From Kiritimatiellia bacterium (lineage in GTDB: Bacteria > Verrucomicrobiota > Kiritimatiellia > RFP12 > DVOR01): DNA of 64,000 nt. The position numbers and the translations under genes were made by a program. The notes under the pieces were generated by a model. It ran no database searches. It was not told the origin of the DNA and saw only the letters and a list, made by a program, of their open reading frames with translations. Numbering within the stretch: position 1 is the stretch's first letter; each line of letters starts with the position of its first letter. The DNA lies in contig JAVBMC010000028.1 of the NCBI GenBank assembly GCA_031552845.1, forward strand, positions 72,394 through 136,393, in the 5' to 3' direction. Below are positions 1-64,000 of the stretch, one piece after another.

Positions 1-2047
1 GGATTTGATCGTACTCAGTCGGGGCTAGCTGGCAAATAAAATCATTTTCAATGTGATATGTTTCATTAATGTACTTACGTATTACCGAATTTTTATGCGT
101 CGAATCAATGAGCCGATAGATTTGAAGCTTCTCGTACCCGTTTTTTGCATCTCGGTAGAGGGTCAAAAGAAATTTATTGTCAGCAAGACATGAAACGGTA
201 TTTTGATAATCAAATGAAGGAAGAACAAGCATCTCCCTTATCGTCTCCATACCTTTGTTTGTGTCCTTCGCGCTCAAAGGCATATATGAGCCATCCAGGT
301 TTCTTCTTCGATGATCCTCTGGCGTTTGACGTCCTTTTAAAAGATTTGAGAGCAGTTGATAAGTATCACCTAAATCATCGATGGTTTCAAAGTAACGCCT
401 CAGATAAATTAGTTTGATGATTAAAGGACATGTTGATCTAATAACGCTACTACATATTTGGCCAAAAGTGAGCATTTTGTCGGCTGTGATCAGGCGTTCA
501 GTAAGATTGCCGTCAGAAGCCTTTAAAAAATGAGCGGTTGAAATCGACGAAAACATTCTTTTCAGCACCTTCACCGTATCGATCACGGGCTCGATGTCGT
601 GAGTCAGTAACAGAACAGTCTTACCCTTGAACGAGTGAAAATCTTGAAAGAGCATGTTCAAGATCGCAAATTTCTTATCCTTGTCGAAGGAAGAAATAGG
701 GTCATCCAAAACGATCAAGTCTGGTTTTTTCGACAAACACTCAAACATGAAAAGAACCAAAGCGAAAGCATTACGTTCGCCGAAACTCAAATGCTGACTG
801 CCCCCCGAGACAGCTTCTGTGTATTCCACATGTCGAAGACGCAGGCGATGCCCATCGCTCTCATCTGTAATCAGCACCTCATATTTGTAACCGGCATTCG
901 CAAGGAAGCCATTGATCGTGCTGAGGTTTTCCTCAATGAGTTTCTTTGTAGCTTTGCGTTGTTTATTGATCTCTCCTTGCAATCTACCAGCATCGACCGA
1001 AAGCTCATCGAGTTTGCCGTTTAAGACTGCAATGATGCGCTGTGTTTCAGTTGAGTTTAGGTGCTCAAAAAAAGTTAAATCTAGACGAAGTGTCGGCAGT
1101 TTTTCAGCAACTTTCTCAGTTTCTTTAAAACTCTGGCCAGACAAGGACTTTAGTTGCTCAAGTTTGTCTGTAAGGGTGCCGATCTGAGTTTTTATGGAGA
1201 TCAAGAAATCAGTGTGCTCTTTTTGAAGCCCATCTTTCTGCTTGATAATCTGGTTAATTTTTGCCCGCGCTTCATCTGAAAAGTATTTTCCCAACTTTTC
1301 AATCACTCCAATAATCTTTGTGAGATGTTCAATAGTCTTCTTGTCGTATTCTTCGGAAAACCTTTTAATGGTCTCTCGTTTTGCGGTGGCAGGCAAGGTG
1401 CAAAACGGGCAAGCGTGGCTGATCTCAAGAAAGGGTTGTCCCTGCTGTTGCCAACCAATCCAAGATATATTTTTTTCGTGCTTCAGAAATGGTTCGTATT
1501 CCTCCAGCCCTTTGGGAATATGTTCATATTTATTACCTCTTTCCAACGCCTTATAACCGGGGCTAGCTTTTGATATCTCACTTTTTGCAGTCAATTTAAA
1601 ACATCCGGAAAGTTCACGAAGGTCCGTGAGAAAAAGATCAAGATCTGGATCCTCGGAAAAGGCCGACCTAGTTTTTTTGACGATTCCCTCTATTGCCTGA
1701 AGATGTTGCTCATAGTCAGGGGTTTTGATGAATATCTCAAAACTGTTTGCTACGAGTTCGTCCGGTTTAAATACAAATTGTTCCAAGTAATTTTCGTTGA
1801 AAATCCTGATACTGCCAATGCCCGCAAGACCATCAACCTCGGGCACAAGATTCTGCGGATTATCTTGTCTGAGCTTGAATGGAAGCAAATCAACCAGCGT
1901 AGCTTCATTTGATATCTTACGTTCTATGGCGGTGGCAATCGTACTCTTGCCGGTTCCATTGGCACCGTATTTGATATTCAGTTTTCCCTGTTCAATCTGG
2001 ATTTCTCCTTGATTGATATTATTGCAGTTCTTGAATATGATTTTCAT
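1..2047 (-). CDS. AAA-family ATPase, RloC/PrrC-like (restriction-linked anticodon-nuclease-type ATPase); partial, C-terminus beyond window start
   Basis: Hand translation of the minus strand from ATG (revcomp of cat 2045-2047) gives MKIIFKNCNNINQGEIQIEQGKLNIKYGANGTGKSTIATA... with a Walker A GANGTGKST. RBS aaggaa sits 7 nt upstream. No stop to position 1. Contains a coiled-coil-like region with an HACPFC (CxxC zinc-hook-like) motif. Lies directly downstream of hsdS in the same operon. Low GC (~40%). Confidence 0.7.
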   Translation of the reverse strand, partial: MKIIFKNCNNINQGEIQIEQGKLNIKYGANGTGKSTIATAIERKISNEATLVDLLPFKLRQDNPQNLVPEVDGLAGIGSIRIFNENYLEQFVFKPDELVANSFEIFIKTPDYEQHLQAIEGIVKKTRSAFSEDPDLDLFLTDLRELSGCFKLTAKSEISKASPGYKALERGNKYEHIPKGLEEYEPFLKHEKNISWIGWQQQGQPFLEISHACPFCTLPATAKRETIKRFSEEYDKKTIEHLTKIIGVIEKLGKYFSDEARAKINQIIKQKDGLQKEHTDFLISIKTQIGTLTDKLEQLKSLSGQSFKETEKVAEKLPTLRLDLTFFEHLNSTETQRIIAVLNGKLDELSVDAGRLQGEINKQRKATKKLIEENLSTINGFLANAGYKYEVLITDESDGHRLRLRHVEYTEAVSGGSQHLSFGERNAFALVLFMFECLSKKPDLIVLDDPISSFDKDKKFAILNMLFQDFHSFKGKTVLLLTHDIEPVIDTVKVLKRMFSSISTAHFLKASDGNLTERLITADKMLTFGQICSSVIRSTCPLIIKLIYLRRYFETIDDLGDTYQLLSNLLKGRQTPEDHRRRNLDGSYMPLSAKDTNKGMETIREMLVLPSFDYQNTVSCLADNKFLLTLYRDAKNGYEKLQIYRLIDSTHKNSVIRKYINETYHIENDFICQLAPTEYDQI

Positions 2048-2065
2048 TGAGGTGATTCCTTGAGA

Positions 2066-3241
2066 TCAAATCAATCTGGTTCTTCCGGTTAAAAGCTCCT
2101 GCATCATGGCTTGCTTGAGGGCGCGGGTCTTCTCCCGTCGCTGCTCCAACGCCGCCAGCTCCGCATCCATGTCCGTCAACACTTCGGCGATGGCGGTTTG
2201 TTCGGGGAAAGAAGGAAGTTTAAGCATAAGTGTCTTTAAGTCTTTCCCATAGAGATGATGGATTGTGATTCCTTGGGTAAGTTCGGCAATTTCATGTCTC
2301 CTTGCTTGCGTCAAGTAGTTCGCTAGAAAGACAGGGGCGTAGTCATTATCTTTTCGCCGGATGATGATAATGTCCCCGCCAAGCGCCACGTTGTCCATGA
2401 GGAGCACCGATGCAGTAGCCAAATCAATTCCGGTGGTCGTCGTAGAACCGGGCATTAGTACATCACCTTGAATTGAGGGACAACCGTCACTTGAATTTGT
2501 TAGACTGAAAACGTCCGAAATTACCCGGCCATAGGTAGTGAATAACTCGCCATAAAGAATGCATTGGTGAGTTCCTGAAGTCGTTGTCAGTGATTTCGAA
2601 AGTGCGTTTCCTTTCAAAACATCTGCGATGCTCCCCAATCGTATTTCTCGCCACTCGCCGGAAAAGCCGGAGAGACGGGTTTGGCTGGTGAGGAGTTGCT
2701 GCATGGTGGCCTGTTTGAGGTCGCGTTTTTTGGCGATTAGCCGATCCAACCCACCCAGCAGCTCATCCACATCGCTTAACGCCTCCGCGATAGCGTGTTG
2801 TTCGTTTTTGGATCGTGGCACTCCGATCCTAAGTTGAAGAATCTTGGAGACTGATAATCCCGGCTGGGCCGATGCTTCGGATAAGCGATTAAGGCGCATT
2901 TCTCCGAGGGCATAGGTTAAGAACTTGATGTTCGTGTCTTCGAGAGGGGTCACAACCACAGCGTGCTCTGATGCGAAGAACATCCCGGTTACACCAATTA
3001 CGTTACCGCATAGTGCGCCTTGCCGACCAATGATCGCAAATGATCCGGAGTGGGTATATTGGGACGTAAAGCCCCGCAGTCCATTCCCACCGTAGCAAGG
3101 ATATTGCGAGTGCTCGGTAATTCTTGACGCCGTGATGGTCTCGCCACTCTTCATCGAGGATATTGCTGAAAGTGTCTTTACCTCCCACTCCTCCGGAATG
3201 ACTCCGACCTCGGTCTGCTTGTATCCGGTCTTCACTTCCAT
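2066..3241 (-). CDS. hsdS: Type I restriction-modification specificity subunit HsdS
   Basis: 391-aa ORF with two target-recognition domains and conserved HsdS coiled-coil repeats (LPSFPEQTAIAEVLTDMDAELAALEQRREKTRALKQAMMQELLTGRTRL, and the central ...LIAKKRDLKQATMQQLLT...). Overlaps hsdM by 10 nt. Confidence 0.9.
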   Translation of the reverse strand: MEVKTGYKQTEVGVIPEEWEVKTLSAISSMKSGETITASRITEHSQYPCYGGNGLRGFTSQYTHSGSFAIIGRQGALCGNVIGVTGMFFASEHAVVVTPLEDTNIKFLTYALGEMRLNRLSEASAQPGLSVSKILQLRIGVPRSKNEQHAIAEALSDVDELLGGLDRLIAKKRDLKQATMQQLLTSQTRLSGFSGEWREIRLGSIADVLKGNALSKSLTTTSGTHQCILYGELFTTYGRVISDVFSLTNSSDGCPSIQGDVLMPGSTTTTGIDLATASVLLMDNVALGGDIIIIRRKDNDYAPVFLANYLTQARRHEIAELTQGITIHHLYGKDLKTLMLKLPSFPEQTAIAEVLTDMDAELAALEQRREKTRALKQAMMQELLTGRTRLI

Positions 3242-5748
3242 ATCATCCCCATCTGTTTGAGATGCTTTTTTACTTTAGCGGCGAGCACGGCCACTTCGTC
3301 GGTAAGCTGTGGCAACGGGGTGGCGTAGCGTTCCGCAAGTTGGCAGATGCGGCTGGTGAGAGTTCGTGAGACACGATCCAACTCGTCCTGTACAGCGGTT
3401 GTTATGATGGCCATCCATTTGTCGTCCACGACGAGGGTCTTGATGTCGTCCTCGGTGAGCGTGGGGTATTTGACGTAGAGTTTGTTTTCGAGATCTGTCT
3501 GTGCGGCTTTGAGCCGTGCCTTGGTGCCGGTCTGTCTGTTGAGCAGAGCGGCGTAGTCTTTGAGGGCTTGGCGTTCCTCGGCGTAATCTGGATCACTCTC
3601 GATTTCCTTGAGACGGGTTTGCACGGATTTTGATGTGATTTTCTGCTTGTCACCTTGGCCTTCGATGGCTTCCGCGAGTAGCCCTTTCTCACCGCTGTGC
3701 TCCTCGCCGCTGTGCTCCTCACGCATTTCGTCGAGCTGTTGCTCAATGCCGGCTAGTCTAGCTTTGATGGTTGCAATGGCATGGCGTTCAGCGGTGAAGT
3801 AACGGGCAATCAGCAGGTCAGCGGGGAGGAGATCGGACTTGAAGCGGCGCGTACCTTTCTTGACGTCTTCCTCCTCGGGCCAGACGAGTTTGCCTTCCTT
3901 GTTTTTGATCTGCGTGATTTCGCGGAGCAATGCCCCCGCTTTCCATCCGGCGTCGGAAATCAGGTAGCAATCATCCTTCATGGTCGAGTCCCAGTGATCC
4001 ATGAGGTGTTGATAGACATCGTAAGCGTCGAGCAGCGGCACGGTCTTGAAGGTGGCGAGCAAGTCCTCGGAGATGCTTTCAATGAGCGGCTTGGGATGGC
4101 CATTCTGGGCGAAATCTTTGAGCTGAGGAACGGTGGTCTTTTGCCATTTTACGAAGAGCTTTTTGGTCTTGGCTGTGAATGCAATGAATTCGGCGTGAGA
4201 AAAGATTGTCGGATTTACCTTGTCAATGGAACGTTTGAGCTCAAAGTAGCCGGAGCGACTGGACTTGAACAAGGCAGCACGCAGATTAGGCATAATTTTC
4301 CAGTAATTGCCGAGTGCATCAAGGTCGTGTTTCGGGATGCCGCCGCGCAGGTGGCCGTCGATGTCCTGTAGGTCCTCCGGCTCGGTGCTGTCGATGTAGC
4401 GCGGGAGGTTGAGGTTGTAGTCATTTTTTGGGTCGGCGATTTCGGCGACGGAGACCATACGGGCGTAGCGCGGGTCGCTTTCATCCTGCCGGGCGAAGGT
4501 GTCCACGATCCTGTGGATGTCCTGCTCTCGGAGTCTGTTTTTCGGACCGTCCTTTCTGAAGCCTTTGGAGGCATCCATCATGAAGATGCCCTTGCGGGCG
4601 GTGGCGTTTTCCTTGTCAAGCACAATGATGCAGGCAGGAATACCCGTGCCGTAAAAAAGGTTGGCAGGCAGGCCGATGATGGCCTTAAGGTAGCCGGAGC
4701 GGACGAGCTGCTGGCGAATGACAGCCTCGGCATTACTGCGGAAAAGGACGCCGTGCGGAAGAATGCACGCGCCTTTGCCCGTGCTCTTCAGGGAGCGGAT
4801 AATGTGGAGAAGGTAGGCGTAGTCGCCTTGCTTTTTCGGTGGCAAGCCCCAAGGGAAGCGCTGGAATTTGTCATCGCTGCCGTTCTCGCCTAGAGTGAGG
4901 CCGGTGGACCAAGCTTTGTCGGAGAACGGAGGATTGGCAACGACGTAGTCGTAGGTGCGGAGTTTTTGTTCGTTGTCTTTGTCTCTGAACTTGGGATCGA
5001 AGAGGGTGTTGCCCGAAAGGACATTGGCTGTCGGAAAGTCATGCAGGATCATGTTCATACGGGCGAGACCGGCAGTAGTCACATCCTTCTCCTGCCCTTC
5101 GAGTGTAATGTGTTTGCCCGCTTCGGCAGCGACTTTCAATAGTAACGATCCCGATCCGCAGGTGGGATCGTAGGCAGTGGTCCCAGCCTTGGAATTGGCT
5201 GGAGAGATACCGATGACTTTCGCCATGATCCGGCTGACTTCGGATGGAGTGTAGAATTGCCCCTTACTTCTTCCGCTTTCGCTGGCAAAGTGCCGCATGA
5301 GATACTCGTAAGCGTCGCCGAGGATGTCATCGTTTTCTGCGCGGTTCTTTGAAAAATCGAGTGCGGGGGTTTCAAAGATGGCGATGAGGTTGCCCAACTT
5401 TTCGACCTTTTGCGCGCCATCACCGAGCTTGTTGGAGTCGTTAAAGTCTGGAAAATAGCTGCGGGCGAGACGGGAGTTGGTGTCAATGAGCGGTTGGATG
5501 ACCCGCGTGTTGATGAGGTTGCCGATGTCGCTGTTGCCTTTAAGCGCGACCATGTCTTTGAAGCTCGCGCCCTTCGGAATGACGACCGGTGGCTTGAATC
5601 CATCGTAGTCCCCGTATTTGTCGGAGATGTATTTGATGAAAAGCATGAACAGGACGTAGTCCTTGTATTGGCTGGCATCCATTCCTCCGCGCAGCTCATC
5701 GCAGGAAGCCCATAGAGACGAATAAAGGTCAGATTTCTTGATGGCCAT
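3232..5748 (-). CDS. hsdM: Type I R-M N6-adenine DNA methyltransferase HsdM (long form, ~838 aa)
   Basis: N-terminal HsdM_N-like region, SAM-binding motif I, catalytic NPPF motif (VVANPPFSDKAW), and a long C-terminal coiled-coil extension. Confidence 0.9.
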   Translation of the reverse strand: MAIKKSDLYSSLWASCDELRGGMDASQYKDYVLFMLFIKYISDKYGDYDGFKPPVVIPKGASFKDMVALKGNSDIGNLINTRVIQPLIDTNSRLARSYFPDFNDSNKLGDGAQKVEKLGNLIAIFETPALDFSKNRAENDDILGDAYEYLMRHFASESGRSKGQFYTPSEVSRIMAKVIGISPANSKAGTTAYDPTCGSGSLLLKVAAEAGKHITLEGQEKDVTTAGLARMNMILHDFPTANVLSGNTLFDPKFRDKDNEQKLRTYDYVVANPPFSDKAWSTGLTLGENGSDDKFQRFPWGLPPKKQGDYAYLLHIIRSLKSTGKGACILPHGVLFRSNAEAVIRQQLVRSGYLKAIIGLPANLFYGTGIPACIIVLDKENATARKGIFMMDASKGFRKDGPKNRLREQDIHRIVDTFARQDESDPRYARMVSVAEIADPKNDYNLNLPRYIDSTEPEDLQDIDGHLRGGIPKHDLDALGNYWKIMPNLRAALFKSSRSGYFELKRSIDKVNPTIFSHAEFIAFTAKTKKLFVKWQKTTVPQLKDFAQNGHPKPLIESISEDLLATFKTVPLLDAYDVYQHLMDHWDSTMKDDCYLISDAGWKAGALLREITQIKNKEGKLVWPEEEDVKKGTRRFKSDLLPADLLIARYFTAERHAIATIKARLAGIEQQLDEMREEHSGEEHSGEKGLLAEAIEGQGDKQKITSKSVQTRLKEIESDPDYAEERQALKDYAALLNRQTGTKARLKAAQTDLENKLYVKYPTLTEDDIKTLVVDDKWMAIITTAVQDELDRVSRTLTSRICQLAERYATPLPQLTDEVAVLAAKVKKHLKQMGMIWK

Positions 5749-5847
5749 AAATTAGCTTAAAAGGTTGAAATGAAAAAATACAGTTAAATTTCTAGCAACA
5801 GTTAATACCCATATTTGTCCGGAGAGAGCAAACGTCTTGTGCTAACC

Positions 5848-6996
5848 CTAACCGTTTTCCCCAGTGAAATACTCGGCGAGGGTGTGGAGAAACTCTGGTT
5901 TGAGAGAAACGGCTAGGTTTTCTTTCTGGATAACATCCAATTTCTTGGTCAGTTTTGAGAAGCTGATGTATCCGCAGACTTTGCCGAGTGGTTTTTCGCG
6001 GAGCGAGAAGGTGGGGCGGCGGATTTCTTGCGCGACTTTGTTGCGGCGTTCATCCGGTGCCACAAGGAAAAGGTTGATGGATAGATTGGGTTGTAGTGCC
6101 AGCAGGTCACTCATGCGCAGCAGTCCGGAGTAAACCGAGGTGGTGCATTCAATCTCAAACGCAGCCAAGATAGAGTTTCCTTTGAGCCAGAGTACATCAA
6201 TCAGTTCAATTGTCCGATTCGTGGCCTCATTAAATTGTGTGGGGAGCTCTTTCACCATGCGGTCAAATGCACCTAGTTCTTTACTTTTCCATTGGCGTGA
6301 GCGGTCGTTCCGCGCAACCCACAAATCAAATCCCATCTCTTCGCCTAGCTTGAGCAAGCGGTACTGAATCTCGGTGTGCCGTGTAGTGGCAGCGTCTTCG
6401 CCATCTATTACGGTGGATTGTTTTTTAGTCTTTACTGTCTCTTCTGTTTCCGGCACAGTGACCTGTACCTTAATAGTTGCTTTTCCCTTGCGTCGTTCCG
6501 CCATGTAGGTTGGCTTATAGGCTAGCTGTTTGGGGTCAACGGCACGCCAAGTCGGATTTGTATCAGCTTTCTTGAGCAAGGAGAAAATCAAGTCACCATC
6601 GGCCGTATTTTGAACACGCTTAGGACCGCCACGGATCATACACTTATACTTATTCCGATCTTCCGGTCCCGTGTAAAATGCTACTCGTCCTTCTAATTCT
6701 TCCATGGGAACACCGTGTTCGGGCGAAAGCAAAACAAGAGGCTTTACTACAAATCGTACCGGAAAGACATCATCCTGCCAAATTCTTGATTGATCTTTTG
6801 AGCGTTCAACGACCTTTAATGCTCCAACAAGACGCTTCATGCCTCCAGTCAGATAGCACAAGAAGATATCCCCGGATCTTACTTGCTCTATCGCAGCCTC
6901 ATTGGTTTTGCTTTGACGAAATCCTGAAATCCGTGCTCCGGATTTTTGAAACTCCGCCCATGTTGTGGCGGTAAACATATTAAACCAATAGGTCAT
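5848..6996 (-). CDS. EVE/PUA-like domain protein fused to an uncharacterised C-terminal domain (possible PD-(D/E)xK-like nuclease)
   Basis: 382-aa ORF. The N-terminus MTYWFNMFTATTWAEFQKSG...IFLCYLTGG...LVGALKVV resembles EVE/PUA-like modified-base readers. The C-terminal ~150 aa (IDVLWLKGNSILAAFEIECTTS...) has no obvious family. Driven by a TGgTATAAT promoter and a GAGGAG RBS. Confidence 0.5.
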   Translation of the reverse strand: MTYWFNMFTATTWAEFQKSGARISGFRQSKTNEAAIEQVRSGDIFLCYLTGGMKRLVGALKVVERSKDQSRIWQDDVFPVRFVVKPLVLLSPEHGVPMEELEGRVAFYTGPEDRNKYKCMIRGGPKRVQNTADGDLIFSLLKKADTNPTWRAVDPKQLAYKPTYMAERRKGKATIKVQVTVPETEETVKTKKQSTVIDGEDAATTRHTEIQYRLLKLGEEMGFDLWVARNDRSRQWKSKELGAFDRMVKELPTQFNEATNRTIELIDVLWLKGNSILAAFEIECTTSVYSGLLRMSDLLALQPNLSINLFLVAPDERRNKVAQEIRRPTFSLREKPLGKVCGYISFSKLTKKLDVIQKENLAVSLKPEFLHTLAEYFTGENG

Positions 6997-7035
6997 TGTT
7001 CAGGCTCCTCAAAAGCAAACGTCGATCTAAACGCT

Positions 7036-7128
7036 CAACCATGTGCCGATTATACCACGTCATCCCCTTAAAAGCAATCCTCAAGAAATCTTTCTGCGGT
7101 GGCCTTTTGTGGACGGTGTTTCTTGATG
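7036..7128 (-). promoter_or_regulatory. Conserved ~93-bp promoter cassette, copy 1 (-35 TTGCTT, 17 bp, extended -10 TGgTATAAT), driving the EVE-domain gene
   Basis: The minus strand reads ...aagatttcttgaggATTGCTTttaaggggatgacgTGgTATAATcggcacatggttg... ending ~45 nt before the ATG at 6996. It is ~80% identical to the 8696-8788 copy. Confidence 0.6.
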
Positions 7129-7619
7129 CGACTAGCGCGATGTCCATACGCCGTCCGCGGCTGGTATTTTCAATCGGTTCATTTTTCTCGCTCTTCTTCA
7201 GCGTCTCCGTATCTGCCGGGAGTTTCTTCGTTATTTTCAGGGGTCGTATATCAGGTGATATCGTGCTCATAAATCAGGTGATGTCGTACTCGTGTATCAA
7301 GTGATATGGTACCCCGAAAGAAGAGGAGTTTGCACACCTGGCAAATAACTGCTTCAGATACCTCTCCTATCCTCCGCGCCTCCGCGTGAGTTTTTTAGGT
7401 GTCGAGTAGTTTTAGGTATTGCTGCTGGCGTTCTTTGTTTTAATGCAGTATCGGAATGATATCAAACAAAAAAAGTCTTTTAATTCCGTATTGTTCCGAA
7501 TGGATTGCCGCACATATGTGTGTTTGAGCGAGTGTTTCTTGATGGTGGATGCGGGGCTGGTGGTGCGAGTTGCGTGTTTTGAGGTACATTTTGCGGGGGA
7601 GCGAATGGAGTATGTGGGA

Positions 7620-8618
7620 TTACTCACTATTCTTGCCGCCAGTGTCTTTTTGCATTAATGCCCGAATGGCGCGGTCGAAGTCACTTTCAAGCTGCTTCAT
7701 TTCGCGTGCGCGGTAGAGCTCGAATTCTTTTTCAGCCTTTTCGATTGCCTGTTTGTGAGATATGCGTCCGGCATCTTGCAAAATCTTTCTTTTGTGGCTG
7801 AGTATTTGATTGTCGAGTGCTTCAACCCAGTCTTGCATGGTCATTGGGGCTTGTTCCAGCGCCTGAAACTCCGCAAAGTCCAAGAATTGCGATACTAAAA
7901 GATTGAGGCGCTGTAATTCAAGCTCGGAAAGGTAATTTTTCGCTATCCTCACATCGTCTTTTGTGATGTAACCGCCCTTGAAATTGGTCATGCCGACAAG
8001 CGGCTTTTCGTTGTCGACCCGCTCGTGAATCACTTCGGCGGCGGTATGCTCGTGTACTGCAAAATGCAGTTTGTTTTGCACCGTTGCAAAGAATGTTTTG
8101 GTCATATCAGAGCGCGGATCGTAATCCGTCGCCGTAGCGTAAATGTCGGTAACTTGCTGGTAAAAGTTGCGTTCGCTGCTGCGAATGTCGCGGATGCGTT
8201 GTAGGAGTTCCCGGAAATAACGGCCGCCACCGTTTTTCAAGCGATCGTCGTCAAGCGTAAACCCTTTGCGGATATACTCGTTCAGTCGCTTCGTAGCCCA
8301 TTGACGGAACTGTGTGCCGCGTAAAGATTTAACTCGGTAACCGACCGAGATTACCACATCAAGGTTATAATAGTCAACTTGATACGTTTTGCTGTCGGCA
8401 GCAGTTGTTGCAAACTTTGCAACAACTGAATCCCTCATCAATTCGCCCTCTTCAAATACGTTTTTGATATGGCGGGAAATGGTAGATTTGTCACGTTCAA
8501 ATAACTTTGCCATTCGATCGAGAGACAACCACGCAGTTTCTGCATCAAAGTGCGTATCAATTGATATTTTCCCATCTTCTGTCGTAAAAATGATCATTTG
8601 ATTTTCTTTGCCGGTCAT
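7620..8618 (-). CDS. RhuM-family virulence/defense-associated protein
   Basis: The 332-aa product begins ...IIFTTEDGKISIDTHFDAETAWLSLDRMAKLFERDKSTISRHIKNVFEEGEL, the characteristic RhuM N-terminal HTH-like region. RBS AGGAGAA. Confidence 0.8.
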   Translation of the reverse strand: MTGKENQMIIFTTEDGKISIDTHFDAETAWLSLDRMAKLFERDKSTISRHIKNVFEEGELMRDSVVAKFATTAADSKTYQVDYYNLDVVISVGYRVKSLRGTQFRQWATKRLNEYIRKGFTLDDDRLKNGGGRYFRELLQRIRDIRSSERNFYQQVTDIYATATDYDPRSDMTKTFFATVQNKLHFAVHEHTAAEVIHERVDNEKPLVGMTNFKGGYITKDDVRIAKNYLSELELQRLNLLVSQFLDFAEFQALEQAPMTMQDWVEALDNQILSHKRKILQDAGRISHKQAIEKAEKEFELYRAREMKQLESDFDRAIRALMQKDTGGKNSE

Positions 8619-8695
8619 ATCACTGTTCTCCTAATTTCCGTAGCAATGAGTTCGCCCCTGCGGCGGAGTACATGCTTGTGTTGTGTACGTACAAG

Positions 8696-8788
8696 CAACC
8701 ATGTGCGGATTATATCACGTAGTATCGTCCAAAGCAATGCTCAAGAAATCTTTTTGAGCCGGCCTTTTGGGGCGGCGTTTCCTGATGG
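8696..8788 (-). promoter_or_regulatory. Conserved ~93-bp promoter cassette, copy 2 (-35 TTGCTT, 17 bp, extended -10 TGaTATAAT), driving the RhuM gene
   Basis: The minus strand reads ...aagatttcttgagcATTGCTTtggacgatactacgTGaTATAATccgcacatggttg..., ~85 nt upstream of the RhuM ATG at 8618. Confidence 0.6.
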
Positions 8789-9039
8789 AGGATGAGCGGG
8801 CTCTATATTTGATGGCGGAAAGTAGGCTGTGACTGAAGATAGGTTTTATAATTCGGCAGATGCGGAGTGTTTGTGAAATAGAAGGTCGGTTTGGTCGCGA
8901 TGTTCATGCATTATATTCACCTTACGTTATTCTTCGCGACCGAGTCGAGCACATTAAAAGCTATAACCACGCGATTCATCCCCTATTATCTATTCTTTAT
9001 CACTTATTACTTCGCCTTTCATGTTGGAGTCCCCCGACG

Positions 9040-9420
9040 TAGCTCGGATATTTGTGTGAGCCGGGCGGGTATTTTGTCTGAGCCCAGTGTGAAAAATGTG
9101 TGAGCTGAGTCAATATTTTGTCTGAGCCGTATGGATAATTTGTGCGAGCCGGGCAAGAATTTTGTACCACGTGCCTCGCACAAATTCAACATGCGCGTTT
9201 TTCGAGCGTGTTATATCGTCCGTACTCGCGGAGCACGAATCATAATTTTGCGGGATACGTATCAGCGTACCACGCATCACGTATCATCCATTTGCGCATC
9301 ACGTGCTATCGTACTGCGGGATACGTGATATAAGTTTGTGTGTCACGTGACATCGTACCGGATGATGTGTGTCATCGTACTGCGGGACACGTGTCATCCG
9401 TTTGCAGTACACGTATCCTT
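9040..9420. repeat. AT-rich degenerate tandem repeats (TTTGTNNGAGCCGGGC units; cluster of CACGTG-centred palindromes)
   Basis: 9040-9170 holds 4-5 units ...tttgtgtgagccgggc / ttttgtctgagcc / tttgtgcgagccgggc. 9230-9420 holds repeated ...atcgtactgcgggaYacgtg..., cacgtgctat, gtcacgtgacat and gacacgtgtcat. GC content is far below the flanks. Confidence 0.6.
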
Positions 9421-10369
9421 GTGCTGAGAAGCGAAGTAATATGTAGTAGATTAGAGGCAATAAATTGAGCCGAAAATGTTATAATGCCCAATATATGTAG
9501 GTGTTTTGAAGGTAGGGAGGGGTTCACCGAAGGCAGGCGCAGAGGAGGATGGGTGTTACGCGGAGATGCTGAATAAGCGAGCTCCCAACCTGTCTCGACT
9601 TCTCCGAGTTCTTCGACTTCATCACCACTACGAATACGCAACACCGACACTGTCAACGAAAATGTAGGTGCTCCAAAAGAAGGCACAAGCCCGACTTCAC
9701 CGATTTTCGCCGACTTCATCGACATGCAAAGTAGCGCAACAGCGAACATCATAACAAGAGCAGATAATGTGAGTACAGTAAACATGATAAAAGAAAAGTT
9801 GAAAGGTGAAAGAAACGAGAGTCTCGTAGCAGGCTCGACCCAATAGCCTGTTTGTTGTTGATGGCTCCTTGGAGCTTAAGCTCTCGTATGTCGGGGGGCG
9901 GAGATTCGTATTGAACTCCGAGCCACAAGGTCCGAATCAGTGACGAGTCACTCAATGGGGTCAACAGGGATGCAGTTTAGCAGAATTAAGGAATAAGTCA
10001 AGAAGAGAAGCAATAGGTAATAAGTGATAGGTAATAAGTTGTTGAACAGGAGGGAATAGGATGAAGAAAATAAATGGAGAGGGGTAAGCAGGAAAGGCTC
10101 ACGCGGAGGTGCGGAGAGAGAGGGGAAGGGTATCCGCAGATTGCACAGATGCTCGCAGATGGGGGGTGAGAGGAAGGGAGAGAAGGGGCTAGGCGTGGTG
10201 TAGCGGTTTCGGCGAAACGCGCCCTACCTACTGACGCACGCCAAAGAATTCGCATAATGCCGGCGAGGACGTCGGGTGCTTTCAAGCGGCATAACCGGCA
10301 CGCGATTTCGTCGATTTCATAGGCTTCTGCAACAAGCCAACACACCCTGACTGATGGCGCGTCGAGGAG

Positions 10370-11092
10370 TTATTTGATGGCGCCGTAGGCGGCGAAGGTG
10401 GTGTTTTTGTGGAGGAGTTCGACTTGGCGGAAGCCGGATTGGCGGAGGAGGTCGAGCTGGTAGGGGATGGAGCGGGGGGTGTCTTCTTGCGCGATGTAGT
10501 CGAAAACTTGTTGGCAGTAGTCGGCACCGCCGAGGGCGGTGAGGTAGTCGGCGTAGCGTTGTTGCATGAGGCGGTCGATGGCGGGGTTGTCGTGTGCGAC
10601 GAGGTCGGTGATCCAGAGGCTGCCGCCGGGGCGCAGAAGGCGGTGGAGTTTGGCGAAAACGGCTTGCCAGTCGGCATCGTCGCGGAGGTGGTGGAGGACG
10701 GCGGCGGCGAGGATGATGTCGTAGCCTTCAGCGGGGAGGTCGGCGGTCCGGATGTCGGATTGGATGAGGGTGACGGTGCCGGTGGTGCAGGGGGTGACGC
10801 GTTGTTGGGCGCGTTGGAGCATGGGTTGGCTGAGGTCGAGGAGGGTGCAGTTGGCGTCGGGGACGAGTTGGAGGAGTTTGAGGGTGTTGTTGCCGGCGCC
10901 GCAGCCGATGTCGAGGATGTTGCGGATGGGGGTGGTGACGGCATGGGCGGCTTGGGTGATGAGGTCCATGGCGAGGGCGGCGTCGATGGTGGAGGTTTGG
11001 CCGGTTTGGAGGTTGCTGAAGCGGTCGACGTCGGAGTCGAAGCGTTGGCGGATTTGGTCGACGGTGGCTTTGGGGGTGGGTTTGTTGTTCAT
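10370..11092 (-). CDS. Class I SAM-dependent methyltransferase
   Basis: Motif I ILDIGCGAGNNTL, with post-I acidic and motif II regions. The start is assigned to the internal Met (MNNKPTPKATVDQIRQRF...). The upstream 60 codons are low-complexity and probably not translated. Confidence 0.75.
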   Translation of the reverse strand: MNNKPTPKATVDQIRQRFDSDVDRFSNLQTGQTSTIDAALAMDLITQAAHAVTTPIRNILDIGCGAGNNTLKLLQLVPDANCTLLDLSQPMLQRAQQRVTPCTTGTVTLIQSDIRTADLPAEGYDIILAAAVLHHLRDDADWQAVFAKLHRLLRPGGSLWITDLVAHDNPAIDRLMQQRYADYLTALGGADYCQQVFDYIAQEDTPRSIPYQLDLLRQSGFRQVELLHKNTTFAAYGAIK

Positions 11093-11341
11093 GAAGGTAG
11101 TGTAGTATAAAGCGGGGGCGGGGGCAAGCTTTTTAGATGGTTGGGCCGACGGTGTGGAGTGGGGGAGGGTGATTGGTTTTGAGTGGGCGAGCTTGGGTTT
11201 TTGCTGGATAAAGTGTATTAAAATATGGTTTTTATTGGCAGAGGCTGAAAAAGCCTTGCTTTTTGCGTGCATAAAGAGTACAATTACTGCATGTTTAGAG
11301 GGTATGACAAAATAGAGGCCAGATAAAGGAGTGGAAAAGGT

Positions 11342-11881
11342 ATGAAGCGATTATTTTCTGCCTTGCTGTTATTTTCAGTGTTGGCGTGCCGGGCGCAAGC
11401 AGCGGATCCGGCGGTAAATCTGAGTGAGATTCCGACAATCTCGCTGGAGCAGGCTATGGCCCGGGCGAAGGAGGAATTGCCCGATCATGGGTTGGTTTGT
11501 ACGTTGGCATGTTCGCAACGGCAGATGTATGGGGGCGGCTGGTTTTTGGATTTTCGTAACGATCAGGAGCGGATTGTGCTGCGCGTGACGACGACGAAGA
11601 CGTTGCGGAAGTCGAAGGGTAAGAACCGTGGTTATGCTGTGCCGGCGATTGTTTTGACGGATGCTACAAAGGCGTTGGCGTCGAAGACGCTGAGCCCGGT
11701 GATTCATTCGATGTGGGATGGCGTGGCGGAGCGGTGGGAATTGACTGTTTGTACGCGCGGCCATGCGGAGCATTTTACGTATGATGCCAAGAATGGCGTG
11801 CAGACGTTTAAGCCGGCTCCGGGGCATTTTCCGGATAAGATCTCGGATGAGTTGAAGAATCCGACCCCCCTGAAGAAGTAA
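11342..11881 (+). CDS. Secreted hypothetical protein (signal peptide)
   Basis: 179 aa with an N-terminal signal peptide MKRLFSALLLFSVLACRAQA. RBS aaaggag upstream. No recognisable domain. Confidence 0.6.
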   Translation: MKRLFSALLLFSVLACRAQAADPAVNLSEIPTISLEQAMARAKEELPDHGLVCTLACSQRQMYGGGWFLDFRNDQERIVLRVTTTKTLRKSKGKNRGYAVPAIVLTDATKALASKTLSPVIHSMWDGVAERWELTVCTRGHAEHFTYDAKNGVQTFKPAPGHFPDKISDELKNPTPLKK

Positions 11882-11894
11882 TGAGGGTTGAGGT

Positions 11895-11927
11895 TTAAGT
11901 GAAAGGGGCTGCCGAGAGGCGGCCCTT
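11895..11927 (+). terminator. Putative rho-independent terminator
   Basis: GC-rich hairpin ggggctgccgagaggcggccc followed by tttttcg, 14 bp after the stop of the 11342..11881 gene. Confidence 0.45.
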
Positions 11928-11960
11928 TTTCGTATCTTGATGGAGGCAGAAGCTGTAAAT

Positions 11961-11992
11961 AAAAACGCCCCGATTTTTAACCGGGGCGTTCT
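11961..11992 (-). terminator. Rho-independent terminator for the TM2 gene
   Basis: The minus strand reads gaacgccccggttaaaaatcggggcgttttt: an 8-bp GC stem (cgccccgg / cggggcg) followed by a U-tract. Confidence 0.6.
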
Positions 11993-12012
11993 TGTGTGAT
12001 GACTGCGGTTGG

Positions 12013-12225
12013 TTAGACCAACGGGTTGCCGCCGGCGTTCTTATAATTGCCGGAGATAATGAGGATCAGGTCGATAATTACCCAGATGCCGAAGAGGCCT
12101 CCAGTCAGGAGTTGAATGATGCCGATGAGGATGTGGCCGGTATAAAACCGGTGGACTCCAAGCCATCCGAGAAAGAAGCACAACAGTCCAACAACAAGTT
12201 TGCTTTTTGCTTGAGCCATAACCAA
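12013..12225 (-). CDS. TM2 domain-containing membrane protein
   Basis: 70 aa. GWLGVHRFYTGHILIGIIQLLTGGLFGIWVIIDLILI matches the TM2-domain signature (GxHRFYxG...GGxxGIWxxID). Confidence 0.8.
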   Translation of the reverse strand: MVMAQAKSKLVVGLLCFFLGWLGVHRFYTGHILIGIIQLLTGGLFGIWVIIDLILIISGNYKNAGGNPLV

Positions 12226-12325
12226 CCTTTCAATTAGAGTAGAGGTTTGTAATCATGCGGACAGGCACAGTTTACTTTTTTTAAAACTGCATGTCAATGC
12301 AGATGAACGGGGCCTCAGCAATTAT

Positions 12326-13690
12326 TTAGACGCTGATATCGGTATAATTGTGGGGGGTGTTGGATGGGGGTGGCGGTTGGAGGGCGGGCTGGGTTTCGAC
12401 GTGTTGGAAGGTGATGTTGCGTTTGACGATCATCATGCGCACGAGCATGGGCACCGGGAGGGTGGTGGCGAGGGAGAGGACGACGATGGCGTTGAAGAAG
12501 TCGGCGCTGATCATTTGGAGGTTGAGCGCGACGGCCGCGGCGGCGAGGGTGGCGGAGAGTTGGGGGACGGTCATGAGGCCGGCGCAGATGCCTTTCTCGT
12601 TGCTGAAGCCGGATAGGCGCATGGCGATCCAGCCGGAGAAGACTTTGCTGCCGACGAGGCCGATAACGGTAACGAGCGCGATGAGGACGTTGGTCCAGTT
12701 GCCGACGAGCACTTTGATGTTGGCTTGGAAGCCGATGCTGATGAAGAGAAAGGGTATGACGAGTCCGAACCCGATGCCTTCGAGTTTGTGGAGGATGCCG
12801 CGCCGGGGGATGTTGAAGCCTTTGGTGCGGGCGACGGCCATGCCGGAGACGAATGCGCCGACGATGAGGTTGATGCCGAGGAGTTCGCCGAGCAGCACGA
12901 CGGTGAGCACGGTGAGCAGGAAGTAGGTAACGTTGAGGTCGTCGCCCATGGGCAGGCGGCGGGCGATGCGCAGGCGGCGCCAGAGCATCGGCAGGAAGAT
13001 GATAACGAGCGCGATGTAGACGCAGATGAGCGCGACGAAGGCGACGCCAAACCAATTGCCAAGGAAGCTGAGGTCAATCTTGTCGATGAGGGAGAAGTTA
13101 TCGAGCTTGAGAGTTTCGGCGACGGCGAGGCGTTTGTATTGTACGCAGACCGCGAGGAGGATGAGGCTGGCGATGTCGGTGATGACGGTGGAGGAGAGCA
13201 CCGCAATGCCGAAGCGGGTTTTGATGATGCCGAGTTCACGGATGACGGGGAACACGATGCCGATGGAGTGCGAGGCGAAGAGCGAGGCATAGACGTAGGC
13301 GCCGATTTTGTCGGTGGGCTCGAACAGCCAGTAGACGAAGTAACCCGCCGCCGCCGGGATGAGGAAGGTGGCGATGCTCAATAGGCTGACAGCTTTCTTT
13401 TCGCTGCGTAGCATCTTGAGATCGACCTCCATGCCTGCGAGTGCCATGAGGAAGACGAGGCCGAGGAAGCCGATGGCGTCAACAACTTTGTAGAGCGCGG
13501 AGGTGTCGACGGCGTGGCCGAGGAAGTTGTTCATGTGCCCGATGTAGTCGAGCGCGTTCGGGCCGATGATGATGGCAACCGTCATGATCGCGACGACGGC
13601 GGGGACGTGCCAGCGCTTGAAGCATTGGGGGATGATTGCGACGAGGGCAATCAGCGAGAGAAACATCACGAGATAAGTCAGTTGTTCCAT
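12326..13690 (-). CDS. Cation:proton antiporter (CPA/Kef-type Na+/H+ exchanger)
   Basis: 454-aa polytopic membrane protein with ~12 TM segments and a typical CPA-family glycine-rich helix pattern. Confidence 0.8.
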   Translation of the reverse strand: MEQLTYLVMFLSLIALVAIIPQCFKRWHVPAVVAIMTVAIIIGPNALDYIGHMNNFLGHAVDTSALYKVVDAIGFLGLVFLMALAGMEVDLKMLRSEKKAVSLLSIATFLIPAAAGYFVYWLFEPTDKIGAYVYASLFASHSIGIVFPVIRELGIIKTRFGIAVLSSTVITDIASLILLAVCVQYKRLAVAETLKLDNFSLIDKIDLSFLGNWFGVAFVALICVYIALVIIFLPMLWRRLRIARRLPMGDDLNVTYFLLTVLTVVLLGELLGINLIVGAFVSGMAVARTKGFNIPRRGILHKLEGIGFGLVIPFLFISIGFQANIKVLVGNWTNVLIALVTVIGLVGSKVFSGWIAMRLSGFSNEKGICAGLMTVPQLSATLAAAAVALNLQMISADFFNAIVVLSLATTLPVPMLVRMMIVKRNITFQHVETQPALQPPPPSNTPHNYTDISV

Positions 13691-13705
13691 GGTGTCGGGA
13701 GATTG

Positions 13706-15472
13706 TTAGTCGCGCCCGAAGCGGCGGGCGAGCTCGCGCCAGCTGGTCAGGAGCATGGTGGGGCGTCCCTTCGGACACGTATAAGGCATTTGCGTTTGAA
13801 GGAGGCGCCGCAGGAGTTCCTCAATCGCGCGGGCATCAAAGGTTTTGTGGAAGCCGGCGGCGGCGCGTCCGGCGGCTTTGGCGAGAACCTCCTCGCGCCA
13901 GCGTTCGGAGCCGCGTTTTGTTTCGGCGGCTAAGTCGGTCGCGAGGGTGATGAGCAGTTCGCGTGCCGAAACCTCTTGCAAGATGGCAGGGACGGCATCA
14001 ATCATGAAACGGTCGCTACCCATGTCAGCGATTTGAAAACCCATCGTCTGTGCGGCATCGAGAAACGAGCGCAGGCGTGCGGCATCGGTGGGCGGAAGTT
14101 GAAGCGTCTCAGGAATCAACAGCGTCTGCGATGGTACCGGTGCTTCGGCGGTGCGGCGGATGAGCGTGTCGTAAACGATCCGCTCGTAAGCCGCGCGAGG
14201 GTCGAGAGTGATGTAACCCGTGTCAGTCTCTAATAAAATGTACCGTCCGCCTGCGAGGCCGAGAATCTTGTGGTGCTTCCACTGCGGCGTGTCGGGCGAG
14301 GGCGGCAAGTCGAACGGATCAAAGGCGTCGGGTGTCGAGGCGGGTGTCGGAGCCGTCACGGGTAAAGAAGGTTGCGCTGGTTGAGTCAGCGAAATATAAG
14401 GATGCTTGATTGGCGGGAGTTCAAACTCAGCGGTCGGTATCGAAGGAGTTTCCGGAGCTACAACGGGCTGCGCGGGATGGTGTTGGGTCAACGCATTGGA
14501 GATCGCGCGACAGAGAGCATCGCGCAGGTCGTTGGGTTTACGGAAGCGGACTTCACGCTTGGCTGGGTGGACGTTGACGTCGAGGTCTTCCGGCGGGAGG
14601 TCGATGAAGAGGATGAGGATCGGCTTGGTGTCGTTGTCGGTCTTGGGATACGCGGCAGAGACGGCGTAGTTGATGACAGCGGCTGAGGCGGGGCGGTTGT
14701 TGATAAAGGTATAGTATTCGCTGCGGTCGCCGCGCGTGAAGGTGGGATGACCGATCCAGCCGTGGATGCGGATGCCGTTGTAGGTGGCGTCGACCGGGCG
14801 CATGAGTCCGCTGAGGTCGATGTCGAGCAGTTCGGCGATGCGTTCTTCCAGCGTGGCGCCGGCGGGCAGGCGGTAGAGTTCGCGGCCATCGCTTTTGAGG
14901 ATGAGACCGATGTCGGGATGCGCAAGCGCATTGAGGATGAACGTGGCGCGGATGCGGGCGTTCTCAGTGGCGTAGGCACGGAGGAACTTGCGGCGTGCGG
15001 GGACGTTGAAGAATAGGTCGCGGACTTCGACGGTGGTGCCGGGCGGAGTTCCGGCGTCCTTAACGTCGAGGACTTTACCGCCTGCGATGGCGATCTCGGT
15101 GCCGACATCGTCTTGCGGGCGGCGGGTACGCAGAAGGAAGCGCGAGACGGAGGCGATGGAGGGAATGGCTTCGCCGCGGAAGCCGAGGGTGTTGATGCGC
15201 TCGATGTCGTCAACGTCTTTGATCTTGCTGGTGGCTTGACGTTCGAGACAGAGGAGGGCGTCGGCGCGGTTCATGCCACAGCCGTCGTCGTGCACGCCGA
15301 TGAGCGTGCGCCCGCCGTCGGCAGTTTCGATGGTGACGTGGGTAGCACCGGCGTCGATGGCGTTCTCGAGCAGCTCTTTGACGACGGAGGCCGGGCGTTC
15401 AACAACCTCACCCGCCGCAATTTTGTTTGCGACGTGGGCGGGGAGTTGAATGATGCGGGCTTCGGTGTCCAT
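13706..15472 (-). CDS. mutL: DNA mismatch repair protein MutL
   Basis: N-terminus MDTEARIIQLPAHVANKIAAGEVVERPASVVKELLENAIDAGATHVTIE (GHKL ATPase box). 588 aa with a C-terminal dimerisation domain. Confidence 0.95.
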   Translation of the reverse strand: MDTEARIIQLPAHVANKIAAGEVVERPASVVKELLENAIDAGATHVTIETADGGRTLIGVHDDGCGMNRADALLCLERQATSKIKDVDDIERINTLGFRGEAIPSIASVSRFLLRTRRPQDDVGTEIAIAGGKVLDVKDAGTPPGTTVEVRDLFFNVPARRKFLRAYATENARIRATFILNALAHPDIGLILKSDGRELYRLPAGATLEERIAELLDIDLSGLMRPVDATYNGIRIHGWIGHPTFTRGDRSEYYTFINNRPASAAVINYAVSAAYPKTDNDTKPILILFIDLPPEDLDVNVHPAKREVRFRKPNDLRDALCRAISNALTQHHPAQPVVAPETPSIPTAEFELPPIKHPYISLTQPAQPSLPVTAPTPASTPDAFDPFDLPPSPDTPQWKHHKILGLAGGRYILLETDTGYITLDPRAAYERIVYDTLIRRTAEAPVPSQTLLIPETLQLPPTDAARLRSFLDAAQTMGFQIADMGSDRFMIDAVPAILQEVSARELLITLATDLAAETKRGSERWREEVLAKAAGRAAAGFHKTFDARAIEELLRRLLQTQMPYTCPKGRPTMLLTSWRELARRFGRD

Positions 15473-15526
15473 GGGTGCGGATTATACCACAGGCAAAGCC
15501 CGGTTTCAATTCTAAAGGGGTGAGGC

Positions 15527-16594
15527 TCAGGGCGCGGGCTGAAGGAGCTTGGCGATTGCCGGGCCGAAGATTTGGCCTTGGCGCATCATGCCGAGATCGT
15601 TGGGGTGGGTGTTGTCGACGGTTGCTTCGCCGTCGGTGCCGAGCATGCCTTTGGCGGGGAGGTAGTGGAGGTTCGCCCACTTGACGGGGTCGGCTTTCTT
15701 GAGCTTGGCGTAGATGCCGGCGAGGAGTTTGGAACGGCTGGTCTGCCGATCATCGCGGTCGCATTGTTCGCAGATGAGGATGGGCGTATTGGGGCGGGCG
15801 GCTTTGATGATTTCGAGGAAGGGTTCGACGTTGCTGGAGACGAGCTGGTCGCTCATGTTCCACAGGCAGTCGAGCACGTAGAGCGAAGCGGGGATTTGGA
15901 TGAGCTGCTGTGCGAGCTCGGGTTCCATGCGGGCGGCACCCGCGAAGCCGAGGTTGACGATGGGGGTCTCGGCGATGCGTCCGACAATAGCGGTGTAGGC
16001 CAAACCGGGGCGCGAGGCGCAAGCGCCTTGCGTGATGGAAGTGCCGTAAATCACAACCGGCAGCTTTACTTTACGGCTGGCGATGGGAGCGATGGTTTGG
16101 CCTTTGGGCAGCTTGAGTTCAAAGAGAACGGTGGGGTTGTAGAGTGGCAGGTAGACGAGCGTTTCGGCTTTCGGCGTGATGGCGATGCTTACGGTGTTGG
16201 TGTGTTTATGAGGGCGGCCATGGACGATGGAGCACCAGGTGCCGTTGAGGCGTTGGTAGACGTCGATGCCGCTGACGCCGCTGGCGGACATGTGTGTGAA
16301 GGCGAGGTTGGCGCTGCCGGGAATGCCCCATGTGATGTTGAGTTCCTTGGCGTCGGTGGTGAACGCAAAGGCCATGCCGGTGGAGTGGCGCGAGGCGTTC
16401 CACACTTTCTCCGGGAGCACTTCCTTCGCGGCAAGCGGGAAGCGGTCGAAGGGTTTCTCGGTGTTGGCGAAGCCTTTGCCTTCGAGGCATTCCATCAGCA
16501 GTGCATCCGGCACGGCCACGAGGTTGGGCTTGTCTTGTGCAGAAGCGATGGAGGCGCTCAGGAGAAGAGTGCAGGCTATGAGAAGGTGTTTCAT
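15527..16594 (-). CDS. Secreted SGNH/GDSL-family hydrolase (probable carbohydrate O-acetylesterase) with an N-terminal beta-sandwich domain
   Basis: Signal peptide MKHLLIACTLLLSASIASA. GDSL-like block VVIYGTSITQGACASRPGLAY. C-terminal DxxH-like TVDNTHPNDLG. Confidence 0.7.
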   Translation of the reverse strand: MKHLLIACTLLLSASIASAQDKPNLVAVPDALLMECLEGKGFANTEKPFDRFPLAAKEVLPEKVWNASRHSTGMAFAFTTDAKELNITWGIPGSANLAFTHMSASGVSGIDVYQRLNGTWCSIVHGRPHKHTNTVSIAITPKAETLVYLPLYNPTVLFELKLPKGQTIAPIASRKVKLPVVIYGTSITQGACASRPGLAYTAIVGRIAETPIVNLGFAGAARMEPELAQQLIQIPASLYVLDCLWNMSDQLVSSNVEPFLEIIKAARPNTPILICEQCDRDDRQTSRSKLLAGIYAKLKKADPVKWANLHYLPAKGMLGTDGEATVDNTHPNDLGMMRQGQIFGPAIAKLLQPAP

Positions 16595-16603
16595 GTGAGT
16601 TCC

Positions 16604-17779
16604 TTATTTGATCTTACGTTTGCCGAGGACGTGTTTGGCCAGACAATCCCGCACAGGGATATCGTAAAGTTTCAACGAGGCGTAGGCCAAGCCGATGGCG
16701 AGAATGTACACCGAGCAAGCCACGGCGATGTGCGTGCCGAGTGGGGCATCGGGGTGGTGCTTTGCCCAAGCCATTTGCAGGTAGACGAGCGGGAAGTGCG
16801 TCACGTACAATGGATAGGAGATGTCGCCAAAGAACTTACACACGGCAATGGATTTCGGGTGGGTGATATCGCTCCCCGCGCCGATGACAACGATCAGCGG
16901 GAAGAGCACGAGGATGGCGAGCGCTTCATAGGTGCCGTTCATCCACATGGCATCGGTGCCGCCGATGCGCGGCATTACGAGGATGGCCGCCACAGCCAGC
17001 GAACACCACGCAAACGCATTCTTAATGCGGATGAGTTTGTTGATGCGCGAGAGCAGGAGGCCTGCGAAGAAGGGGTAGAATAAACGCGTGAGGCCGATAT
17101 ACACTTCCGAGGGCGTGATGCTCCAGCCGCCGATGACGGTGAACGGCGCGAAACGGTCGGCCGGCAGCAGGCCGGTCACGTTGAGATTCATCGTCAGGTC
17201 AATGGTGAAGAACGCCGTGCAGGCCACAAATACCGCGAGCACCGCCTTGGAGAAGTGTCGGACGACGAGGGCGTAGAGGATGTTCGCCAGATACTCCCAC
17301 AGCAGCGTCCACGTCGCGCCATTGAGCGAGTTGGTCTCTGTCCAACCGCGGATATCCCAACGTGGCAGCGCGGGCAGCATGGTGCAGCCCAGCAAAAACA
17401 TCAGCCCCATCCGCCACCACGGCGTCGATTTAATCAGCGGGAACCCTTCGCAGTCGCCAAAGTAAAACAACAGCGCGCCGATGAACGTCCCCATCAACAG
17501 CATTGGATGCAGACGCACCAACCGCCGTTTGAAGAACTCCCATGTCGAAAGCTTGCCCCAACGGTCGTCATACGCATACCCCACCACAAACCCCGACAGC
17601 GCAAAGAAAAAATCCACCGCGAGATAACCATGATTCAGTATCTGCGTCAACGGCCCCTGCGAATAGGTCTCGAACAAATGATACGCCACGACCACCAAAG
17701 CCGCCACGCCCCGCAGACCATCCAAAATCTCATACCGCTTCTTCGAGGGCAGCGGCGTCCCTGCTACGCTACTTGACAT
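16604..17779 (-). CDS. Acyltransferase family 3 (OafA-like O-acyltransferase) membrane protein
   Basis: N-terminus YEILDGLRGVAALVVVAYHLFE and ~10 TM helices, typical of acyltransferase_3. Confidence 0.85.
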   Translation of the reverse strand: MSSSVAGTPLPSKKRYEILDGLRGVAALVVVAYHLFETYSQGPLTQILNHGYLAVDFFFALSGFVVGYAYDDRWGKLSTWEFFKRRLVRLHPMLLMGTFIGALLFYFGDCEGFPLIKSTPWWRMGLMFLLGCTMLPALPRWDIRGWTETNSLNGATWTLLWEYLANILYALVVRHFSKAVLAVFVACTAFFTIDLTMNLNVTGLLPADRFAPFTVIGGWSITPSEVYIGLTRLFYPFFAGLLLSRINKLIRIKNAFAWCSLAVAAILVMPRIGGTDAMWMNGTYEALAILVLFPLIVVIGAGSDITHPKSIAVCKFFGDISYPLYVTHFPLVYLQMAWAKHHPDAPLGTHIAVACSVYILAIGLAYASLKLYDIPVRDCLAKHVLGKRKIK

Positions 17780-18656
17780 GGGGTTTCACCTTCGGCAGCG
17801 TCCACACATCGGCTTGAGTCAGGTTTAGCCACTCCACTGCCTCGAACCAACGCGCGAGGTCGTGAGGGCGGTCGGTGAAGTTGTTTGAGCCGAACGAGAA
17901 CTTCGCGCCCATCTGCTTGGCGAGCTTCAAGAACGCGGGCTTCGGGAACAACGCCTCCGCCTGCACCTCCAACGCGACATTCTTCTCAATCGCTTTGGCG
18001 ATAATCTTACGCATACGCGCCTCTGTCCACAGCTCATCATAACGGTCGGCCAAACACGCGGGCAAGTAAGTCGGCACCGCCAAGATGCTGATCGGCTCAT
18101 CGAGAATCTGCAAGTGATGCGCCACATACTTCTCCATCCATGCCTCGGCATCATCAATCACCAACCCCGGCACAAACAACCGGCACGGCTTGCCATCCGC
18201 ATTCACCCCCATGATCAACGGATCCGCCAGCACATAATCCAGCCGCTTCAACACCGCCGGATCAATCCGCTCAAACCAATCGCGGTCATTCACCTGAATC
18301 CCCACCAACAGCGGCTTGCCTTCATTTCTTATCACTGTTTGGCATGCATCGATAAACGCCGCCACTTTCGTCGAGTCCGACAGCTCCCACTCGCGCCCAT
18401 AATTATCCAACACGCCGCTTGCAATGCCATTGATCAGCTGCCGCTCCGAGGCCTTCTGCGGCGTCATGCCGCCACGGATATGAATATGCCAATCAGTAAA
18501 CTCAATCCCCCGCGCCTGCATCCGCTTCATCTCATGCACGAACGCCGGCGACTGTGGATACAAATACCCCGCCTCCGCCGCCAGTCCCAGCGAAGCCGAC
18601 ACCACGCACCACCCCGCCGCCAAAAGCCCCCTCAATGCCCTCTGATTCATACCCAT
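17769..18656 (-). CDS. Secreted metal-dependent hydrolase, PHP/amidohydrolase-like (function uncertain)
   Basis: Signal peptide, then an HxH motif (EFTDWHIHIRGG) typical of PHP/TIM-barrel metal hydrolases. Overlaps the acyltransferase start by 11 bp. Confidence 0.45.
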   Translation of the reverse strand: MGMNQRALRGLLAAGWCVVSASLGLAAEAGYLYPQSPAFVHEMKRMQARGIEFTDWHIHIRGGMTPQKASERQLINGIASGVLDNYGREWELSDSTKVAAFIDACQTVIRNEGKPLLVGIQVNDRDWFERIDPAVLKRLDYVLADPLIMGVNADGKPCRLFVPGLVIDDAEAWMEKYVAHHLQILDEPISILAVPTYLPACLADRYDELWTEARMRKIIAKAIEKNVALEVQAEALFPKPAFLKLAKQMGAKFSFGSNNFTDRPHDLARWFEAVEWLNLTQADVWTLPKVKPHVK

Positions 18657-19539
18657 CCCTTTAAGCTACAAATATCTCGCATTGTCGCAAAAAAACGCTC
18701 CCAAAGCAAGCCCTAAATCTCAATGTGTAGCGGCAAGCTCACGCGGAGACGCAGAGGCGCGGAGAGAAAAGAGAAGAGGACACCAGCGATGAAGTCGACG
18801 AAAATCGGAGAAGTCGTGCTAAGAGAATATGGAGGGCGGCTTTGCCAAAACCGCCGACCTTTTTAATACGGCTAACGCAAACAAACTTGTGATGAACGCC
18901 TTAACCCTTCCAAAACGTTGTTTCGCCCGCTGTTCCCTGAAACGGATGGATTGGGTGCCACGTTCTTTCTTTTGCCACCATTTTTTATAGCCTCAATATG
19001 GCGTCAAAAACGAAGTGCTTTTGGGTTTGAAGGCACGTGCCTTCAACTTCAAAGGCACCTGTAATGTACTCTTACTTACACGTGTAACCAAACTTTACTT
19101 ACGCCTGTAAGTAGAACTCACTTGCACGTGCGAGTGAAGTTGAATACACCTCGATTTTGCATAGTGTAAAACAGAGAGTAAGGCTGGATCTTTAAATTAG
19201 GGAGTGTAGAGTTGCAAGGAGGCTTGTTTTGGCACGTTCGATTCCTTGATTGGTATCCTGTTACCTGTTTCTGCTGTTTGTTCGCTGAGCAATTGAAGTG
19301 AAAACTCAAAACCGGGCTGTTTGGGGGCATGTTGGAGAAGGTGATCGCGGTGCCCATGGAAGCAAGTTCGCAGGGTGTGCGATTTTGAATGTCTTGTCTT
19401 TTCTGCTTGCTATTGGCGGTTGGGTCTGTTACACTTGAGATTGTTGGAGGGATTATGCCGCGTGTCGGTAGGTGTGCATTGCGTGTCGGTTTTTGAGGCG
19501 GGGACGGTTAGAGAATTTTTCGATAAAGGATGGCACAGG

Positions 19540-20973
19540 ATGAGTTTGAAGAAACGGTTTATCTGTCTGCTTGTTTTCTTGTTGTGTTGCGGGAGCGGTT
19601 TGCTGGTGTTGAATGGACCGGTGATTCGGGCAGATTCGGTGGCGTCTGCGAATGAGGAGGTGAGGCCGATTGATTTTATTGTGCGGACAACGGTGGATTA
19701 TTTTGAGGCGGTGCGGCAATTCCGTGTGTTGGCACCGGAGCTTGTTGCAGGGGAGAGGTTCAGTGCAGAGACGGCATCGGCGAATCTGTTCTTGTATTAT
19801 ATTACATCGCAGTATGGGTTGCATTGGCATACGCCGGAGTTTGATAGTCTGGTTTTGAGTGAGTTTAAAAAGACCTATCCGCCTATTACGCGCGAGGTAC
19901 TTGAGGCTGTGCGCGTGCGTTTGGATGAGACGCCGCCGCCTAGGCCTTGGCCGCGTGAGTGGGTGTTGAAATCAGAGTTAGCTATGCCGGAGTATTTTTT
20001 GCCGCATCCGCGTATTACGCTTATCAATGACAAAACGGTGCTGATTTATTATAAGATCTGTCAGGTTGACGATAGTGCATGGGAGGGGGTTAAGGAGGAA
20101 TTTCTGGTGTTCTTTGCAGATGGGCAGCGTCCACCTCAGGCAGTTGCTGCGGCAGAGAAGCAGGAGTTTTTACCAGTGATAGATTTGAAACTGAAGGAGC
20201 GCACGAATGGCTTCTTCCAGCCTCGTCGTTCAGGTCCTGATCTTTTGTGGAGAACGATGGCCAAGTATTGCTGTGTATTGGCGGATAGCTATCATGAACT
20301 GTTATTGGATGGATTGCAATGCGGGAATCCACAGGTTGAGGAGGGTGCATTTAATTCCTTGCACCATCGGTTTGTCTCGGCGTATTATTTTAATCAACGT
20401 GCGCTGCCGCCGAAGATCGATTATTTGAATCTTTGCTGCATGGCGTTGTCCTCAAAATTGCACGTTGAAGAGAATGAAAAGGTTGTATCTTTTTGGGCAC
20501 TTGGCAACCCGTTCACGATTAAGCATATCAAGCATCGTAATTGTTTTTGTCAAACGGATGAGTTTCTTTCGTTTGGGAAGCGGTTAAAGTTGAAGCTTGA
20601 TCTGTTTTGTTTTATGTGGCCTCGTGTAGAGAAACGTTGCGTTGTGGTTCCGCTGACGCGCGAGGACCTCAAGGCTGAAGTATTGTTAAACTTTCAGTTT
20701 CTGGGCAAATGCTCGGACGTGTGGAATGCGCTGTTTGAACAATTGAATGTCGGCCTGCGAATATCGAATAAGATGGGGGGCGTATTGCTGCCTGCCGAGG
20801 CGATTGAAGATTTTAAGCTGCATCCGCCGGTCATTATTCAGAATTCGCGTGATGTACAAGTGGATTCGCAAGTAAAGAAAGCTCAGAAAGCATTTGATAA
20901 GACAGCTGAAAAGATATCTCCAGCGACGCAGAATGACGGGCAGAAAATATCGTCGGGGCAATTAGAAAAGTAA
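19540..20973 (+). CDS. Secreted hypothetical protein (orphan, low GC)
   Basis: In-frame ATG at 19540 preceded by RBS aaagga. Signal peptide MSLKKRFICLLVFLLCCGSGLLVLNG. ~477 aa with no recognisable domain. The region is ~45% GC against ~60% in the flanks. Confidence 0.6.
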   Translation: MSLKKRFICLLVFLLCCGSGLLVLNGPVIRADSVASANEEVRPIDFIVRTTVDYFEAVRQFRVLAPELVAGERFSAETASANLFLYYITSQYGLHWHTPEFDSLVLSEFKKTYPPITREVLEAVRVRLDETPPPRPWPREWVLKSELAMPEYFLPHPRITLINDKTVLIYYKICQVDDSAWEGVKEEFLVFFADGQRPPQAVAAAEKQEFLPVIDLKLKERTNGFFQPRRSGPDLLWRTMAKYCCVLADSYHELLLDGLQCGNPQVEEGAFNSLHHRFVSAYYFNQRALPPKIDYLNLCCMALSSKLHVEENEKVVSFWALGNPFTIKHIKHRNCFCQTDEFLSFGKRLKLKLDLFCFMWPRVEKRCVVVPLTREDLKAEVLLNFQFLGKCSDVWNALFEQLNVGLRISNKMGGVLLPAEAIEDFKLHPPVIIQNSRDVQVDSQVKKAQKAFDKTAEKISPATQNDGQKISSGQLEK

Positions 20974-20981
20974 AGGAGCGT

Positions 20982-21395
20982 ATGATGAAGAAACTAGGGT
21001 TTGTGTTATTGGTGCTTTCCACACTCGGCGTTTTTGTGTGTTGTTGGGCCTCGGACGTTTTTTTGAAATCAGTTGGCTGGGAGGGGCTGTCGCATGAACA
21101 ACAGTTTTTGATTGATCGATTGTGCAACTTGATGTGGATTCCACCCGCGCTCTGTATGCTTGGGGGACTTCTCATTACGGCAGGGAGTCTTCGGATGAAG
21201 TCCAATGCCGGACGGTGGTGGATGCTGATTGCCACGTGTAGTATGCTCGCGTTGGGATTGTCCGGGTGGCTCGCTTTGTTTATCAATAGCGTGCTGTTTG
21301 CGTTCTTCCTGACGTTCTATCCCAAAGAGAAAGGGACGTTGACCGATGGTTCGGTTTTTCTGGACGGCATGCAATCCGATAGCGGATGCCGATAA
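20982..21395 (+). CDS. Small membrane protein (hypothetical)
   Basis: 137 aa with 3-4 predicted TM helices. RBS aaggag 8 nt upstream. Follows the previous gene by 8 bp, so probably the same operon. Confidence 0.55.
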   Translation: MMKKLGFVLLVLSTLGVFVCCWASDVFLKSVGWEGLSHEQQFLIDRLCNLMWIPPALCMLGGLLITAGSLRMKSNAGRWWMLIATCSMLALGLSGWLALFINSVLFAFFLTFYPKEKGTLTDGSVFLDGMQSDSGCR

Positions 21396-21428
21396 GGCTG
21401 GTGATCGAGTGTTTTTGAAAGGGGTGTT

Positions 21429-21818
21429 GTGGTGCTTGCTTCGTTCGGTTATTTGCTCTGGGCCGTGTATGCTCCCTTATTCTTACTTTTGGCCTGTGCG
21501 TGGGTGTTTCGTCGTTATCTGACGCTGACGCGTATTCTCTGCATCTGTTGGCTTATTATTTGCCTGTTGCTAGTGGTTTGTGAAGTGGGTTGTAATTCCA
21601 TTGTGCCTGTTCGAAGGGTGCGTTGGTTTTCTGTTTTATTGCAGAGCCTATTGCCTATCTTGTTGCCGGCTATCGTCATCATCGTGACTGCTAAAAAAAA
21701 GCATGGATGGCTGCATGGATTGGCGACGATATTGTGGCTAGTCCCTCCTTCTGTTCTTTTGAGCGAATGGATTTTTAACTACTTTGGCTTCATCAGTCGT
21801 TATCAGGTTATTTGGTAG
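21429..21818 (+). CDS. Small membrane protein (hypothetical)
   Basis: 129 aa, hydrophobic (~4 TM). GTG start. Third gene of the low-GC operon. Confidence 0.45.
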   Translation: MVLASFGYLLWAVYAPLFLLLACAWVFRRYLTLTRILCICWLIICLLLVVCEVGCNSIVPVRRVRWFSVLLQSLLPILLPAIVIIVTAKKKHGWLHGLATILWLVPPSVLLSEWIFNYFGFISRYQVIW

Positions 21819-21948
21819 TCTGTTCGTGGAGAGATTTTATGGTCAATGATTGGAGATAGCGATGAAAGCATATTGGTTGTGTTGCGGCGTCCGGTGCCGA
21901 GGGCTGAGGATGGGGCTTTTTGGTGGGGTGGAGAATTGGTAAATGTGA

Positions 21949-24465
<2,517 letters not shown>

Positions 24466-24715
24466 CGCGGGGCTTATATTTAACGCCCATTGGCCAGAAA
24501 TCCGGCGGCAGTTTGTTAAACAGGCTGTCTGCCGGAAATTGGTATACTGGTACTCCTGCCTTTACGGTTAGAGCTGTTTTCAACAGTTTCTAGCTTGCAA
24601 CATTTCTTTGGACGTGCTATCATACCTTTAATGGTTGAATGCTAAAGGGCAGAAATTTGCATGTGCCATGCAACTGGAAGGTGTTTGCGTGACGAGTCTC
24701 TAAAGGAGTCGAACT

Positions 24716-25696
24716 ATGAAAACGATACATTGGGTTGTAGTGTGTTTGATGAGCACGATGGCGGGTGCCAGTTACGGCGCAGACGGTAATTGGACGAACT
24801 TCGCGGCGGGACCGCATAGTTGGTTTGATGTCGATTGTTGGTCGAATGGGATTGTCGCCAATGGTTCGGGCACTACCATGGCGTTTGTCTCGAGAACGGC
24901 AGGAGATATCACGATTCTCATTGATGATGATCTGACATTGGGTGGAATAATATCCAATACAGTGATTGTTTCGCAAACGTTATTGGGTGTAGATGGACAT
25001 CGCCTTACTGTCGAGAATGAGGGGACGGCTATTTTTAATCTTGGAGCATCTCAGAATAATCCGAAGATTTGGGTGCCGTTGGTTTTGTCAAATACGGATC
25101 TCCAACTGACAAAAACTGTCTCCGGTTCTCGTAGTAATACAATATTGCTGGGAGGCGGCATCAGTGGTGTTGGAAACGTGGAGCTGTATTTGGAAACATC
25201 AGCAGCAGAACGATATTATCCCGTGCAATATATCGTGACAAATACACCGCTGACATTTACCGGAACATTGACTTTGACCGGGGTGTTGATTGGTACATTA
25301 ACAGAGAGGACCTTGCTCACAAATGCTTGGTTTGAAATGTATACGACCAATCTGTGCAGTGGCGGAACTATGATTAATGGCGCGTATGTTAAAGCGAACA
25401 CAGAGGGGGCTTTTGGTACTAAGTCCGTGAGGTTGACATCCACTGCTCGATTGGATTTGCAGAAGTCGCTTGTGTTGGAGGGCGGAAGTGATTTATATTT
25501 GATGTCGGATGCGAATGGTTCTTCCAAGGTTTATCTAGGTGTCGCTGACTCGACGAACGTGGTGCAGTGTTTGTATTTGAATGGTGTGAAGCAGTCGACG
25601 GGTATTTATAGTGCTGGGACGCATCCGCAGTATTTCGCTGAAGCCGGAGTGTTGAAGGTGAAGGGCGAGAAGCAGACTGTGCTGTTGTTGAACTAA
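24716..25696 (+). CDS. Secreted protein with autotransporter-associated beta-strand repeats
   Basis: Signal peptide MKTIHWVVVCLMSTMAGASYGADG. Repeats of the type LQLTKTVSGSRSNTILLGGGISGVGNVELY. 326 aa. Promoter-like TTGCAA-17-TATCAT upstream. Confidence 0.65.
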   Translation: MKTIHWVVVCLMSTMAGASYGADGNWTNFAAGPHSWFDVDCWSNGIVANGSGTTMAFVSRTAGDITILIDDDLTLGGIISNTVIVSQTLLGVDGHRLTVENEGTAIFNLGASQNNPKIWVPLVLSNTDLQLTKTVSGSRSNTILLGGGISGVGNVELYLETSAAERYYPVQYIVTNTPLTFTGTLTLTGVLIGTLTERTLLTNAWFEMYTTNLCSGGTMINGAYVKANTEGAFGTKSVRLTSTARLDLQKSLVLEGGSDLYLMSDANGSSKVYLGVADSTNVVQCLYLNGVKQSTGIYSAGTHPQYFAEAGVLKVKGEKQTVLLLN

Positions 25697-25747
25697 TCGA
25701 TGCCGGTGCTGTTTTCCAAAACCATTTAAATAGTCAGGGAGGCCGGG

Positions 25748-28700
25748 ATGAAGCGGTTGTGTGTTGTGTTTTGTTTGTTGGCGTGGGGTGTTGGTGCGGT
25801 GCCGGGTGAGATTAAATTTACGCTCAAGGAGCCGCGGCATGTGACGCTGGCGGTGGATTCGGCGCAGGGGGTGCGCGTCCGGAATCTGTTGGCGGATACG
25901 CCGTATCCGGCGGGCGAACATACGGTGGAGTGGGATGGCCGCGATGATGCCGGGAAGAAACTGCCGCCGGGTGATTATAAGTGGACAGGGCTGACGCATG
26001 CACCGATTCATGCGCTGTATGAAGGTGCTTATTCCCACGGCACACCGCCGTGGTCGTACGGAACAACGGGCGGTTGGACGGCTGACCATAGTTACGTGGC
26101 GGCGATTGTCAATGCACAAGGCGTGATGCTGTTGGGCTCGACGGAGTCGGAGTGGGGCACCGGCGGGTTGATCGGCTGTACGCCTGATGGTCGCAAGCTG
26201 TGGGGTAAACGTTGGTTGGACGGCAAGCCGTGGGCGGGTGCTGACGCATTGGTGACGGACGGCAAGCGGGTCTTTGCCGGTTCGTATGTTCAGGCCGAGG
26301 GACCGGTGTGGGAGATAAATCCGTTGACGGGCGAGTGCAAAATTGTTTGGCAAGCGAAGGGTGATATTCCGGCGTCGTTGCGTAATGTGGTGGGTGCGCG
26401 TGAGGGATTGGAGGCGCCGCGTTTCCGCTTGGCGGGTTTTATTGACGATGAGCTTTTTCTGACGGATATCTTTGGCAAGCTGCCTTATACCTACGTTTTT
26501 AAAATCGGCACGGAGTTCGGCGCACCATTGACGTTTGACCGTGCTTTGAATGTGCGGGCTTGGCAGTTGATTAAAACTCCGGGCGGGCAGACGCTGGCGA
26601 TTGTCAACCGCCAGATTGTCGCGCTGGATACGAAGACCGGCTCCACGAAAGATTTCATTGCAACGGGTCTCTCCAATCCGTATGACCTTGTTGCCGCCGC
26701 CGATGGTACGCTCTATGTGTCTGACATGGGCGCCACGGGAATGCATGCTTTCAATCCTTACGCGCAGCTCAAAGAACGCGCATTGCATTTTGAGGGCGAA
26801 GCGTCGCATCAGATTAAGTTGTTCACTGTCGCCGGTAAACCGTTGTCAGTGTGGGGACGTAAAGGCGGACAGCAGCCGGGATTAGTCAACCCGAATGATT
26901 TCTGGCGGCCTGCTGGTTTGGCGTTTGATCCCAAGGGACGCCTTTGGGTGAGCGAGATGACGTATCAGCCCAAGCGCGTGAGCGTTTGGGAGCCTGCCGG
27001 TGCTAAGGGGAAACAGAAGTTGGCCGCACAGTTTATCGGCCCTGGCACTTATGGCGGCGGCGGCGTGATGGTAAATCCGGACAAGCCGTGGGAGATTATG
27101 GACACGAACTACGGCACGGTGTTTGATGTGAATCTGGACAAGCAGACGTATGATGCCGTGAGCTTTCCGTTTCGCCAGATTCTTGCCCGTAAAGAACATG
27201 CTGTGAATGAAGGGCTGCCATTTGACGGCAAACCGACGCGCGCTTTCCCGCTCGAAGGCCGTACCTTCGCGGTGATGCAGGGCGGATATGAACACGGCCC
27301 CGAGGCGACATGGGAACCATACTCCTGCACCGCCGCAGGCGTGGTCGGTATCGGCGAGTATACGAACAACGTCTTCCGTCCGCTGGGCGCGTTTGGCAAT
27401 GTCCCCTTTATTATCCGCATGCGCGAGCTTGATGCGCGCCGCGAAGTACAGTGGGTGCCGAAGGCGGTGATGACCGCGGCGAAGGCACTGCCCGACTGGC
27501 CGCGCTTGGCGCGTTCGGTTGGACTCAACCCTGCTGCAACGGACACGCTGCATCTTGAACACAAACGCGGCAGTCCCGATTGGATTGTCAACCCGTGGCC
27601 GCGTGAGATCGGCGGGTTTAAATGGACGGATGCCAATGGCGATGGTTCCATGCAACCCGAAGAGATTGTCTTCTTTCCGATGGGTGATGCCGACCGTGTG
27701 ACCTTCAGTGATAATCTGGATGTCTACCTGCCGCAACCCAAAAAGCATGGCGATGGAACGTTGGTATTCAAACGCGAAGGATTCAATGCCTGCGGTGCGC
27801 CAACTTATCCCGACAAGCCATCGCGTGTGCTTGCAGGCGTGACCGATGTCCGTTATATTGCGCCCGATGGTTCGCTCTTGACGATGAACTCGCTACGCGA
27901 CCGCGATGGCAAACCGGTTTGGACCTATCCGGCGGATCCGCGCGGCGCACGTGACCTCGGTGCTGAAGGCGAAAATTTGTTGGAGCGCGGCACCATGCAC
28001 CGTCTGCACGCGCTGCGCGGTGTGGCTCCGCTTGAAAAGGAGCAGGGCGACGTCATGTGCGTACAGTCAACGGATGGCATGCTCTACTTCCTCACGCGTG
28101 AAGACGGGCTGTTCATTACAACGCTCTTCCGTCCCTTTGCATTCGCGGCGGGATGGGACAGTATTCCGCAGGCGGCCCGCGGCATGCGGCTGGATGAGTA
28201 TTCCTTGCAGGACGAATGTTTCAACGGCTCGTTCCAACAAGCGCGCGCCTCCGGCAAAGGATTTGAAAAGGATGGCTATTATCTAATCGGTTTTGGGCGT
28301 TCGGCGATTGCGCGTGTGACGGGATTGGATAGCGTGACGCACCTGCCGGGCGGGACGGTTTCGTTGATGGAAGGGGTCGGGCTTTATGCCGCCGCACGTG
28401 TTGAGAAACCCAAAGGTGATTCGCTCAAGACCCGCGCCATTGACCGTGAACCGTTGGAAGTCAAATACGGCACGCCCCCACAGACTTGCATTTACATTGC
28501 GGGCAGTCCCATCCGTTTTGCGTGGGACAAGCGCGGCCTCATCATCAAGGCCGAGGTTGCCGATGTCACGCCGCGCCTGAACAAGAGCGGCGATCAGACG
28601 ATGCTGTTTGCGACGGGCGATGGCGTCGACCTCTTCTTCAAATCCCCCAAGTACAGACGCATCCGAATCGTGCTGGCACCCACGCCGCAAGCCATCGTGG

Positions 28701-29590
28701 CCGATGCGCACAGCCCCGGCATTGCCGTGCGTTACCATTATGACGGCGCACCGACGTCCTCCGCAGTTGCGTATAAGAGCGGTGTCGGGCAGGCCGATGT
28801 CACGGCAGTTGAAAAACTTGATGCCGATGTGCGCTTGCGTCCCATGCGCTCCGGCTATGTGCTCGAGACGATTCTCAGCTGGCAGGATCTCGGCATTGAC
28901 CCTGCCGCGCTGCCTGCCCCGGGAGGGAAGCAACTCAATCTCGATTTTGAAGCCGGCATACTCCAATCTGATGCCGCAGGTTCAAAGACCCAAAGCCGTT
29001 ATTATTGGAGCGGACACATCGGCATGGTGGCGGATATTCCCACCGAAGCCGCGCCGGTGCCCAACTGGGGCAAGCTGCAGATTTGCCCACCGCCTCCGCC
29101 GGAACCGCCTAAGCAACCTCCTGTCGCTGCACCTGTTGCACGCGTCGATTCGGCTGCGCCCGTCAAAATACATTATGGATTGCCGCATCAAACCGCCGTC
29201 AAATTCGGGCAAGACCCCATACGCCTTGCCTGGGACAAGCGGGGCTTAATTCTCAAGGCTGAGCTTTTGCGGGGGGACAGCAGCGACGGGTTTGAGTTGC
29301 AGTTCACACTCGCCGAAAAACCTGCGGCGCGTATCACCCTTCAACCCGGCACAGATGGGAAGGGTGTTGGCAAGTGTTACTCCGGTGCGGCATCCCAAGG
29401 GACAGTATTGAACAGCCCCATTCGCGTACGCGCCGTGCAGGCCGGATACGTGCTGGAAACAATCCTGACATGGGACGAAATGGGCGCAACGCCCCCCGGT
29501 ACCCCTACGGTTATATTACCCTGCCACATCAAAGCCATCGGCGGGACTATAAAGACCGATGCCTTGTTGGTTTTTGAGCCTCAGCCTTAG
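25748..29590 (+). CDS. Large secreted protein (1280 aa): N-terminal FlgD-Ig-like domain, beta-propeller-like repeats, two C-terminal CBM9/DOMON-like modules
   Basis: Signal peptide. HVTLAVDSAQGVRVRNLL...GEHTVEWDGRDDAGKKLPPGDYKW (FlgD Ig-like). NHL/propeller-like YDLVAAADGTLYVSDMG. Internal duplicate modules: ...IRFAWDKRGLIIKAEVADVTP...YVLETILSWQDLGIDPAALP and ...IRLAWDKRGLILKAELLRGD...YVLETILTWDEMGATPPG. Confidence 0.8.
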   Translation: MKRLCVVFCLLAWGVGAVPGEIKFTLKEPRHVTLAVDSAQGVRVRNLLADTPYPAGEHTVEWDGRDDAGKKLPPGDYKWTGLTHAPIHALYEGAYSHGTPPWSYGTTGGWTADHSYVAAIVNAQGVMLLGSTESEWGTGGLIGCTPDGRKLWGKRWLDGKPWAGADALVTDGKRVFAGSYVQAEGPVWEINPLTGECKIVWQAKGDIPASLRNVVGAREGLEAPRFRLAGFIDDELFLTDIFGKLPYTYVFKIGTEFGAPLTFDRALNVRAWQLIKTPGGQTLAIVNRQIVALDTKTGSTKDFIATGLSNPYDLVAAADGTLYVSDMGATGMHAFNPYAQLKERALHFEGEASHQIKLFTVAGKPLSVWGRKGGQQPGLVNPNDFWRPAGLAFDPKGRLWVSEMTYQPKRVSVWEPAGAKGKQKLAAQFIGPGTYGGGGVMVNPDKPWEIMDTNYGTVFDVNLDKQTYDAVSFPFRQILARKEHAVNEGLPFDGKPTRAFPLEGRTFAVMQGGYEHGPEATWEPYSCTAAGVVGIGEYTNNVFRPLGAFGNVPFIIRMRELDARREVQWVPKAVMTAAKALPDWPRLARSVGLNPAATDTLHLEHKRGSPDWIVNPWPREIGGFKWTDANGDGSMQPEEIVFFPMGDADRVTFSDNLDVYLPQPKKHGDGTLVFKREGFNACGAPTYPDKPSRVLAGVTDVRYIAPDGSLLTMNSLRDRDGKPVWTYPADPRGARDLGAEGENLLERGTMHRLHALRGVAPLEKEQGDVMCVQSTDGMLYFLTREDGLFITTLFRPFAFAAGWDSIPQAARGMRLDEYSLQDECFNGSFQQARASGKGFEKDGYYLIGFGRSAIARVTGLDSVTHLPGGTVSLMEGVGLYAAARVEKPKGDSLKTRAIDREPLEVKYGTPPQTCIYIAGSPIRFAWDKRGLIIKAEVADVTPRLNKSGDQTMLFATGDGVDLFFKSPKYRRIRIVLAPTPQAIVADAHSPGIAVRYHYDGAPTSSAVAYKSGVGQADVTAVEKLDADVRLRPMRSGYVLETILSWQDLGIDPAALPAPGGKQLNLDFEAGILQSDAAGSKTQSRYYWSGHIGMVADIPTEAAPVPNWGKLQICPPPPPEPPKQPPVAAPVARVDSAAPVKIHYGLPHQTAVKFGQDPIRLAWDKRGLILKAELLRGDSSDGFELQFTLAEKPAARITLQPGTDGKGVGKCYSGAASQGTVLNSPIRVRAVQAGYVLETILTWDEMGATPPGTPTVILPCHIKAIGGTIKTDALLVFEPQP

Positions 29591-29636
29591 CGGCGATATC
29601 AATTAGTGGCATTTGCGACGGGTGTTACCCATCCGC

Positions 29637-29738
29637 GGGCTTGTAAGCCCGCGAGTGTAGGCTTGTAAGCCCGTTGGAGCGGGCTTATAAGCCCCTGAGT
29701 GTGGGCTTGCAAGCCCGTGGATGCGGGGTTCGAAGCCC
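29637..29738. repeat. Tandem array of 5 x 22-bp units each containing the palindrome GGGCTT-NN-AAGCCC
   Basis: Palindrome centres at 29643/44, 29665/66, 29687/88, 29709/10 and 29731/32, exactly 22 bp apart: gggcttgtaagccc, aggcttgtaagccc, gggcttataagccc, gggcttgcaagccc, ggggttcgaagccc. Confidence 0.85.
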
Positions 29739-29920
29739 GTGAAATGCAAGCGTATGGATGGCGGAATGTTAGGAGCACATTTTCAGGCGGTTGTTGCCTG
29801 TATTTCGAATACGCCGACGTTATCTGCGCAAGCTGCTGAAGTTGACCCGAAATAGGGTTTCTCCTCTGTTGCAAGGATAATTCATGTTCCATTTTAGTAG
29901 GTGAAAGTCAGTTTTGTGGG

Positions 29921-29949
29921 TTGCCTTATCGGTGGAGGTGTGTTATACT
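29921..29949 (+). promoter_or_regulatory. Sigma70-like promoter (-35 TTGCCT, 17 bp, -10 TgtTATACT) for the paralog operon
   Basis: ttgccttatcggtggaggtgtgttatact lies ~120 nt upstream of the ATG at 30071. Confidence 0.5.
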
Positions 29950-30070
29950 CCGTATGTTTTCGACAGACAGAAAAGCGAGAGGACATATAGTGCGTTTGGC
30001 GGGGGGCTGCTGGCGCGCGGAATCTGCCGAAAGCCATGGGGTAACTGTACCTTATTATAAAGGCTGTATT

Positions 30071-33000
30071 ATGAAACGAAATGTATTGTTAGTCTCCGCT
30101 TTAGCGCTTGTTTCAATGTGCCATGGTTTTACGATGCCTGTGTGGGAGGTTGGGACGATTACCGGTGATACCGACGTCATTTCCGAAGGGACAACGGTTA
30201 CGGCGTATGCAGTTGGCGGCGCGACGGAGGTGAATGGCGTGAGTTTTGTGAAGACGCCGAACAACGGTAATACGAGCGTTCAATATTGGGGGACTTATTT
30301 GACCGTCAATATCGGCATTCGGGGAACGCGCGCTTATTCGGCTACACGCGGTACCCCAAGCGGAATGAGTGAGGCTTATGTTACGATGTTGCGGGGAGAG
30401 CTGATGGCGTATACGGATGCGAACTCGACCTTTGAGGCGGAGGGAGTGATTCAGCTGCAGGGCTTGATTCCGGGCGCGCAATATATTTTGCAGGTGTGGT
30501 GTAATGATAGCTCAGGGTCGTCATCCGCCTCGCGGCAGACGATGTTGATTGCGAATATTTTTGATGCAACAGTGACGGTGCGGCAGAACATGGAGGCGAA
30601 GGCAGGAGGGGCGGGGCAGTATGCTGTTTTGCGCTTTACGGCCCCGGCGACTGCGCTGACGATCGATTTGACGGCTCCGCATGTGATCGGGGCAACGGAT
30701 GCTATTTTGATTTCCGCGATTCAGTTGCGGGAGGTTGCTGCTACGACGCCGAATGCCTATGCGTGGAGCGGTGGCGTTAATAATGTTTGGGCGGCGGATG
30801 ATTTAAACTGGGGCGGCGATGGGGCGCAGGCGCCTTGGGCAGTTGGCAGCGGCACGGAGGCGATGGCGTTGATTTATCCGCCGCAACCCACCACCACCAC
30901 GGTATTGCGGGTGGAGTCGACCATTGAAGCGGGAGTGGTGTCTTCAGTGGGCAGTACAGTTTTGCAAGGCAACGGGATGTTGAATACCACAGCTGCCGTG
31001 GTTGATAGCGATCTGCTTGCAGATGTGCGCGTGCAAACGGATGTGTTGCAAAAACATGGCGGCGGCGTGTTGTCGTTTGTCAATCCGTTAGGGCATGCAG
31101 TAGGTGTACTGGCGGTTTCAAACGGTGCGGTGCGCTTGTCGCCACTGCCGATATTTGGCGGTCTGACGACCCACTTGGATGCGTCCGATATCACGAGCAT
31201 GGATGTTGACGCGAATGGCGGCGTGGTAGCGTGGCGGTCGGTGAATGGAGCTCCGGCGCGTTATACGTTCCCGACTGCCGATGCAGCCACGTTTGTTCCG
31301 CCGGTGTATGCGGCGGATGCGTTTGGCGGACGCGGTGGCGTACGGTTTGGTTCCGAGGGGCCGTCAAAGTTGACGTCGACAGTAACAACAAATGCCCGCA
31401 GCGTTTTCTTGGTGATGAAGCTGAGTGTATTCAAGGACTATCAAGAGGTCTGGGGGATTAATGCGCAAAACAGTGATACGATCCGCGGTATACGGTTGTG
31501 GGGAGCAGGCTCGCCGAACAACATGAAGTGGTTTACTGACCGTGGCAATACAACCGGCGGGAATGGAGTATTGAACGATGAAGAGCTGTTCTGGGTAGAT
31601 GGAGTTTGGAGCGAAAATTATCCATTGGCGTCGACAACGGCAGCGCAGGTGTTGAGTTTGCAAACGAGCGGCGGCGCGGTGGGTAAGTATTTTGCGATGG
31701 GGTCGTATTTTTATGCGTCGGCTAATCGGACTGGACGGTATCTGCAAGGTGATGTGGCGGAATTGATTGTGTATGACCGGTTGTTGTCGAGTGCTGAACG
31801 GCAGGTCATTGAACAGTATTTGATTGCCAAGTGGGCGGGAGCTGAGCGGCAGAGTCTGGCGGCGAATATTTTGTCGGACTCCATGAAAGTGATTGTGGAG
31901 GCGCAGGGGACTTTATCGCTGGATGGCGTTTCGCAAGAGGTGAGCGGCTTGTCTGGAGACGGCACGGTTGCCGCTACGGCTCCGGCGGAGTTGGTCGTGA
32001 ACACAACACAGGATGCGGTGTTTAATGGGGCATTTAAAGGGGCGTTAAATGTCCGCAAGCAAGGCACGGCGGCGTTGAAATTGTTGGGCAGCAGCACTCA
32101 CAGTGGCATGTTGGATATCCGTGAGGGCAGCGTCATCGCGGGGCAGGAGTTCCCTACGGAGGGTTTGTTGTACCGCTTGGATGCGGGTCGCCCAGAAACG
32201 TTGACTGTAAATGCATCCGGGCAGGTGTCGGCATGGGCTGACTCGCAAGCCGACAGCACTGTGGTGTTCAGTCAGGCCAACGCGGCGACTCAGCCGGATT
32301 ATGTGCCAAGTGCTTTTAACGGCCAGGGTGGCGTGCGTTTTGGTGCAGAAGGGAAAGTAACCTCGTTGGAATATGACCAGAGCACTGTGAATAAGACGGT
32401 GTTTCTGGTGGTGTATACCGAGTCCACCACGGTTGAGTTTGCGGGCGTGTGGGGGAGTTGTGCCAGTGGACAAAATGTAGGATTCCGTTCAAGCGGAACT
32501 GCAACCTCAGGCGGGTATGGCGCTTCAAACCAATGGGGATTCGCAAAGGGGAGTTCCGGCGACTTTGTTCCAGATAACAATAACGGGTCTTTCCGGACAA
32601 ATGGTGTTGCGGTGGGTAATGTAGGTCCCGTTATTCCGGAGTTTGAGGTACAGGTAATCGCACTGAATCGTAAGACGGCGTCTACCTTTGCCCAGACGGC
32701 TGTCGGCGAATATTATTGGGAGGGCGAACGGCCTTACATGGGTATTATCGGCGAAGTGATTGTTTACGACCGTGACCTGACGGCGGACGAGTTTGCTCAA
32801 GTAGAGGGGCTGTTGATGTTGAAGTGGGGGGCACGAAAGGAGACTGCGGCATCGCACTTGTCGTCCTCGTCGGGGTTGGTAATGACAAAGGGTACGGTCT
32901 TGGATTTGAAGGGGAGCGATCAGGCGGTGCGCAGTTACAGCGGTGCCGGGCAAGTGGTGAATGGGCGTTTGATTGTCAGCGAACAGGTCACGGCTACGGG

Positions 33001-33277
33001 GGATGTCGGTATATTCGGATTACCGCAAACTATTCATGTCACGTCGCCTGTTGGCTTGATCAGCATATCTGGTGCCGGAGATTTGAGTACTGTGACCGTT
33101 ACTGTTGATACGGACAGTCTCAAGATCGGCCAGCGCTACCCGATTCTCTTGTGTGATGGTGAGTTTACAGGACTGCCCGTTGTGTCGGGCGTGAATCCGG
33201 ATGTCTGGATGATTCGGCGTATAGGCGATGTGGTTGAGCTGTTCTCCAAAGGCGGCATGGTATTGCAGTTGTTTTAA
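30071..33277 (+). CDS. Giant secreted protein, paralog 1: N-terminal jelly-roll-like domain, autotransporter-associated beta-strand repeats, two LamG-like (concanavalin A-like) domains, conserved C-terminal module
   Basis: The start is set at the internal Met (30071) that precedes a signal peptide MKRNVLLVSALALVSMCHG. LamG signatures VAELIVYDRLLSSAERQVIEQYLIAKW and IGEVIVYDRDLTADEFAQVEGLLMLKW. Beta-strand repeat VRKQGTAALKLLGSSTHSGMLDIREGSV. C-terminus ...ELFSKGGMVLQLF. Confidence 0.8.
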   Translation: MKRNVLLVSALALVSMCHGFTMPVWEVGTITGDTDVISEGTTVTAYAVGGATEVNGVSFVKTPNNGNTSVQYWGTYLTVNIGIRGTRAYSATRGTPSGMSEAYVTMLRGELMAYTDANSTFEAEGVIQLQGLIPGAQYILQVWCNDSSGSSSASRQTMLIANIFDATVTVRQNMEAKAGGAGQYAVLRFTAPATALTIDLTAPHVIGATDAILISAIQLREVAATTPNAYAWSGGVNNVWAADDLNWGGDGAQAPWAVGSGTEAMALIYPPQPTTTTVLRVESTIEAGVVSSVGSTVLQGNGMLNTTAAVVDSDLLADVRVQTDVLQKHGGGVLSFVNPLGHAVGVLAVSNGAVRLSPLPIFGGLTTHLDASDITSMDVDANGGVVAWRSVNGAPARYTFPTADAATFVPPVYAADAFGGRGGVRFGSEGPSKLTSTVTTNARSVFLVMKLSVFKDYQEVWGINAQNSDTIRGIRLWGAGSPNNMKWFTDRGNTTGGNGVLNDEELFWVDGVWSENYPLASTTAAQVLSLQTSGGAVGKYFAMGSYFYASANRTGRYLQGDVAELIVYDRLLSSAERQVIEQYLIAKWAGAERQSLAANILSDSMKVIVEAQGTLSLDGVSQEVSGLSGDGTVAATAPAELVVNTTQDAVFNGAFKGALNVRKQGTAALKLLGSSTHSGMLDIREGSVIAGQEFPTEGLLYRLDAGRPETLTVNASGQVSAWADSQADSTVVFSQANAATQPDYVPSAFNGQGGVRFGAEGKVTSLEYDQSTVNKTVFLVVYTESTTVEFAGVWGSCASGQNVGFRSSGTATSGGYGASNQWGFAKGSSGDFVPDNNNGSFRTNGVAVGNVGPVIPEFEVQVIALNRKTASTFAQTAVGEYYWEGERPYMGIIGEVIVYDRDLTADEFAQVEGLLMLKWGARKETAASHLSSSSGLVMTKGTVLDLKGSDQAVRSYSGAGQVVNGRLIVSEQVTATGDVGIFGLPQTIHVTSPVGLISISGAGDLSTVTVTVDTDSLKIGQRYPILLCDGEFTGLPVVSGVNPDVWMIRRIGDVVELFSKGGMVLQLF

Positions 33278-33306
33278 ACATAGGTGAGAAATATAGGAAG
33301 CAGATT

Positions 33307-36300
33307 ATGAACTGGAAAACGATAGTCGGGATTGTTGTATTGACGGCGGGAGCAGTGTTTGCGTGGCCGCAGTATTCGTGGCAGATGGGTGATGTGACTG
33401 CGGATACGGATGTAGTGACAGAGGGGGAACTCATTGCGGCGTATGCTATCCACGCGGCAACAGAGGTCAATGGCGTGCCGTTTGAAAAGGGATCTGCTCC
33501 TAAAAGTTCCATTAATTGGGGTAGTGCATTTACGGTTAATATTGGATATGTCGGCACACGTGCGCCAGATGAGAATCGCGCGAAACCTGAGGATATTTTG
33601 CCGGCCGTAGCAGAGATTTCGGCTGGGTACCGTAGTCTGTTGTCAGGAGTTATTCTGGCAAATAATCAGTGGGCGGATGAGTTTTCTCCGCAGGGCAGGA
33701 TTACAATTCGCAATTTGACTCTCGGTTCAGTTTATCTGTTGCAGGTGTGGTGTAGTGATCCGTCTGCGTATGCTGCGGAACGGCGGATGATTCTTTCGAC
33801 AGATGTGCTTCCTTCTTCTGTGGAGATGCGGGAGAATGTGACAGGAGGCAATGGGGGCGCGGGGCAGTGGGCTATTTTAAAATTTGTTGCATTGGGGCCG
33901 GAGCAATCGGTGTATTTGTCTGCTCCGGTGACAACGGCAACGGATGCAATTGTCTTGACGGCATTGCAGTTGCGCAAGATTGCTGATTCGGCACCTGGGA
34001 CCGGCACCTTTATTTGGTCCGGTGGTTATTGGGGAGTTTGGGATAAGTCGGATTTGAATTGGGGCGGCGATGGCGAAGCGATGCCATGGATCGTTGGTTC
34101 GTCATCCCAAGGGGTGAGTAACACGGCTGTGGTGATGCCGTCGTCGGCAGATGGTTATGGAATTGAGCTGAATGTGCTGGAGGATCTTGAAGCGGCGGCA
34201 TTTGTTGCATCTTCGGGTGGTCCGGTGACGATGATTGGTGAAGGGTCAATGAGTACGCCGCTTATCGCTGCCGGAACAAATTTGTTTGTGGGTACGCGTT
34301 TGAAGGCGGAGTTGCTGGCGAAGCATGACCTTGGAACACTGCAATTGATTGCTGCGCCACTGGCACATGAGATCGGAGCATTGGATGTGAATAAAGGTAC
34401 GGTGGCGTTGGTGCCGTATCCGAATGTGACAGATGGGGCTATGTTTCATTTGGATGCCTCAGCACGTGAGAGCATTGTCATGGATGCAAACGGCCGTGTG
34501 AGTAGCTGGCGTTCAATTGGCGGGGTCAGTAACGTGAGTTACGATTTTCCGCCGGATGATCCTTCGGAGTTCGTGATGCCCTTGTATAACGCATCTGAGT
34601 TTGACGGTAAGGGCGGAATTGTATTCGGCACGCAAGGCCCAAGCAAGTTGTTGGCTTCGACAAGAATGCGGGTGAAAACGGTTTTGATGGCCGTGCAGAT
34701 CAGGGAGTTTGCCGATTTTCAAGAGGTGTGGGGGGTTAATGGAACAGAGAATGCTTTTCCGCCTGCGGTAAAGTTGGGTGGCTCTGGATGGGGGGGGCGC
34801 GATAAGTGGTTTGGCGATAGCAGCAACCCGGCTATTTTTTGCGATGAAACGAACTTTTGGGTCGATGCAAGCGAGAAGCTGCCTTATCCGCCTGCATTGC
34901 TCACGGAGCCACAAGTGGTGACGTCACTGGCTCGTGCACGGGGGGAAGCGGTCAATAACAAGATCTTTGCCTTGGGGTCGGTTGATTTTCGTTCAACATA
35001 TCGGCAAAGCAGATATTTGCGCGCAAGCATTGCTGAGGTGATTGGTTTTGATCGTGATTTGAGCCGTGCAGAGCGGGCTGCATTGCAGACGTATTTGACC
35101 GCCAAGTGGAAACAGAATGCATTTTCGGTTGTGGTGACAAACTTGTTGCCCGCCAGTATTAAGGTGAATCTGGCGGAGGGTGCTTCGTTGCGGATTGATC
35201 AGGCGCATCAGAACGTTTCAACTTTGACGGGGAGCGGAAAAGTTACCGGTCAGGGAAGAGGAGCAACTTTGGTTGTCGATATGCTGCAAGACGCCAAGTT
35301 TGATGGCACGTTTGAGGGTGGTCTCAGCCTGTATAAACAGGGGAGCGGCGTATGGACGCTGGCGGATAAGGTCAATACGTTGAGCGGCCCCTTGTCGGTG
35401 CAAGCCGGTACGCTAAAGTTGGGAACTATTCCAGCGGTACCAACGGATGGATTGGTTTATTGTATAGATGCCAGCAAGCCTTCGACATTGGTCGTTGATG
35501 CGGATTCTAAAGTTTCGATCTGGCGGGATGTGCGTCCAAGTAGCACAATGGCATTTCGGCAGAGTGACCCGGCTGCTCAGCCGACTTATGATCCAGCGGC
35601 TTTCTATGGCCTAGGTGCCGTGCGGTTTGGTGCAGACGGCCAAGTTACATCATTGCTTAATGAACGGGTGACGACTAATCAAACAGTTGTAATTGTAGCA
35701 TGGACGGAAAACCGTGAGATTCCATATGCCGGTGTCTGGGGGCTCAACAATGTTAACTATGGTTTTCGTGCCGCCGGGTCAGCCTATTCGAGTGGCTCTT
35801 CAAGGCAATGGGCGTATGGGGCCGGTAATTCTGGGGATTTCCTGACGGATTCTAAGGGGGGTATTTTCCGTATCAATGGCAGTACGACTGGCGGTTTGCC
35901 ATCTGTCGCGGAGAGTATCCCGCAGGTGATTTTAATGAATCGCGTGACTCCCAGCAATTTTACTGCGACGGCGATTGGCAAATATTGGGATGCCACGCCG
36001 ACACGGCAGTATGCAGGCTGCATTGGCGAGATATTGGTGTATGACCGCCGCTTGACGGAAGATGAGTATCTTCAGTTGGAACAAACGCTGATGAAAAAAT
36101 GGAGTGCCTCCTCACGCAGTCTGATCAAGGTTCTTCCGGGTGCGATTGATATTGAAGTCGCCGCAGGTGCAACGCTCGACTTGGGAGATCGCGAACAAAC
36201 AGTCAATAGCTTTAGTGGTGGAGGTGCAGTTGTAAATGGACGCTTGTTTGTTTCTGGTACCATCACGCCGACTGGTGCAATTGAGGTCGTCAACATTCCG

Positions 36301-36552
36301 CTTGCGTTGCATATAGAATCGCCTGATGCAAAGGTGACGATTGCTGCCAACGGTGATTTGAGCACAATGACAATCACGATTGATAAAGACAAGCTAGAGC
36401 TGGGTACTCGTTATCCAATTATTATTTGCAATGGTGACCTCACCGGCTTGCCGGTGCTTGAAGGCGTCAACACGCTTGTGTGGAAAGTGCGCCGCGTGGG
36501 TGATGTGATTGAACTCTATTCGATTGCCCGTACTGTGCTGGAGCTATTCTAA
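33307..36552 (+). CDS. Giant secreted protein, paralog 2 (same architecture)
   Basis: 1081 aa. Signal peptide MNWKTIVGIVVLTAGAVFA. Same domain order as paralog 1. LamG motifs IAEVIGFDRDLSRAERAALQTYLTAKW and IGEILVYDRRLTEDEYLQLEQTLMKKW. C-terminus ...IELYSIARTVLELF. Confidence 0.8.
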   Translation: MNWKTIVGIVVLTAGAVFAWPQYSWQMGDVTADTDVVTEGELIAAYAIHAATEVNGVPFEKGSAPKSSINWGSAFTVNIGYVGTRAPDENRAKPEDILPAVAEISAGYRSLLSGVILANNQWADEFSPQGRITIRNLTLGSVYLLQVWCSDPSAYAAERRMILSTDVLPSSVEMRENVTGGNGGAGQWAILKFVALGPEQSVYLSAPVTTATDAIVLTALQLRKIADSAPGTGTFIWSGGYWGVWDKSDLNWGGDGEAMPWIVGSSSQGVSNTAVVMPSSADGYGIELNVLEDLEAAAFVASSGGPVTMIGEGSMSTPLIAAGTNLFVGTRLKAELLAKHDLGTLQLIAAPLAHEIGALDVNKGTVALVPYPNVTDGAMFHLDASARESIVMDANGRVSSWRSIGGVSNVSYDFPPDDPSEFVMPLYNASEFDGKGGIVFGTQGPSKLLASTRMRVKTVLMAVQIREFADFQEVWGVNGTENAFPPAVKLGGSGWGGRDKWFGDSSNPAIFCDETNFWVDASEKLPYPPALLTEPQVVTSLARARGEAVNNKIFALGSVDFRSTYRQSRYLRASIAEVIGFDRDLSRAERAALQTYLTAKWKQNAFSVVVTNLLPASIKVNLAEGASLRIDQAHQNVSTLTGSGKVTGQGRGATLVVDMLQDAKFDGTFEGGLSLYKQGSGVWTLADKVNTLSGPLSVQAGTLKLGTIPAVPTDGLVYCIDASKPSTLVVDADSKVSIWRDVRPSSTMAFRQSDPAAQPTYDPAAFYGLGAVRFGADGQVTSLLNERVTTNQTVVIVAWTENREIPYAGVWGLNNVNYGFRAAGSAYSSGSSRQWAYGAGNSGDFLTDSKGGIFRINGSTTGGLPSVAESIPQVILMNRVTPSNFTATAIGKYWDATPTRQYAGCIGEILVYDRRLTEDEYLQLEQTLMKKWSASSRSLIKVLPGAIDIEVAAGATLDLGDREQTVNSFSGGGAVVNGRLFVSGTITPTGAIEVVNIPLALHIESPDAKVTIAANGDLSTMTITIDKDKLELGTRYPIIICNGDLTGLPVLEGVNTLVWKVRRVGDVIELYSIARTVLELF

Positions 36553-36576
36553 TTGTAACTGAGAAGGACTAAAAAG

Positions 36577-39500
36577 ATGAACTGGAAAATGCTTGCGGGC
36601 GTAGCTTTGCTGAGTGCTGGTGTCGCTTGGGGACAGATTGGGTCTGTCTGGCAGTCTGGAGATATCACGGGTGATTCGGATGTGGTGACGGAGGGAGAAC
36701 TGCTCGCGGCGTATGCGGTGAGTGCCGCGACAGAGGTGAATGGTGTCGCATTTGCAAAACCGACTGCTTATAATACGAATGCATGTGCATGGGGTACTAT
36801 GTTCACAATGGACATGGGGTACTATGGAACTCGTAGTCTTAATACAGCTCGTGGAACGCCAACAAATCCGGAGTTGAGCAACGCGTACATTACTCTATTA
36901 AAAGGCATGACATATGCTAGTAATAGTCAAAGTGATTTGCTGTCGCCCTTGGGGCGCGTGACCATTCAAAACTTAAAACCGGGGGCTGTTTATTTGGTGC
37001 AGATTTGGAGCAGCGATTCTTCGGAGTGGTCCACGACCAATCGTCTGACAACTTTCACAGCGTCATCAACCATTTCACCCTCGGTTTCGGTTACGGTGCG
37101 GCATAATTTAACTGCAGCAAAGGGTGGCACGGGACAGTACGTTGTGCTACGGTTCACGGCGACAGCCGAACAGCATATGATTGAAATGTCAGCGCCGGAT
37201 TTTGCAAATTCGGTTGAGGCCATTGCGCTGAGTGCGATTCAGCTGCGGAAGTTGGCGGATTCGACAGAGGGGGTATCTGCTTGGCAGCAAGAATTGAATG
37301 AAGCTGAGTGGGATGTGACAGACCGCAACTGGGGTGGAGATGGCGAGACGGTGCTATGGTCGGCTGAGGCCGGAGCAGGCCGCGCAGGCGTTATGGCGGT
37401 GTCGGGAACAACGGATGGACTGATAACGGTCAACTCTGATGTGACAGCAGGTACGATTTATGCCTCAGGCGGATTCCAAACACTGCAGGGGACAGGCAGT
37501 TTGAAGGTGTCGCAGATTAATTCGGCAGGTGTGTTGTCGATTCAGGTGCCGTTGATGGGCGATTCGCTTTTGAAAGATGATGCGGGCTCATTGTTCTTCT
37601 TGAAGTCGGACGTTCCACACCAAACCAAGCGGATTACGGTGGATAATGGTTCTGTGATTTTAGGAGGCTTGCCGAGCTTCTGGGAGAATAGCGTTTTCCG
37701 TTTGGACGCTTCCATGCCGGATAGTATTGTACGAGATGCCAATGGCGCGATCAGCAGCTGGAAGTCAGTTGGAGACGTGACATTAAGTTATGATTTTACG
37801 GAGGCGATGGATGCGGACTTTGTCAAGCCGGTGTATGATGCCAATGCATTTGGCGGTAAGGGTGGTGTTGTATTCGGCGCTAACGGCCCCTCTAAATTAT
37901 TGTCGTCGCTGCCGGTGACGGTGCGGACTGTTTTTGCGGTGATGCACTTTGATACATTTGCCGATTACTCAGAAGTCTGGGGCATTAATGGTTTGGACAA
38001 CAATACAGTGCGCGGTATTCGTTTGGCAGGGAGCACTACCGCTACGAGCGCGAAGTGGTATCAAGATGCATCGAACACTGGCAACTTCAATGAGACTGAT
38101 TGCTTCTGGGTGGATGGGGTCGCCTCTACGACTTATCCGGAGGCATCCTTGACCGAGCTACAGGTGGTGACAGCGACGAGCCGGGTGAGAAATGATTCGG
38201 TAGATAAGCTTTTTGGGTTGGGGTCATACAGTTTTTTGCCGGCTAATCGTACAGGGCGCTATCTGCAGGGACGTATTGCTGAGGTTGTCGGATTCAGCCG
38301 TGACTTAACCCGCTCGGAGCGGATTGCTGTCGAAGAGTATTTGAGGACTAAGTGGCAGCAGCCGGTGACACGGCACAACCTGTTGCCCATTGACACAAAA
38401 ATCACGCTTGAGGAGAAAGGCGTGCTGCAGCTGAGTAACGTTCCGCAAGAGCTGGCTCAGCTCAGCGGTAACGGTTCGGTGGTTGCCTCGGAGCCGGTGA
38501 ATGCATTGATTGTCAATGCCGTTGAGGATCATGCGTATGCAGGCACAATTGCCGCCAATGTGCGTGTTGAGAAAAAAGGCCCCGCCTTGTGGCAACTGTC
38601 GGGCGATAAAACATTTCACGGCATACTTGCCATTCAAGAGGGAACGGTCATGGCGGGTATCGACTGTTCTTTGCCTGAGGATGGGTTAGCGTATCGAATT
38701 GATGCTTCGAGGAGTAGTACGTTGACGCATGATGAAGAAGGCAAAGTCTCTGCATGGCGGGATGCGCGTCCCGATAGTTCGGTGGTCTTTCGGCAAGAAA
38801 ATGCGGAAGCGCAACCCATTTATACTCCTACGGCATTTGGCGGTATTGGTGGAGTACGGTTTGGAACGGATGGGCGGGTCACTAGTTTGATCAACTCACA
38901 AAGTGCAAGTATCAAAACCGTCTTCATTGTTGCATGGACAGAGAAGGCCAATATTGAATTTGCGGGCATCTGGGGTTCTGCAGGGGCTAACTTGGGGCTG
39001 CGCGCTGCTGGTTTAGTGATCCACAACAGCAAATCAACCCAGTGGGCGTTTAACCTGTTTAACAGTGCTGACTTCATTGAAGGCCCAACGAAAGGATTAT
39101 TTCGTTCCAACGGAGTGACGCTGACAAGCACGCCCACAATTCCGCTCGGACAACCGCAGTTGATTATGCTGAAGCGTGATGCAACGGCAACGTTCCCCGG
39201 GACTGCTATCGGCAAATATTGGGATGCTACGCCAACGCGGCAATATACGGGCTATATTGGCGAGATACTCGCTTACGATAGAGACTTCACGGAGGAAGAG
39301 TACGAGGCTGTTGAACAGGCGCTCATGATGAAATGGGGTTTGGTTGAGCAAAAGCTGACGCAATGTTTTGCACCGGAGGCCAGTCTTGAGATCGCAACCG
39401 GTGGCACCTTGCATCTCGCCGGTACTGAACAAAAGGTGACTAACTATAAGGGTGCCGGAGCCATCATCAATGGTGAGTTAATTGTGACAGGAACAGTCAC

Positions 39501-39786
39501 GCCGACCGGTGCGGTGGAGATCTTTAACATTCCGGCTGAACTTGCCGTGATATCCCCGAATGGCAATCTAAAGATTTCTGCGGATGGCGATTTGAGCACG
39601 ATGATTATTACGATTGATAAAGATAAACTGGTGCTGGGCGCCCGCTATTCAATTATCACGTGTAATGGTGAGTTGACTGGCCTGCCCGTGGTGTTCGGTG
39701 TAAATCCTGAGGTTTGGATGGTCAGGCGTGTGGGTGATGCGATTGAATTATATTCGATCGCACCCACGGTGTTAGAGTTATTCTAA
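36577..39786 (+). CDS. Giant secreted protein, paralog 3 (same architecture)
   Basis: 1069 aa. Signal peptide MNWKMLAGVALLSAGVAWG. LamG motifs IAEVVGFSRDLTRSERIAVEEYLRTKW and IGEILAYDRDFTEEEYEAVEQALMMKW. C-terminus ...IELYSIAPTVLELF. Confidence 0.8.
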   Translation: MNWKMLAGVALLSAGVAWGQIGSVWQSGDITGDSDVVTEGELLAAYAVSAATEVNGVAFAKPTAYNTNACAWGTMFTMDMGYYGTRSLNTARGTPTNPELSNAYITLLKGMTYASNSQSDLLSPLGRVTIQNLKPGAVYLVQIWSSDSSEWSTTNRLTTFTASSTISPSVSVTVRHNLTAAKGGTGQYVVLRFTATAEQHMIEMSAPDFANSVEAIALSAIQLRKLADSTEGVSAWQQELNEAEWDVTDRNWGGDGETVLWSAEAGAGRAGVMAVSGTTDGLITVNSDVTAGTIYASGGFQTLQGTGSLKVSQINSAGVLSIQVPLMGDSLLKDDAGSLFFLKSDVPHQTKRITVDNGSVILGGLPSFWENSVFRLDASMPDSIVRDANGAISSWKSVGDVTLSYDFTEAMDADFVKPVYDANAFGGKGGVVFGANGPSKLLSSLPVTVRTVFAVMHFDTFADYSEVWGINGLDNNTVRGIRLAGSTTATSAKWYQDASNTGNFNETDCFWVDGVASTTYPEASLTELQVVTATSRVRNDSVDKLFGLGSYSFLPANRTGRYLQGRIAEVVGFSRDLTRSERIAVEEYLRTKWQQPVTRHNLLPIDTKITLEEKGVLQLSNVPQELAQLSGNGSVVASEPVNALIVNAVEDHAYAGTIAANVRVEKKGPALWQLSGDKTFHGILAIQEGTVMAGIDCSLPEDGLAYRIDASRSSTLTHDEEGKVSAWRDARPDSSVVFRQENAEAQPIYTPTAFGGIGGVRFGTDGRVTSLINSQSASIKTVFIVAWTEKANIEFAGIWGSAGANLGLRAAGLVIHNSKSTQWAFNLFNSADFIEGPTKGLFRSNGVTLTSTPTIPLGQPQLIMLKRDATATFPGTAIGKYWDATPTRQYTGYIGEILAYDRDFTEEEYEAVEQALMMKWGLVEQKLTQCFAPEASLEIATGGTLHLAGTEQKVTNYKGAGAIINGELIVTGTVTPTGAVEIFNIPAELAVISPNGNLKISADGDLSTMIITIDKDKLVLGARYSIITCNGELTGLPVVFGVNPEVWMVRRVGDAIELYSIAPTVLELF

Positions 39787-39804
39787 TGAATTGATGGTGG
39801 TTAA

Positions 39805-39840
39805 GCCCGCAGGTATTCGCAAAATACCTGCGGGCTCTTG
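39805..39840 (+). terminator. Rho-independent terminator after the paralog operon
   Basis: aagcccgcaggtattcgcaaaatacctgcgggctcttgtt: a 12-bp perfect stem gcccgcaggtat/atacctgcgggc plus a T-rich tail. Confidence 0.75.
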
Positions 39841-39855
39841 TTAGACGGGGATGGA

Positions 39856-42195
39856 ATGATGAGGTTTGCGTTGATGGCGGTGATATTGTGCGGGGGACTG
39901 CAATGTTCGGCGATGGAGAAGCTGCCGGAGATTGTGACGCCGTCATTGACTGTTCGTGCACTGACGCCGACGCAGATTCGCATTGAGACTGCCGATGGAA
40001 AGAAGATTGTAGACTACAACGGCATCCGCCTCAAAGGAACATTATCGGCAAAGACTGTTGATGGCGGGAGTGTCCGGCGTACGGTCAATGCTGATGGATT
40101 GCCGACGCTGGAAGTTCGTTATGCGGTCAGCGTTGATGGCGATGAGAAGACCAAGCCGGTTGTCGTTGGACGCTTTACGCCGAATAAAGATAGTGTCCGC
40201 GTAACGTATGATATTACCGGTGTTCCGACCGATAAGAAGTTTACGCTGGGCAACTCCATGCTGCAACGCAGTTATGTCTCCGGCACAGAGCTTCTCGTGG
40301 AACAGCGCAGTATGCTGACTCATTGGGAACGTCATGAGGCGGGCGGGATTCCTTATGAAGTCAACGATGGCACCGTGGTTCCTTACCGTTCACCTTCCGG
40401 GGCATTTGCTGTTGTCGTTGATGGGCACCCGAATCTCAAGTGGCGTGATGGACATCAAGAACATATCTCAATCAACCGTGTGGAGCCGGGACACTTTAAA
40501 TCAGAGTTCGCTGTGGTGCTTGCTGATATTGAAAAAGTGGGCGCGCCTGCAATCGGCGGCATCTGGCGGAACTGTCCCGTGGGATTAACGTTGCGGACGG
40601 ACCGCGCGTTTCATTGCTGGCAGTCGGCCAAAGAGCCTCTCTGCTTCACTGCCGACATCAACAGCTCACTTGCAGTTACACAGCGCGTAGAGCGTGCGTA
40701 TTGGGTGCGCGATTTTGCGGGCAGGGTGATTGCTCAAGACACGCGACAGATCAATCTTCCTCCATTGACTCTCTACTCGGAACCCTTGAAGGTGCAGACG
40801 AGCGATACGCGCGGCATTTACTTTGTGGAGGTTTCGTTGAAGGATCTGCGCGGGCACGAGCTTGCGTTTGCACGAATCAATCTGACCGTGCTGCCGCCGC
40901 ACACGTTTTCATCTACGCCTCAAGACAGTATCTTTGGCCTCGCCGCCTATTGGCCTTTGCCGTCGGAGGAAGTTGTGCAGGACTTGATGGATCGCATGGG
41001 CGTGCGTTGGTTGCGCGAAGGCGACACCCGCAAGCAGCACCCGCCGCGTATTGCCAACCATCACAGCAACACATCATTCGGTAAAGAGTGGAATCCGACT
41101 GAGCGCGATGCTTGGATCCGCAAACAGTTTGAGATCTGTGTTGAGAATAAAAACCCCTGCTGGGAGTTCGGCAACGAGATCAACATGTCCACTTTTGGCA
41201 TTGCGTTGGAAGGCGGCGGGATCGGCAAAGCGTTGCTCGCACCACAATATATCGATTGGATTAATGCTGTGCGCCGCGTACAAAAAGAGAAGCCGGAGTG
41301 GCAGCAGATTCAGCTACTGAGTTTCGGTGTGGCGGGAATGGATACAGTGTTCGTGCGCAAGCTGATTGATGCCGGAACTTTCGCGCAGCTTGACGGACTC
41401 TGCCTGCATCCGGGGCGCGGTAACTTCGCGCCTGATTATCCGCTGGCACAGCCGTGGCTGCCGCATGATCTCAAGCGTGATAAGGGGAGCTTTTGGAACT
41501 ATTACGGCGCCGTGCGGACAGCGCATGACATCTGCAGCAGTAACGGTAGCAAGCCCTTATGGCTCACAGAGGTTTATGCGCCGACTAACCCCAACAGCCA
41601 TTGGGAAGACACGCCCCGCCATGCGGCGGAGAATGTGTTGTTGAGCTTTATCTTGGCAAAGGTTGAGAGTGTTAAGGCCGTGATGTACTATCAACTCTTT
41701 GACTCCGTTTGGTATGACCGCCTCGGCGTCAATCACAAAGAGCGCGAGTATTTCTTTGGGCTGATCCACCGCGACTATAGTCTCAAGCCCGCACTGCTCG
41801 CCTACTGCGCGGCGGCAGAACATTTGGAGAGTGCAGTGTTTAAAGGCTGGGTGAAGTTTGATGGCACGGAAGTCCGTGGTGTAGTCTTTGATACGCCGCG
41901 TGGCGCATTGACGATTTTGTGGAACCGTGCCGATGGCTATATCCTCACAGAGAAAGTTAAACCCTTCGCAACACCGGAACCTTGGGTAGACTTGTGGAAA
42001 ACTAAAACAGCCGTTACACTGCCGACATCTGCCTCATCCGTACGCATTATCAATGCCATCGGTCAACACTCCACTGTCGCATCCAACAATAAGACTGTCA
42101 CGCTCAAAATAGATGGCGCACCGACGATGATCTACGGACTCGACATCGCGCAGTTCAAACTATTGCCAAACGGTGCAGTTGCGGTGAAACATTAA
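39856..42195 (+). CDS. Secreted glycoside hydrolase, clan GH-A-like (TIM barrel) with an N-terminal beta-sandwich region
   Basis: Signal peptide MMRFALMAVILCGGLQCSA. Candidate catalytic acid/base in ...CWEFGNEINMSTFG and nucleophile in ...KPLWLTEVYAPTNP (the NE(P)...TE pattern of GH-A). Family not assignable by eye. Confidence 0.55.
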   Translation: MMRFALMAVILCGGLQCSAMEKLPEIVTPSLTVRALTPTQIRIETADGKKIVDYNGIRLKGTLSAKTVDGGSVRRTVNADGLPTLEVRYAVSVDGDEKTKPVVVGRFTPNKDSVRVTYDITGVPTDKKFTLGNSMLQRSYVSGTELLVEQRSMLTHWERHEAGGIPYEVNDGTVVPYRSPSGAFAVVVDGHPNLKWRDGHQEHISINRVEPGHFKSEFAVVLADIEKVGAPAIGGIWRNCPVGLTLRTDRAFHCWQSAKEPLCFTADINSSLAVTQRVERAYWVRDFAGRVIAQDTRQINLPPLTLYSEPLKVQTSDTRGIYFVEVSLKDLRGHELAFARINLTVLPPHTFSSTPQDSIFGLAAYWPLPSEEVVQDLMDRMGVRWLREGDTRKQHPPRIANHHSNTSFGKEWNPTERDAWIRKQFEICVENKNPCWEFGNEINMSTFGIALEGGGIGKALLAPQYIDWINAVRRVQKEKPEWQQIQLLSFGVAGMDTVFVRKLIDAGTFAQLDGLCLHPGRGNFAPDYPLAQPWLPHDLKRDKGSFWNYYGAVRTAHDICSSNGSKPLWLTEVYAPTNPNSHWEDTPRHAAENVLLSFILAKVESVKAVMYYQLFDSVWYDRLGVNHKEREYFFGLIHRDYSLKPALLAYCAAAEHLESAVFKGWVKFDGTEVRGVVFDTPRGALTILWNRADGYILTEKVKPFATPEPWVDLWKTKTAVTLPTSASSVRIINAIGQHSTVASNNKTVTLKIDGAPTMIYGLDIAQFKLLPNGAVAVKH

Positions 42196-42788
42196 CGTGC
42201 CGGAGGAGTACGGAATATATTTTTACGCCAAAGAGGCGGTGGTTTGCCAATCTGCTGTTGGATTTCGGCTTCCATCGTTTGTAAGTCAGTGCCCGAGAGC
42301 TGGGGAATCAGCGTGGTGCGTAGTTCCCAGGGGATAGATGAGGAGGCTGTTCGTTTGATAGTTTCGTGAACGACGCCAGAATCGGCAGCGGGGCCACAGA
42401 TTTCTAGGTAGCGTGACGCAGGGCACTTGTAATCAATGGCAATGTAGTCTAGTAGATTCTTTGCAAGAAGCTCAGACACGACGTCGGGGTGACAGCCGTT
42501 TGTGTCGAGTTTGACTTGGTAGTTGAGGGTTTTGAGGTAGCGGCAGAATGTGATCAAGTCAGCTTGGATTGTAGGTTCGCCACCGCTGATGACTACGCCT
42601 GCCAACAGGCCGGCACGTTTTTCAAGGAACAAGCGGACTTCTTCCTCAGGCACCAAGTCCGCGCCATCGCGCGTTTGCGGATTATGGCAGAAACAGCAGT
42701 CATAGGGACACCCGGAGGTGAAGGCAACGCAGGCCGGCACCCCCGGGTAATCTATTAACGAAGTCTTGATTAGCCCGGCAAAGATCAC
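42192..42788 (-). CDS. nrdG: Anaerobic ribonucleoside-triphosphate reductase activating protein (radical SAM)
   Basis: 198 aa. CxxxCxxC cluster in GCPYDCCFCHN. Glycine-rich SAM motif VVISGGEPT. Immediately downstream of nrdD. Confidence 0.85.
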   Translation of the reverse strand: MIFAGLIKTSLIDYPGVPACVAFTSGCPYDCCFCHNPQTRDGADLVPEEEVRLFLEKRAGLLAGVVISGGEPTIQADLITFCRYLKTLNYQVKLDTNGCHPDVVSELLAKNLLDYIAIDYKCPASRYLEICGPAADSGVVHETIKRTASSSIPWELRTTLIPQLSGTDLQTMEAEIQQQIGKPPPLWRKNIFRTPPAR

Positions 42789-44878
42789 GCGGTGGCTTTC
42801 TTCATGACATAAGGTTTGCGCTCGTTGTATTCGGCCTTCTTGCCTTTGTTGAAGTTTTTAACCGGTCGCAGGTAGCCGACCACACGCGTCCAAACCTCGG
42901 TCTCTGCGCCGCACTTCGGGCAGGCCGTATGTTCGCCATCGAGATAGCCATGCGCATCGCACGTGCTAAAGGTCGGCGTCAGTGAGACGTAGGGGAGTTT
43001 GTAGCGTGTGAAGATGGTTCGGATGAGTTCCCGCGCCGCTTGGGTATCGGTGATACGCTCGCCGAGATAGAGGTGCAGAACCGTGCCGCCGGTGTAGGCC
43101 GATTGCAAGTCGTCTTGCAGGTCGAGCGTTTCAAAGATATCATCGGTGAAGGCAACGGGCAGTTGGGATGAGTTCGTATAGTACGGTTCGTTTTCGCCGG
43201 CTGCAAGAATTGCCGGATGGCGCGCCTTGTCGATCCGTGCCAAGCGGTAGCTGGTGCCCTCGGCGGGTGTTGCTTCCAAGTTGAAGAAGTGTCCCGTCTC
43301 TTCTTGGAATCCCGTCATCAGGTTTCGCAGCGCCTCAAGTACGTCGTTAGCGAACTTCTGCCCCTTCTCGCTTGTCAGGTCAACATCGGAATCGAAGAGG
43401 TTGCGGATAGCTTCGTTCATGCCGACGATGCCGATGGTGCTGAAGTGATTCGCCCAGTAAGAGCCTTCGCGTTTGCGGATGTCTTCAAGGTAGCGGGCGG
43501 AGAAAGGATACATGCCGCGGGCGGTCTCCTTCTCGATAATGCCGCGCTTCATCTCAAGGCTGTCTTTCGCCAACACGGCGTAGCTGCGCAGGATTTCGTA
43601 GAAGCGTTTCTCGTCGCCCTGTGCTTCGTAAGCAAGGCGCGGCAGGTTGAGCGTGACGACGCCGATGCTGCCGGTGAGCGGATTGGAACCGAAAAGGCCG
43701 CCGCCGCGTTTGCGCAGCTCGGAGGTGTCGAGCCGCAGACGGCAGCACATGGAGAGCGCGTCTTCCGGCGAGAGGTCGCTGTTGATGTAATTGGAGAAGT
43801 AGGGAATGCCATATTTACACGTCATCTCGAATATGGCATCGCTCACAGGGTTATCCCACTGGAAGTCACGCGTGATGTTGATGGTGGGGATCGGGAAGGT
43901 GAACACACGTCCCGACGCATCGCCCTCCATCATAACTTCGCAGAAGGCGCGGTTGAAAATATCCATCTCTGCCTGATACTCGCCGTAGCAGGTGTCCTGT
44001 GGTTTGCCGCCGATGATGATGGGACGGTCCTTTAACGTGGAGGGAACACGTAAATCAAAGGTGAGGTTGGAGAATGGGCATTGGAATCCGACACGCGTGG
44101 GAACGTTGAGGTTGAAGATGAATTCTTGAAGTGCTTGCTTCACGGATTTGAAGTCGAGCTTGTCCAGGCGGATGAACGGCGCGCAGTAGGTGTCGATGGA
44201 TGACCATGCTTGCGCACCCGCAGTTTCGCCTTGCGTTGAGAAGGTCGAGTTGACAATCTGCCCCAGGAACGAGCGCAGGTGTTTGGCCGGATTGGATGAC
44301 ACTTTGCCGGGAATGCCGCCGAAGCCGATACACAGCAATTGATACAGATCCCAGCCCGCGCAGTAGGGGCCGAAGAAGCCCAGGTCGTGCAGGTGAAAAT
44401 AACCATCTGCATGCGCGGCGCGGATTTCGGCCGGATAGACTTCGTTCAGCCAATACTGCCGCGTGAATGCTTCACGGATGTAGTTGTTCATGCCGTTGAC
44501 GCTGCGGGAGGTGTTGGCGTTTTCGCGCACCTTCCAATCGCGGTCGTCGAGGTAATCATGGAACAAACGGATCGTCGCATCGACCACAGCTTGGCCATCG
44601 CGGATTTTCCGCCGCTGTTCACGGTAAAGGATGTAAGCCTTTGCGGTGGCCGTCAGGCCGTTGCGCATGAGCACCTGTTCGACAGTGTCTTGGATTTGTT
44701 CGACTTGGATATTGTCAGCCGCGGTACTCCAGCACAGTTCGAGGACTTCTTCCGCGAGGCGCCGCGGATTACCCGACGTCTCACCCGATACCTTGAGGGC
44801 CTTTTCGATTGCATTCTGGATTTTCTGTCCGTCGCAGAAAACCACGGTGCCATCCCGTTTCACAACATGTTTGAGCAT
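42785..44878 (-). CDS. nrdD: Anaerobic ribonucleoside-triphosphate reductase (class III)
   Basis: The start is set at MLKHVVKRDGTVVFCDGQKIQNAIEKA (ATP-cone) with RBS aaggagag. C-terminal glycyl-radical and Zn region ...CPKCGAETEVWTRVVGYLRPVKNFNKGK. Confidence 0.9.
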   Translation of the reverse strand: MLKHVVKRDGTVVFCDGQKIQNAIEKALKVSGETSGNPRRLAEEVLELCWSTAADNIQVEQIQDTVEQVLMRNGLTATAKAYILYREQRRKIRDGQAVVDATIRLFHDYLDDRDWKVRENANTSRSVNGMNNYIREAFTRQYWLNEVYPAEIRAAHADGYFHLHDLGFFGPYCAGWDLYQLLCIGFGGIPGKVSSNPAKHLRSFLGQIVNSTFSTQGETAGAQAWSSIDTYCAPFIRLDKLDFKSVKQALQEFIFNLNVPTRVGFQCPFSNLTFDLRVPSTLKDRPIIIGGKPQDTCYGEYQAEMDIFNRAFCEVMMEGDASGRVFTFPIPTINITRDFQWDNPVSDAIFEMTCKYGIPYFSNYINSDLSPEDALSMCCRLRLDTSELRKRGGGLFGSNPLTGSIGVVTLNLPRLAYEAQGDEKRFYEILRSYAVLAKDSLEMKRGIIEKETARGMYPFSARYLEDIRKREGSYWANHFSTIGIVGMNEAIRNLFDSDVDLTSEKGQKFANDVLEALRNLMTGFQEETGHFFNLEATPAEGTSYRLARIDKARHPAILAAGENEPYYTNSSQLPVAFTDDIFETLDLQDDLQSAYTGGTVLHLYLGERITDTQAARELIRTIFTRYKLPYVSLTPTFSTCDAHGYLDGEHTACPKCGAETEVWTRVVGYLRPVKNFNKGKKAEYNERKPYVMKKATA

Positions 44879-44989
44879 ATTCTCTCCTTGCGTTTTGGAA
44901 AAAGAAGAGAAGGGGAAGACACCAGCGTTCATCGCGGGGTTTTCCACACGCTCTCCATTCTCCGTGGGTGTGTGTTCGGGCGGGGCAGG

Positions 44990-45155
44990 TCTTCTGGCTC
45001 GGGCTTATCCACGGCGCCTTCCCGGGATGACTCCCAGTGGCTTGATGCCGTAGCTATATTGCCCTCACAGCGGCGGGACCGCGAAGGTTTTGCACCTTCT
45101 TCCCTTTTCACCGGCGTTTCCGCCGGACCTCGTCCGATACGCCATTTGGCGTATG
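44990..45155 (-). promoter_or_regulatory. Cobalamin (B12) riboswitch in the nrdDG leader
   Basis: The minus strand reads ...ggtgaaaagggaagaaggtgcaaaaccttcgcggtcccgccgctgtgagggc...ggcatcaagccactgggagtcatcccgggaaggcgcc. Core GGTGaAAAGGGAA...GGTGCAAAACC...CCCGCCgCTGT and B12 box AAGCCACTGGGA...CCGGGAAGGC are both present. Confidence 0.75.
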
Positions 45156-45161
45156 GGTTGG

Positions 45162-45190
45162 AGTATATCCTGTTTTGGTGAGCAAGGCAA
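45162..45190 (-). promoter_or_regulatory. Sigma70-like promoter for nrdDG (-35 TTGCCT, 17 bp, -10 TATACT)
   Basis: The minus strand reads cttgccttgctcaccaaaacaggatatactcc. The hexamers and 17-bp spacing are identical to the 29921-29949 promoter. Confidence 0.5.
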
Positions 45191-45302
45191 GGAAAACTTC
45201 CTCGTCTGGCTATGCCACCGTCGGCAAACGCCTCGACTACGTGCGTCACTGCCTCTATCCACGTCCGTGAGACAACGGAAAGCAACATGTCGTCCCCCTG
45301 TC

Positions 45303-45424
45303 TGTAACGTTGCTTTCTGCGGGCAGTAACATTACTTAGCGTTGTCAGCAACGTTACTTCCTGTGCTGAGTAACATTACTGCCAGTCATAAGTAACATTG
45401 CTCATGGTTGTGAGTAACGTTACT
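45303..45424. repeat. Tandem array of 6 x 22-bp units each containing the 12-bp palindrome AGTAAC|RTTRCT
   Basis: Palindromes at 45303-45314, 45325-45336, 45347-45358, 45369-45380, 45391-45402 and 45413-45424. Centres are exactly 22 bp apart. Located between the aroKB stop and the nrdD promoter. Confidence 0.85.
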
Positions 45425-45472
45425 CACGTTCCTGTTACGGGGCTAAAAGAGGTGTGTGAGCCAAGTGAGGGA

Positions 45473-47056
45473 TTATTCCGCGATGCAGAGAGCGCCGTCG
45501 CGAAGTTCGAGAGTCAGCGGAATACCGACTTTCACTTCGCCGGGGGCGACGGGTAACGCAAAGCGGACAGCACCATCGGCTTTCTTTTTATCGTGCCGGA
45601 CGGCTTCGAGGATTGCCGCTTTGTCGAGCTGTTCAGGGATTCCCGTCGGCAGGTTGTGCAGATGGAGGCAAGCCGTAAGCGCATCAACAAATTCCTGCTT
45701 GGCTAAGCCTTTTTGCACTGCATACCGCACCGCCGCGACCAGTCCAATCGCAACAGCTTCACCATGTGGAATGGAAAAGTTGGCCGCTTGTTCCACACCA
45801 TGTCCAATCGTGTGTCCAAGGTTCAGCGCCGCGCGGATGCCCTGCTCATAGGGGTCTTCACAAATGACGCGCACCTTGACCGCCAGCGAACGGGCGATGA
45901 GTGTTTGCAGTTCTGCCGGGGTGAAAGTATTTTTGCGGCACAGCAATTCAAACAGCTCTGCATCGTCAATCACGGCATGCTTGATTGTTTCGGCCATGCC
46001 GCAAGCAAACTCCTGTGGCGGTAATGTTGCCAGCACTTCCGGATCGGTTACAACCAACACCGGCGCATGGAATGCGCCAATCAGATTTTTTGCCTGTGGC
46101 AAGTCGGCGCCGGTTTTACCGCCGAGCGATGAATCGACCATCGCCAACATCGTGGTCGGGATGTTGACCCAGTCCACGCCGCGCAGCCAAGTCGCCGCCG
46201 CAAATCCGGTGAGGTCGCCGACCACACCGCCGCCTAAGGCGAACACGGTGTCGCCGCGTTCAATGCCGCCCGCAAGGAATCCGTTCCAAATCTGCTGGAC
46301 GGTATCAATGGTCTTGGTGGCTTCACCGGCGGGGATCGCAATTGTTTTCACCGTCAAACCAGCGGCGGCGAGCTGTTCTTCGACTTGCGCGGCGTAGAGC
46401 CGGTGAGTATTGGTGTCGCACACCAGCGCGGCGCGGCGGCCAAGCTTCAAGGGACGGAGCAGGGCGGAGAGGTTTTTCAATATGCCGTTACGGACGTAAA
46501 CTTCGTAATCGTTGTCCATGCCATAGATACGGTAAACGCCGAAGGCCGCCTGCACTGCCGCCGCGTTGGTCTTCTTGCTGTGATGTTCGACATTCACCTG
46601 CCGCTCGAACGTAGCATAATGCGGCGCTCGCTCAGCCATCAAATCATGAATGCTGCGTGTCGTGAGCAGCGGGCGGTATCCGGGTCTGCCGGAGGCACGT
46701 ACTTCCAAATACTCCGCTCCGGCCATCAAGCATACTACGTGTCCCATCGCTTCTACTTCACGCCGCAGCTCGGAATCAAGCAATGCCCCGCCGCCCAGTG
46801 AAACGACGCATCGAGGCTTGTCGAAGAGCGCACGGATCATCCGCGCTTCACGTGCCCGAAATGCCGCTTCACCCTCTGCCGCAAAAATCTCCGGGATGGT
46901 ACGTCCGGCCTCGGCTTCAATCTCCGCATCCACCTCGACCAGCGGCAGCCCCAGCTGTTCGGCGATCCGTTTGGCGTGTGTTGTCTTACCGCTCGCGGGT
47001 GGCCCGTATAAAAAAAGATGCTGCTGCTCAACTCGCATAATTATGCACTCCGACAA
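45473..47056 (-). CDS. aroKB: Bifunctional shikimate kinase / 3-dehydroquinate synthase (AroK-AroB fusion)
   Basis: N-terminal P-loop LFLYGPPASGKTT (shikimate kinase). C-terminal DHQ synthase core (...ALGGGVVGDLTGFAAATWLRGVDWVNIPTTMLAMVDSSLGGKTG...). The true start is likely the Met at 47038. Confidence 0.9.
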   Translation of the reverse strand: MSECIIMRVEQQHLFLYGPPASGKTTHAKRIAEQLGLPLVEVDAEIEAEAGRTIPEIFAAEGEAAFRAREARMIRALFDKPRCVVSLGGGALLDSELRREVEAMGHVVCLMAGAEYLEVRASGRPGYRPLLTTRSIHDLMAERAPHYATFERQVNVEHHSKKTNAAAVQAAFGVYRIYGMDNDYEVYVRNGILKNLSALLRPLKLGRRAALVCDTNTHRLYAAQVEEQLAAAGLTVKTIAIPAGEATKTIDTVQQIWNGFLAGGIERGDTVFALGGGVVGDLTGFAAATWLRGVDWVNIPTTMLAMVDSSLGGKTGADLPQAKNLIGAFHAPVLVVTDPEVLATLPPQEFACGMAETIKHAVIDDAELFELLCRKNTFTPAELQTLIARSLAVKVRVICEDPYEQGIRAALNLGHTIGHGVEQAANFSIPHGEAVAIGLVAAVRYAVQKGLAKQEFVDALTACLHLHNLPTGIPEQLDKAAILEAVRHDKKKADGAVRFALPVAPGEVKVGIPLTLELRDGALCIAE

Positions 47057-47807
47057 ATAAGCGCGATACGTTAATCCACGTCAGCGTCAGCGCAATCATC
47101 AACAGTCCCAACCACAACAGTCCGGCGGAAGTTTTGGGACGCGCTGCGCCATAACGCAAACGAAAATGAAAATAAGCTCCATAGGTCAGCCACGTTGCCA
47201 GCGACCACATCTCCTTCGGATCCCACTGCCAATAGTGCCCCCACGCCAGCTTGCCCCACACCGCACCCAACACAAATGCAATGCTCAATGGCAGGAATCC
47301 GCACACCGCTGTCACAAATGCCGCCCGCTCTAGTTTCGCATCCGGCTGTTTGAACAACGGCAGTGCCATCACCGCCGCGCGCGCCAGCATCACATAACCG
47401 ATAATATACAACGCCACGTGTGGAAGGAACAGCGGACTCTGCAACGCCGGCGGCAACCGCCGCAGCTCATCGCTAAATACAAACCCCACCGGCCACAACA
47501 AAACGAATCCTAACACAGCATCCTGAACAGTGGTGTCAATCCCCGTCAACCGCCGCGTCAACCATGCCAGCGGCCACAATGCCGCCGCCATGCACAAGAA
47601 GACTTCGAACAGATTCTGCATCGGCAAATGACTGCTGTGCAAGCCACGGTAAATCACCGACGCGGTGGCAACGGCAAATCCAACGAACCACACAGCATTG
47701 CCCACTCGTTCGCGCTTGCACCTCAATAATGTCGCCGCCGTCAGAAACGCCGCCATCGTCAGATAAACCAACAACCCTTGAACTGTAAACTTAATCTCCA
47801 CGCTCAA
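47028..47807 (-). CDS. ccsA: Cytochrome c-type biogenesis protein CcsA/ResC family (heme-handling, WWD domain)
   Basis: 259-aa polytopic membrane protein with the tryptophan-rich WWD signature WGKLAWGHYWQWDPKEMWSLATWL. Confidence 0.8.
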   Translation of the reverse strand: MSVEIKFTVQGLLVYLTMAAFLTAATLLRCKRERVGNAVWFVGFAVATASVIYRGLHSSHLPMQNLFEVFLCMAAALWPLAWLTRRLTGIDTTVQDAVLGFVLLWPVGFVFSDELRRLPPALQSPLFLPHVALYIIGYVMLARAAVMALPLFKQPDAKLERAAFVTAVCGFLPLSIAFVLGAVWGKLAWGHYWQWDPKEMWSLATWLTYGAYFHFRLRYGAARPKTSAGLLWLGLLMIALTLTWINVSRLFVGVHNYAS

Positions 47808-47911
47808 TCCTTACACTCATTGCCATGCCCGCCAGTATAGACTATTTTCGCCCGCTTTGCAATGCCGCAATCTTTTTGGCGGGCGTGTAGAAATGTAATG
47901 CGACTAAAACA

Positions 47912-47950
47912 AAAAACCGGCGGGGCGGGTTCCCTGCCGGTCTTTTGTCT
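47912..47950 (-). terminator. Rho-independent terminator downstream of asd
   Basis: The minus strand reads gaccggcagggaacccgccccgccggttttttgtttt: a GC stem ccggc...gccgg followed by a U-tract. Confidence 0.6.
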
Positions 47951-47964
47951 GTTGGCTGGTCCGG

Positions 47965-48981
47965 TTAGACGAGCTTGCGGGCGATGAGCGCTTCCGCGAT
48001 TTGGACGGCGTTTTGCGCCGCGCCTTTGCGGATGTTGTCGCCGCAGCACCAGAGCGCCACGCCGTTGGTTGCGCTGGGGTCGAGGCGGATGCGGCCAATG
48101 CCGACATCATCGCCGCCTTGGATATCCAGCGGCATCGGATAAGCCGCAGTGTCAAGGTCATCGATGAGCTTGACGCCGGGCGACTGCTTGACAATCTCGC
48201 GGATCTGCCCGACCGTGAAGGGATTCTCGAACTGCGCATGCACCGCGACGGAGTGCGCATAGAACACCGGCACGCGCACGCAGGTGCAGCCGATTTGCAG
48301 ATTGGGGTTGGAGAGAATCTTGCGTGACTCGTAGGTGAGCTTGGCTTCTTCCGAAGTGAAGCCGGGCATCTCCTTCTTGGCACCGCCGATTTGCGGAATC
48401 ACGTTGCAGGCGATCTGGTGCGGATAGACCTTCTTCTCAATGGGCGTACCATTGACAACGGCTTTGATCTGGCTGTCGAGCTCGGTCACTGCCGCCGCAC
48501 CCGAACCGCTGACGGATTGGAAGGTGACCGCGGTGAGGTGCTTCAAAGGATTGGCGCGATGCAACGGGGCGATGCCCATCAGGGTGATGATGGTGGAGCA
48601 GTTGGGGTTGGCGATAAAACCCTGATGCTTGTCCAATGCCTCGGCGTTGATTTCCGGCACGACCAACGGCACGCGGTCATCCATGCGGTAATCGTCACCA
48701 TTGTCGATCACGATGGCGCCGCGCTTGACGGCTTCCCAGCCCCACATCTTCGAGGCACCCTTGGAGCCCTCGGTTCCGGCAAACAAAACGATGTCGAGTC
48801 CGTCGAAAGCTTCGGCAGTTGTCTCGCGCACGGCAAAGGTTTCGCCTGCGATGACCTCATCGCGGTTACGCGTCGCCAACACCCGGATTTCGGACGCGGG
48901 GAAGTTACGTTGACGCAGGATCTTAATCATCTCCGTGCCCACCGCGCCAATACCAACCAGACCAACTTTATACTGCTTCAT
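47965..48981 (-). CDS. asd: Aspartate-semialdehyde dehydrogenase
   Basis: MKQYKVGLVGIGAVGTEMIKIL... (NAD-binding). Active-site ANPNCSTIITL. The start is assigned to the internal Met. Confidence 0.9.
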   Translation of the reverse strand: MKQYKVGLVGIGAVGTEMIKILRQRNFPASEIRVLATRNRDEVIAGETFAVRETTAEAFDGLDIVLFAGTEGSKGASKMWGWEAVKRGAIVIDNGDDYRMDDRVPLVVPEINAEALDKHQGFIANPNCSTIITLMGIAPLHRANPLKHLTAVTFQSVSGSGAAAVTELDSQIKAVVNGTPIEKKVYPHQIACNVIPQIGGAKKEMPGFTSEEAKLTYESRKILSNPNLQIGCTCVRVPVFYAHSVAVHAQFENPFTVGQIREIVKQSPGVKLIDDLDTAAYPMPLDIQGGDDVGIGRIRLDPSATNGVALWCCGDNIRKGAAQNAVQIAEALIARKLV

Positions 48982-49140
48982 TCTACCCTCTAACGAGACT
49001 AACATTAATATGCAATTCGGGGTGATAGTATGCCAAAAACGAGGGGGCTTGTAAAGCACGAACCCTGCCCCTTACAGACAAGACGGCGCAATGGTCCTGC
49101 TTGTTCCTAATGGGTCGGCAGAGAAGGGCGGGGAATGAGG

Positions 49141-49731
49141 TTAAACGTCAGGGCAGTCGCCGCCGCCGCTGATGGGGTTGATGCGCTGCCAAATGGCAAT
49201 GCGGGTATGGCCGTATTCGCGTTCGCGCAGGAGGTTCCAGCCGGGGATGTCTTCAACCCGGGCGCGGGTGGACATCTCGCCGATGAAGAGTCCGCCGGTT
49301 TTGAGGCAGTTGCCATCGGCAAGCGCTTGCATGAGGGGCGTAAAGCCAAACTCTTCCGCACGGATATAAGGCGGATCGGCAAAGACCATATCGTATTCAC
49401 GGCCGCGCCCGGCAGTCTGCACCCAGCGCAAGGCATCGCCTTGGCAGATCTCGGTACGGCAGTTCTGCGCGAGCGTTTGAACATTCTCTTTGAGGATGCT
49501 CAGGACGTACTTGTCGGCCTCGACCCACGTCACAGCACCTGCGCCACGGCTGAGGGCATCGAGTCCGAACGAGCCGGAACCGGCATACAAATCAAGCAGC
49601 ATTACGCCGGGGAGTTCATTCATGAGCATGGAAAAGACCGCCCCGCGAACTCTATCTTGAGTCGGGCGCACCTTGTCACCGCCGGGCACTTTTAATTTAC
49701 GCCCGCACCACTCTCCGCCGGATATACGCAT
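49141..49731 (-). CDS. rsmD: 16S rRNA (guanine966-N2)-methyltransferase RsmD
   Basis: RISGGEWCGRKL...LDLYAGSGSFGLDALSRGA...VFADPPY (DPPY motif). Confidence 0.85.
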   Translation of the reverse strand: MRISGGEWCGRKLKVPGGDKVRPTQDRVRGAVFSMLMNELPGVMLLDLYAGSGSFGLDALSRGAGAVTWVEADKYVLSILKENVQTLAQNCRTEICQGDALRWVQTAGRGREYDMVFADPPYIRAEEFGFTPLMQALADGNCLKTGGLFIGEMSTRARVEDIPGWNLLREREYGHTRIAIWQRINPISGGGDCPDV

Positions 49732-49798
49732 GGAGGGAGTATACCTTATTTGGGTTGAAATGTAAAGCAAACCCCGTGGCGCCGTTGACGGGAGGGGA

Positions 49799-50722
49799 TT
49801 ACTGGACGATGTAGCCGAGCTGTTTGAGGAGGAAGAAGTTCTTCATCCAGTTGGGTTCGACTTTGATCCAGATGTTGATGGTGGGCTCACAGCCGAATTG
49901 TTCGGTGATATCGTTTTCGGCTTCGCGTTTGACGTAGCGCAGGTTGCGCCCCTTGTCGCCAATGGCCATGCCTTTTTGTGCAGGGCGGTTGACGAAGACT
50001 GTGGCGTCGATCTCCCAGCGATTGCCTTGCTCGGTAATATTCTCGACGCGTACGCCGAGTTCGTGCGGGATTTCTTGAAAGAGCTTGTGGAAGAACTTCT
50101 CGCGGATGATGTCGGCAATGGCGAGCTTGCGGGGGTAGTCGGTGATGGTCTCTTCATCAAACAGGAGCTGCTCGGTCGGCAGTGCGAACTTAAAGAGGTG
50201 GTCAGCGAGCTTATCGACGTTGTCCCCTGCATGGGCGGAGGCCGTAAACCACGTGACTTCGCGGCGGTGTTCTTTTTCAACCTGAATGTCTTCCCACAGT
50301 TTCTTGTAGGGCGCGGGATCGAAACCTCTGGCATCGGATTTGTTGAGGACGAAGACGATAGGCTGTCCTTCGGCAAAGAGTACGCGGCGCATCCAGCCGT
50401 CGTCTTCAATCTGCGGAGGCTCGGCGGCATCGAATACAACCATCATGATGTCGGTGCCGGCGGCAGCTTGGCGTGCCATGCGGTTCATGATGGAGCCGAG
50501 TGCGCTCTCAGCTTTGTGCAAGCCGGGCGTATCAAGGAATACAAGCTGTCCGCGGCTGTCGGTGAGAATCCCCCGCACGAGATTGCGCGTGGTTTGTTCG
50601 ACGGGGCTGACGATGCTGACTTTCTCGCCGAGGATGCGGTTGAGCAGCGTCGACTTGCCGGAGTTGGTGCGGCCGACAATGCCGACGACCGCACAGCGCA
50701 GGGGAGTAGCAGATTGTTCCAT
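49799..50722 (-). CDS. era: GTPase Era
   Basis: G1 GRTNSGKST, G3 DTPG, NKSD, and a C-terminal KH domain. ~307 aa. Confidence 0.9.
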   Translation of the reverse strand: MEQSATPLRCAVVGIVGRTNSGKSTLLNRILGEKVSIVSPVEQTTRNLVRGILTDSRGQLVFLDTPGLHKAESALGSIMNRMARQAAAGTDIMMVVFDAAEPPQIEDDGWMRRVLFAEGQPIVFVLNKSDARGFDPAPYKKLWEDIQVEKEHRREVTWFTASAHAGDNVDKLADHLFKFALPTEQLLFDEETITDYPRKLAIADIIREKFFHKLFQEIPHELGVRVENITEQGNRWEIDATVFVNRPAQKGMAIGDKGRNLRYVKREAENDITEQFGCEPTINIWIKVEPNWMKNFFLLKQLGYIVQ

Positions 50723-50737
50723 CAAGTGTAGTCCGGC

Positions 50738-52102
50738 TTAGGGCAGTGCGCGATAGGTTTCGGCGGCGTCCGGATGGAAGTAGCGTTCCTGTCCGGTGGC
50801 GTCGAGCAGCGCATGCCACAAGTCGCTGTTGAGGTCGAGCACGTTGCGTTCGAGCGTCGCAATGCGGATTGGCACGAGCGTGTAATCGTTGTTTAGATTG
50901 CCGACGACGCAGTTGGTGCGTCCGGCCATCGCAGCATGCACGGCGGCACGGGCGAGTTGGTAACAGCGGATGGCGTCTGTGCCTTTCGCGGGCACGCTGC
51001 GGATCGAGTAACTGGGATCAAAGTATTTGACGGAGATGTTGAGATCGTGCCCTTTGAAGTGATCCATTAGGCGCATTTTGAGATAGTCGCCGATATCCTT
51101 CTTCAACACGTTGCCTGAGGCATCGCGCATTTCGGAGCCTTTGACGTGACGCTGTCCGGCGCCTTCGGCCACGACGATGACGCAATGGTCTTTACCGCCT
51201 TCAAAGCGGCGTTCGACGGCTTGCAACAGACCTTCAGGGCCGTCCATTTCGAAGTCGCTCTCAGGCACGAGGCAGAAGTTCACAACCGGATTGGCGAGTG
51301 CGGCATAGGCGGCGATGAAGCCGGAGTCGCGTCCCATCAGCTTGACGAGGCCGATGCCATTGAGCGCACCGCGTGCTTCGGTGTGGGCGGATTGGATGAT
51401 GGGCACTGCTTCGCCGACGGCGGTTTCAAATCCGAAACTGCGGCCAATGAAGTTGAGGTCGTTATCAATTGTCTTCGGGATGCCGATGACGCTGATGGCG
51501 AGTTTGCGCTTGATGCACTCTTCGGCAATATCACGGGCGCAGCGCAGTGAGCCGTCGCCGCCGATGCAGAAGAGTAAGTTGATGTTCATCCGGCACAGGG
51601 TGTCGACCATGGCTTCGGTGTCCTGCTGGCCGCGGGATGAACCAAGGATAGTGCCGCCTTGTTCATGGATGGTGTCCACGACGTCGGGGTTGAGCATCAT
51701 GGGCGTGTAACCCGATGTAGGGATGAGGCCGGCATAACCGTAACGGATGCCGTAAATGGTTTTGATGTTGTAATCAAAGGTCAACACCTCGGTCAGCCCC
51801 TTGATCACGTGGTTGAGTCCGGGGCAGAGTCCGCCGGCAGTCACGATTGCCGCACGCGACCATGCGGGGTCGTGATAGATTTTGCGATGGGCGCCGGCGC
51901 GTTCAAAGCTCGGCGGCTCAGCGAGGACTTGGATGGTTTTCTTGACGTAAGCAACGCGCACGGAGAGCAGCGAGCGCTCGCCGTCATCAAGGAAATCACG
52001 GCGCTGCAAAGGCGAATCAATCTTGCAAGGCCCCAGCTCTTGTACATTAAAATTGAACTTGTCAGGCTGTTCCAAAATACGGGTGTACAATGACGATGAC
52101 AT
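50738..52102 (-). CDS. pfk: 6-phosphofructokinase (ATP/PPi-dependent PFK family)
   Basis: GGDGS motif (IGGDGSLRCA), MGR motif, PKTIDNDL. The start is set at MSSSLYT with RBS gggggag. Confidence 0.85.
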   Translation of the reverse strand: MSSSLYTRILEQPDKFNFNVQELGPCKIDSPLQRRDFLDDGERSLLSVRVAYVKKTIQVLAEPPSFERAGAHRKIYHDPAWSRAAIVTAGGLCPGLNHVIKGLTEVLTFDYNIKTIYGIRYGYAGLIPTSGYTPMMLNPDVVDTIHEQGGTILGSSRGQQDTEAMVDTLCRMNINLLFCIGGDGSLRCARDIAEECIKRKLAISVIGIPKTIDNDLNFIGRSFGFETAVGEAVPIIQSAHTEARGALNGIGLVKLMGRDSGFIAAYAALANPVVNFCLVPESDFEMDGPEGLLQAVERRFEGGKDHCVIVVAEGAGQRHVKGSEMRDASGNVLKKDIGDYLKMRLMDHFKGHDLNISVKYFDPSYSIRSVPAKGTDAIRCYQLARAAVHAAMAGRTNCVVGNLNNDYTLVPIRIATLERNVLDLNSDLWHALLDATGQERYFHPDAAETYRALP

Positions 52103-52194
52103 ACTATTTCTCCCCCATGTTGCTAAGACGTCAGTATACCGAGACACCCTCGGCGAATCAAGATTAAAACGCCCGCCCGGCCGATTTGACCGGG

Positions 52195-53562
52195 TTAGGT
52201 CTTTGCATTCTTCACGAATGCGTTGTAAAGCGTGCGCACCGCTTTTTCGCGCTGATCGGAACGCACGCCGAACATCATGCTGATCTCAGAAGAACCTTGG
52301 TTCATCATCTCGATGTTGATGTTCGCCTGCGCCAACGCGGCAGTTGCGCGAGCGGCCATGCCGGGCGTGTAGTAGAGGCCTTCGCCCACAACCATGATCA
52401 GCGCATAACCGCGCTCGACGAGCAGATTGTCCGGCTTGAGTTCATACGACACGCGGTCGAACACGCGGCGCTCTTTCTCCACCGGGAAGCTGTCTTCACG
52501 GATGATGACCGAGATGTTGTCGATGCCGGAGGGCATGTGCTCATACGACACGCCTTCATCTTCCAATATCTGCAACAGACGGCGCCCGAAGCCGATCTCG
52601 CGGTTCATCATATACTTGTCGATGAACAGATTGCTGAACCCCGAACCGCTCGCAATACCCACTACGCCGCCGCGTTCCGCCACGCGGTGACGCACAATCA
52701 TCGTGCCGGGTTGGTCAGGACGGTTGGTGTTGCGGATGTTGATCGGGATGCCTGCATGCACGACCGGCACAACAGCCTCGTCATGAAACACACCAAAGCC
52801 GGAATACGACAGCTCGCGCATCTCGCGGTACGTCATTTCCTCAATACCCTCGGTGACGTCCGGCACAATGCGCGGGTCAACCGGATAGACGTTGTCGACG
52901 TCGGTAAAGTTTTCATACACATCCGCCTTCAACGCAGCCGCCAAAATCGCGCCGGTGATGTCTGACCCGCCGCGTGGGAAGGTCGCCACTTTGCCGGAGT
53001 GCGTGTAACCGAAGAACCCGGGATAGATCACGATGCAGGGGATGTCCTTCAAATAATCGTTGAGCTTCTGATAAGACTCCGGCAGCAGCTGTGCCGCGCC
53101 GAATTCTTCGGAGAGCGTCATGCCGGAATCTTTCGGCGAGACGTATTGTGCATCAACACCGCGCGCACGGAACGCCGCCGCGACGATACGTGCGGAGTTG
53201 TCTTCGCCTGCGGCCTTCATGGAATCCATGAACATGCCGTGGTGGCGCTTGTCACCTGCCAAGCGGGCACGCAAGTCGGTCTCAATCTCCTCCAGCACGC
53301 CGAGCTCTAAACCCAAGCCGCGCTGGATGACTGCGTACCGTTCCACGAGCGCCGCGATATCCTCATCGGTGTTTTCCTTAGCCAATGCTTTCGTCGCGCA
53401 AGCAATCAGCATATCGGTGACTTTGGTGTCGGAGCGATTGCGCTTGCCGGGGGCGGAAACCACCACCACGCGCCGTGAAGGGTCGGAGAGAACGATGTCG
53501 CAGATCTTCGAGACCTGCACATCATCTGCAACAGAAGAACCACCGAACTTACAAACTTTCAT
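52195..53562 (-). CDS. lysC: Aspartate kinase
   Basis: MKVCKFGGSSVADD... (amino-acid kinase N-terminus). C-terminal ACT domains. RBS aagaggtga. Confidence 0.9.
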   Translation of the reverse strand: MKVCKFGGSSVADDVQVSKICDIVLSDPSRRVVVVSAPGKRNRSDTKVTDMLIACATKALAKENTDEDIAALVERYAVIQRGLGLELGVLEEIETDLRARLAGDKRHHGMFMDSMKAAGEDNSARIVAAAFRARGVDAQYVSPKDSGMTLSEEFGAAQLLPESYQKLNDYLKDIPCIVIYPGFFGYTHSGKVATFPRGGSDITGAILAAALKADVYENFTDVDNVYPVDPRIVPDVTEGIEEMTYREMRELSYSGFGVFHDEAVVPVVHAGIPINIRNTNRPDQPGTMIVRHRVAERGGVVGIASGSGFSNLFIDKYMMNREIGFGRRLLQILEDEGVSYEHMPSGIDNISVIIREDSFPVEKERRVFDRVSYELKPDNLLVERGYALIMVVGEGLYYTPGMAARATAALAQANINIEMMNQGSSEISMMFGVRSDQREKAVRTLYNAFVKNAKT

Positions 53563-53586
53563 ACGTCACCTCTTGCTTCAAATCAC

Positions 53587-54888
53587 TTACAGAACCCGCA
53601 GCACCACCGGCTCGCCATCAATAATGCCGGCCGCTTGAATCGCCGCCAGCGCGGCAGCCATGTCAGCCTCACGCGCGGTATTCGTCAACACCACCACCGG
53701 CTGGAACTCGCAAGCATCCTCCGCTTGTCCCTCGCGCTGCATCACGGCCTTGATGCTCACACCCTTGCCGCCGAGCAGCGTGGTGAGCTGTCCCATCATG
53801 CCTGCTTTATCGCGCAGCATCACGCGCAGATAGAAACGGCTGGAGCACGCGCTCTCTTCCCGCATGCGCGGTGCGGTGCGTTCTTCCTTCGCTAGCGCGC
53901 GCTTGTGGCGCGCCTTGCCGGCGCAGAGGTTGCGGGCGATGTCGGCAATGTCACCAATCACCGTCGAAGCGGTCGGCTCACGCCCGGCACCACGGCCATA
54001 ATAAAGCGTCTCGCCGCTCATATCGCCATTCACCAGTGCGGCGTTGAATACGTTCGACACCGAAGCAAGCATGTTGCCGTGCGGCACGAGCGTCGGATGT
54101 ACGCGCACCTCGGTCTCGTCACCCTCGCGGCGGATCATTGCCAATAACTTGATGCGGTAACCCAACTCGGCGGCATACTTCACGTCGATGCCTGCAAGGT
54201 TACGGATACCGGAGACAGACACGCGGTCGAGCGGCACATGAAAACCATACGCGAGCGATGCCAAGATCGCCGCCTTGTGCCCGGTGTCCCACCCATCAAT
54301 ATCCAGCGTCGGGTCGGCCTCGGCATAACCCGCCTTCTGTGCGGCGTCGAGCACCACGTCAAACGGCAAACCCTCATTCTCCATGCGCGTGAGGATGTAG
54401 TTGCACGTGCCATTGAGAATCCCGTAAATGGAATGAATATCGTTACCCGCCAAACCCTCACGCAGCACGCGGATGATCGGAATGCCGCCGCCCACGCTCG
54501 CGCCAAAGTAAATGTCGACGCCCTTACGTTCAGCCAGCGAGAAGATCTCCTCGCCATATTCCGCCAACAACTTCTTATTTGCCGTCACGACCGACTTGCC
54601 GGCTTCAATAGCGGCGATGATGAGCTTCTTGGCAATCCCGGTACCGCCAATCAGTTCGACAATAATCTGAATCGACGGGTCAGCAATCACCGCCATCGCA
54701 TCGGTCGTCAGTAGTTTTGAATCAATCGCCACGCCGCGGTCGGTCGTGATATCAAGGTCGGCAATCGCGCGCAACTCCACTGTCGCGCCCAGACGCCGCT
54801 CCAGCAACGCACGGTTCTTCAACAACCCCTGCGCCACGCCGGCCCCAACCGTCCCGAAACCCAAAATTCCAACGCCGATGCTCTTCAT
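53587..54888 (-). CDS. hom: Homoserine dehydrogenase
   Basis: MKSIGVGILGFGTVGAGVAQGL (NAD-binding), ...TANKKLLAEYGEEI..., C-terminal ACT domain. Start at the internal Met with RBS aggagc. Extended -10 TGtTATACT promoter. Confidence 0.9.
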   Translation of the reverse strand: MKSIGVGILGFGTVGAGVAQGLLKNRALLERRLGATVELRAIADLDITTDRGVAIDSKLLTTDAMAVIADPSIQIIVELIGGTGIAKKLIIAAIEAGKSVVTANKKLLAEYGEEIFSLAERKGVDIYFGASVGGGIPIIRVLREGLAGNDIHSIYGILNGTCNYILTRMENEGLPFDVVLDAAQKAGYAEADPTLDIDGWDTGHKAAILASLAYGFHVPLDRVSVSGIRNLAGIDVKYAAELGYRIKLLAMIRREGDETEVRVHPTLVPHGNMLASVSNVFNAALVNGDMSGETLYYGRGAGREPTASTVIGDIADIARNLCAGKARHKRALAKEERTAPRMREESACSSRFYLRVMLRDKAGMMGQLTTLLGGKGVSIKAVMQREGQAEDACEFQPVVVLTNTAREADMAAALAAIQAAGIIDGEPVVLRVL

Positions 54889-55146
54889 ACCTGCTCCTAC
54901 AACACAAAAGGCAACAAGTATAACAAAACTCCCCCCACAAAGCCACCAAAACACCACCCCCGTGCCAAAAAACAAGCCCACTTTACCGATGGTACGCCAG
55001 ACCACCTGATTTCCCCCTGTCACCGCCTGCTTCCTGAAACAGATTGCGGCTTCTGTTTCGCCGCCTTATACGCCGTTTATTGTCTGCAAGACCTTCCCTT
55101 TTCGCTGCCTTCTCGACTCCTTTTCGCATCACACCTACGATCGGAG

Positions 55147-55215
55147 TCTCATTCCCTCTAGGATGCGAGTCCCATCCTCTCTACAATGCGGGTCCCATCG
55201 TCTCTACAATGCGAC
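55147..55215. repeat. Three tandem 23-bp repeats (CTCTAcaATGCGrgTCCCATCsT) flanked by an inverted repeat
   Basis: Units ctctaggatgcgagtcccatcct, ctctacaatgcgggtcccatcgt and ctctacaatgcgactctcatcct. cctctaggatgcgagtc (55146) pairs with gactctcatcctagagg (55210) as an inverted repeat. Confidence 0.7.
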
Positions 55216-55266
55216 TCTCATCCTAGAGGCACTCCAGTCACACTGCAAAAACACCTCAGCCGACAG

Positions 55267-55295
55267 ACTCCCTTTTCTTGCAAGTCAGATTTGTT
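55267..55295 (+). promoter_or_regulatory. Sigma70-like promoter (-35 TTGCAA, 17 bp, -10 TAGACT) for the 55338 gene
   Basis: cttgcaagtcagatttgtttgtgctagactg lies ~45 nt upstream of the ATG. Confidence 0.45.
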
Positions 55296-55337
55296 TGTGC
55301 TAGACTGTTGCGAAATTGGACAGAAAGACCTCCGACC

Positions 55338-56453
55338 ATGCGACGCAATCCCATCATTAATTTCTTGCGCGAATACGGCCCGTTCCTCCTGTTGGGTGCA
55401 GTTCTCGGGCTTCCGCTTGCGTATCTGACACACCGCTTGACCACCAACCGGGCTCTCGAAAAGGAAATCGCTGAGCTGAAAGAAAACGTAGCCGCCAAAG
55501 CTGAGGCTATTGAAAACATCAAAGCCCGCTACGCCGCGACAGATGACCAGCTGAAACGCTTGGAGAAATATCCCTCCGAGCAAATCGTCTGCCTGGCGAT
55601 TGAAGATCAGGATGGCTCCTCCGTCACACAAGCCGTTGCAGATGTCACCCTCTATATGGCCGATCGCAGCGCCATCCGCGAAACCCAAACCGCAACCAAC
55701 GGCGTCTGCCTCTTCCGTGCCACAACTCCGCTGGCGATCGCCTACACCATTACACATGGCAGCTATTACACCACCAAAGGCCATCAAGCCTTCAACGGAA
55801 CTCCCCTCAACTACTACGACCCCGCACTCCTCTACGGACGCAAGCTCACCCTCCAGCTCAAAAAGAAAAACACGCCCGTCCCCCACTACGCCAAACACGT
55901 CCGCGTCGAACTCCCCGACAACAACCGCCCCGTCGGCTTCGACCTCCAAGCCGGCGACCTCGTCGCGCCCTACGGCAAAGGCAGCATTGCCGACCTCACC
56001 CTCTGCTACCATACCGATACCACGCCCGAACCCCAAGAAGTCACCTCCAACACGCTCACCTTCGCCGTCGCCCATGGCGGATTCCAAACACAATCAGGCG
56101 ATACCTGGAGCGAACTGCGCACCTCCTCCCGCGCGCCCTCCGGTGGCTACACCCCCAACTGGACATTGACGCGCATCTGGCAAAGCGAAAAGCTCACCAA
56201 GGACGACTACCTCCCCACGGCCTCCTACATCGCCTTCTGCGTTCCCGCGCGTGAAACCTCTGCCGATGGTTCCCTCAACTACGGCAAAATCTACGGCCCC
56301 ATCAGCTACGCCAACGCCCTCGGCGACGCCAGCGGCGGAGTCGTCAACTTCACCTACTACTACAACCCCGCGCCCGGCGACCGCACCATCGAATTCGCTC
56401 CCTCCGCCAACCTCCTCAAAGACGGCTACCGCACCCGCATCAGCGAACCCTAA
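55338..56453 (+). CDS. Membrane-anchored hypothetical protein (N-terminal TM, coiled coil)
   Basis: Start at the internal Met MRRNPIINFLREYGPFLLLGAVLGLPLAYL. 372 aa with no recognisable domain. Confidence 0.55.
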   Translation: MRRNPIINFLREYGPFLLLGAVLGLPLAYLTHRLTTNRALEKEIAELKENVAAKAEAIENIKARYAATDDQLKRLEKYPSEQIVCLAIEDQDGSSVTQAVADVTLYMADRSAIRETQTATNGVCLFRATTPLAIAYTITHGSYYTTKGHQAFNGTPLNYYDPALLYGRKLTLQLKKKNTPVPHYAKHVRVELPDNNRPVGFDLQAGDLVAPYGKGSIADLTLCYHTDTTPEPQEVTSNTLTFAVAHGGFQTQSGDTWSELRTSSRAPSGGYTPNWTLTRIWQSEKLTKDDYLPTASYIAFCVPARETSADGSLNYGKIYGPISYANALGDASGGVVNFTYYYNPAPGDRTIEFAPSANLLKDGYRTRISEP

Positions 56454-56478
56454 TCACCGTCACCCGAGAGGACCGCCC

Positions 56479-58512
56479 ATGACAAAACCATCACAACACA
56501 TTTCCACGCCATCGCTCCTCTCTGCGCTCGGCAAAGTAATATGCTCTAAGCGTAAAGCCGCTTATTGGATTTATCTGCTGCTTTTCGGCGGACTGTGGTG
56601 CCTGTTGCGATTGCCGTGGATTGATTGTGATGGCGGCGTGCCCTCCATCTGGGAATACGGCTACTTTGTGACCGACGAAGGCTACTACCTCAGCGGCGGC
56701 AAAGAGAAATACTTATTCGGCCATTTCGTCGATATGCTCCGCCACGAATCCTTTTCCTACGGATTCTCAGCCGGCACGCACATCCTCAGCTGGCTAGCGC
56801 ATCTTGCATTCGGACTCTCCGCCTGGAAGTGGCGCATTCCATTCCTGCTCATCAACTTCACCGCGTGGACAGCGCTCTTCACATTTACGGCCAAGCGTAC
56901 CCGCCCACTCTTCGCCTTCCTCACTTGCGCCGCAGTCTCCTGCACGCCACTGCTGATCGCCTACGAACGCACCGCCAGCAACGACGTACTCATCGCCTCC
57001 CTGCTTGTCTTAGCGTATGTTATCGCAACCGGCAGGAAATGGTGGATGATTCCAATTGCGGCACTGATTGCCTGCTCCATTGTCCTCGTCAAGCCCTCCG
57101 TTTATGTGCTGCTGCCGATTGTGCTTTGCGGCATACTCACACGCCGTAAACTCAACTGCCGCTGGCAAGATGTGTTGGTGTTTGCAGGCTCCTGTGCCAT
57201 TGCCTTGCTGCTCTACAAATACTTGCTGCATGCGCTCGTCCGCAGCGATGCCGCAGCCTGCGGAATCACAACCGCTGAACTGATACGTCAAACAACGACC
57301 CACTATCCGCTACCGAACCTGCTGGACATTCCCGGCTTGCTCAAAGGCCTCGCAGCATTTCCCCGCACACCGGCAAACATCCTGCTCGGCGTTTGGACTG
57401 TTGTAATTGTCGTCTGCCCCATCGCCATGTTCCTGCGCCGTCTGGTGTCCGATAAAATACAGCGCCTGAATTACAGGATGCTGCTCTATCTGACCATTCC
57501 GGCCTATGCTGCGGCTGTGAGCATCATGAACACGCTCTATACGCACTACTACATTCCACTGCTTATGATGATTCCCGTTCTTTGGACAGAAATGCGTTTA
57601 GACCTGCGCCGCTATTCCGATGGCCCGCAACGGCTATGGATCAGATTTGGAATCGCTGCGACAACGCTAGCATTGATTGGCGTCGGGCTGGCTATCGTCG
57701 CGGAGCTCAAGGCCAACCCGCAAGAAGTACAACCCTACTTCTCGCAGATTTACAACCTGCCCGCCAAGAACGTCTGGGGGCTGACTTGGCCTTATTTTCT
57801 CAGCTTTGGCGCGCTGTTGCTTTGCGCAGGTTTCTTCTTAGGACGCAAACAACAGCGTTTGCTTGTTTTTTGCGCCTTCGCTGCGGCCGCCTTCGGATGC
57901 CTGAGCGTCAGCTTCGCAACACTCCCGGCATTCTTTCTTGCACCATTCATCAAGCAGCAAGCAGGCGATTATTTAGGCTGCATCACGGCAGTTCTCATTG
58001 CAGGGATCGTGCTCATTTTCATCATATTCTATTTCTCCCGCTTCATGTCATCCACACGACGCTGGTTCTACCTGTTGCCCATTTTATTTATATTTTCAGT
58101 GATAGCCTGTCCCCACTGGCAGCAAAGCATAGGCGAACTATTACGCCCCGGGATGCATCATCAAGAAAAAGCGGTTGCCGAATTCATGCGGCTGCTCCCC
58201 CCCAATGCAATCGTCATCGGCGAACGTTCCAACCACCTCTTCCTCTCTACTCCAATCCGTACGGCAACCACATTCGCCCACAACAGCGACCCGACAACCA
58301 TCATCAAGGCGGCCTATAAGAAAGACCCCACGACCCCCTTATTCGCTCTTGTCGATTCTCAGCACACCTATTGCCTCCAGCATTACAAAAAAGCGCAAAA
58401 CTGGTGCATGCTCACTCCTCTTACAAAAGTCCGCCTTCCCTCATGCGGAGATGCCCGCCTCATTGATATCCACCTCTGCACCATCCGCATAACCAAACAG
58501 CCCCCGGATTAA
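56479..58512 (+). CDS. Polytopic membrane glycosyltransferase, GT-C fold (GT39/ArnT/PMT-like)
   Basis: ~677 aa with >10 TM helices. First-loop acidic motif FVTDEGYY. The start is set at the ATG at 56479. The upstream in-frame part of the ORF is low-complexity and overlaps the previous gene. Confidence 0.5.
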   Translation: MTKPSQHISTPSLLSALGKVICSKRKAAYWIYLLLFGGLWCLLRLPWIDCDGGVPSIWEYGYFVTDEGYYLSGGKEKYLFGHFVDMLRHESFSYGFSAGTHILSWLAHLAFGLSAWKWRIPFLLINFTAWTALFTFTAKRTRPLFAFLTCAAVSCTPLLIAYERTASNDVLIASLLVLAYVIATGRKWWMIPIAALIACSIVLVKPSVYVLLPIVLCGILTRRKLNCRWQDVLVFAGSCAIALLLYKYLLHALVRSDAAACGITTAELIRQTTTHYPLPNLLDIPGLLKGLAAFPRTPANILLGVWTVVIVVCPIAMFLRRLVSDKIQRLNYRMLLYLTIPAYAAAVSIMNTLYTHYYIPLLMMIPVLWTEMRLDLRRYSDGPQRLWIRFGIAATTLALIGVGLAIVAELKANPQEVQPYFSQIYNLPAKNVWGLTWPYFLSFGALLLCAGFFLGRKQQRLLVFCAFAAAAFGCLSVSFATLPAFFLAPFIKQQAGDYLGCITAVLIAGIVLIFIIFYFSRFMSSTRRWFYLLPILFIFSVIACPHWQQSIGELLRPGMHHQEKAVAEFMRLLPPNAIVIGERSNHLFLSTPIRTATTFAHNSDPTTIIKAAYKKDPTTPLFALVDSQHTYCLQHYKKAQNWCMLTPLTKVRLPSCGDARLIDIHLCTIRITKQPPD

Positions 58513-59777
58513 ACATCTAAGATATTCAACACATTCCGAGCCATGGTCGATGCGGTGAAATGTTGGGCGGCGGAGCGGGCTTCGCTGGAGAGACGGTTGT
58601 GCAGGGGTTGGTCTGCAAGGAGTTGTTCGAGATGCAGTAGCAAGGCTTCTGGATTGGTTGTGTCGTAAAGGAGTCCACCCCCGTGCTGGGTGATGATTTC
58701 GGTGAAGGCGCCGTGGTTGGGCAGGATGACGGGGACTCCGGCGGCGAAGGCTTCGATGAGGTAGAGGCCAAAGGCTTCCGGCTGGCGGGTGGGCACGCTG
58801 AACACGGTCAGCGATTGCAGCAGGCGGATCTTCTCCTCACGCGACACGTTGGGATGGAACGTTGCATCTGCCTCATATCCCGCGGCGGCAATGCGCGTTT
58901 GGATGTCATTCACAAATTCCTCATCTGCGGGCGTCATGCTGCCGCCAATCATCAAGCGCAACTGTTGTGAGGGATTGCGCCGGCGGTAAGCGATATATGC
59001 CTCCACCAGCACATCGACTCCCTTGTCCGGCGTCATGCGCGCAAAGTAACCGAGCACCGGCACATCAGGGGCAGTGGCTTGTGCAAAGTCTGCAACGTTC
59101 AGCCCGCACGGCACGACATGAATGCAATCCGCCGGCAGTTCTAAACGCTCCTCCATCATATCCGCATAATAACGGCTGGGGGCAATCAGCACATCCACCG
59201 TGGTAGCATGTTCGCGTAGCACACCCCAGCACAACGAACGGAAAGGCTCCGGCAGCGCATCCAAGAATGCATCCTCACCCGCCAGAAAGCACACGGTTCG
59301 CGCAGGCAAACGCTGCTTCAGCTCCGGATGAATCCCCAACAGCAATGCGTTGGAATAACACACCGCATCGGGCGCGTGTTCGGCTAGCCAATCCGCCAAG
59401 GGCGCCAGCTCGCGGGCTTGATTGCCCTCTTGGCCGCGTAGCATCGAGAGTGTCATGGGACCGAGCTTGGCAGGCGCGGTTGTTGCGGCAAACTTCCCCG
59501 CCCAGCGCAGCAGCGCACGTGCATTCAACAGCTTCTTAAACCATTGCGGCATCCACCGCCACAACGCCGAATGCTGTTCCAAGTAAACATTCACCCCGCC
59601 ATAGAACACCGGTGCATCCGCACTCTCATCCGGCTCATCGAGCGTGAGCGGCAGATATAAAGGCAGCAGGCTGGCATCATGTCCTGCTTCACGCAGCGTA
59701 CGCACAAACGCATTGTCCCGCAGACAGTTTCCGCAGTACATCATTCCCGCGCCGGGTGTCAGTTGGATAATACGCAT
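58509..59777 (-). CDS. Glycosyltransferase family 4 (GT-B, group 1)
   Basis: C-terminal GT1 signature ...VFSVPTRQPEAFGLYLIEAFAAGVPVILPNHGAFTEII... (the EX7E region). Start at MRIIQLTPGAG. Confidence 0.8.
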   Translation of the reverse strand: MRIIQLTPGAGMMYCGNCLRDNAFVRTLREAGHDASLLPLYLPLTLDEPDESADAPVFYGGVNVYLEQHSALWRWMPQWFKKLLNARALLRWAGKFAATTAPAKLGPMTLSMLRGQEGNQARELAPLADWLAEHAPDAVCYSNALLLGIHPELKQRLPARTVCFLAGEDAFLDALPEPFRSLCWGVLREHATTVDVLIAPSRYYADMMEERLELPADCIHVVPCGLNVADFAQATAPDVPVLGYFARMTPDKGVDVLVEAYIAYRRRNPSQQLRLMIGGSMTPADEEFVNDIQTRIAAAGYEADATFHPNVSREEKIRLLQSLTVFSVPTRQPEAFGLYLIEAFAAGVPVILPNHGAFTEIITQHGGGLLYDTTNPEALLLHLEQLLADQPLHNRLSSEARSAAQHFTASTMARNVLNILDV

Positions 59778-59827
59778 AACGAATGTTCCCGTGCTGTACA
59801 GTCTAACATATTCCACCCGCCACGCCA

Positions 59828-59860
59828 AACAAAAACGCCGCCTCCTGACCGGAAGCGGCG
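59828..59860 (-). terminator. Rho-independent terminator after PEP-CTERM gene A
   Basis: The minus strand reads cgccgcttccggtcaggaggcggcgtttttg. Confidence 0.65.
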
Positions 59861-59879
59861 TATAAATTCAAACAGCCGG

Positions 59880-60536
59880 TTACACCCGCCGACGCAACGC
59901 CAGCAATACTCCACCAACAGCCAACAACGCCATCGTCGCCGGTTCCGGAACCGGTTCCCAAGGGGGAGTAAAAGTAAAAGTGACTGTGATTATTGGATTT
60001 TCTTTATCTTCATCAACGAGGGGATTGGAAATAACGATCCAATCCGTAGCATTTTTAATGTCCTTCGCGTTGAATGCAATCATAAAAAAAAGTCCCTCGT
60101 TTACAGAGTTAAGAGACGGTTGGGACGGTGCTTCAGTTGTTGGTGCCCTATCGGTTACCTCGATCCAACGTTCAGGATGCCAAACTTCGATGGCACCGGG
60201 GTTACCATTGTACTCAATCTCTTGCCAACTCCAAACATTCAGCTTGAGATGTCCGGCAGTGCCTTGGGCAAACTCTCCAGCGTTAAACTGTGCAATGCCA
60301 TACACAAGAGCCGGGGTGTCCAAGGTTGTTTTGCCATTTGCATCGCGTGAAACAACCGGCACCGGGTAATCATCCCATGCGGCATCAAAACCGTTATAAA
60401 CCAATGCTACGGTGTAATTGGCATACTGAGAATAGTCTGCGGTATAGACGATATTCCAATTGACTTCTCCAGCCATTAAAGCCTGACACGCAAACAACCC
60501 CAAACACGCCGCAAATACATGATACGCTTTCATCAT
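59880..60536 (-). CDS. PEP-CTERM domain secreted protein, paralog A
   Basis: Signal peptide MMKAYHVFAACLGLFACQALMA. C-terminus ...VPEPATMALLAVGGVLLALRRRV (PEP motif, TM helix and basic tail: the exosortase sorting signal). Confidence 0.85.
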   Translation of the reverse strand: MMKAYHVFAACLGLFACQALMAGEVNWNIVYTADYSQYANYTVALVYNGFDAAWDDYPVPVVSRDANGKTTLDTPALVYGIAQFNAGEFAQGTAGHLKLNVWSWQEIEYNGNPGAIEVWHPERWIEVTDRAPTTEAPSQPSLNSVNEGLFFMIAFNAKDIKNATDWIVISNPLVDEDKENPIITVTFTFTPPWEPVPEPATMALLAVGGVLLALRRRV

Positions 60537-60547
60537 CTCTCTTTCGC

Positions 60548-61234
60548 TTACACCCGTCGGCGCAAGGCCAGCAATGCAAACCCCACCCCAAGCAACGTTG
60601 CCGTCGCCGGTTCCGGAATCGTCACCCAAGGAGCTGCTGCTGGGTCAAACGTGAACTTCGTATAAATCGTCTCAGATGTATCTTGATCGTCGTGATCGTC
60701 TGAGCTATACATATCATTCAATACAGCATACGCCGTTGCGTCATCAATATTTTTAGCATTAAACGCAATCAGGTAATACATGCGAGAGTCACCGGTGCCA
60801 GTACTATTGCCTGCTTCAGAGGGTGCCTCAGTTGTAGGGTTTTCGCCAGTTGCTTCTGTCCAGCGCTCCGGATGAAAAACATCAATGGATCCAGGCTCAA
60901 AGGCTTGCGGCATTAGTCCCCATTCGTCAACATTCAACGAGATATTCCCCGCACCTCCGCTATTGGCAAATTCCGAACTGTTGAATTGTGCTATCCCATA
61001 TACAAGAGCGTGCGTGTCGAGAATTGTCTCGCCATTTTCATTACGTGAAACCGTCGGGGGCGGATCACGATAGACCGCCGCCCAAAACCCGTTATAGACC
61101 AGAGCAACGGTATAATTTTCATATTGAGCATAGGGTGCTGCGTTGTAGATCAGGCTCCAACTGACTTCTCCAGCGTGTGCAGCCGCCACTCCAAATAACA
61201 AGGCGCCGAGGAAACATGCACTACATTTTTTCAT
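60548..61234 (-). CDS. PEP-CTERM domain secreted protein, paralog B
   Basis: MKKCSACFLGALLFGVAAAHA, with C-terminus ...IPEPATATLLGVGFALLALRRRV. ~55% identical to paralog A across the mature region. Confidence 0.85.
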   Translation of the reverse strand: MKKCSACFLGALLFGVAAAHAGEVSWSLIYNAAPYAQYENYTVALVYNGFWAAVYRDPPPTVSRNENGETILDTHALVYGIAQFNSSEFANSGGAGNISLNVDEWGLMPQAFEPGSIDVFHPERWTEATGENPTTEAPSEAGNSTGTGDSRMYYLIAFNAKNIDDATAYAVLNDMYSSDDHDDQDTSETIYTKFTFDPAAAPWVTIPEPATATLLGVGFALLALRRRV

Positions 61235-61262
61235 GAACACCACTTTTAATTGCATAAGAGGG

Positions 61263-61295
61263 GCGAATTATAGAATTACCTTGCCAATAGTCAAG
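61263..61295 (-). promoter_or_regulatory. Consensus sigma70 promoter for the PEP-CTERM gene pair (-35 TTGACT, 16 bp, -10 TATAAT)
   Basis: The minus strand reads cTTGACTattggcaaggtaattcTATAATtcgcc, ~30 nt upstream of the start of gene B. Confidence 0.6.
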
Positions 61296-61391
61296 CTGAA
61301 ATGCCCGCTATTGTTCTGGATCGGAATTGTCTATTGGTTGCCCGGGTTGCCGTTGTGGCAAGGTACGTTGGCCCAAATGTTGCATGCCGCA

Positions 61392-62183
61392 TTATTTTTG
61401 CGTACGCAGGAGGTGTGCTTCGCCGGAGTCGATGGCGAGGCAGGTGCCATCGGATAAGAGCAGGCGGAGGGTACCGTCAGGATTGACGCCATCGGCCATG
61501 CCGGAGTAGAGCTTGCCGCCTTGGTTGACGGTGATGGATTTGCCGTACAGGGCGTCGCGCTGCGTGAAGTCACTCACAAGCGCGGCGAAACCTTCTGCTT
61601 GCCAACGCTGGTAAAGCGGCTCAAAGGCGGAGAGTGTTTCGGCGAGGCATTTTGCACGGTTGGCCTGTGTATGGGTTACTAAAGCCAAAGATGTGGCGAT
61701 GTCTTGCAGCTCTGCAGGGAATTCGGTTTGGTTGATGTTAATCCCAATACCAATCACAACCATTGGGCGGTCGTTAATTAAACGCATCTCGCAGAGGATG
61801 CCGCAGACTTTCTTACCGTCGAGCCAAATATCATTCGGCCATTTGACTTGCGGCTGGAGTCCATGTTCCTCTAACATCATCGCGACGGCGAGTCCGGCAA
61901 CGAGCGGCAGCGTGACAACTGTCTCGGGCGCGGTGGAGGGGTGGAGCAAAAAGGAGAAGTAAAGGTTTTGTCCCGCAGGGGAGTGCCACACACGGCCTTG
62001 GCGGCCTTGGCCTTGCGTTTGCGTATCGGCGGTGAGGCAATATCCTTCCGGCAGTTCGAGACCGGTTTCGAGGCGTGTGATGAGTTCGCGGTTGGTGGAG
62101 TCGAGTTCGGCAAAGCTCTCCCCCGTGCGTCCGATGAATCGCGTACGCAGCAGCGGCTGAAGAGCTTGGAAGAAATCAGTCAT
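61392..62183 (-). CDS. birA: Biotin--[acetyl-CoA-carboxylase] ligase
   Basis: BPL catalytic domain: ...GQGRQGRVWHSPAGQNLYFSFLL...KWPNDIWLDGKKVCGILCE... Confidence 0.85.
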   Translation of the reverse strand: MTDFFQALQPLLRTRFIGRTGESFAELDSTNRELITRLETGLELPEGYCLTADTQTQGQGRQGRVWHSPAGQNLYFSFLLHPSTAPETVVTLPLVAGLAVAMMLEEHGLQPQVKWPNDIWLDGKKVCGILCEMRLINDRPMVVIGIGININQTEFPAELQDIATSLALVTHTQANRAKCLAETLSAFEPLYQRWQAEGFAALVSDFTQRDALYGKSITVNQGGKLYSGMADGVNPDGTLRLLLSDGTCLAIDSGEAHLLRTQK

Positions 62184-63315
62184 GTTGACCCGGCAAGAGT
62201 GCGGTGTCCCAATCTTTCATCACGACATCATACCCCATGCGCGTGATGACGGCGGAGAGTTCTTCAAGCGAACGCTCGTCCGACACTTCAAACTGCGCAC
62301 CGCCCTCGGCCTCTTCCTGCTGGTAACCGCCGGGGGTTGTCTTGGCGCCTGCGGAGAGTTTGGTTGCGGCAATGTGCACGAGCTGTTCGCGGAAGCCTGC
62401 GGGTTCACGCGTGGAGATGGTCATGCAAGCTTCGGGCAGCTGCAGGCGCAACGCGGCCATGAGCTGGACGAACTCCGCATCACTCACCGGATAGGGTGGC
62501 GGCTCACCGCCGTCAGCCGGGCGGATGCGCGGAAAGGATAGCGCTGTGCTCTGCCGCCACTGCACGCGGCGCAAGTAGTCGGCGTGGAGGCCGAGATAAA
62601 AAGCTTCAATGCGCCAATCGGTGAGCCCGAGCAGTGCGCCGAGTCCGATGAATGTCATGCCGGCGTTGCAGGCACGTTCGACGGCATCAATGCGGTTGTC
62701 AAAGTTGGCCTTGGGCCCTGCGGGATGGTAGTGGCGGAAGGCTTCGCGGTCGTAAGTTTCTTGGAACATCGTGATACCGTCAATGCCCGCCGCGACCATA
62801 GCTTCGTAGTCGGTTTGTGATACCGCATAGATCTCGACGTTGATGGAGGCGAAGCGGGGACGGATGCGCCGTGCGAGTTCGACGAAGTAGGCCGGCGGTG
62901 TATTGACGAGGTCCTCCGAGGCTACTAACAGCAGATGAGCAAAACCTTTGTCGGCGAGGCAGTTGGCTTCGGCAACCGCTTCGTCGAGCGTGAGTGCCTT
63001 GCGCACAACGCCGGTCGAACGGCAGTTGAAGCCACAGTAGATGCAGGCATTGCAGCAGATGTTGGAGACATACAGCGGCACGAAGAATTGGATGGCGCGT
63101 CCGAAGTGGCTGCGGGTCAATCGCGCCGAGGTTTGCGCGAGCGGTTCGAGATAGGCGGCTGCGGATGGGGAGACCAGCGCGGCGAGGTTCTCAGGGACGA
63201 AGCGTCCGGCTTCGGCGAGTGCGCGTCGCACGCCGGCAACGTTGTCCTGCTGTTGGATAAGGACGCGTACGCGTTCAACAGGCCATTGGTTTAGAAGCTC
63301 CGAGAAGTGCGGCAT
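62176..63315 (-). CDS. thiH: Radical SAM 2-iminoacetate synthase ThiH (ThiH/HydG family)
   Basis: Strong colinear match to the ThiH pattern: LVSPSAAAYLEPLAQ, VPLYVSNICCNACIYCGF (CxxxCxxC), TMFQETY, LSFPRIRP, and a C-terminal ...VMKDWD. Confidence 0.8.
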   Translation of the reverse strand: MPHFSELLNQWPVERVRVLIQQQDNVAGVRRALAEAGRFVPENLAALVSPSAAAYLEPLAQTSARLTRSHFGRAIQFFVPLYVSNICCNACIYCGFNCRSTGVVRKALTLDEAVAEANCLADKGFAHLLLVASEDLVNTPPAYFVELARRIRPRFASINVEIYAVSQTDYEAMVAAGIDGITMFQETYDREAFRHYHPAGPKANFDNRIDAVERACNAGMTFIGLGALLGLTDWRIEAFYLGLHADYLRRVQWRQSTALSFPRIRPADGGEPPPYPVSDAEFVQLMAALRLQLPEACMTISTREPAGFREQLVHIAATKLSAGAKTTPGGYQQEEAEGGAQFEVSDERSLEELSAVITRMGYDVVMKDWDTALLPGQHD

Positions 63316-63327
63316 GGCAAGGCTCGT

Positions 63328-64000
63328 TTAGGAGGAGACGCGTGCGGCGATTTGCTTGAGCACGGTGTCAATCGCTTGGTCGAGCGGCAGTGGAATATCG
63401 CAGCCTGCCGCACGGGTATGCCCGCCGCCGCCGAAGTGCAGCGCTAAGTCCGCTGCGTCAAAAGGATCGCGGGTGCGGATGCTCATGCGGGTGACGTTGG
63501 GGTTATCGAGCGTTTGATAGAAGAAGAGCGCGACCTTGACTCCGGCCAAGCTGCGGGGAATTTCGATGACGTCTTCGGCATCGGACTTGTTGCCATTGAC
63601 CTCGCGGAAGTCTTGCGCAGTCAGCACCACGTAAGCGACGATGCCGTCAAGTGCGGTTTGGAAGGAGGCATAAGCGCGCTTCTTCAACTCGATCGCAGTG
63701 CGCGGGAAGGTGCAGTAAAGGCGGTCGTTGATCTGCGAAGTGCGCACGCCTTTTTCGACAAGCGTGCGGGCAACGCGCAGGGTGCGCGGGGAGGTCATGT
63801 CGTAAGCGAAGCGCCCGGTGTCAGTGATAAGCGAAACCCAGAGGGCCTCGGCTGTTTGCAGATCGATCTCCCATCCGGCGGCTTCGGCAAGGCAGAAGAT
63901 CAGCTCGCCTGTGGAGGAGGCATGCGTCTCAACCCAGTTCAACTCGGCGAAGCTGGTGTTAGTGCGGTGGTGGTCGATGCAGAGCGCGGGCTTGCCTTGG
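63328..64000 (-). CDS. DHH-family phosphoesterase (NrnA-like), C-terminal DHHA1 part; N-terminus beyond window end
   Basis: DHHA1 GGGH motif HFGGGGHTRAAGC. The ORF is open to the window edge. Confidence 0.7.
   Translation of the reverse strand, partial: QGKPALCIDHHRTNTSFAELNWVETHASSTGELIFCLAEAAGWEIDLQTAEALWVSLITDTGRFAYDMTSPRTLRVARTLVEKGVRTSQINDRLYCTFPRTAIELKKRAYASFQTALDGIVAYVVLTAQDFREVNGNKSDAEDVIEIPRSLAGVKVALFFYQTLDNPNVTRMSIRTRDPFDAADLALHFGGGGHTRAAGCDIPLPLDQAIDTVLKQIAARVSS

What the first reader, a model, noticed from the sequence alone, without database searches (positions are those of the whole stretch)
18656..21830. Second low-GC island: 0.9 kb of palindrome-rich non-coding DNA plus a three-gene operon of orphan secreted or membrane proteins
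Between the PHP-hydrolase gene and gyrB the GC falls to ~45%. 18700-19500 carries the shared motifs described above. It also has three CACGTG-centred palindromes: gaaggcacgtgccttc (19027-19042, a perfect 16-mer), ttacacgtgtaa and cacttgcacgtgcgagtg. Then come a 477-aa signal-peptide protein and two small polytopic membrane proteins, all without detectable homology by eye. The composition and the shared repeats with the 9-10 kb block suggest horizontal acquisition. The gene content, a secreted protein plus two small membrane partners, would fit an effector/immunity or surface module.
Basis: partly seen in the sequence, partly recalled or inferred. Interest (0 to 1): 0.5.

Follow-up and report, generated by a model that had tools for sequence, protein, structure and literature searches.

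The report
Orphan envelope operon behind phased palindromes
Upstream of gyrB, a poorly sampled Kiritimatiellia-type bacterium carries three real but almost unique genes for envelope proteins, possibly a defence against toxins from other bacteria, and they sit behind a stretch of evenly spaced DNA palindromes whose purpose is unknown.

Summary
An 883-nt non-coding stretch (18657-19539) is followed by a tight operon: a 477-aa signal-peptide protein, then 137-aa and 129-aa membrane proteins. GC is 46-50% against 56-62% in the flanks. All three ORFs pass a codon/frame test that every other gene in the window passes.

The 477-aa protein matches no curated family. In about 15 billion proteins it has one distant relative, P0127. 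P0127 starts 1 nt after the stop of an RHS toxin gene, which is the slot of an immunity gene.

Recent horizontal acquisition is not shown. The GC-normalised tetranucleotide signature and the third-position GC skew look native. There is no integrase, tRNA or flanking repeat. About a third of the genes in the window are equally GC-poor, and no relative is close enough for a synteny test.

The palindromes are the odd part. Five dyad sites lie 22-24 nt apart, three with CACGTG cores but different arms. They echo a strict 22-nt ACGT array in the 9-kb block (two such CACGTG clusters: 0 of 2000 shuffles). They are not parS, oriC or any Rfam family. An operator array for an unknown dimeric DNA-binding protein is the most likely reading. 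Interest is modest.

The parts
18657..19539 (.). 883-nt non-coding region between the divergent 295-aa gene (-) and p477 (+)
   Evidence: No ORF with convincing coding frame. No Rfam family at E<=5 apart from chance miRNA hits. No tRNA.
18737..18767 (+). Purine-rich motif GCTCACGCGGAGACGCAGAGGCGCGGAGAGA, shared with 10097-10119 and 7371-7390 (rc)
   Evidence: A 27-nt exact match in Sphingobium plasmids is judged to be chance or low complexity.
18787..18820 (+). 34-nt motif made of three 9-10-nt units (GANGAAGTC). Copies lie at 9688-9721 (rc, 91%) and 9596-9623 (rc, ~90% with one indel)
   Evidence: The same pattern in metagenomes is a generic 9-mer microsatellite or coding repeat.
19015..19058 (.). 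Dyad site 1: a 44-nt imperfect palindrome (82%) containing the perfect 20-mer TTGAAGGCACGTGCCTTCAA (19027-19046), with its CACGTG core at 19034. On the minus strand it is followed by UUCGUUUUUG
19052..19063 (.). Dyad site 2 (degenerate): AAGGCACCTGTA, with CACCTG in place of CACGTG, 22 nt from site 1
19076..19087 (.). Dyad site 3: perfect 12-mer TTACACGTGTAA
19095..19112 (.). Dyad site 4 (degenerate core): TACTTAC-GCCT-GTAAGTA, with 7-nt arms, 22 nt from site 3
19118..19137 (.). Dyad site 5: TCACTTGCACGTGCGAGTGA, a 20-nt palindrome with one mismatch
19540..20973 (+). p477: 477-aa protein with an N-terminal signal or anchor sequence (hydrophobic segment 7-25), 14 Cys, pI 7.5. A two-member family with P0127
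20982..21395 (+). m137: small polytopic membrane protein. The real start is probably the second ATG at 20985, giving 136 aa as in the public gene call. AGGAG lies 6 nt upstream of that ATG
21429..21818 (+). m129: small polytopic membrane protein with a GTG start. It is not similar to m137
9050..9430 (.). Companion array in the 9-kb block: 17 consecutive 22-nt units. Six are TTTGTSTGAGCC units. They are followed by ACGT-core units at 9257, 9279, 9301, 9323, 9345, 9389 and 9411, including TGTCACGTGACA and GACACGTGTC

Best explanation
This is a resident operon of three envelope proteins that is restricted to this lineage. It is preceded by a long regulatory region in which five dyad-symmetric sites, 22-24 nt apart, serve as operators for an unidentified dimeric DNA-binding protein. 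That protein probably also binds the 22-nt phased ACGT array in the 9-kb block.

The most likely job of the proteins is protection of the cell envelope against toxins delivered by other bacteria, that is, an 'orphan' immunity-type cluster with no toxin of its own. p477 would sit in the periplasm and bind an incoming toxin domain. The two small membrane proteins would act like the small polytopic immunity proteins that block membrane-targeting toxins.

Shown: the ORFs have a real coding signature and operon spacing; there is a signal sequence and there are membrane segments; the protein family is extremely rare; its one relative lies directly after an RHS toxin gene; the dyad sites are phased and non-random.

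Inferred: the immunity function, the roles of the two membrane proteins, protein binding to the dyads, and co-regulation with the 9-kb block.
For: Real genes. In a codon model trained on the other genes, the annotated frame wins with margins of 0.22-0.25, the same as the 33 of 33 control genes. Gaps between the genes are 8 and 33 nt, with Shine-Dalgarno motifs. p477 aligns colinearly with P0127 at both ends, through the motifs NLFxYYxxSQYxLHWxxPExD and WNxLFExxNxxLR (E 1.5e-8 over the whole library).

Immunity context. In L087 the gene ending 1 nt before P0127 matches the end of the RHS core (TIGR03696, 63 bits against a cutoff of 32.5) and then carries about 174 aa of unknown C-terminal domain. 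According to PMC3150448, rhs genes are followed by immunity genes, and the RhsI proteins tested there neutralise their cognate toxin domains. P0127 and p477 both carry N-terminal export signals, which fits a periplasmic site of action. Extreme rarity and fast divergence are typical of immunity genes. That statement is my own knowledge, supported only by the titles of PMC10539506 and PMC12247911 as listed, which I did not read further.

Dyad array. Sites are centred at 19036, 19058, 19081, 19103 and 19127. The arms differ but each is self-complementary. Arms of at least 5 nt occur at 4 of the 7 CACGTG sites in the two blocks and at 0 of the 14 elsewhere. Six of the nine ACGT-centred palindromes of 10 nt or more in the window lie in the two blocks, which make up 4% of the sequence. 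The CACGTG clustering reached 0 of 2000 shuffles.

Resident rather than newly acquired.
Against: The immunity reading rests on one homolog in one 2.2-kb contig. P0127 (434 aa) and p477 (477 aa) are much larger than typical RhsI proteins. No toxin, RHS or secretion-system gene lies next to p477 or anywhere in the 64 kb. The AlphaFold models are unusable (pLDDT 36-37). The dyad sites lie 400-520 nt from either start codon, which is far for ordinary operators, and no candidate regulator was identified. No sequence from a related genome exists to test whether the sites are conserved.
Confidence: 0.3

Rival explanations
1. These are ordinary lineage-specific envelope or surface proteins with no link to toxin immunity, for example niche adaptation or envelope maintenance. 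The position of P0127 after an RHS gene is incidental.
For: About a third of the window's genes are similarly GC-poor with atypical codon usage, and several of them have no or only marginal Pfam matches: 24716-25696 and the four ~1100-aa paralogs at 29921-42195. There is no toxin gene near p477. The proteins are larger than usual immunity proteins.
Against: It does not explain why the only relative among about 15 billion proteins abuts an RHS toxin domain with a 1-nt gap.
Confidence: 0.3
2. This is a remnant of a mobile element. The phased dyad and iteron arrays in both low-GC blocks are the replication-origin, partition-site or phage-type operator sequences of degraded integrated elements, and the three genes are its cargo.
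For: A 22-nt phased array (17 units in the 9-kb block, 5 sites here) is the geometry of iteron origins, lambda-type operators and F sopC-like centromeres (plus my own knowledge). The 9-kb block sits next to type I restriction-modification genes, a restriction-enzyme-like gene and RhuM. GC is low and the genes are orphans.
Against: No Rep, ParA/ParB, integrase or relaxase was found among the window proteins scanned. There are no flanking repeats and no tRNA. There is no similarity to plasmids, phages or viral contigs. The tetranucleotide signature and GC3 skew of 19-22 kb are native.
Confidence: 0.17
3. The palindromes act as RNA, not DNA. They form a hairpin-rich small RNA, or a leader/terminator, transcribed from the intergenic region. 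On the minus strand the transcript would end at the 44-nt hairpin followed by UUCGUUUUUG.
For: The fold of 19005-19145 is far more stable than shuffles on both strands (z -6.1 and -5.3). A U-run follows hairpin 1 on the minus strand. Different stems around the same apical CACGTG resemble covarying hairpins.
Against: Perfect dyad symmetry gives equal stability on both strands, as expected for DNA sites. No Rfam match. The companion array in the 9-kb block is not unusually stable as RNA (z -1.8) and is mostly direct repeats. The terminator scan did not call the hairpin.
Confidence: 0.15
4. The ORFs are spurious, and the region is non-functional AT-drifted DNA.
For: There are no homologs for m137 or m129. 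Antisense ORFs of more than 125 codons also occur here.
Against: The frame test is positive for all three. p477 has a colinear remote homolog. Operon spacing and ribosome-binding sites are present. The hydrophobic segments are coherent.
Confidence: 0.03

Closest known systems
RhsI-type and orphan immunity genes of polymorphic toxin systems (PMC3150448; the orphan-immunity papers PMC10539506 and PMC12247911 were seen as titles/abstracts only)
   Same: The only homolog of p477 occupies the gene slot directly after an RHS C-terminal toxin domain. The family is extremely rare and fast-diverging. Both proteins have export signals that fit envelope-acting toxins. The three genes form a tight cluster with no toxin of their own, as in orphan immunity arrays.
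   Different: There is no toxin gene or toxin fragment upstream of p477. The proteins are 434-477 aa, not about 100-200 aa. No T6SS, RHS or CDI genes occur in the 64 kb. No functional or structural evidence exists.
Small polytopic immunity proteins of pore-forming colicins and membrane-targeting CDI toxins (own knowledge)
   Same: m137 and m129 are about 130-aa proteins with 3-4 membrane segments, encoded next to a putative immunity-type gene.
   Different: There is no sequence similarity to any known family, and they are not similar to each other. The analogy rests on size and topology only.
Chromosomal parS centromere, TGTTNCACGTGAAACA (own knowledge)
   Same: A palindrome of about 16 nt centred on CACGTG, clustered in intergenic DNA near gyrB.
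   Different: Only the 6-nt core matches. The best window matches to parS have 3 mismatches, lie elsewhere, and are at chance frequency. The three sites have different arms, whereas parS copies within a genome are near-identical.
Iteron origins, lambda-type operator arrays and the F sopC 43-bp repeats (own knowledge)
   Same: Repeated protein-binding-type sites with centres 22-24 nt apart (a 44-46-nt super-period), partly dyad-symmetric, in AT-richer non-coding DNA.
   Different: No initiator, repressor or partition gene is adjacent. The sequences between the sites are not conserved in this block. The sites differ from each other outside the core.

Membership tests
Rhs/polymorphic-toxin immunity protein (RhsI-like) | Encoded immediately downstream of the toxin's variable C-terminal domain | tested here: not met
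   This holds for the homolog P0127: the RHS core end is matched by TIGR03696 at E 2.4e-17, the upstream stop is at 712 and the ATG at 714. It does not hold for p477 itself: 883 nt of non-coding DNA and a divergent gene lie upstream, and tblastn with the toxin finds nothing there. At best p477 is an orphan copy.
Rhs/polymorphic-toxin immunity protein (RhsI-like) | Specifically binds and neutralises the cognate toxin domain | not testable with these tools
   This needs co-expression or binding assays. The AlphaFold models are too poor for docking.
Genomic island (recent horizontal acquisition) | Atypical composition relative to the host genome | tested here: inconclusive
   GC and GC3 are low and the codon log-likelihood is low. 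But the GC-normalised tetranucleotide correlation is 0.74-0.76, equal to the window median, GC3 skew matches the replichore, and many other genes in the window share the composition.
Genomic island (recent horizontal acquisition) | Mobility hallmarks: integrase, tRNA or other attachment site, flanking direct repeats | tested here: not met
   No tRNA in 64 kb. No flanking direct repeats. No integrase or recombinase among the proteins scanned.
Genomic island (recent horizontal acquisition) | Absent from the same site in close relatives | tested here: inconclusive
   The closest gyrB loci (70-78% identity) lack the genes but share no synteny on either side. The 80 loci holding homologs of the 295-aa gene are never next to gyrB.
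ParB-parS chromosomal centromere | 16-bp site matching TGTTNCACGTGAAACA | tested here: not met
   No match with 2 or fewer mismatches. The 3-mismatch matches are at chance and lie elsewhere. The dyad arms here are GAAGG, TTA and CACTTG.
Chromosomal replication origin (oriC) | A cluster of DnaA boxes at a sign change of the GC skew | tested here: not met
   No DnaA-box-like 9-mer lies in 18657-19539. The skew is positive on both sides, with only a local dip at 16.6-18.7 kb.
Iteron-type plasmid or phage origin | An array of repeats at about 22-nt phasing next to an initiator gene | tested here: inconclusive
   The phasing is present: 5 sites here and 17 units at 9050-9430. No Rep-like gene is adjacent.
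Known RNA families (Rfam 15) | A covariance-model match at or near the gathering score | tested here: not met
   The only hits are two miRNA models at E 2-4, far below their gathering scores.

The most novel reading that the evidence does not exclude
The phased CACGTG/ACGT dyad arrays are a previously undescribed cis-element class. They would be a common control or segregation-type site, bound by one dimeric protein, that ties together two accessory islands of a Kiritimatiellia chromosome: a restriction-modification/RhuM defence island and an orphan envelope-immunity operon built on a new family of periplasmic anti-RHS immunity proteins.
Probability: 0.1. Interest if true: 0.6.

Novelty: new member of a known kind. 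Interest (0 to 1): 0.3.

Why it matters
If the immunity reading holds, p477 and P0127 define a new and unusually large family of exported immunity proteins against an uncharacterised RHS toxin domain. This would be in the PVC group of bacteria, where interbacterial antagonism is barely studied. The phased dyad arrays would point to a regulator that couples two accessory islands. If the reading fails, the locus is one more example of GC-poor lineage-specific genes in a sparsely sampled lineage. It would also be a caution that low GC plus orphan status does not demonstrate recent horizontal transfer.

Tried and rejected
- parS centromere: only the CACGTG core is shared.
- oriC: no DnaA boxes in the spacer and no sign change in the skew.
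- Known RNAs and tRNAs: none.
- Integron attC or recombinase-associated immunity arrays: no recombinase was found and no R''/R' motifs were seen by eye.
- Promoter and terminator scan: counts are at shuffle level. The only clear promoter-like site (21959-21987) belongs to gyrB.
- Structure prediction of p477, alone and with P0127: pLDDT 35.8 and 36.8. The models are unusable, so no fold search was run.
- PDB sequence searches for the family profile, the RHS C-terminal domain and the 295-aa neighbour: nothing.
- Viral-contig scans: the 16-mer palindrome gave 9 chance hits in coding DNA, the 30-mer gave none, and the three proteins gave none.
- Plasmid and phage searches with the spacer DNA and with the proteins: only a 27-nt purine-rich match inside a Sphingobium repABC region, judged to be chance.
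- The single metagenome scan, spent on the shared 30-mer, returned generic 9-mer tandem or coding repeats from high-GC organisms. It showed that the motif is of a low-complexity kind.
- Synteny test through the 295-aa gene: 80 loci, none with gyrB or mutL nearby.
- Stop-free-stretch shuffling test: not discriminating, because the skewed strand composition also yields antisense ORFs.
- Literature search for bacterial CACGTG-binding regulators: nothing useful.

Full report
WHAT IS THERE. The window is chromosomal DNA of a Kiritimatiellia-type bacterium in the Planctomycetota-Verrucomicrobiota-Chlamydiota (PVC) group. Its GyrB (22018-24465) is at most 78% identical to anything else in the protein collection, and the named best hits are Kiritimatiellia MAGs. 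The other genes scanned are housekeeping: mutL, nrdD behind a cobalamin riboswitch, aroKB, asd, pfk, aspartate kinase and homoserine dehydrogenase.

The finding region has these parts:
- A 295-aa gene on the minus strand (17769-18656).
- 883 nt with no convincing ORF (18657-19539).
- Three plus-strand genes: p477 (19540-20973), m137 (20982-21395, probably starting at the second ATG, 20985) and m129 (21429-21818).
- 199 nt with a good sigma-70-like promoter match (21959-21987), and then gyrB.

The 'PHP hydrolase' label for the 295-aa gene could not be verified. It has no Pfam, NCBIfam or PDB sequence match, although it has at least 80 homologs at 46-64% identity scattered through PVC MAGs.

GC is 0.46-0.50 in 1-kb windows, against 0.56-0.62 on either side. 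The three genes have GC3 of 0.53, 0.61 and 0.52, against 0.70-0.85 for core genes, and a lower codon log-likelihood.

The palindromes are real. The first is a perfect 20-mer, TTGAAGGCACGTGCCTTCAA (19027-19046). It is the longest perfect palindrome in the 64 kb and is nested in a 44-nt imperfect palindrome. TTACACGTGTAA lies at 19076-19087. TCACTTGCACGTGCGAGTGA lies at 19118-19137 and has one mismatch.

The shared repeats with the 9-10 kb block also exist. There is a 34-nt stretch at 91% identity (18787-18820 against 9688-9721, reverse complement), a third copy with an indel at 9596-9623, and a purine-rich GCTCACGCGGAG... motif.

ARE THE GENES REAL? Yes, as far as sequence can tell.
- A codon model trained on the other genes picks the annotated frame out of six for 33 of 33 control genes. 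It also does so for p477, m137 and m129, with margins (0.22-0.25) in the normal range. The small ORFs inside the spacer score near zero or negative.
- The three genes are 8 and 33 nt apart, each with a Shine-Dalgarno-like motif.
- p477 has one N-terminal hydrophobic segment (residues 7-25), followed by a soluble, Cys-rich body (14 Cys).
- m137 and m129 each have three clear hydrophobic segments, possibly four, and are not similar to one another.

HOW RARE ARE THEY?
- p477 hits no model in Pfam, NCBIfam, PADLOC or PHROGs, and no PDB sequence.
- In the 5.8-billion-cluster collection it finds only itself.
- Two public short-read (Logan) contigs from run SRR23967709 carry genes of this region. The one compared, L081, is 100% identical over 4336 nt; L086 encodes the identical 295-aa protein. 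They come from the same strain.
- An exhaustive HMMER pass over 1.84 billion cluster representatives of about 15 billion proteins found one further protein, P0127 (434 aa, E 1.5e-8). The match is colinear at both ends. It covers an N-terminal export signal, the motif NLFxYYxxSQYxLHWxxPExD, and a C-terminal WNxLFExxNxxLRxxxKxGxxLLP.
- A profile of the two proteins finds nothing more.
- m137 and m129 have no hits in the four curated libraries, in plasmids, in the viral collection or in 1.1 Mb of PVC loci, and no cluster-mates at 90% identity.
- AlphaFold2 gave unusable models of p477, both alone and with P0127 (pLDDT 35.8 and 36.8), so no fold search was attempted.

THE ONE FUNCTIONAL CLUE. P0127 lies on a 2.2-kb, 35%-GC contig (L087). 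The gene before it runs off the contig start and stops 1 nt before P0127's ATG. Its first 62 residues (...[35 protein letters not shown]...) match the end of the RHS repeat-associated core (TIGR03696, E 2.4e-17, 63 bits against a cutoff of 32.5). About 174 residues of unassignable C-terminal domain follow.

This is the standard layout of an RHS polymorphic toxin: conserved core, sharp demarcation, variable toxin domain. In such loci the next gene encodes the cognate immunity protein (PMC3150448). P0127 therefore sits in an immunity slot. Both P0127 and p477 carry export signals, which fits a toxin that acts in the envelope.

By extension, p477, which has no toxin gene next to it, would be an orphan immunity-type gene. 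The two small polytopic proteins downstream resemble, in size and topology only, the membrane immunity proteins of pore-forming toxins. The proteins are far larger than usual RhsI proteins. No RHS, T6SS or CDI gene is in the window. I put the reading at about 0.3.

WAS IT HORIZONTALLY ACQUIRED? This is not shown.

The nearest gyrB loci (70-78% identity; L082-L085) have entirely different neighbours on both sides, and none has the three genes. The 80 loci with the 295-aa gene never have gyrB or mutL nearby.

The composition tests split:
- Raw GC and codon usage are atypical.
- After GC normalisation, the tetranucleotide signature of 19-22 kb correlates with the window mean as well as the median segment does (0.74-0.76 against 0.74). 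The 1-12 kb block, which really does look foreign, scores 0.58-0.70.
- Third-position GC skew of the three genes (+0.61, +0.31, +0.28) agrees with the G-rich plus strand of this replichore. The two genes just upstream, the acyltransferase (16604-17779) and the 295-aa gene, have reversed skew and are the better candidates for a recent insertion or inversion.
- No tRNA, integrase or flanking direct repeat is present.
- About a third of the window's genes are equally GC-poor. Several of them lack Pfam matches: the gene at 24716-25696 and the four ~1100-aa paralogs at 29921-42195. Low GC therefore looks like a property of this genome's lineage-specific genes rather than a mark of one island.

THE NON-CODING REGION IS THE STRANGEST PART. 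CACGTG is not over-represented in the window (21 against 21.2 expected). However, seven of the 21 copies lie in the two non-coding blocks: at 19034, 19079 and 19125 (45 and 46 nt apart), and at 9168, 9300, 9344 and 9388 (the last three 44 nt apart). Two clusters of three within 100 nt were never seen in 2000 dinucleotide shuffles, and random placement gives p about 1.5e-5. No such cluster occurs in 1.1 Mb of PVC loci.

Halfway between the strong sites of this block lie degenerate ones: AAGGCACCTGTA at about 19058, and TACTTAC-GCCT-GTAAGTA at 19095-19112. Five dyad sites therefore follow each other at 22, 23, 22 and 24 nt. Their arms differ (GAAGG, TTA, TACTTAC, TCACTTG), but each is self-complementary. 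Arms of at least 5 nt occur at 4 of the 7 CACGTG sites in the two blocks and at 0 of the 14 elsewhere.

The 9-kb block contains a strict 22-nt register over 17 units. Six are TTTGTSTGAGCC units, followed by ACGT-core units at 9257, 9279, 9301, 9323, 9345, 9389 and 9411. No phased ACGT chain of four or more exists in 1.2 Mb of other loci.

What the arrays are not:
- Not parS: only the 6-nt core is shared.
- Not an origin: there are no DnaA boxes and no sign change in the skew.
- Not any Rfam family.

As RNA, the 19005-19145 segment folds far better than shuffles on both strands (z -6.1 and -5.3). That is what DNA dyad symmetry predicts. The 9-kb array does not fold unusually well (z -1.8).

A spacing of two helical turns between dyad-symmetric sites is the geometry of arrays bound by dimeric proteins, such as phage operators, iteron origins and plasmid centromeres. 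I therefore read the sites as operators for an unidentified dimeric protein that also recognises the 9-kb array. Two rivals remain. One is a relic of mobile-element origin or partition sites. The other is a hairpin-rich small RNA ending at the 44-nt hairpin and its U-run on the minus strand. The distance of 400-520 nt to either start codon, and the lack of any sequence from a related genome, keep this open.

THE OTHER SHARED MOTIFS ARE WEAK LINKS. The 34-nt repeat is three 9-10-nt units (GANGAAGTC). The one metagenome scan, spent on it, returned only generic 9-mer tandem repeats or coding repeats from unrelated high-GC organisms. A 27-nt exact match of the purine-rich motif inside a Sphingobium repABC region is most simply chance.

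VERDICT. The described features are real. The three genes form an authentic, nearly unique envelope operon. An immunity-type function is the best available guess, resting on thin evidence. Recent horizontal transfer is not supported by the tests that could be run. The phased CACGTG dyad arrays shared with the 9-kb block are statistically solid and unexplained. Interest is modest (0.3). The locus would rise in value if the arrays recur genome-wide, or if P0127 is shown to neutralise its neighbouring RHS toxin.

Noticed in passing
window 9050-9430 (within the non-coding block 8619-10369): There are seventeen consecutive 22-nt units. Six are TTTGTSTGAGCC iterons. ACGT-core units then follow in exact 22-nt register, including the palindromes GATACGTATC, TGTCACGTGACA and GACACGTGTC. 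The layout is iteron-, operator- or centromere-like, with no Rep or Par gene adjacent.
   Followed up: partly
window 7036-7128 and 8696-8787: A 93-nt direct repeat (81% identity) brackets the RhuM-family gene (7620-8618). It may be a cassette boundary or a duplicated promoter region.
   Followed up: no
window 2066-8618: This is a low-GC defence-type island: type I restriction-modification specificity (2066-3241) and methylase (3232-5748) subunits, a type II restriction-enzyme-like gene (5848-6996), and RhuM. Its GC-normalised tetranucleotide signature is the most atypical in the window.
   Followed up: partly
window 16604-18656: The acyltransferase-3 gene and the 295-aa gene have third-position GC skew opposite to all neighbouring minus-strand genes (+0.03 and +0.49 against -0.38 to -0.86). 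This produces a local dip in the GC skew and suggests a recent inversion or insertion of this pair. The same two genes are also adjacent in a Kiritimatiellia MAG (L071).
   Followed up: partly
L086 and L081 (Logan run SRR23967709) against window 18951-19066: Two contigs of the same strain from an independent assembly end at window 18951 and start at 19066. They bracket the 44-nt palindrome. The cause could be a coverage drop at the hairpin or population heterogeneity; this was not resolved.
   Followed up: no
L087 2-712: This is the 3' end of an RHS toxin gene (TIGR03696 core end) with an about 174-aa C-terminal domain that matches no Pfam, NCBIfam or PDB sequence. It may be an uncharacterised toxin domain, probably acting in the envelope because the downstream protein is exported.
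   Followed up: partly
window 18790-18867 and 9718 downwards (minus strand): Both copies of the 34-nt shared motif begin with ATG and would encode MKS(T/A)KIGEV(V/G)L. In the 18.8-kb copy this is a 25-codon ORF with a GAGGA motif upstream and a weak hairpin plus T-run downstream. The coding test is negative, so it is probably not a gene.
   Followed up: partly
window 29921-42195: Four tandem paralogous genes of about 785-1118 aa (DNA similarity 66-78% between copies) lie here. One has a passenger-associated-transport-repeat match just below Pfam's cutoff (25.9 bits against 27). It looks like a lineage-specific surface-protein family expanded in tandem. GC3 is as low as in the finding region.
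   Followed up: no
window 45410-45427: A perfect 18-nt palindrome, GTGAGTAACGTTACTCAC, lies in the spacer between the cobalamin riboswitch/nrdD leader (44967-45147, minus strand) and the stop codon of the aroK-aroB fusion gene (45473-47056, minus strand).
   Followed up: no
whole window: DnaA-box-like 9-mers (TTATCCACA with up to 1 mismatch) are twice as frequent as in shuffles (19 against 9.9; 0 of 100 shuffles reach 19). They are dispersed, not clustered.
   Followed up: no

Follow-up and report, generated by a model that had tools for sequence, protein, structure and literature searches.

A phased array of 22-bp palindromic units, one of seven intergenic arrays with a 22/23-bp step in 64 kb of a Kiritimatiellia chromosome

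Introduction

The operators of phages 434 and lambda are built of short dyads set at regular distances. The dyads of 434 OR1-3 (14 bp) and of lambda OR/OL (17 bp) are separated by 6-8 bp of free sequence, their centres lie approximately 22-24 bp apart, and they are bound by cooperative dimers. The iterons of the plasmids R6K, RK2, pPS10, and pSC101 are present as three to seven sites with 22-bp spacing, corresponding to about two helical turns, and the bound proteins are aligned. In the operators of the ArsR/SmtB family, a 12-2-12 inverted repeat contains a 6-2-6 core, and the ARG boxes are palindromes placed at approximately 21 bp and bound by one oligomer, ArgR. The ends of Mu, Tn7, and Tn552 carry subterminal binding repeats of 22-23 bp. 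To our knowledge, long and strictly phased arrays of sites are ordinarily confined to phage switches, plasmid origins, and centromeres.

The present study deals with array E, a row of short GGGCTT-NN-AAGCCC palindromes in a 64-kb stretch of DNA from an uncultured Kiritimatiellia lineage; this whole stretch is called the window below. Array E, with 14-bp dyads and centres 22 bp apart, resembles the lambdoid operators, whose dyads are 14-17 bp long with centres at approximately 22-24 bp. However, the lambdoid operators occur in threes, overlap their own promoters, and adjoin the repressor gene, whereas array E has 5.5 sites, is 183 bp away from the nearest promoter match, and has no HTH gene nearby. 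The 22-bp spacing is also that of the iterons, and three other arrays of the window (A, B, and G) are direct repeats of the iteron type. In contrast to array E, which is palindromic and therefore of undefined orientation, iterons are direct repeats recognized by Rep monomers and located beside a rep gene, an AT-rich unwinding element, and DnaA boxes. The neighbours of array E are gyrB, secreted-protein genes, and housekeeping genes, and none of the window ORFs scanned carried a Rep domain. The cores of the ArsR/SmtB operators share the 6-2-6 inverted-repeat geometry with array E, a likeness of geometry that is taken here as a lead only; the ArsR/SmtB and ArgR operators consist of one or two sites overlapping promoters, unlike array E.

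REP/BIME and SMAG elements (PMC3733652, PMC2613905) resemble array E in being short intergenic palindromes that can form head-to-tail clusters, and REP/BIME palindromes can stabilise upstream mRNA or attenuate transcription. REPs belong to one or a few families dispersed in hundreds of copies, carry a conserved GTAG/CGTC tag, and are associated with a RAYT gene, whereas the arrays of the window have private motifs, none of which is dispersed in the 64 kb.

Results

Structure of array E

The pattern search of the window detected five GGGCTT-NN-AAGCCC palindromes, three exact and two with one mismatch, whose starts are separated by exactly 22 bp throughout (Table 1). Each unit thus consists of a 14-bp dyad with 6-2-6 geometry and an 8-bp spacer. 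The chance expectation for the pattern was 0.12 +/- 0.36 per window, and none of 100 dinucleotide shuffles reached five matches. The initial annotation, made from the letters alone, had described five palindromes with centres exactly 22 bp apart, and this description was confirmed. It had also equated 22 bp with two helical turns and had placed all sites on the same DNA face. The 22-bp step stands, but it corresponds to two turns only at a helical repeat of 11.0 bp; with a turn of 10.5 bp, each unit would be rotated by approximately 34 degrees against the one before. The palindrome motif GGGCTTNNAAGCCC had no copy outside array E in the 64-kb window at one mismatch or fewer, and with two mismatches allowed the GGGCTT-NN-AAGCCC pattern gave three matches in the window, all within genes.

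Tandem Repeats Finder reported array E with a period of 22, 4.8 copies, and 72% matches, and the 44-bp super-period gave a better value of 83%. The layout can be written as (A B)(A' B') A'' followed by a degenerate half-unit, in which the odd and even units represent two subtypes; the array therefore grew by duplication of a two-unit block. Correspondingly, spacers 1 and 3 and spacers 2 and 4 are related through the 44-bp duplication. A 21-nt inverted repeat with 90% identity (29630-29650 and 29703-29723) brackets units 1 to 4.

The possibility of a CRISPR was rejected. The repeat of array E is 14 bp (23-55 bp in CRISPR) and the spacer is 8 bp (21-72 bp in CRISPR); the spacers are related by block duplication and were not acquired, and no cas domain was present in the 37 window ORFs subjected to the Pfam domain scan. 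The same rejection had been reached before on the grounds that the units were too short and that spacers were missing. The first ground is correct, but spacers do exist, being 8 bp long, variable in sequence, and fixed in length.

Table 1. Positions of array E, its surroundings, and the other arrays of the window
Feature	Position	Strand	Description
Upstream gene	25748-29590	+	1280-aa protein with signal-peptide-like N-terminus; FlgD_ig, NHL (Pfam)
Array E, left flank	29626-29636		CCCATCCGC; complementary to the GTGGATG spacer after unit 4 and to GGATGG past the array
Array E, whole	29637-29760		Period 22; GGGCTT-NN-AAGCCC + 8-bp spacer; 5.5 units of 22 bp, 44-bp higher-order repeat
Unit 1 palindrome	29637-29650	none	GGGCTTGTAAGCCC; flanks extend the dyad to CGCGGGCTT-GT-AAGCCCGCG, 9-bp arms
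Unit 2 palindrome	29659-29672	none	AGGCTTGTAAGCCC; one arm mismatch, G1>A
Unit 3 palindrome	29681-29694	none	GGGCTTATAAGCCC; perfect 14-bp dyad
Unit 4 palindrome	29703-29716	none	GGGCTTGCAAGCCC; perfect 14-bp dyad
Unit 5 palindrome	29725-29738	none	GGGGTTCGAAGCCC; one arm mismatch, C4>G
Spacers after units 1-5			GCGAGTGT, GTTGGAGC, CTGAGTGT, GTGGATGC, GTGAAATG, respectively
Degenerate sixth half-unit	29745-29760		TGCAAGCGTATGGATG; 81% identity to the right half of unit 4 and its spacer (TGCAAGCCCGTGGATG)
Sigma-70-type promoter match	29921-29949	+	TTGCCT-17-TATACT; 183 bp downstream of unit 5
Downstream paralog 1	30071-33277	+	~1070-aa, signal-peptide-like N-terminus
Downstream paralog 2	33307-36552		~1070-aa, signal-peptide-like N-terminus
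Downstream paralog 3	36577-39786		~1070-aa, signal-peptide-like N-terminus
Array A	7250-7318		Period 23; three direct repeats ATCAGGTGATATCGTACTC...; shares TCAsGTGnnATCGTAC with array C
Array B	9050-9159		Period 22; five direct repeats ATTTGTGTGAGCC + 9-bp spacer
Array C	9247-9422		Period 22, 44-bp super-period; eight ACGT/CACGTG-centred dyads
Array D	19026-19140		Period ~23; five CACGTG-centred palindromes up to 20 bp; divergent intergenic region
Array F	45303-45434		Period exactly 22; six AGTAACGTTACT-type 12-bp palindromes + 10-bp spacers
Second TTGCCT-17-TATACT promoter	45190-45162	-	~110 bp downstream of array F
Array G	55146-55237		Period 23; ~four direct repeats GTCCCATCCTCTCTACAATGCGA; between divergent hom and a gene of unknown function

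Genomic setting of array E

The window is chromosomal, containing gyrB, mutL, hom, lysC, pfk, era, asd, aroKB, nrdDG behind a cobalamin riboswitch, bioB, and birA. Array E starts approximately 46-47 bp past the stop codon of the ORF for the 1280-aa protein, and the paralog operon follows the promoter match on the other side. The distances given earlier, 47 bp from the stop codon to the array and about 180 bp from the array to TTGCCT-17-TATACT, were borne out, the stop codon ending at 29590 and the latter distance being 183 bp. The three downstream paralogs share 41-45% mutual identity; they had been labelled as LamG proteins, a label that was not retained as Pfam found no LamG domain in them.

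No terminator-like site was detected in the region 29300-30300 on either strand, and no unit of array E precedes a T run, although canonical terminators do occur elsewhere in the window. Pfam and NCBIfam scans of the neighbouring ORFs found no regulator gene near array E, and the flanking ORFs encode no HTH protein. Several further candidates for elements in this intergenic region were rejected. A search for a sigma-54 enhancer (UAS for bEBP) found no TGGCAC-N5-TTGCW at two mismatches or fewer in 29739-30071, and the count over the whole window was below the shuffle mean. A tandem promoter, TTGTAA-N17-TATAAG spanning units 2 and 3, was absent from the promoter scan, and its -10 hexamer lacks the final T. 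As for a CsrA sponge, five GGA motifs are present in or after array E on the plus strand, against about three expected from a rough estimate by base composition.

The 1280-aa protein had exact matches only in a 193-kb NCBI contig and in a Logan contig of the run SRR23967709, the DNA of the latter, from the same strain, being 100% identical to the window across array E. The next homologs showed at most 49% identity and were not syntenic, and the collections searched contained no closer relative. Beyond the ends of the window, about 1.7 kb of additional sequence was obtained. The best non-self match of GyrB was at 78% identity, and its named homologs were from Kiritimatiellia; the GyrB relatives (71-78%) were not syntenic downstream of gyrB.

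Seven arrays with a common step

The periodicity scan of the window, in which the match fraction at lag p was calculated over three periods, was carried out for periods of at least 15 bp. Matches were obtained at seven intergenic loci, and the periods were all 22, 23, or 44 bp. Block-shuffled windows gave 0.28 periodicity matches per window, all at periods of 15-18. Array E thus belongs to a class with seven members in the window (arrays A to G), the others having been missed in the initial annotation. Of the 6.9 kb of intergenic DNA, approximately 19% belongs to these arrays, which are present in six of the ten intergenic regions of at least 300 bp; after the arrays were masked, no residual 22-bp autocorrelation was left in the intergenic DNA of the window. 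Within the window, no motif recurs outside the array in which it is repeated, with the exception of TCAsGTGnnATCGTAC, common to arrays A and C. These two arrays flank rhuM, one on each side, and a 20-nt inverted repeat with 17 of 20 positions matching brackets arrays B and C. The genes adjoining the arrays are functionally unrelated. In array D, the flanks vary symmetrically around CACGTG, the units being too few for significance.

Contigs of related Kiritimatiellia were chosen by homologs of the 1280-aa protein, NrdD (78-88% identity), and GyrB (71-78%), and no array of this kind was present in their approximately 110-120 kb of distinct sequence. The relative with the 88%-identical NrdD has an ordinary terminator and promoter at the position of array F. 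The arrays are therefore young on an evolutionary scale and dispensable, as would also be expected if they had arisen by mutation or from mobile DNA. Searches of the literature brought up no account of such arrays, either for Kiritimatiellia or for other organisms.

Conservation within the arrays

In array E, mismatches were found at 2 of 60 places in the 12 arm positions and at 17 of 50 in the centre dinucleotide and spacer (Fisher p = 2e-5), and pairwise identity averaged 0.84 among the 14-bp cores against 0.47 among the spacers. The arms were thus kept while the spacers diverged, demonstrating that the constraint acts on the arm sequence and not on the whole unit. Array F showed the same with 7/72 mismatches in the core and 25/60 in the spacer (p = 3e-5), the spacer identity of 0.38 being near random, and in array B the core was likewise better conserved than the spacer (p = 0.005). 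In these three arrays, conservation of the cores exceeds that of the spacers 2- to 10-fold. The length of the spacer, on the other hand, is unchanged at every junction in arrays E, F (5 junctions), B (4), and C (7). A fixed length in spite of the diverged spacer sequence indicates selection on phase. No compensatory change was seen in array E, as both arm substitutions are uncompensated and nothing covaries; the arm change in unit 2 results in an A-C mismatch on the sense strand. Uncompensated arm changes together with a fixed step are the signature of base-specific recognition and not of a structure-only constraint. Array E is a real, non-random, and selectively constrained element.

The setting of array F is similar to that of array E. 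It starts 38 nt past the stop codon of aroKB on the minus strand and is followed, beyond its promoter, by the cobalamin riboswitch and nrdD. TTGCCT-17-TATACT has only two matches in the window, beside arrays E and F, against 0.07 expected, and the two loci share the same order of a stop codon, a short gap, dyads every 22 bp, an interval of 110-183 bp, and a promoter with the same hexamers. When single units of array F were folded as RNA, five of the six gave only 0 to -1.7 kcal/mol. Dyads that are conserved yet unable to form stable hairpins point to a dimeric DNA-binding protein, and by its likeness to array F such a protein would be the most economical account of array E too.

Occurrence of similar arrays in databases

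The doublet pattern of array E was searched in 185,579 species genomes, a set that does not include the source genome, and the single match, in a Clostridia MAG, was judged to be due to chance. The doublet was not found in viral contigs. In metagenome contigs it was found at 14 loci, mostly as isolated doublets; two of them (L007 and L016) were real arrays of similar design in an unrelated context. In L016, a 25-bp array and another one of 22 bp are present as well, close to HU-HIG and PstI-type restriction-modification genes. Both loci are treated here as analogues of array E and not as homologues. The doublet of array F had two unrelated matches in viral contigs, one of them apparently in a coding sequence. 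The search with Rfam 15 across the window detected the cobalamin riboswitch alone at the gathering score.

Discussion

We consider, with a confidence that falls somewhat short of even, that array E is a phased array acting at the DNA level and bound cooperatively by a dimeric, sequence-specific protein. Each GGGCTT-N2-AAGCCC dyad would be the recognition site for one dimer, and five, possibly six, dimers would lie side by side at the fixed step of 22 bp with neighbours touching each other, forming a cooperative nucleoprotein stretch of approximately 110-125 bp across the array. Such a complex may control the boundary at which the 1280-aa gene ends and the region of the sigma-70-type promoter of the paralog operon begins. 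Its effect could be distal control of the downstream promoter, in the style of an upstream activator or silencer, or a roadblock that halts transcription reading through from the 1280-aa gene, a role suggested by the lack of an intrinsic terminator, and both effects together are also conceivable. Protein binding, the dimeric state, cooperativity, and the regulatory effect are what we infer. Cooperative sites for a dimeric regulator were among the candidates offered in the initial annotation, and this one is now the best supported, by the conserved arms, the fixed spacers, and array F, although the search for a binding protein yielded none. Indeed, some features argue against protein binding. 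Seven private motifs would need several proteins sharing one step, which is not parsimonious; the distance of 183 bp to the -35 hexamer is too long for a simple repressor or a class I/II activator, and the interval has no sigma-54 promoter; relatives are devoid of such arrays; neither Pfam nor NCBIfam gave a candidate DNA-binding protein in the neighbouring ORFs; and a step of 22-23 bp slightly exceeds two turns of relaxed B-DNA.

The conserved arms might instead serve at the RNA level, array E being the 3'UTR of the 1280-aa gene and forming five stem-loops or one composite hairpin for mRNA protection or attenuation of read-through, as for the REP/BIME of E. coli. Since no intrinsic terminator lies between the stop codon of this gene and the downstream promoter, array E is probably transcribed, and this absence, which extends to the stretches before and after an array beginning about 47 nt past the stop, is conspicuous as canonical terminators are present elsewhere in the window. 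The 210-nt region folds on the plus strand with an MFE of -110 kcal/mol (z = -7.8), and the single units give -16.4, -4.4, -9.0, -8.2, and -8.5 kcal/mol. However, the minus strand folds nearly as well (-85 kcal/mol, z = -6.8) with symmetric energies per unit, and the gap in MFE between the two strands is mirrored in shuffles, so that the strand asymmetry is uninformative with regard to RNA. The arms are conserved in sequence, with neither compensatory nor G-U changes and with the A-C mismatch of unit 2 on the sense strand, and hairpin arrays have no need of a strict 22-nt spacing. Array F has a like layout with five of six units lacking a stable hairpin, and arrays D and G do not lie downstream of any gene; as they are situated in divergent promoter regions, a role in the 3'UTR is not common to the class. 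A permissive Rfam search of 29500-30100 gave only weak matches to eukaryotic microRNA precursors and other small RNAs, far below the gathering scores. The earlier proposal that hairpins stabilise the upstream mRNA thus keeps the missing terminator and units folding at -4 to -16 kcal/mol on its side, against which stand the lack of strand asymmetry and of covariation and the location of arrays D and G, and we regard a function of array E in RNA as unlikely. It is far less probable still that the palindromes are a head-to-tail cluster from a genome-wide REP/BIME family that owes its mobility or maintenance to a RAYT (Y1 transposase). They are indeed short, GC-rich, and intergenic between co-directional genes, unit 2 begins with GTAG-GCTT, and the SMAG repeats of Stenotrophomonas (PMC2613905, PMC3733652) are reported to include palindromes of 22-25 nt clustered head to tail. 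On the other side, there are no further copies at one mismatch or fewer in the 64 kb, the GTAG tag is present in only one of the five units (the others having GCGG, GCGG, GTGG, and GCGG), the stems measure no more than 5-6 bp, none of the window ORFs scanned has a Y1_Tnp domain, and the doublet occurs once, by chance, among the species genomes and mostly in isolation in metagenomes. A REP-like nature had also been put forward in the initial annotation, and apart from the single GTAG it found poor support in the absence of dispersed copies in 64 kb, the absence of a Y1-transposase domain from the window ORFs scanned, and the near absence of the doublet from species genomes.

Array E may also owe its existence to a lineage-specific mutational or mobile process, such as slippage with a fixed ruler or the decay of mobile-element ends with subterminal repeats like those of Mu, Tn7, or Tn552, which seeds private 22/23-bp arrays in tolerant intergenic DNA and leaves array E with no host function or with an incidental one. 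This explanation accommodates seven arrays in 64 kb, all with a period of 22 or 23 and private motifs, filling about 19% of the intergenic DNA next to unrelated genes and missing from the approximately 110-120 kb of related Kiritimatiellia contigs. The 44-bp higher-order repeats show growth by block duplication, arrays B and C are bracketed by the 20-nt inverted repeat (17/20) like a small mobile element, and rhuM lies between arrays A and C with their common motif. Nevertheless, neutral arrays should decay evenly, in contrast to the cores of arrays E, F, and B, whose conservation is 2 to 10 times that of the spacers, and the spacers keep a constant length. Among the window ORFs scanned, none had a transposase or integrase domain; the units, with 72-83% identity, are old and not recent expansions, and we know of no mechanism that gives a ruler of 22-23 bp. 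As this explanation does not explain the conserved cores and the frozen spacer lengths, we consider an origin as a by-product improbable for array E.

Beyond array E, the seven loci could represent an undescribed lineage-specific class, in which most of the long promoter-bearing intergenic regions carry arrays with private cores of 12-14 bp, either palindromic or direct, at a step of 22/23 bp. We rate this as doubtful, though somewhat less so than a function in RNA or an origin as a by-product. If true, it would imply either an expanded family of filament-forming regulators with one oligomerisation geometry and diversified specificity, or an unknown array-building mechanism with a ruler of 22-23 bp. 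If the arrays were by-products, the fixed ruler would likewise indicate a mechanism, mutational or mobile, that is new to science. Array E alone is of moderate interest; a genome-local class with private motifs and a 22/23-bp step is more notable. The common step combined with private motifs offers a natural test case for helical phasing and cooperative oligomerisation in the evolution of sites. If the arrays are platforms for proteins, an uncultured Kiritimatiellia lineage would organise many of its promoter regions by strictly phased arrays of sites, and this would offer a way into the study of gene regulation in a phylum for which genetics is almost lacking.

Tandem arrays with a period of 22 or 23 bp

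The array under study, composed of GGGCTT-NN-AAGCCC palindromes, was accompanied by six more intergenic tandem arrays (A to D, F and G) in the window, all with a period of 22 or 23 bp. No array with any other period of at least 15 bp was detected in the window. Each sister array possessed a core of 12-20 bp private to that array, which was palindromic in some and directly repeated in others. The sister arrays and the array under study together accounted for approximately 19% of the intergenic DNA of the window.

Positions of the arrays and neighboring features
Feature	Position	Strand	Remark
hsdS	2066-3241		type I restriction-modification
hsdM	3232-5748		type I restriction-modification
Array A	7250-7318
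rhuM	7620-8618		adjoins type I restriction-modification genes
Inverted repeat	9002-9021, 9425-9444		ACTTATTACTTCGCCTTTCA and its complement, 17/20
Array B	9050-9159
Array C	9247-9422
137-aa ORF	9372-9785	-	overlapped by array C
Array D	19026-19140
Promoter match	29921-29949	+	downstream of array under study
Three tandem paralogs	30071-39786		~1070 aa each; signal-peptide-like N-termini
Cobalamin riboswitch	44967-45147	-	123 bits
Promoter match	45162-45190	-	downstream of array F
Array F	45303-45434
Array G	55146-55237
L016 (metagenome contig REGX01204518.1)	9-196, 337-635, 1738-1878		arrays, periods 25, 22, 22 bp
L007 (1.25-kb metagenome contig)	130-290		array, steps 20-22 bp

Arrays B and C were exactly enclosed by a 20-nt inverted repeat, with no second copy elsewhere in the window. 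The 443-bp unit thus delimited resembles a small non-autonomous mobile element. A motif, TCAsGTGnnATCGTAC, was common to arrays A and C (9290-9380 in the latter) in identical orientation, flanking the rhuM gene on either side. Array C also overlapped the 3' end of the 137-aa ORF by approximately 50 nt; this ORF gave no family match and may not be a genuine gene.

Look-alike arrays were found in two metagenome contigs. L016 carried three differing arrays within one 2-kb non-coding stretch, adjoining an HU-HIG gene as well as a pair of PstI-type restriction-modification genes. Its middle array consisted of approximately ten units of GGCWTYCAAGCC + TTGTTCTCAN, and was similar in design to the array under study but unrelated in sequence and context. 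The L007 array contained seven exact copies and one degenerate copy of GGGCTTNNAAGCCC, embedded in longer G/C-clamped palindromes (GGGGGGCTTNNAAGCCCCCC), and no convincing genes were detected near it on the contig.

Promoter matches and genes downstream of the arrays

The two promoter matches shared both hexamers and adjoining bases (TTGCCTT-N16-TATACTCC), and were the only matches to this pattern in the window, compared to 0.07 expected. Upstream of each was a 22-bp palindrome array. The -10 hexamer TATACT was also present in further promoter matches beyond this pair. The paralogs following the array under study, 41-45% identical to one another, had been designated as LamG proteins in the initial annotation; Pfam analysis detected no LamG domain in them, giving only weak matches to autotransporter-type beta-strand repeats (PATR).

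In contig L022, which carries the closest NrdD relative (88% identity), the stretch preceding the riboswitch (170-650) harbored a canonical terminator and promoter with no array, and the gene further upstream differed from that in the window, indicating that array F is not conserved at this level of NrdD identity. In the window, the cobalamin riboswitch directly preceded nrdD-nrdG, encoding the anaerobic ribonucleotide reductase, and this placement suggests that control of the enzyme, itself B12-independent, depends on B12.

Follow-up and report, generated by a model that had tools for sequence, protein, structure and literature searches.

Among described systems, the type Va autotransporter passengers, above all the C-terminal autochaperone/junction regions of IcsA, pertactin, Ag43, and Ssp, come close; such passengers carry a Sec signal peptide, PATR-type repeats, and a right-handed β-helix. 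Substrates of the PEP-CTERM/exosortase system (TIGR02595; the T5SS/PEP-CTERM-associated repeat class) are barrel-less β-helices of environmental Gram-negative bacteria in which a short C-terminal sorting element takes the place of a barrel, and it was the PEP-CTERM motif that led to the exosortase. Type IX cargo comprises Sec-exported surface proteins of widely varying sizes, many of them active on glycans, which share a conserved C-terminal domain (CTD; Por_Secre_tail). The Kiritimatiellota and related bacteria rank among the major anaerobic degraders of complex and sulfated glycans, both in guts and in sediments. Here we analyze three tandem genes in a 64,000-nucleotide stretch of a Kiritimatiellia genome (the window) whose products resemble each of these systems in part.

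Layout and domains of the three paralogs

The three genes are separated by 29 and 24 bp, and their products (Table 1) align co-linearly over the full length in a three-way alignment (A1). Paralogs 2 and 3 are 41% and 44% identical to paralog 1 and 45 to 46% identical to each other, consistent with the three co-linear ~1070-aa paralogs, 25 to 30 bp apart and 35 to 50% identical, described by an earlier sequence-only reading of this DNA. The open reading frame (ORF) of paralog 1 is already open from a TTG at 29921, and in its NCBI-derived copy, P0003, the start lies 27 codons before MKRNV. The common ~230-aa N-terminal region, the WSGG-type motif, W(S/Q)GG...W...D(L/R)NWGGDG, and the invariant C-terminal block ending in ELYSIA(R/P)TVLELF (ELFSKGGMVLQLF in paralog 1), all pointed out in that reading, could be seen directly in the alignment, as could two regions per paralog of the form LDAS...W.D...AEVI.(Y/F)DR.L(S/T)..E...KW.

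Judged by eye, the N-termini of the paralogs (MKRNVLLVSALALVSMCHG, MNWKTIVGIVVLTAGAVFA, and MNWKMLAGVALLSAGVAWG) resemble Sec signal peptides, as do those of the full-length family members. The N-terminal domain of paralog 2 is common to paralogs 1 and 3 and to the distant homologs P0016 and P0045. A single PATR/TIGR02601 repeat (autotransporter-associated β-strand repeat) was detected at about aa 660 to 706; it scored 29.6 bits (cut-off, 19.85) in paralog 2 and stayed under the threshold in paralogs 1 and 3. The two LamG-like domains proposed earlier found support at the level of fold only. None of the three paralogs had a Pfam or NCBIfam match to LamG, even at E ≤ 5, but two stretches of ~220 aa in the AlphaFold model (pLDDT, 70 to 90 across both) matched ConA-like lectin modules in Foldseek (E, 2e-3 to 1e-2; probability, 1.0), and homolog P0045 showed a faint Laminin_G_3 match; the tentative LamG/ConA-like assignment is based on this model and this match. 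The first of the two regions in paralog 2 closes with the helix RAERAALQTYLTAKW.

The fold similarity and the gene neighbors of distant homologs make glycan binding a candidate role for the jelly-roll domains. Full-length homologs elsewhere adjoin GH95, F5/8-type-C, SASA esterase, and FAD_oxidored genes. In the window, domain-library searches of the 1280-aa flanking protein, previously taken to contain a CBM, gave only FlgD_ig and NHL matches; the 785-aa flank, earlier called GH-A, had no match. Neither flank has a detectable CAZyme or CBM family, and the wider surroundings of the trio are housekeeping genes. The lineage-specific glycan-capture locus envisaged earlier is weakly supported: the lectin-like jelly-rolls and the neighborhoods of the homologs speak for it, the flanks and the surroundings do not.

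Table 1. Features of the locus, with positions counted from the first letter of the window
Feature	Position	Strand	Basis
Exported β-helix-like protein, 326 aa, same gene cluster as the trio, ends GVLKVKGEKQTVLLLN	24716..25696	+	
Paralog 1, 1068 aa from MKRNV	30071..33277	+	ORF and translation
C-terminal β-helix (autochaperone-like) module, paralog 1	32897..33244	+	HMM from A3, E 9e-26
Heptad GMVLQLF, paralog 1 (Gly at -7 retained)	33254..33274	+	Translation, family alignment
Paralog 2, 1081 aa, identical to P0001	33307..36552	+	ORF and translation
N-terminal ~215-aa domain, paralog 2 (~230-aa region in trio)	33364..34011	+	Alignment; poor AlphaFold confidence
First ConA/LamG-like jelly-roll region, paralog 2, about aa 375-602	34429..35112	+	Fold level only; boundaries approximate
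PATR/TIGR02601 β-strand repeat, paralog 2, aa 674-706	35326..35424	+	Pfam/NCBIfam
Second ConA/LamG-like jelly-roll region, paralog 2, about aa 712-933	35440..36105	+	Boundaries approximate
C-terminal β-helix (autochaperone-like) module, paralog 2	36172..36519	+	AlphaFold model, fold matches, module HMM
Heptad RTVLELF, paralog 2 (Gly -7 replaced by R)	36529..36549	+	Translation, family alignment
Paralog 3, 1069 aa, identical to P0002	36577..39786	+	ORF and translation
C-terminal β-helix (autochaperone-like) module, paralog 3	39406..39753	+	HMM from A3, E 5.6e-28
Heptad PTVLELF, paralog 3 (P at -7)	39763..39783	+	Translation, family alignment

The C-terminal module and the known export classes

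An exhaustive search of 1.84 billion representatives with a profile of the C-terminal 125 aa returned 77 matches, 74 true and 3 false. The three paralogs (E, 8e-57 to 1e-54) grouped with 71 other clusters, and in 74 of 74 clusters the match was the exact C-terminus, in proteins of 57 to 6433 aa with unrelated upstream architectures. The block therefore extends beyond a private duplication. Neither the block nor its terminal heptad corresponds to a named Pfam or NCBIfam domain, and literature searches gave no name for the heptad. The tail-bearing loci come from Kiritimatiellia, "Lentisphaeraceae," and "Verrucomicrobia" metagenome-assembled genomes (MAGs), and family members are annotated at source as [quoted passage not shown]; the GyrB encoded in the window shares 69.6% identity with its counterpart in a Kiritimatiellia MAG.

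A module HMM, built from alignment A3 without the tail columns, recognized the three paralogs at E values of 9e-26 to 4e-28. The structure prediction that had been proposed as a check yielded an all-β model with a β-helix fold (pLDDT, 91.3). Among mainstream members of the family, though not in the window proteins, there are weak matches to positions 2 to 84 of 432 in TIGR01414, which represent the pre-barrel passenger end (best score, 18.0 bits; cut-off, 16), and matches to EprS at positions ~495 to 602. As modeled, the block is the end-piece of an autotransporter-style β-helix and no new fold. The sequence-only reading had also offered a carbohydrate-binding β-helix domain, with no part in sorting or folding, as an explanation of the block. 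The glycan-degradation neighborhoods of the homologs would agree with this, but the passenger ends of autotransporters, which play no part in binding, match equally well or better, 7jvi is matched by any short β-helix, conservation falls on glycines and core hydrophobics rather than on a surface patch, and the block is always terminal behind unrelated architectures. We consider this explanation very unlikely.

Several established classes were rejected for the trio. A Sec-type signal peptide (by eye) and a β-helical passenger with PATR and an autochaperone-like end are present, as in a type Va autotransporter, but the α-helical linker and the 12-stranded β-barrel are absent: no Pfam or NCBIfam barrel match was found in the paralogs or the family modules, the TIGR01414 alignment stops at ~84 of 432, and the sequence runs on for only 9 to 10 residues after the last modeled strand. 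TIGR02595 matched none of the three paralogs or 38 family modules, and the tails (...TVLELF and ...MVLQLF) have no PEP motif, transmembrane helix, or basic cluster; seven residues are too short to span a membrane, so the sequence itself excludes intramembrane cleavage of the exosortase type. On the other hand, the product of window positions 59880-60533(-), used as a positive control, scored 24.2 bits on TIGR02595 (cut-off, 16), and that of 60548-61255(-) carries the same tail, ...PEPAT..LL..G..LLALRRRV. Both suppositions made earlier, that other proteins of this genome use PEP-CTERM and that the conserved C-terminal tail of the trio is distinct from it, were thus borne out. Type IX cargo was set aside on the absence of a Por_Secre_tail/CTD match in Pfam or NCBIfam and on the predicted β-helix fold, and type I (RTX-type) substrates on the Sec-type N-termini and the lack of RTX or HemolysinCabind matches. 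An outer-membrane β-barrel protein with a BAM β-signal was rejected as well, there being no barrel and an aromatic last residue in only 7 of 74 clusters. The trio qualifies for a family of Kiritimatiellota-type β-helix proteins that we define here as "module + GT-φ-φ-x-φ-R," with an autochaperone-like segment at the exact C-terminus followed by the heptad without extension.

The terminal heptad and its possible readings

The family heptad, G-T-φ-φ-x-φ-(R/K/L/F/M)-COOH, stands at the very end of the chain and takes the form x-(T/M)-V-L-x-L-(F/N) in this organism. Across 74 clusters, position -7 is G in 70 (3.46 bits) and position -6 is T in 54 (2.76 bits), followed by I/L/V at -4 (2.16 bits), L/V/I/F at -2 (1.86 bits), and R/K/L at -1 (1.78 bits); positions -8 and -9, just before the heptad, reach only 0.4 to 0.6 bits. 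The window paralogs fit at -6, -5, -4, -2, and -1. The strict motif occurred 19 times in 300 ORFs (135,559 positions), and 16 of these occurrences were exactly C-terminal, against 0.04 expected. In both AlphaFold models (module-only and full-length), the last ~9 residues lie outside any strand, with the chain ending 7 to 10 residues past the last rung; the pLDDT of the tail is ~75 in the former and drops from 55 to 37 in the latter. AlphaFold may merely fail to place the tail.

All module-bearing ORFs carry the heptad tail, which was also found after sequence not matched by the module HMM: at L001 6802-9333 (...SKHTGVTIIFR), adjoining P0004 (...GGTTLIFR), at L021 15139-18516 (...GNGGTLMTLQ), and at L030/L031 (...SAPGLILLLR). 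Likewise, the 326-aa protein encoded in the same cluster as the trio, with no family match in domain-library searches, ends in the organism-specific x-T-V-L-x-L-F/N type (...KQTVLLLN) after a different C-terminal context. Such contexts may be highly divergent forms of the same last two strands and not independent domains.

We give about an even chance to the explanation that the trio are Sec-exported, barrel-less autotransporter-like paralogs whose heptad is read for export or attachment. Their predicted architecture comprises a signal peptide, the ~230-aa N-terminal domain, a right-handed β-helix of PATR-type strands whose stretches hold the two ConA/LamG-like jelly-roll (lectin-type) domains, and a final ~115-aa β-helix segment, which corresponds in structure to the autochaperone/junction region that closes the passenger of type Va autotransporters just ahead of the linker and the β-barrel. 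This module would nucleate and cap a β-helix stalk displaying the lectin-type domains, and a lineage-specific factor in the periplasm or outer membrane would recognize the free heptad at the C-terminus and either export the protein or fix it to the cell surface. Besides the barrel and PEP-CTERM, such passengers would then have the heptad as a third option. We regard an unrecognized sorting or anchoring role as the best reading of the last seven residues. Only tentatively do we propose that Kiritimatiellota and Lentisphaerota-like bacteria have an undescribed route of export or surface attachment with the heptad as its sorting signal, one that would serve autotransporter-type β-helix passengers with neither barrel nor PEP-CTERM. 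The dedicated reader may be a translocator that acts in trans or a secretion-gate domain that binds C-termini.

Counting against a tag, no gene family recurs beside these genes in 33 loci, and paralogs 2 and 3 have R and P in place of Gly -7, the best-conserved residue. Most clusters (43 of 74) end in R or K, which is atypical for PDZ-type or outer membrane protein β-signal recognition, so no known reader fits well. A β-helix end-cap, too, would be expected to show a Gly-Thr turn and then a short hydrophobic strand. The main rival, possible though not the likelier account in our judgment, is that the heptad is the last structural element of the β-helix, a cap strand unread in trans, which would shield the open solenoid end and prevent edge-to-edge aggregation, with release by a general route such as a type II system. 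It would suit a module that is itself a β-helix end, the strand-like look of φ-φ-x-φ after the turn, the pLDDT of ~75 retained by the last 10 residues in the module-only model, the constant company of module and tail, and the absence of a recurrent partner gene family beside the tail-bearing genes in 33 loci. However, neither AlphaFold model builds the tail as a strand, the tail is conserved above the residues preceding it and also occurs behind sequence missed by the module HMM, and the Gly-to-stop spacing never varies among proteins only ~25 to 30% identical, whereas nearby loops have indels.

The heptad might instead be a β-signal-like strand (G-x-x-φ-x-φ) engaging an Omp85-family protein (BamA/TamA-like) or a separate barrel by β-augmentation, implying a "split" type V system with passenger and translocator on separate chains. 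The outer-membrane β-signal has the pattern Po-x-G-x-x-Hy-x-Hy, which the spacing of G(-7), φ(-4), and φ(-2) resembles; the module corresponds to the pre-barrel segment of autotransporters, and Phe is last in all three window paralogs. This is unlikely, given the prevalence of a basic final residue in the family over F or Y (7 of 74), the inability of a single strand of 6 to 7 residues to span a membrane, and the absence of a recurrent barrel gene in the 33 loci.

Significance and comparison with known systems

The trio points to a whole class of autotransporter-like passengers lacking a translocator barrel and ending in a position-locked seven-residue motif absent from domain libraries. If the heptad is a sorting tag, it would make the surface proteome of the lineage searchable by regular expression and offer a handle on the machinery through phylogenetic profiling or peptide pull-down, as in the case of PEP-CTERM and exosortase; if it marks a sorting route, that route would have to handle dozens of giant surface proteins per genome, with lengths reaching 6433 aa. 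Were it a cap strand only, the "new module" would be a familiar autochaperone-type β-helix end, which is still a useful result.

Unlike type Va passengers, the trio has no linker or barrel after its last rung but a conserved heptad at the position where the linker would start, and two jelly-rolls are inserted in its stalk. These resemble the trans-sialidase lectin domain, the Streptococcus sanguinis PilC lectin module, and tetanus toxin Hc-N in Foldseek; unlike LamG/ConA-like modules, they evade Pfam in the window proteins. The trio differs from the PEP-CTERM class in lacking its tripartite tail, and from type IX cargo in that the CTD is an Ig-like β-sandwich of ~70 to 100 aa, whereas the trio ends in a β-helix and a free, lineage-specific heptad. 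The type IX lineage is Bacteroidota, whereas that of the tail family is PVC.

Three tandem paralogs and their homologs

The ORFs, their translations and an alignment of the three paralogs bear out every feature that the sequence-only reading had listed for this tandem array. The genes lie 29 and 24 bp apart and their products align co-linearly from end to end, paralog 1 being 41% and 44% identical to paralogs 2 and 3, which are 45-46% identical to each other. Each product has a signal-peptide-like N-terminus followed by a common N-terminal region of ~230 aa, a shared W(S/Q)GG...W...D(L/R)NWGGDG motif, two regions of the LDAS...W.D...AEVI.(Y/F)DR.L(S/T)..E...KW type, and a near-invariant C-terminal block ending in ELYSIA(R/P)TVLELF, with the variant ELFSKGGMVLQLF in paralog 1. 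In its database version (P0003, 1095 aa), paralog 1 begins 27 codons 5' of MKRNVLLVSALALVSMCHG; since the signal-peptide-like sequence starts at 30071, the annotation probably places the start too far 5'. The GC skew on the coding strand of 30001-40000 is strongly positive (0.18-0.27 per 2 kb), exceeding that of adjacent plus-strand genes, and probably reflects a Gly/Val/Thr-rich composition.

Coordinates of the paralogs, of tail-bearing proteins and of other features (window positions unless a genome locus, L, is named)
Feature	Position	Strand	Size	Remark
Paralog 1	29921/30071-33277	+	1068 aa from MKRNV at 30071	ORF and translation
Paralog 2	33307-36552	+	1081 aa	ORF and translation
Paralog 3	36577-39786	+	1069 aa	ORF and translation
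Tail, no or partial module match	24716-25696	+	326 aa	...GVLKVKGEKQTVLLLN
Tail, no or partial module match	L001 6802-9333			...SKHTGVTIIFR
Tail, no or partial module match	L021 15139-18516			...GNGGTLMTLQ
Tail, no or partial module match	L030/L031		1569 aa	...SAPGLILLLR
Tail, no or partial module match	L023			...LPNGTLFLMQ
P0004 and following protein	L001 2490-9333		1440 and 831 aa	metagenome contig
Flanking protein	25748-29590	+	1280 aa	
Flanking protein	39838-42195	+	785 aa	exported
gyrB	21976-24465			
gyrB	L002 8815-11493			
gyrB	L022 12815-15493			
PEP-CTERM protein	59880-60533	-	~217 aa	
PEP-CTERM protein	60548-61255	-	~235 aa	
PEP-CTERM pair and GT4 gene	58509-61255	-		
Restriction-modification segment	2066-8618	-		

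When full-length paralog 2 was used in a word-indexed search, only the three paralogs, all on one 193-kb NCBI contig, and one metagenome protein (P0004, 26% identity) came up; the tail of P0004 (...RYTVVSVSGDVTGAF...W.LYRVGG.WYLLGVGGTTLIFR) is recognisably of the same kind. Two such searches with C-terminal alignments returned fragments only. This approach was too insensitive for the family; what succeeded was an exhaustive HMMER search (E <= 1e-3) of 1.84 billion cluster representatives, using a profile that covered the final 125 aa. It gave 77 matches, 3 of which were false positives on low-complexity sequence, and all 74 true matches were located at the very C-terminus of proteins of 57 to 6433 aa. 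The block, singled out earlier as a possible sorting, anchoring or binding module, is therefore no private duplication, because 74 clusters share it; the paralogs carry a diverged form of a block that is common to a broad family. Two homologs, P0016 (1086 aa) and P0045 (1024 aa), also carry the N-terminal domain and are therefore full-length homologs of the paralogs. A genome scan with the three-paralog alignment gave no match; a broader alignment (A4) was too diverse for a peptide pattern, and a narrower one (A5) worked. MAGs labelled Kiritimatiellia, 'Lentisphaeraceae' and 'Verrucomicrobia bacterium' contributed the module-bearing genome loci, with several loci in each genome, and relatives are annotated at source as 'autotransporter-associated beta strand repeat-containing protein [Kiritimatiellota]'.

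Predicted folds and their known counterparts

A single PATR/TIGR02601 repeat (~aa 660-706) was found upstream of the block, passing the cut-off in paralog 2 only (29.6 bits vs. 19.85). Neither LamG, the N-terminal domain nor the tail had a Pfam or NCBIfam match in the paralogs, and a PDB sequence search with the full-length paralog profile found no significant match. A full-length AlphaFold model from nine sequences (pLDDT 68.6 overall) was poor at aa 1-270 and mostly at 70-90 over aa 290-1072. With it, Foldseek found an Akkermansia glycan-active enzyme (8pvs, E 9e-8), the IgA1-protease beta-helix (E 2e-4) and many ConA-like jelly-rolls (E 2e-3 to 1e-2, probability 1.0), among them a trans-sialidase lectin domain, the S. 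sanguinis PilC lectin module, the GH54 N-terminal domain and tetanus toxin Hc-N. In the homolog P0045, Laminin_G_3 gave a faint match. The two LamG domains claimed from the sequence are thus supported at the level of the predicted fold (~aa 375-602 and ~712-933) and not at that of sequence, where Pfam at E <= 5 gave nothing meaningful for them or for the N-terminal domain.

The structure prediction suggested for the C-terminal block gave a confident all-beta model of the ~115-aa module (38 sequences, pLDDT 91.3, pTM 0.77). It matched the C-terminal passenger fragment of IcsA/VirG (5ke1, score 9.5, 122 residues, 2.8 A), a beta-helix domain from a capybara gut metagenome (7jvi, 9.5), pertactin (9.4), Ag43 (8.9), Ssp (8.8) and the IcsA autochaperone region (3ml3, 8.3, 106 residues). 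The module of the window proteins had no match at the sequence level. Mainstream family members weakly match TIGR01414, the autotransporter barrel domain (best 18.0 bits vs. cut-off 16), with the matches confined to profile positions 2-84 of 432, i.e., the passenger end before linker and barrel; a further match of these members covers EprS positions ~495-602 of 988. The module therefore corresponds to the autochaperone/junction segment found in the passengers of classical autotransporters. Its fold is already known, yet, as had been supposed, no named domain covers it: the family, its terminal heptad and the barrel-less architecture with the heptad are unnamed in Pfam (2025 copy) and NCBIfam 20.0, and a full-text literature search found no description of this tail or of barrel-less passengers in Kiritimatiellota.

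Genomic neighbourhood

Indirect support for a glycan-related role comes from the neighbours of P0016/P0089 and P0045, which include FAD_oxidored proteins, an MFS transporter, an F5/8-type-C protein, a GH95 and a SASA/esterase protein. A carbohydrate-binding function of the module itself would suit such neighbours, and is less likely, since passenger ends of autotransporters match the module equally well or better.

The 1280-aa flanking protein has an N-terminal FlgD_ig and an NHL repeat as its sole domain matches; it had no significant PDB sequence match, and its C-terminal part gave nothing meaningful in Pfam at E <= 5. A module that includes PIR(F/L)AWDKRGLI(I/L)KAE occurs once on each side of its proline-rich linker (PPPPPEPPKQPP), which is an internal duplication. 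The 785-aa protein had no match in Pfam (E <= 5), NCBIfam or PDB sequences, and its WEFGNEIN and LWLTEVY motifs, which underlie the GH-A reading made from the sequence, look similar to those that hold the acid/base and the nucleophile in clan GH-A hydrolases.

Housekeeping genes surround the cluster (gyrB, mutL, nrdDG, aroKB, asd, era, pfk, lysC and hom). Both in the window and in a Kiritimatiellia MAG, tail-bearing beta-helix genes are found only a few kb from gyrB; this proximity may be a conserved neighbourhood or coincidence. The window GyrB is 69.6% identical to that of the MAG over 810 aa, and this identity, together with the titles of the relatives, was the basis for the taxonomic assignment. 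All-against-all clustering of 33 loci revealed no recurring partner gene; only beta-helix proteins, antisense shadow ORFs and gyrB recur, and therefore no partner can be named.

Use of PEP-CTERM in the same genome, also noted from the sequence, was confirmed within the window by a TIGR02595 match of the 59880-60533 product (24.2 bits, cut-off 16), which shares the ending ...PEPAT..LL..G..LLALRRRV with its neighbour. The two small proteins are tandem, mutually similar and adjoin a GT4 glycosyltransferase, and they are a second, separate surface-protein system. Elsewhere, a segment with a G+C of 0.42-0.52 (0.55-0.6 in the rest) encodes a Methylase_S specificity subunit of type I restriction-modification, HsdM (N6_Mtase) and a RhuM-family gene, and is possibly a mobile defence islet.

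A heptad locked to the C-terminus

The module is followed by seven residues that end the protein. None of the 74 C-termini extends past this heptad or is shortened, and the loops just before it contain indels, unlike the heptad itself.

Conservation of the terminal heptad among 74 C-termini
Position	Residues	Bits
-9, -8	variable (before heptad)	0.4-0.6
-7	G in 70/74	3.46
-6	T in 54/74	2.76
-5	L/V/M	1.5
-4	I/L/V	2.16
-3	variable	0.9
-2	L/V/I/F	1.86
-1	R 32, L 13, K 11, F 6, M 5	1.78

The strict motif GT[LVMI][ILVM].[LIVF][RKLMFQN] was counted in 300 ORFs (>= 200 aa; 135,559 positions in all) drawn from the window plus the first 20 loci. It occurred 19 times, 16 of them exactly C-terminal vs. 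0.04 expected; since the module had served to select these loci, the count measures position-locking and not independent enrichment. Every ORF matching a module HMM built without the tail columns bears the tail, the one apparent exception carrying a variant, PGTKLLLR.

The tail also closes ORFs that the module HMM matches partly or not at all. On the L001 contig, the gene that starts 26 bp beyond P0004 (...GGTTLIFR) encodes 831 aa; its product gave no Pfam match and has the same tail flavour on unrelated C-terminal sequence. Similarly, the 326-aa protein two genes 5' of the paralogs, exported and beta-helix-like with nothing meaningful in Pfam at E <= 5 and no family match, ends in ...GEKQTVLLLN, the paralogs' flavour in a different C-terminal context. 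Such flavours are shared within an organism: x-(T/M)-V-L-x-L-(F/N) in four window proteins, T-(L/I)-I-F-R in two of the L001 organism, and a terminal M in two of L015, a locus of OW818680.1 (6.1 Mb), which has at least two tail proteins. The near-invariant Gly is retained in paralog 1 and is R or P in paralogs 2 and 3.

Known secretion endings were rejected for the paralogs. Pfam and NCBIfam showed no barrel, PEP-CTERM (TIGR02595) or T9SS CTD in them or in the family modules, the predicted beta-helix also disfavouring the last; a T1SS signal is contradicted by Sec-type N-termini and the lack of an RTX match, and membership among OMP beta-signals by the missing barrel and a terminal R or K in 43/74. 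A beta-signal-like pairing of the heptad with Omp85 or a separate barrel, which would supply the barrel in trans, is accordingly less likely.

On the main rival reading, the heptad caps the helix as a strand and nothing recognises it in trans, as its place directly after a beta-helix segment would allow. In the module model, the final ~9 residues (SIARTVLELF) lie outside strands (last ten-residue block, mean pLDDT 75), and in the full-length model the terminal residues drop from pLDDT 55 to 37 with no strand. We favour recognition in trans because neither model places a strand in the tail, because its distance to the carboxyl end is absolutely fixed across ~25%-identical proteins, because it is more conserved than the residues before it, and because it follows other C-terminal contexts in organism-specific flavours. 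A lineage-specific factor would read the heptad from the free C-terminus and then export or attach the protein.

The paralogs are exported, barrel-less, autotransporter-like beta-helix proteins with two predicted lectin-type domains, ending in an autochaperone-like segment and a position-locked heptad. An autochaperone-type nucleation role is established for the BrkA, IcsA and pertactin passengers, and by analogy this segment may nucleate and cap the stalk. In a classical autotransporter the junction segment is followed by a linker, whereas in the paralogs the heptad starts at that point, which gives autotransporter-type passengers a third way to end, in addition to a barrel or PEP-CTERM.

Follow-up and report, generated by a model that had tools for sequence, protein, structure and literature searches.

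The intergenic region between the aroKB fusion and the nrdDG operon contains six 12-bp palindromes of the form AGYAAC|RTTRCT which, read from the sequence, lie at 45303 + 22n with zero indels (array F). We tentatively interpret array F as a helically phased row of sites for an oligomerising DNA-binding protein, a reading that we hold as plausible rather than probable. In the window, by which we mean the whole 64-kb stretch of DNA analysed, we found seven or more arrays with a period of 22 or 23, each of them intergenic.

Anatomy and statistics of array F

The units of array F and those that continue its register towards nrdDG are as follows, none being assigned to a strand.

45303 to 45424: array F proper, six 12-bp palindromes at a 22-bp step with diverged 10-bp spacers
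45303: copy 1, TGTAACGTTGCT
45325 and 45369: copies 2 and 4, both AGTAACATTACT
45347: copy 3, AGCAACGTTACT
45391: copy 5, AGTAACATTGCT
45413: copy 6, AGTAACGTTACT
45281 to 45302: degenerate seventh unit, AGCAACATGTCG plus spacer
45215 to 45280: three extra units in the 22-bp register of array F with another core, CCACCGTCGGCA, CTACGTGCGTCA and CCACGTCCGTGA

The first-pass annotation had described six 12-bp palindromes at an exact 22-bp spacing with AGTAAC as the left half-site. The copy number, length (12 bp, AGYAACRTTRCT) and spacing stand, whereas the half-site is not strictly AGTAAC, copy 1 starting with T and copy 3 carrying C at position 3. The seventh unit at 45281 shares 14/22 identity with the unit at 45325, with its left half-site intact and the 22-bp register kept, and the inverted repeat GAAAGCAAC...GTTGCTTTC corresponds to this unit paired with the flank of copy 1. 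The three extra units span the gap from array F to the promoter and two of them (CTACGTGCGTCA and CCACGTCCGTGA) match at 9/12 positions, a post-hoc and weak observation.

Identity between units is 85% in the 12-bp cores versus 38% in the 10-bp spacers, which suggests that sequence and phasing of array F are both under constraint, and the partition into core and spacer was significant by column permutation (P = 0.014). The spacers nevertheless resemble each other more than random 10-mers do (38% vs 25 +/- 4%, P = 0.003). The cores are dyad-symmetric with 8-12 self-complementary positions out of 12, and 7/8 departures from the consensus are transitions that fall at the mirror positions 3/10 or at the centre position 7. 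The earlier suggestion that the array is non-random was borne out by a search with AGTAACRTTACT allowing up to 2 mismatches, which gave 23 strand-matches compared with 3.2 +/- 2.5 expected, a number reached by 0/100 shuffles. Copies with 0-1 mismatch all lie inside array F and the palindrome was not found elsewhere in the 64-kb window, so that no regulon is visible there. The same 22-bp period was recovered by TRF and by repeat search, and a stricter detector, which called 10-mers present four or more times at a constant period anywhere between 14 and 34 with no more than 2 mismatches, also recovered array F and returned nothing in 10 shuffled windows. Coding potential was excluded for array F as the 22-bp period is no multiple of 3 and the overlapping ORFs run across the riboswitch.

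Genomic context at nrdDG

The array lies between the following features.

45473 to 47038, minus strand: aroKB fusion of shikimate kinase (SKI) and 3-dehydroquinate synthase (DHQ), stop codon at 45473-45475
45162 to 45190, minus strand: sigma-70-like nrdDG promoter, TTGCCT-17-TATACT, with the -35 at 45190-45185 and the -10 at 45167-45162
44967 to 45147, minus strand: cobalamin riboswitch aptamer in the nrdD leader, 123.1 bits, E = 2e-30
42785 to 44878, minus strand: nrdD, anaerobic ribonucleoside-triphosphate reductase (Pfam NRDD 2.4e-187, N-terminal ATP-cone, 697-aa product P0121)
42192 to 42788, minus strand: nrdG, radical-SAM activase

The first-pass annotation had placed the array just 3' of aroKB and about 110 bp upstream of the nrdD -35, in the context of an nrdDG promoter and riboswitch, and each of these points agrees with our measurements. 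The last palindrome is 48 bp from the aroKB stop codon and the first is 113 bp upstream of the -35. The sigma-70-like promoter precedes the cobalamin riboswitch and then nrdDG, the riboswitch matching Rfam RF00174 over the full-length model (1-189) at 123.1 bits against a gathering score of 31.5. An extended form of the promoter, TTGCCTT-N16-TATACTCC, was found again downstream of array E.

Array F is situated about 130-265 bp upstream of the likely nrdDG start site and not at the promoter; for a classical repressor a position of -130 to -265 is far from the promoter, which counts against reading the array as a row of binding sites. The palindrome centres sit at odd multiples of 11 bp from the -35 centre, which was taken as coincidence since array E at 192 bp breaks the rule. 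A sigma-54 promoter or enhancer was rejected, as by eye no GG-N10-GC occurs between array F and the riboswitch and the sigma-70-like site is kept in the closest relative of nrdD (L141).

Pfam and NCBIfam scans of all neighbouring and small ORFs identified no DNA-binding gene adjoining array F and no family match for the small ORFs, the sole DNA-binding signal in the scan being weak HTH matches in RhuM.

Other phased arrays in the window

The first-pass annotation had drawn attention to arrays at 29.6 kb (22 bp) and 55.1 kb (23 bp). Both exist (E and G below) and four more were found, again without strand assignment.

7251 to 7319: array A, 3 x 23 bp, core GTGATATCGTRCT, of the core family of array C
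9050 to 9167: array B, direct repeats of 22 bp in about six copies around the core ATTTTGTSTGAGCC, 44-bp super-period
9257 to 9432: array C, about eight units of 22 bp with the palindrome GAYACGTRTC as core, 44-bp super-period
19031 to 19145: array D, five units of 23 bp with cores centred on CACGTG, between divergent genes
29634 to 29743: array E, 5 x 22 bp, palindrome GGGCTTGTAAGCCC, 44-bp super-period
55144 to 55235: array G, four direct repeats of 23 bp, GAGTCCCATCCTCTCTACAATGC, flanked by the divergent hom gene and a 391-aa ORF

Intergenic DNA makes up 9.5% of the window, so the intergenic location of 7/7 arrays has a chance probability of about 1e-6 or less, and each of the six true intergenic regions that exceed 300 bp contains an array. 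Every strong array has a period of 22 or 23 although periods of 14-34 were allowed, and shuffled windows gave none. There are six distinct cores among the seven arrays, only A and C having a core in common, and these two flank the island gene rhuM. Most of the arrays adjoin housekeeping genes (the gyrB region, hom and aroKB). An origin of replication (oriC) was considered for the gyrB-proximal array and rejected, as DnaA-box-like 9-mers are scattered and form no DnaA-box cluster.

Dyad symmetry is seen in the cores of C, D, E and F, and the contrast between core and spacer is significant in B and C as well as in F and not in A, D or E. A 44-bp super-period is present in four arrays and arises in array C from the occurrence of ATCGTACTGCGGGA in alternate units. 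Array E lies 44 bp past the stop of its upstream gene and about 180 bp before a TTGCCT-17-TATACT site. The idea that the arrays occupy the same position relative to their promoters did not survive, as the distance between array and -35 ranges widely, about 50 bp at the shortest and about 180 bp at the longest, and the arrays have no phase in common.

Relatives and database comparisons

In order to compare orthologous loci we fetched relatives of AroKB and of NrdD. Array F was carried by 0 of these and synteny is broken on both sides of it, the array lying exactly at the break with other genes after aroKB (L019, L020) and before nrdD (L141-L143). The closest nrdD relative, L141 (88% identity), has the same promoter and riboswitch and lacks the array, so that array F is dispensable for nrdDG expression in that lineage. 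The cobalamin riboswitch is kept in L141-L143, and L142 and L143 have NrdR-like box pairs, 31 bp apart, between promoter and riboswitch that are unlike array F. A Kiritimatiellaeota array in L003 is missing from the sister genome L004, the flanks of which are 90-92% identical. Together with the absence of array F in L141 this means that the arrays are evolutionarily labile and not conserved regulatory sites; the two absences also count against a row of binding sites. Outside the lineage the closest nrdD homologues are those of Sphaerochaetaceae. Short-read unitigs break at the arrays, L017 ending in copy 6 and L149 starting in an array.

When metagenomes were scanned for a pair of cores at a 22-bp distance, at least 120 loci were returned. 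Among the matches listed there was no homologue of array F; these comprised perfect minisatellites with no relation to it, arrays from Bacteroidales and terS loci of phages, in whose terS genes the array F palindrome recurs at its 22-bp spacing. Viral contigs scanned for three cores gave only terS-type sites or simple repeats, and BLAST of the array F region found nothing in 72,556 plasmids or 50,697 phages. Nothing pertinent to the motif or to phased arrays between genes in this phylum emerged from a literature search, and the phased-array pattern appears to be lineage-wide and undescribed.

A possible row of protein docking sites

The anatomy, phasing, core-versus-spacer constraint, intergenic restriction and genomic context of array F are observed, while protein binding, cooperativity and any effect on nrdDG are inferred. 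Strict indel-free phasing, conserved cores and diverged spacers fit cooperative protein binding and the 44-bp super-period seen in four arrays is as expected for paired dimers. Also in favour are the dyad symmetry of every array F core, the intergenic location of all seven arrays, the restriction of strong arrays to periods of 22 and 23, the core-plus-spacer structure of B and C, and the lack of any match of array F to RNA families, plasmids or phages. Cooperative occupation of phased repeats has precedents in plasmid iterons, the ParR/parC iteron sets and Lrp-type octamers. In such a homotypic row each 12-bp palindrome would be bound by a candidate sequence-specific protein as a symmetric dimer and, the 22-bp step being about two helical turns, six to seven dimers would sit roughly on one face of the DNA. 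The dimers could touch each other and form a polymer along some 150 bp of DNA, or wrap it, from 48 bp past aroKB to a point about 110 bp short of the nrdDG -35. Such a complex would influence the sigma-70-type nrdDG promoter remotely, either as an upstream platform for activation or anti-silencing or by insulating it from aroKB read-through, and would add a transcription-initiation input to the B12 riboswitch control. Array F would then be one case of a lineage-specific class of 22/23-bp arrays in long intergenic regions.

Dimeric regulators oligomerising along the DNA had already been proposed by the first-pass annotation, and while the conserved cores, diverged spacers and indel-free phasing fit that proposal, no regulator was found near the array. 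The lack of a candidate binder and a palindrome private to array F within 64 kb both count against a row of binding sites. The two 6-bp half-sites abut with centres 6 bp apart, closer than in typical helix-turn-helix dimer operators, and this closeness counts against a dimer operator. The further idea of a common organising principle stands as far as the common period and the intergenic setting are concerned but is hard to reconcile with one dedicated regulator per array. Seven arrays with six cores in 64 kb would extrapolate to hundreds per genome, too many for dedicated regulators, which argues against that version.

It is conceivable, though we consider it doubtful, that Kiritimatiellia-type genomes use an undescribed genome-wide class of cis-elements consisting of 22/23-bp-phased arrays with 44-bp super-units and private 12-14-bp cores (palindromic or direct). 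These would turn over fast among close relatives, occupy essentially every long promoter-upstream intergenic region and, their cores being too many for a dedicated regulator each, be read by a large expanded family of oligomerising DNA-binding proteins or by a single reader of repeat geometry or structure, in which case array F would be the nrdDG instance.

Alternative explanations

The alternatives to a docking row are taken here in decreasing order of probability. Unlikely, to begin with, is a functionless minisatellite formed by lineage-specific duplication of 22/23-bp (or 44-bp) repeats and then decay, with no regulatory role, which would survive only in intergenic DNA because such periods would frameshift genes. 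The rapid turnover (absence of array F from L141 and of the L003 array from L004 with its closely similar flanks), the private core of most arrays, the missing core/spacer contrast in A, D and E and the frequency of perfect 22-bp minisatellites in metagenomes all favour this, and the 44-bp super-periods together with the residual spacer similarity show growth by unit duplication. Neutral decay, however, does not predict that the cores of F, B and C are far better kept than the spacers with zero indels, selection against frameshifts would permit any period that is not a multiple of three whereas only 22 and 23 were seen, and duplication alone does not produce the dyad symmetry of the C, D, E and F cores.

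Rather unlikely is a DNA-structural element, in which two-turn repeats would sum small intrinsic bends into a curved or superhelical segment and palindromic units may extrude small hairpins under negative supercoiling, giving sequence-independent architectural or supercoil-buffering modules upstream of promoters that one shape-reading nucleoid protein might recognise. This would account for many cores with one period and for arrays upstream of promoters, including the divergent regions D and G, and would make a dedicated regulator per array unnecessary. The 22-23 bp step is two turns at 11-11.5 bp per turn, which is the periodicity range reported for bacterial genomes. A planar bend on the other hand favours a step of 21 bp, given 10.5 bp per turn, a period that none of the arrays has, curvature needs no 85%-conserved 12-bp core beside free spacers, and the 12-bp palindromes are too short for stable cruciforms.

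An element acting at the RNA level is improbable. Here the array would lie in the 3' end of the aroKB mRNA or in aroKB-nrdDG read-through, where adjacent palindromes pair into a string of 12-13-bp hairpins that stabilises the upstream mRNA, marks processing or impedes read-through, as REP elements do. The location 48 bp past the aroKB stop is in keeping with this, as is the similar start of array E past its upstream gene, and a scan found no intrinsic terminator of aroKB on the minus strand, terminator-like sites being only on the plus strand. The sense (minus) strand folds into three strong hairpins (-61.4 kcal/mol, z = -5.2, 0/200 shuffles as good), although a low folding energy follows automatically from repeated palindromes and the other strand also gives z = -3.9. 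None of the minus-strand hairpins is followed by a U-tract and on inspection the copy variation is neither strand-specific nor G-U-biased. No such hairpins can form in arrays B and G, which are direct repeats, and D and G, set between divergent genes, have no gene 3' end upstream of them. No Rfam family matched array F, a permissive threshold yielding only the riboswitch and chance matches, and no tRNAs were found.

It is quite improbable that array F is a site or remnant of a mobile or replicative element, such as an iteron-like origin, a partition centromere, transposase end-binding sites or a phage pac-like signal at a rearrangement junction. A core of ~12 bp with a ~10-bp spacer in a 22-bp phase is classic iteron geometry (PMC4980987), the array is exactly at the synteny break, the Sphaerochaetaceae homologues suggest transfer, A and C flank the island gene rhuM, and phage terS genes show the same palindrome and spacing. 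The terS matches are not independent evidence, however, because the search pattern specified both motif and spacing. There is no rep, par, transposase, integrase or terminase gene and no DnaA-box cluster near array F, the plasmid and phage BLAST searches were negative, and housekeeping genes adjoin most of the arrays.

A contingency locus, in which slippage gain or loss of 22-bp units alters the promoter-upstream geometry and tunes or switches nrdDG within populations, is very improbable. The array is tandem and promoter-upstream, the two-turn unit would let copy changes keep phase, and the unitig breaks at arrays would be in line with it. The spacers (38%) are nonetheless too diverged for efficient slipped-strand mispairing, no copy-number variant was seen with one assembly covering the locus, and low coverage explains the unitig breaks equally well.

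Comparison with known systems

The NrdR box is one comparison for an nrd operon, and Rodionov and Gelfand in 2005 are said to have defined it as a 16-bp palindrome, acaCwAtATaTwGtgt. NrdR boxes occur as a pair, 15-16 bp apart (sometimes 25-26) and 3 or 4 helical turns centre to centre, that overlaps or abuts the -35/-10 region (PMC12051234). Like array F they are cis-elements of nrd operons with phase-dependent binding, NrdR needing integer helical turns between boxes (PMC12051234), while consensus, length, copy number, spacing and position all differ. That array F might be a divergent operator for this usual ATP-cone repressor of ribonucleotide reductase genes can be dismissed almost entirely: the ACACWATATATWGTGT consensus with up to 3 mismatches is absent from the whole window, the box is 12 and not 16 bp, the spacer is 10 and not 15-16 or 25-26 bp, six or more copies replace the pair, the array is 113 bp from the -35 and does not overlap the promoter, and the recognisable pairs of L142 and L143 are different. 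The ORFs scanned in the 64-kb window gave no NrdR-type match. The first-pass annotation was thus right to set the NrdR box aside.

Plasmid iterons are 17-22 bp long in 3-7 copies and lose cooperative binding on a half-turn shift (PMC4980987). Those of R6K and pPS10 (22 bp), RK2 (17 bp) and P1 and F (19 bp) are bound cooperatively by Rep and share with array F a core with a weaker spacer and a ~two-turn step, and the private iteron sequence of each plasmid replicon is comparable to the private array cores. The copy number and 22-bp phase of array F fit, but its repeats are palindromes whereas iterons are direct repeats bound by monomers. Array F also lacks a nearby rep gene, AT-rich unwinding element or DnaA-box cluster, and unlike iterons it has a chromosomal housekeeping setting with seven arrays in 64 kb. 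In the ParR/parC system dimers bind rows of short repeats and polymerise there into a higher-order nucleoprotein assembly that surrounds a promoter (PMC2241845). The two sets of five 11-bp iterons of R1 parC, bound by ParR, and related ribbon-helix-helix/HTH centromere arrays resemble array F as repeat rows; array F differs in its period of 22 and not 11 bp and in lying upstream of a metabolic operon, and no parA/parM/parR-like genes were present among the ORFs scanned in the window.

DeoR/GlpR-type regulators use tandem operators. In the Lrp type octamers wrap 4-5 regularly spaced semi-palindromes, with 15-bp sites for BarR (PMC10201364). In both families several palindromic sites are set at integral helical turns in intergenic DNA, one oligomer wraps or coats the DNA, and the regulator can be activator or repressor from upstream positions. 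Array F likewise consists of several dyad-symmetric sites at integral helical turns in a promoter region. Its core is however 12 bp compared with sites of 15-20 bp at periods of about 20-32 bp, and where these regulators usually have an adjacent gene and a regulon-wide motif, neither a nearby cognate regulator nor the motif at other targets was found within the 64-kb window.

CRISPR loci resemble array F in that conserved repeats alternate with spacers at a fixed period. Their repeats are at least about 23 bp and their spacers at least about 26 bp, with cas genes; the 12-bp repeat and 10-bp spacer of array F are far too small, its spacers keep traces of common ancestry, and no cas domains occur in the window. 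REP sequences are 20-40 bp long, present in many copies across the genome and carry a GTAG or CGTC tag (PMC3733652). REP/BIME elements are, like array F, intergenic palindromes clustered just past the 3' end of a gene that can fold as RNA hairpins, whereas array F is 12 bp, confined to the array within the window and strictly phased with no GTAG/CGTC tag.

Implications

If the arrays are docking rows, the lineage would organise the DNA upstream of its promoters in a way familiar chiefly from plasmid origins and centromeres, applied here to ordinary chromosomal genes including an essential riboswitch-controlled operon for deoxynucleotide supply. This would place a second layer, at transcription initiation, on the B12-dependent switching between ribonucleotide reductases and would point to new regulators in the poorly studied Kiritimatiellota. 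Since the arrays break short-read assemblies, with L017 and L149 ending in them, they are under-represented in metagenome-assembled genomes. Strict two-turn phasing, private cores and fast turnover make the arrays a tractable system for studying the birth and loss of cis-regulatory architecture.

A phased palindrome array upstream of nrdDG

The relevant genes around array F, the phased 12-bp palindrome array, all lie on the minus strand, and its position is the one given by the first-pass annotation, 3' of aroKB (48 bp) and upstream of the promoter, the riboswitch and nrdDG.

Features of the nrdDG/aroKB region
45473-45475 (-): end of aroKB, the shikimate kinase/3-dehydroquinate synthase fusion; stop 48 bp from the last palindrome
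45303-45424: array F copies 1-6, TGTAACGTTGCT, AGTAACATTACT, AGCAACGTTACT, AGTAACATTACT, AGTAACATTGCT, AGTAACGTTACT, start-to-start exactly 22 bp
45281: degenerate seventh unit AGCAACATGTCG, one 22-bp step nearer nrdD, 14/22 identity with the 45325 unit
45190-45162 (-): sigma-70-like promoter TTGCCT-17-TATACT, 1 found against 0.1 expected
45147-44967 (-): full-length cobalamin riboswitch (123 bits), starting at most about 15 nt after the promoter site
42785-44878 (-): nrdD (with ATP-cone), then nrdG, 3' of the riboswitch

The phased palindromes claimed at 45303-45424 were confirmed by their exact 22-bp steps, by a shuffle excess, by TRF together with a repeat finder, both of which also call the 22-bp period, and by a strict array detector (at least 4 copies of a 10-mer, at most 2 mismatches, any fixed period 14-34), which recovered array F and found nothing in ten shuffled windows. 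With at most 2 mismatches allowed, shuffles gave 3.2 +/- 2.5 strand-matches to AGTAACRTTACT and the window gave 23 (at least 23 in 0/100 shuffles), and in a window-wide search all copies with 0-1 mismatch fell inside array F.

Mean pairwise identity is 0.85 for the 12-bp cores and 0.38 for the 10-bp spacers (contrast P = 0.014, column permutation), with spacer identity in excess of the 0.25 +/- 0.04 of random window 10-mers (P = 0.003). From this pattern we infer that the units share an ancestor and spread by duplication, the spacers drifting near randomness while core sequence and exact 22-bp stepping were retained. The approximately 60 bp of near-saturated spacer contain zero indels, core variation is found exclusively at positions 1, 3, 7 and 10 with transitions making up 7/8 changes, and the centre is CG in copies 1, 3 and 6 and CA in copies 2, 4 and 5, giving a partial 44-bp alternation. 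The 22-bp register runs on promoter-ward at 45215-45280 with another core (CTACGTGCGTCA matching CCACGTCCGTGA at 9/12, then CCACCGTCGGCA at 45215), a post hoc extension that carries little weight. Measured from the -35 centre, every unit centre in the array F register falls at an odd multiple of 11 bp, probably by chance.

The nrdDG promoter call is credible because its extended form, TTGCCTT-N16-TATACTCC, recurs downstream of array E (45162-45190 (-) and 29921-29949 (+)) and because the closest relative (L141) has an orthologous promoter, TTGCAC-17-TATAAT, ahead of its riboswitch. The extended form is possibly the organism's housekeeping promoter consensus. No intrinsic terminator was found for aroKB on its own strand.

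Several known classes of element were considered and rejected for array F, which is not coding and has no match to RNA families. CRISPR, REP and BIME do not fit a 12-bp palindrome that is array-confined within the window and untagged (PMC3733652), and neither a DnaA-box cluster nor a rep gene was found that would mark a replication origin.

Seven phased arrays in the window

At least seven arrays of period 22 or 23 bp are present in the window, among them the related arrays that the first-pass annotation had reported at 29.6 kb (22-bp, array E) and 55.1 kb (23-bp, array G).

Phased arrays in the window
7251-7319: array A, 3 x 23 bp, core GTGATATCGTRCT
9050-9167: array B, about 6 x 22 bp, direct repeat ATTTTGTSTGAGCC
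9257-9432: array C, about 8 x 22 bp, palindromic GAYACGTRTC, array A core in alternate units
19031-19145: array D, 5 x 23 bp, CACGTG-centred core
29634-29743: array E, 5 x 22 bp, core GGGCTTGTAAGCCC
45281-45424: array F, 6-7 x 22 bp, core AGYAACRTTRCT
55144-55235: array G, 4 x 23 bp, direct repeat GAGTCCCATCCTCTCTACAATGC

All seven (7/7) are intergenic on an ORF-based map in which intergenic DNA makes up 9.5% of the window. Equal frequency in coding sequence, which that annotation had named as grounds for abandoning its reading, is not seen, arrays being absent from coding sequence in the window. An apparent 762-bp gap at 60630-61391 is actually coding, and after its reassignment 6/6 true intergenic regions >300 bp carry an array. 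Within this gap 60630-61235 (-) reads by eye, from an ATG at 61235, as a protein whose N-terminus resembles a signal peptide; it may be continuous with ORF 59880-60629, and a frameshift or sequencing error would then be implied.

With periods of 14-34 allowed, all strong arrays called by the strict detector in the window had a period of 22 or 23. Lag-22 self-identity of intergenic DNA is 0.302 against approximately 0.26, and since the excess vanishes once arrays are masked the signal comes from discrete arrays and not from diffuse periodicity. A 44-bp super-period is present in arrays B, C and E and partial in F. The core/spacer contrast extends to B (P = 0.02) and C (P = 0.04), is marginal in G (P = 0.06) and falls short of significance in A, D and E, which are short.

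Arrays A-C sit within a type I restriction-modification locus (hsdM 3232-5748, hsdS 2066-3241). Arrays A and C have a common core GTGAYATCGTRCT in the same orientation and flank a rhuM-family gene (7620-8618) and array B; one protein might loop the DNA between A and C, or the two arrays could mark the ends of an inserted module. Five large ORFs (785-1280 aa) follow one another at 25748-42195; their Pfam matches are limited to FlgD_ig, NHL repeat and PATR repeat, and their products are probably secreted or located at the cell surface. Array E separates the first of these ORFs from the second.

Turnover of arrays among relatives

By sequence comparison array F is not conserved among the relatives compared. 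In L141 (NrdD 88%) the riboswitch is nearly identical and the promoter sits in a similar place. No array lies upstream of its -35, where an AT-rich stretch of approximately 70 bp is followed by an intrinsic terminator and then a different gene. A lone AGTAAC-N6-TTACT at ~250-268 in L141, approximately 80 bp upstream of the -35, may be a relic or variant of the window palindrome, or chance. AroKB relatives sharing the SpoU-CcsA-AroKB upstream synteny have other downstream genes and no arrays.

Two relatives with NrdD at 78-79%, L142 (~790-860) and L143 (~4415-4465), carry NrdR-like boxes in pairs, such as ACCACAATATTTTGT and ACCACAATAGGTTGT, at a distance of 31 bp, between promoter and cobalamin riboswitch. 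Neither the window nor L141 has such pairs; this sub-lineage appears to have lost NrdR control or to have replaced it. These boxes are unlike the array F palindromes, and the claim that array F is not an NrdR box holds for consensus, box length, copy number, spacer and position (PMC12051234), leaving an NrdR operator with next to no probability.

NrdD matches comprise three lineage relatives (88, 79, 78%) and next Sphaerochaetaceae (Spirochaetota) at 74%, whereas Hom (66-76% identity, labelled Kiritimatiellia or Kiritimatiellae) and AroKB (best 50-59%) point to Kiritimatiellia. This discordance hints that the riboswitch-nrdDG module was horizontally transferred, with array F at its upstream junction.

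Other arrays do occur in the lineage. A Kiritimatiellaeota MAG (L003, 4011-4140) contains a 23-bp array of GGACCACTATAGGGGTCC-type palindromes, and its sister L004 (3891-4201) has unalignable intergenic DNA and no array at that locus between flanking genes 90-92% identical; whole intergenic regions seem to have been replaced. An 82% Hom contig (L149, 1-94) starts with a 22-bp array of GTTTCAAAGGTTCGTRCCTTTT. Over approximately 278 kb of relatives the strict detector gave an intergenic pass in L003 only; a match in L008, with a 21-bp period inside a gene of 73% GC, was rejected as an artefact of codon periodicity. Two short-read (Logan) unitigs, L149 and L017 (array F copy 6, window ~45410), end inside 22-bp arrays, which argues that arrays are probably under-sampled in short-read data; they probably fragment assemblies and are under-represented in MAGs. 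With array F absent in relatives, the L003 array absent in L004 and other lineage arrays present, such arrays look lineage-typical yet short-lived one by one.

Phased arrays outside the lineage

Scanning metagenomes for a pair of GYAACRTTRC cores at a 22-bp distance returned at least 120 loci, with none resembling array F among the matches listed; these are not independent evidence on the window because the pattern itself fixed motif and spacing. Of the three groups they form, one is perfect 22-bp minisatellites of many kinds and another is Bacteroidales chromosomal contigs with several 22-bp arrays (L047 1652-1740, 3040-3127; L118 1552-1640, 8314-8401) of other palindromic cores, namely GTGCATCGTTCGA, GGCATATGCC plus AGCAATGTTGCT upstream of a susC-like gene, and CATCSGATG between LysR and ThrE genes. 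Phased 22-bp arrays may be more widespread than this lineage. The third group is a large family of gut-phage loci whose small-terminase (terS) gene holds, in its 5' coding part, 2-3 perfect GCAACGTTGC or GTAACGTTAC palindromes at exact 22-bp steps (L133 3399-3430; L092 9081-9112; L027 10790-10821; L153 1303-1358), with T/C and A/G variation mirrored between arms; these palindromes probably serve as a pac-type packaging signal. Plasmid and phage collections showed no BLAST similarity to the array F region.

A possible cooperative docking array

Array F combines a dyad-symmetric core, cores kept against spacer drift, two-helical-turn phasing and restriction to promoter-upstream intergenic DNA. 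Plasmid iterons (17-22 bp, 3-7 copies) lose cooperativity upon a half-turn shift (PMC4980987), ParR acts on parC iterons (PMC2241845) and Lrp-type octamers wrap 4-5 regularly spaced semi-palindromes (PMC10201364). Because array F has the signature of these cooperative protein-DNA arrays we tentatively propose, as the leading reading, a cooperative docking array for a putative dimeric protein that influences the nrdDG promoter from upstream; protein binding, cooperativity and a transcriptional effect are what we infer from the anatomy. Six to seven dimers would sit on one DNA face and form a filament or wrapped complex of approximately 150 bp, which would act from upstream on top of the riboswitch by activation, counter-silencing or insulation of the nrdDG promoter from aroKB read-through.

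Objections to this docking reading are that no binder or regulon for array F is visible in the window, that the array is distant from the promoter (centres at about -131 for the degenerate unit and -153 to -263 for full units, assuming a start site near 45155), that it appears dispensable in L141, and that seven arrays with six cores in 64 kb would call for too many regulators if each array had its own. This last excess leaves room for one large paralogous protein family or a reader of repeat geometry, a less probable possibility.

A functionless minisatellite is unlikely, agreeing with array turnover but leaving the core/spacer contrast, zero indels and just two periods unexplained. Slightly less likely again is a DNA-structural module, which accounts for many cores at one period but not for core conservation. 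The strong fold of array F (z = -5.2) would suit a string of RNA hairpins in the aroKB 3' region; however, this is automatic with repeated palindromes and inapplicable to direct-repeat or divergent-region arrays, and we consider it improbable. More improbable still is a relic or site of a mobile or replicative element, with which the synteny break and iteron geometry agree but which lacks associated genes and database similarity, and a copy-number contingency locus is very improbable.

Phased homotypic site arrays are already known as a kind. What the literature searched does not appear to describe is their ubiquity on a chromosome, with private cores, a fixed 22/23-bp step and rapid turnover, as in this Kiritimatiellia-like genome. 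Array F is real, statistically solid and functionally suggestive, and its wider context is more interesting than array F alone.
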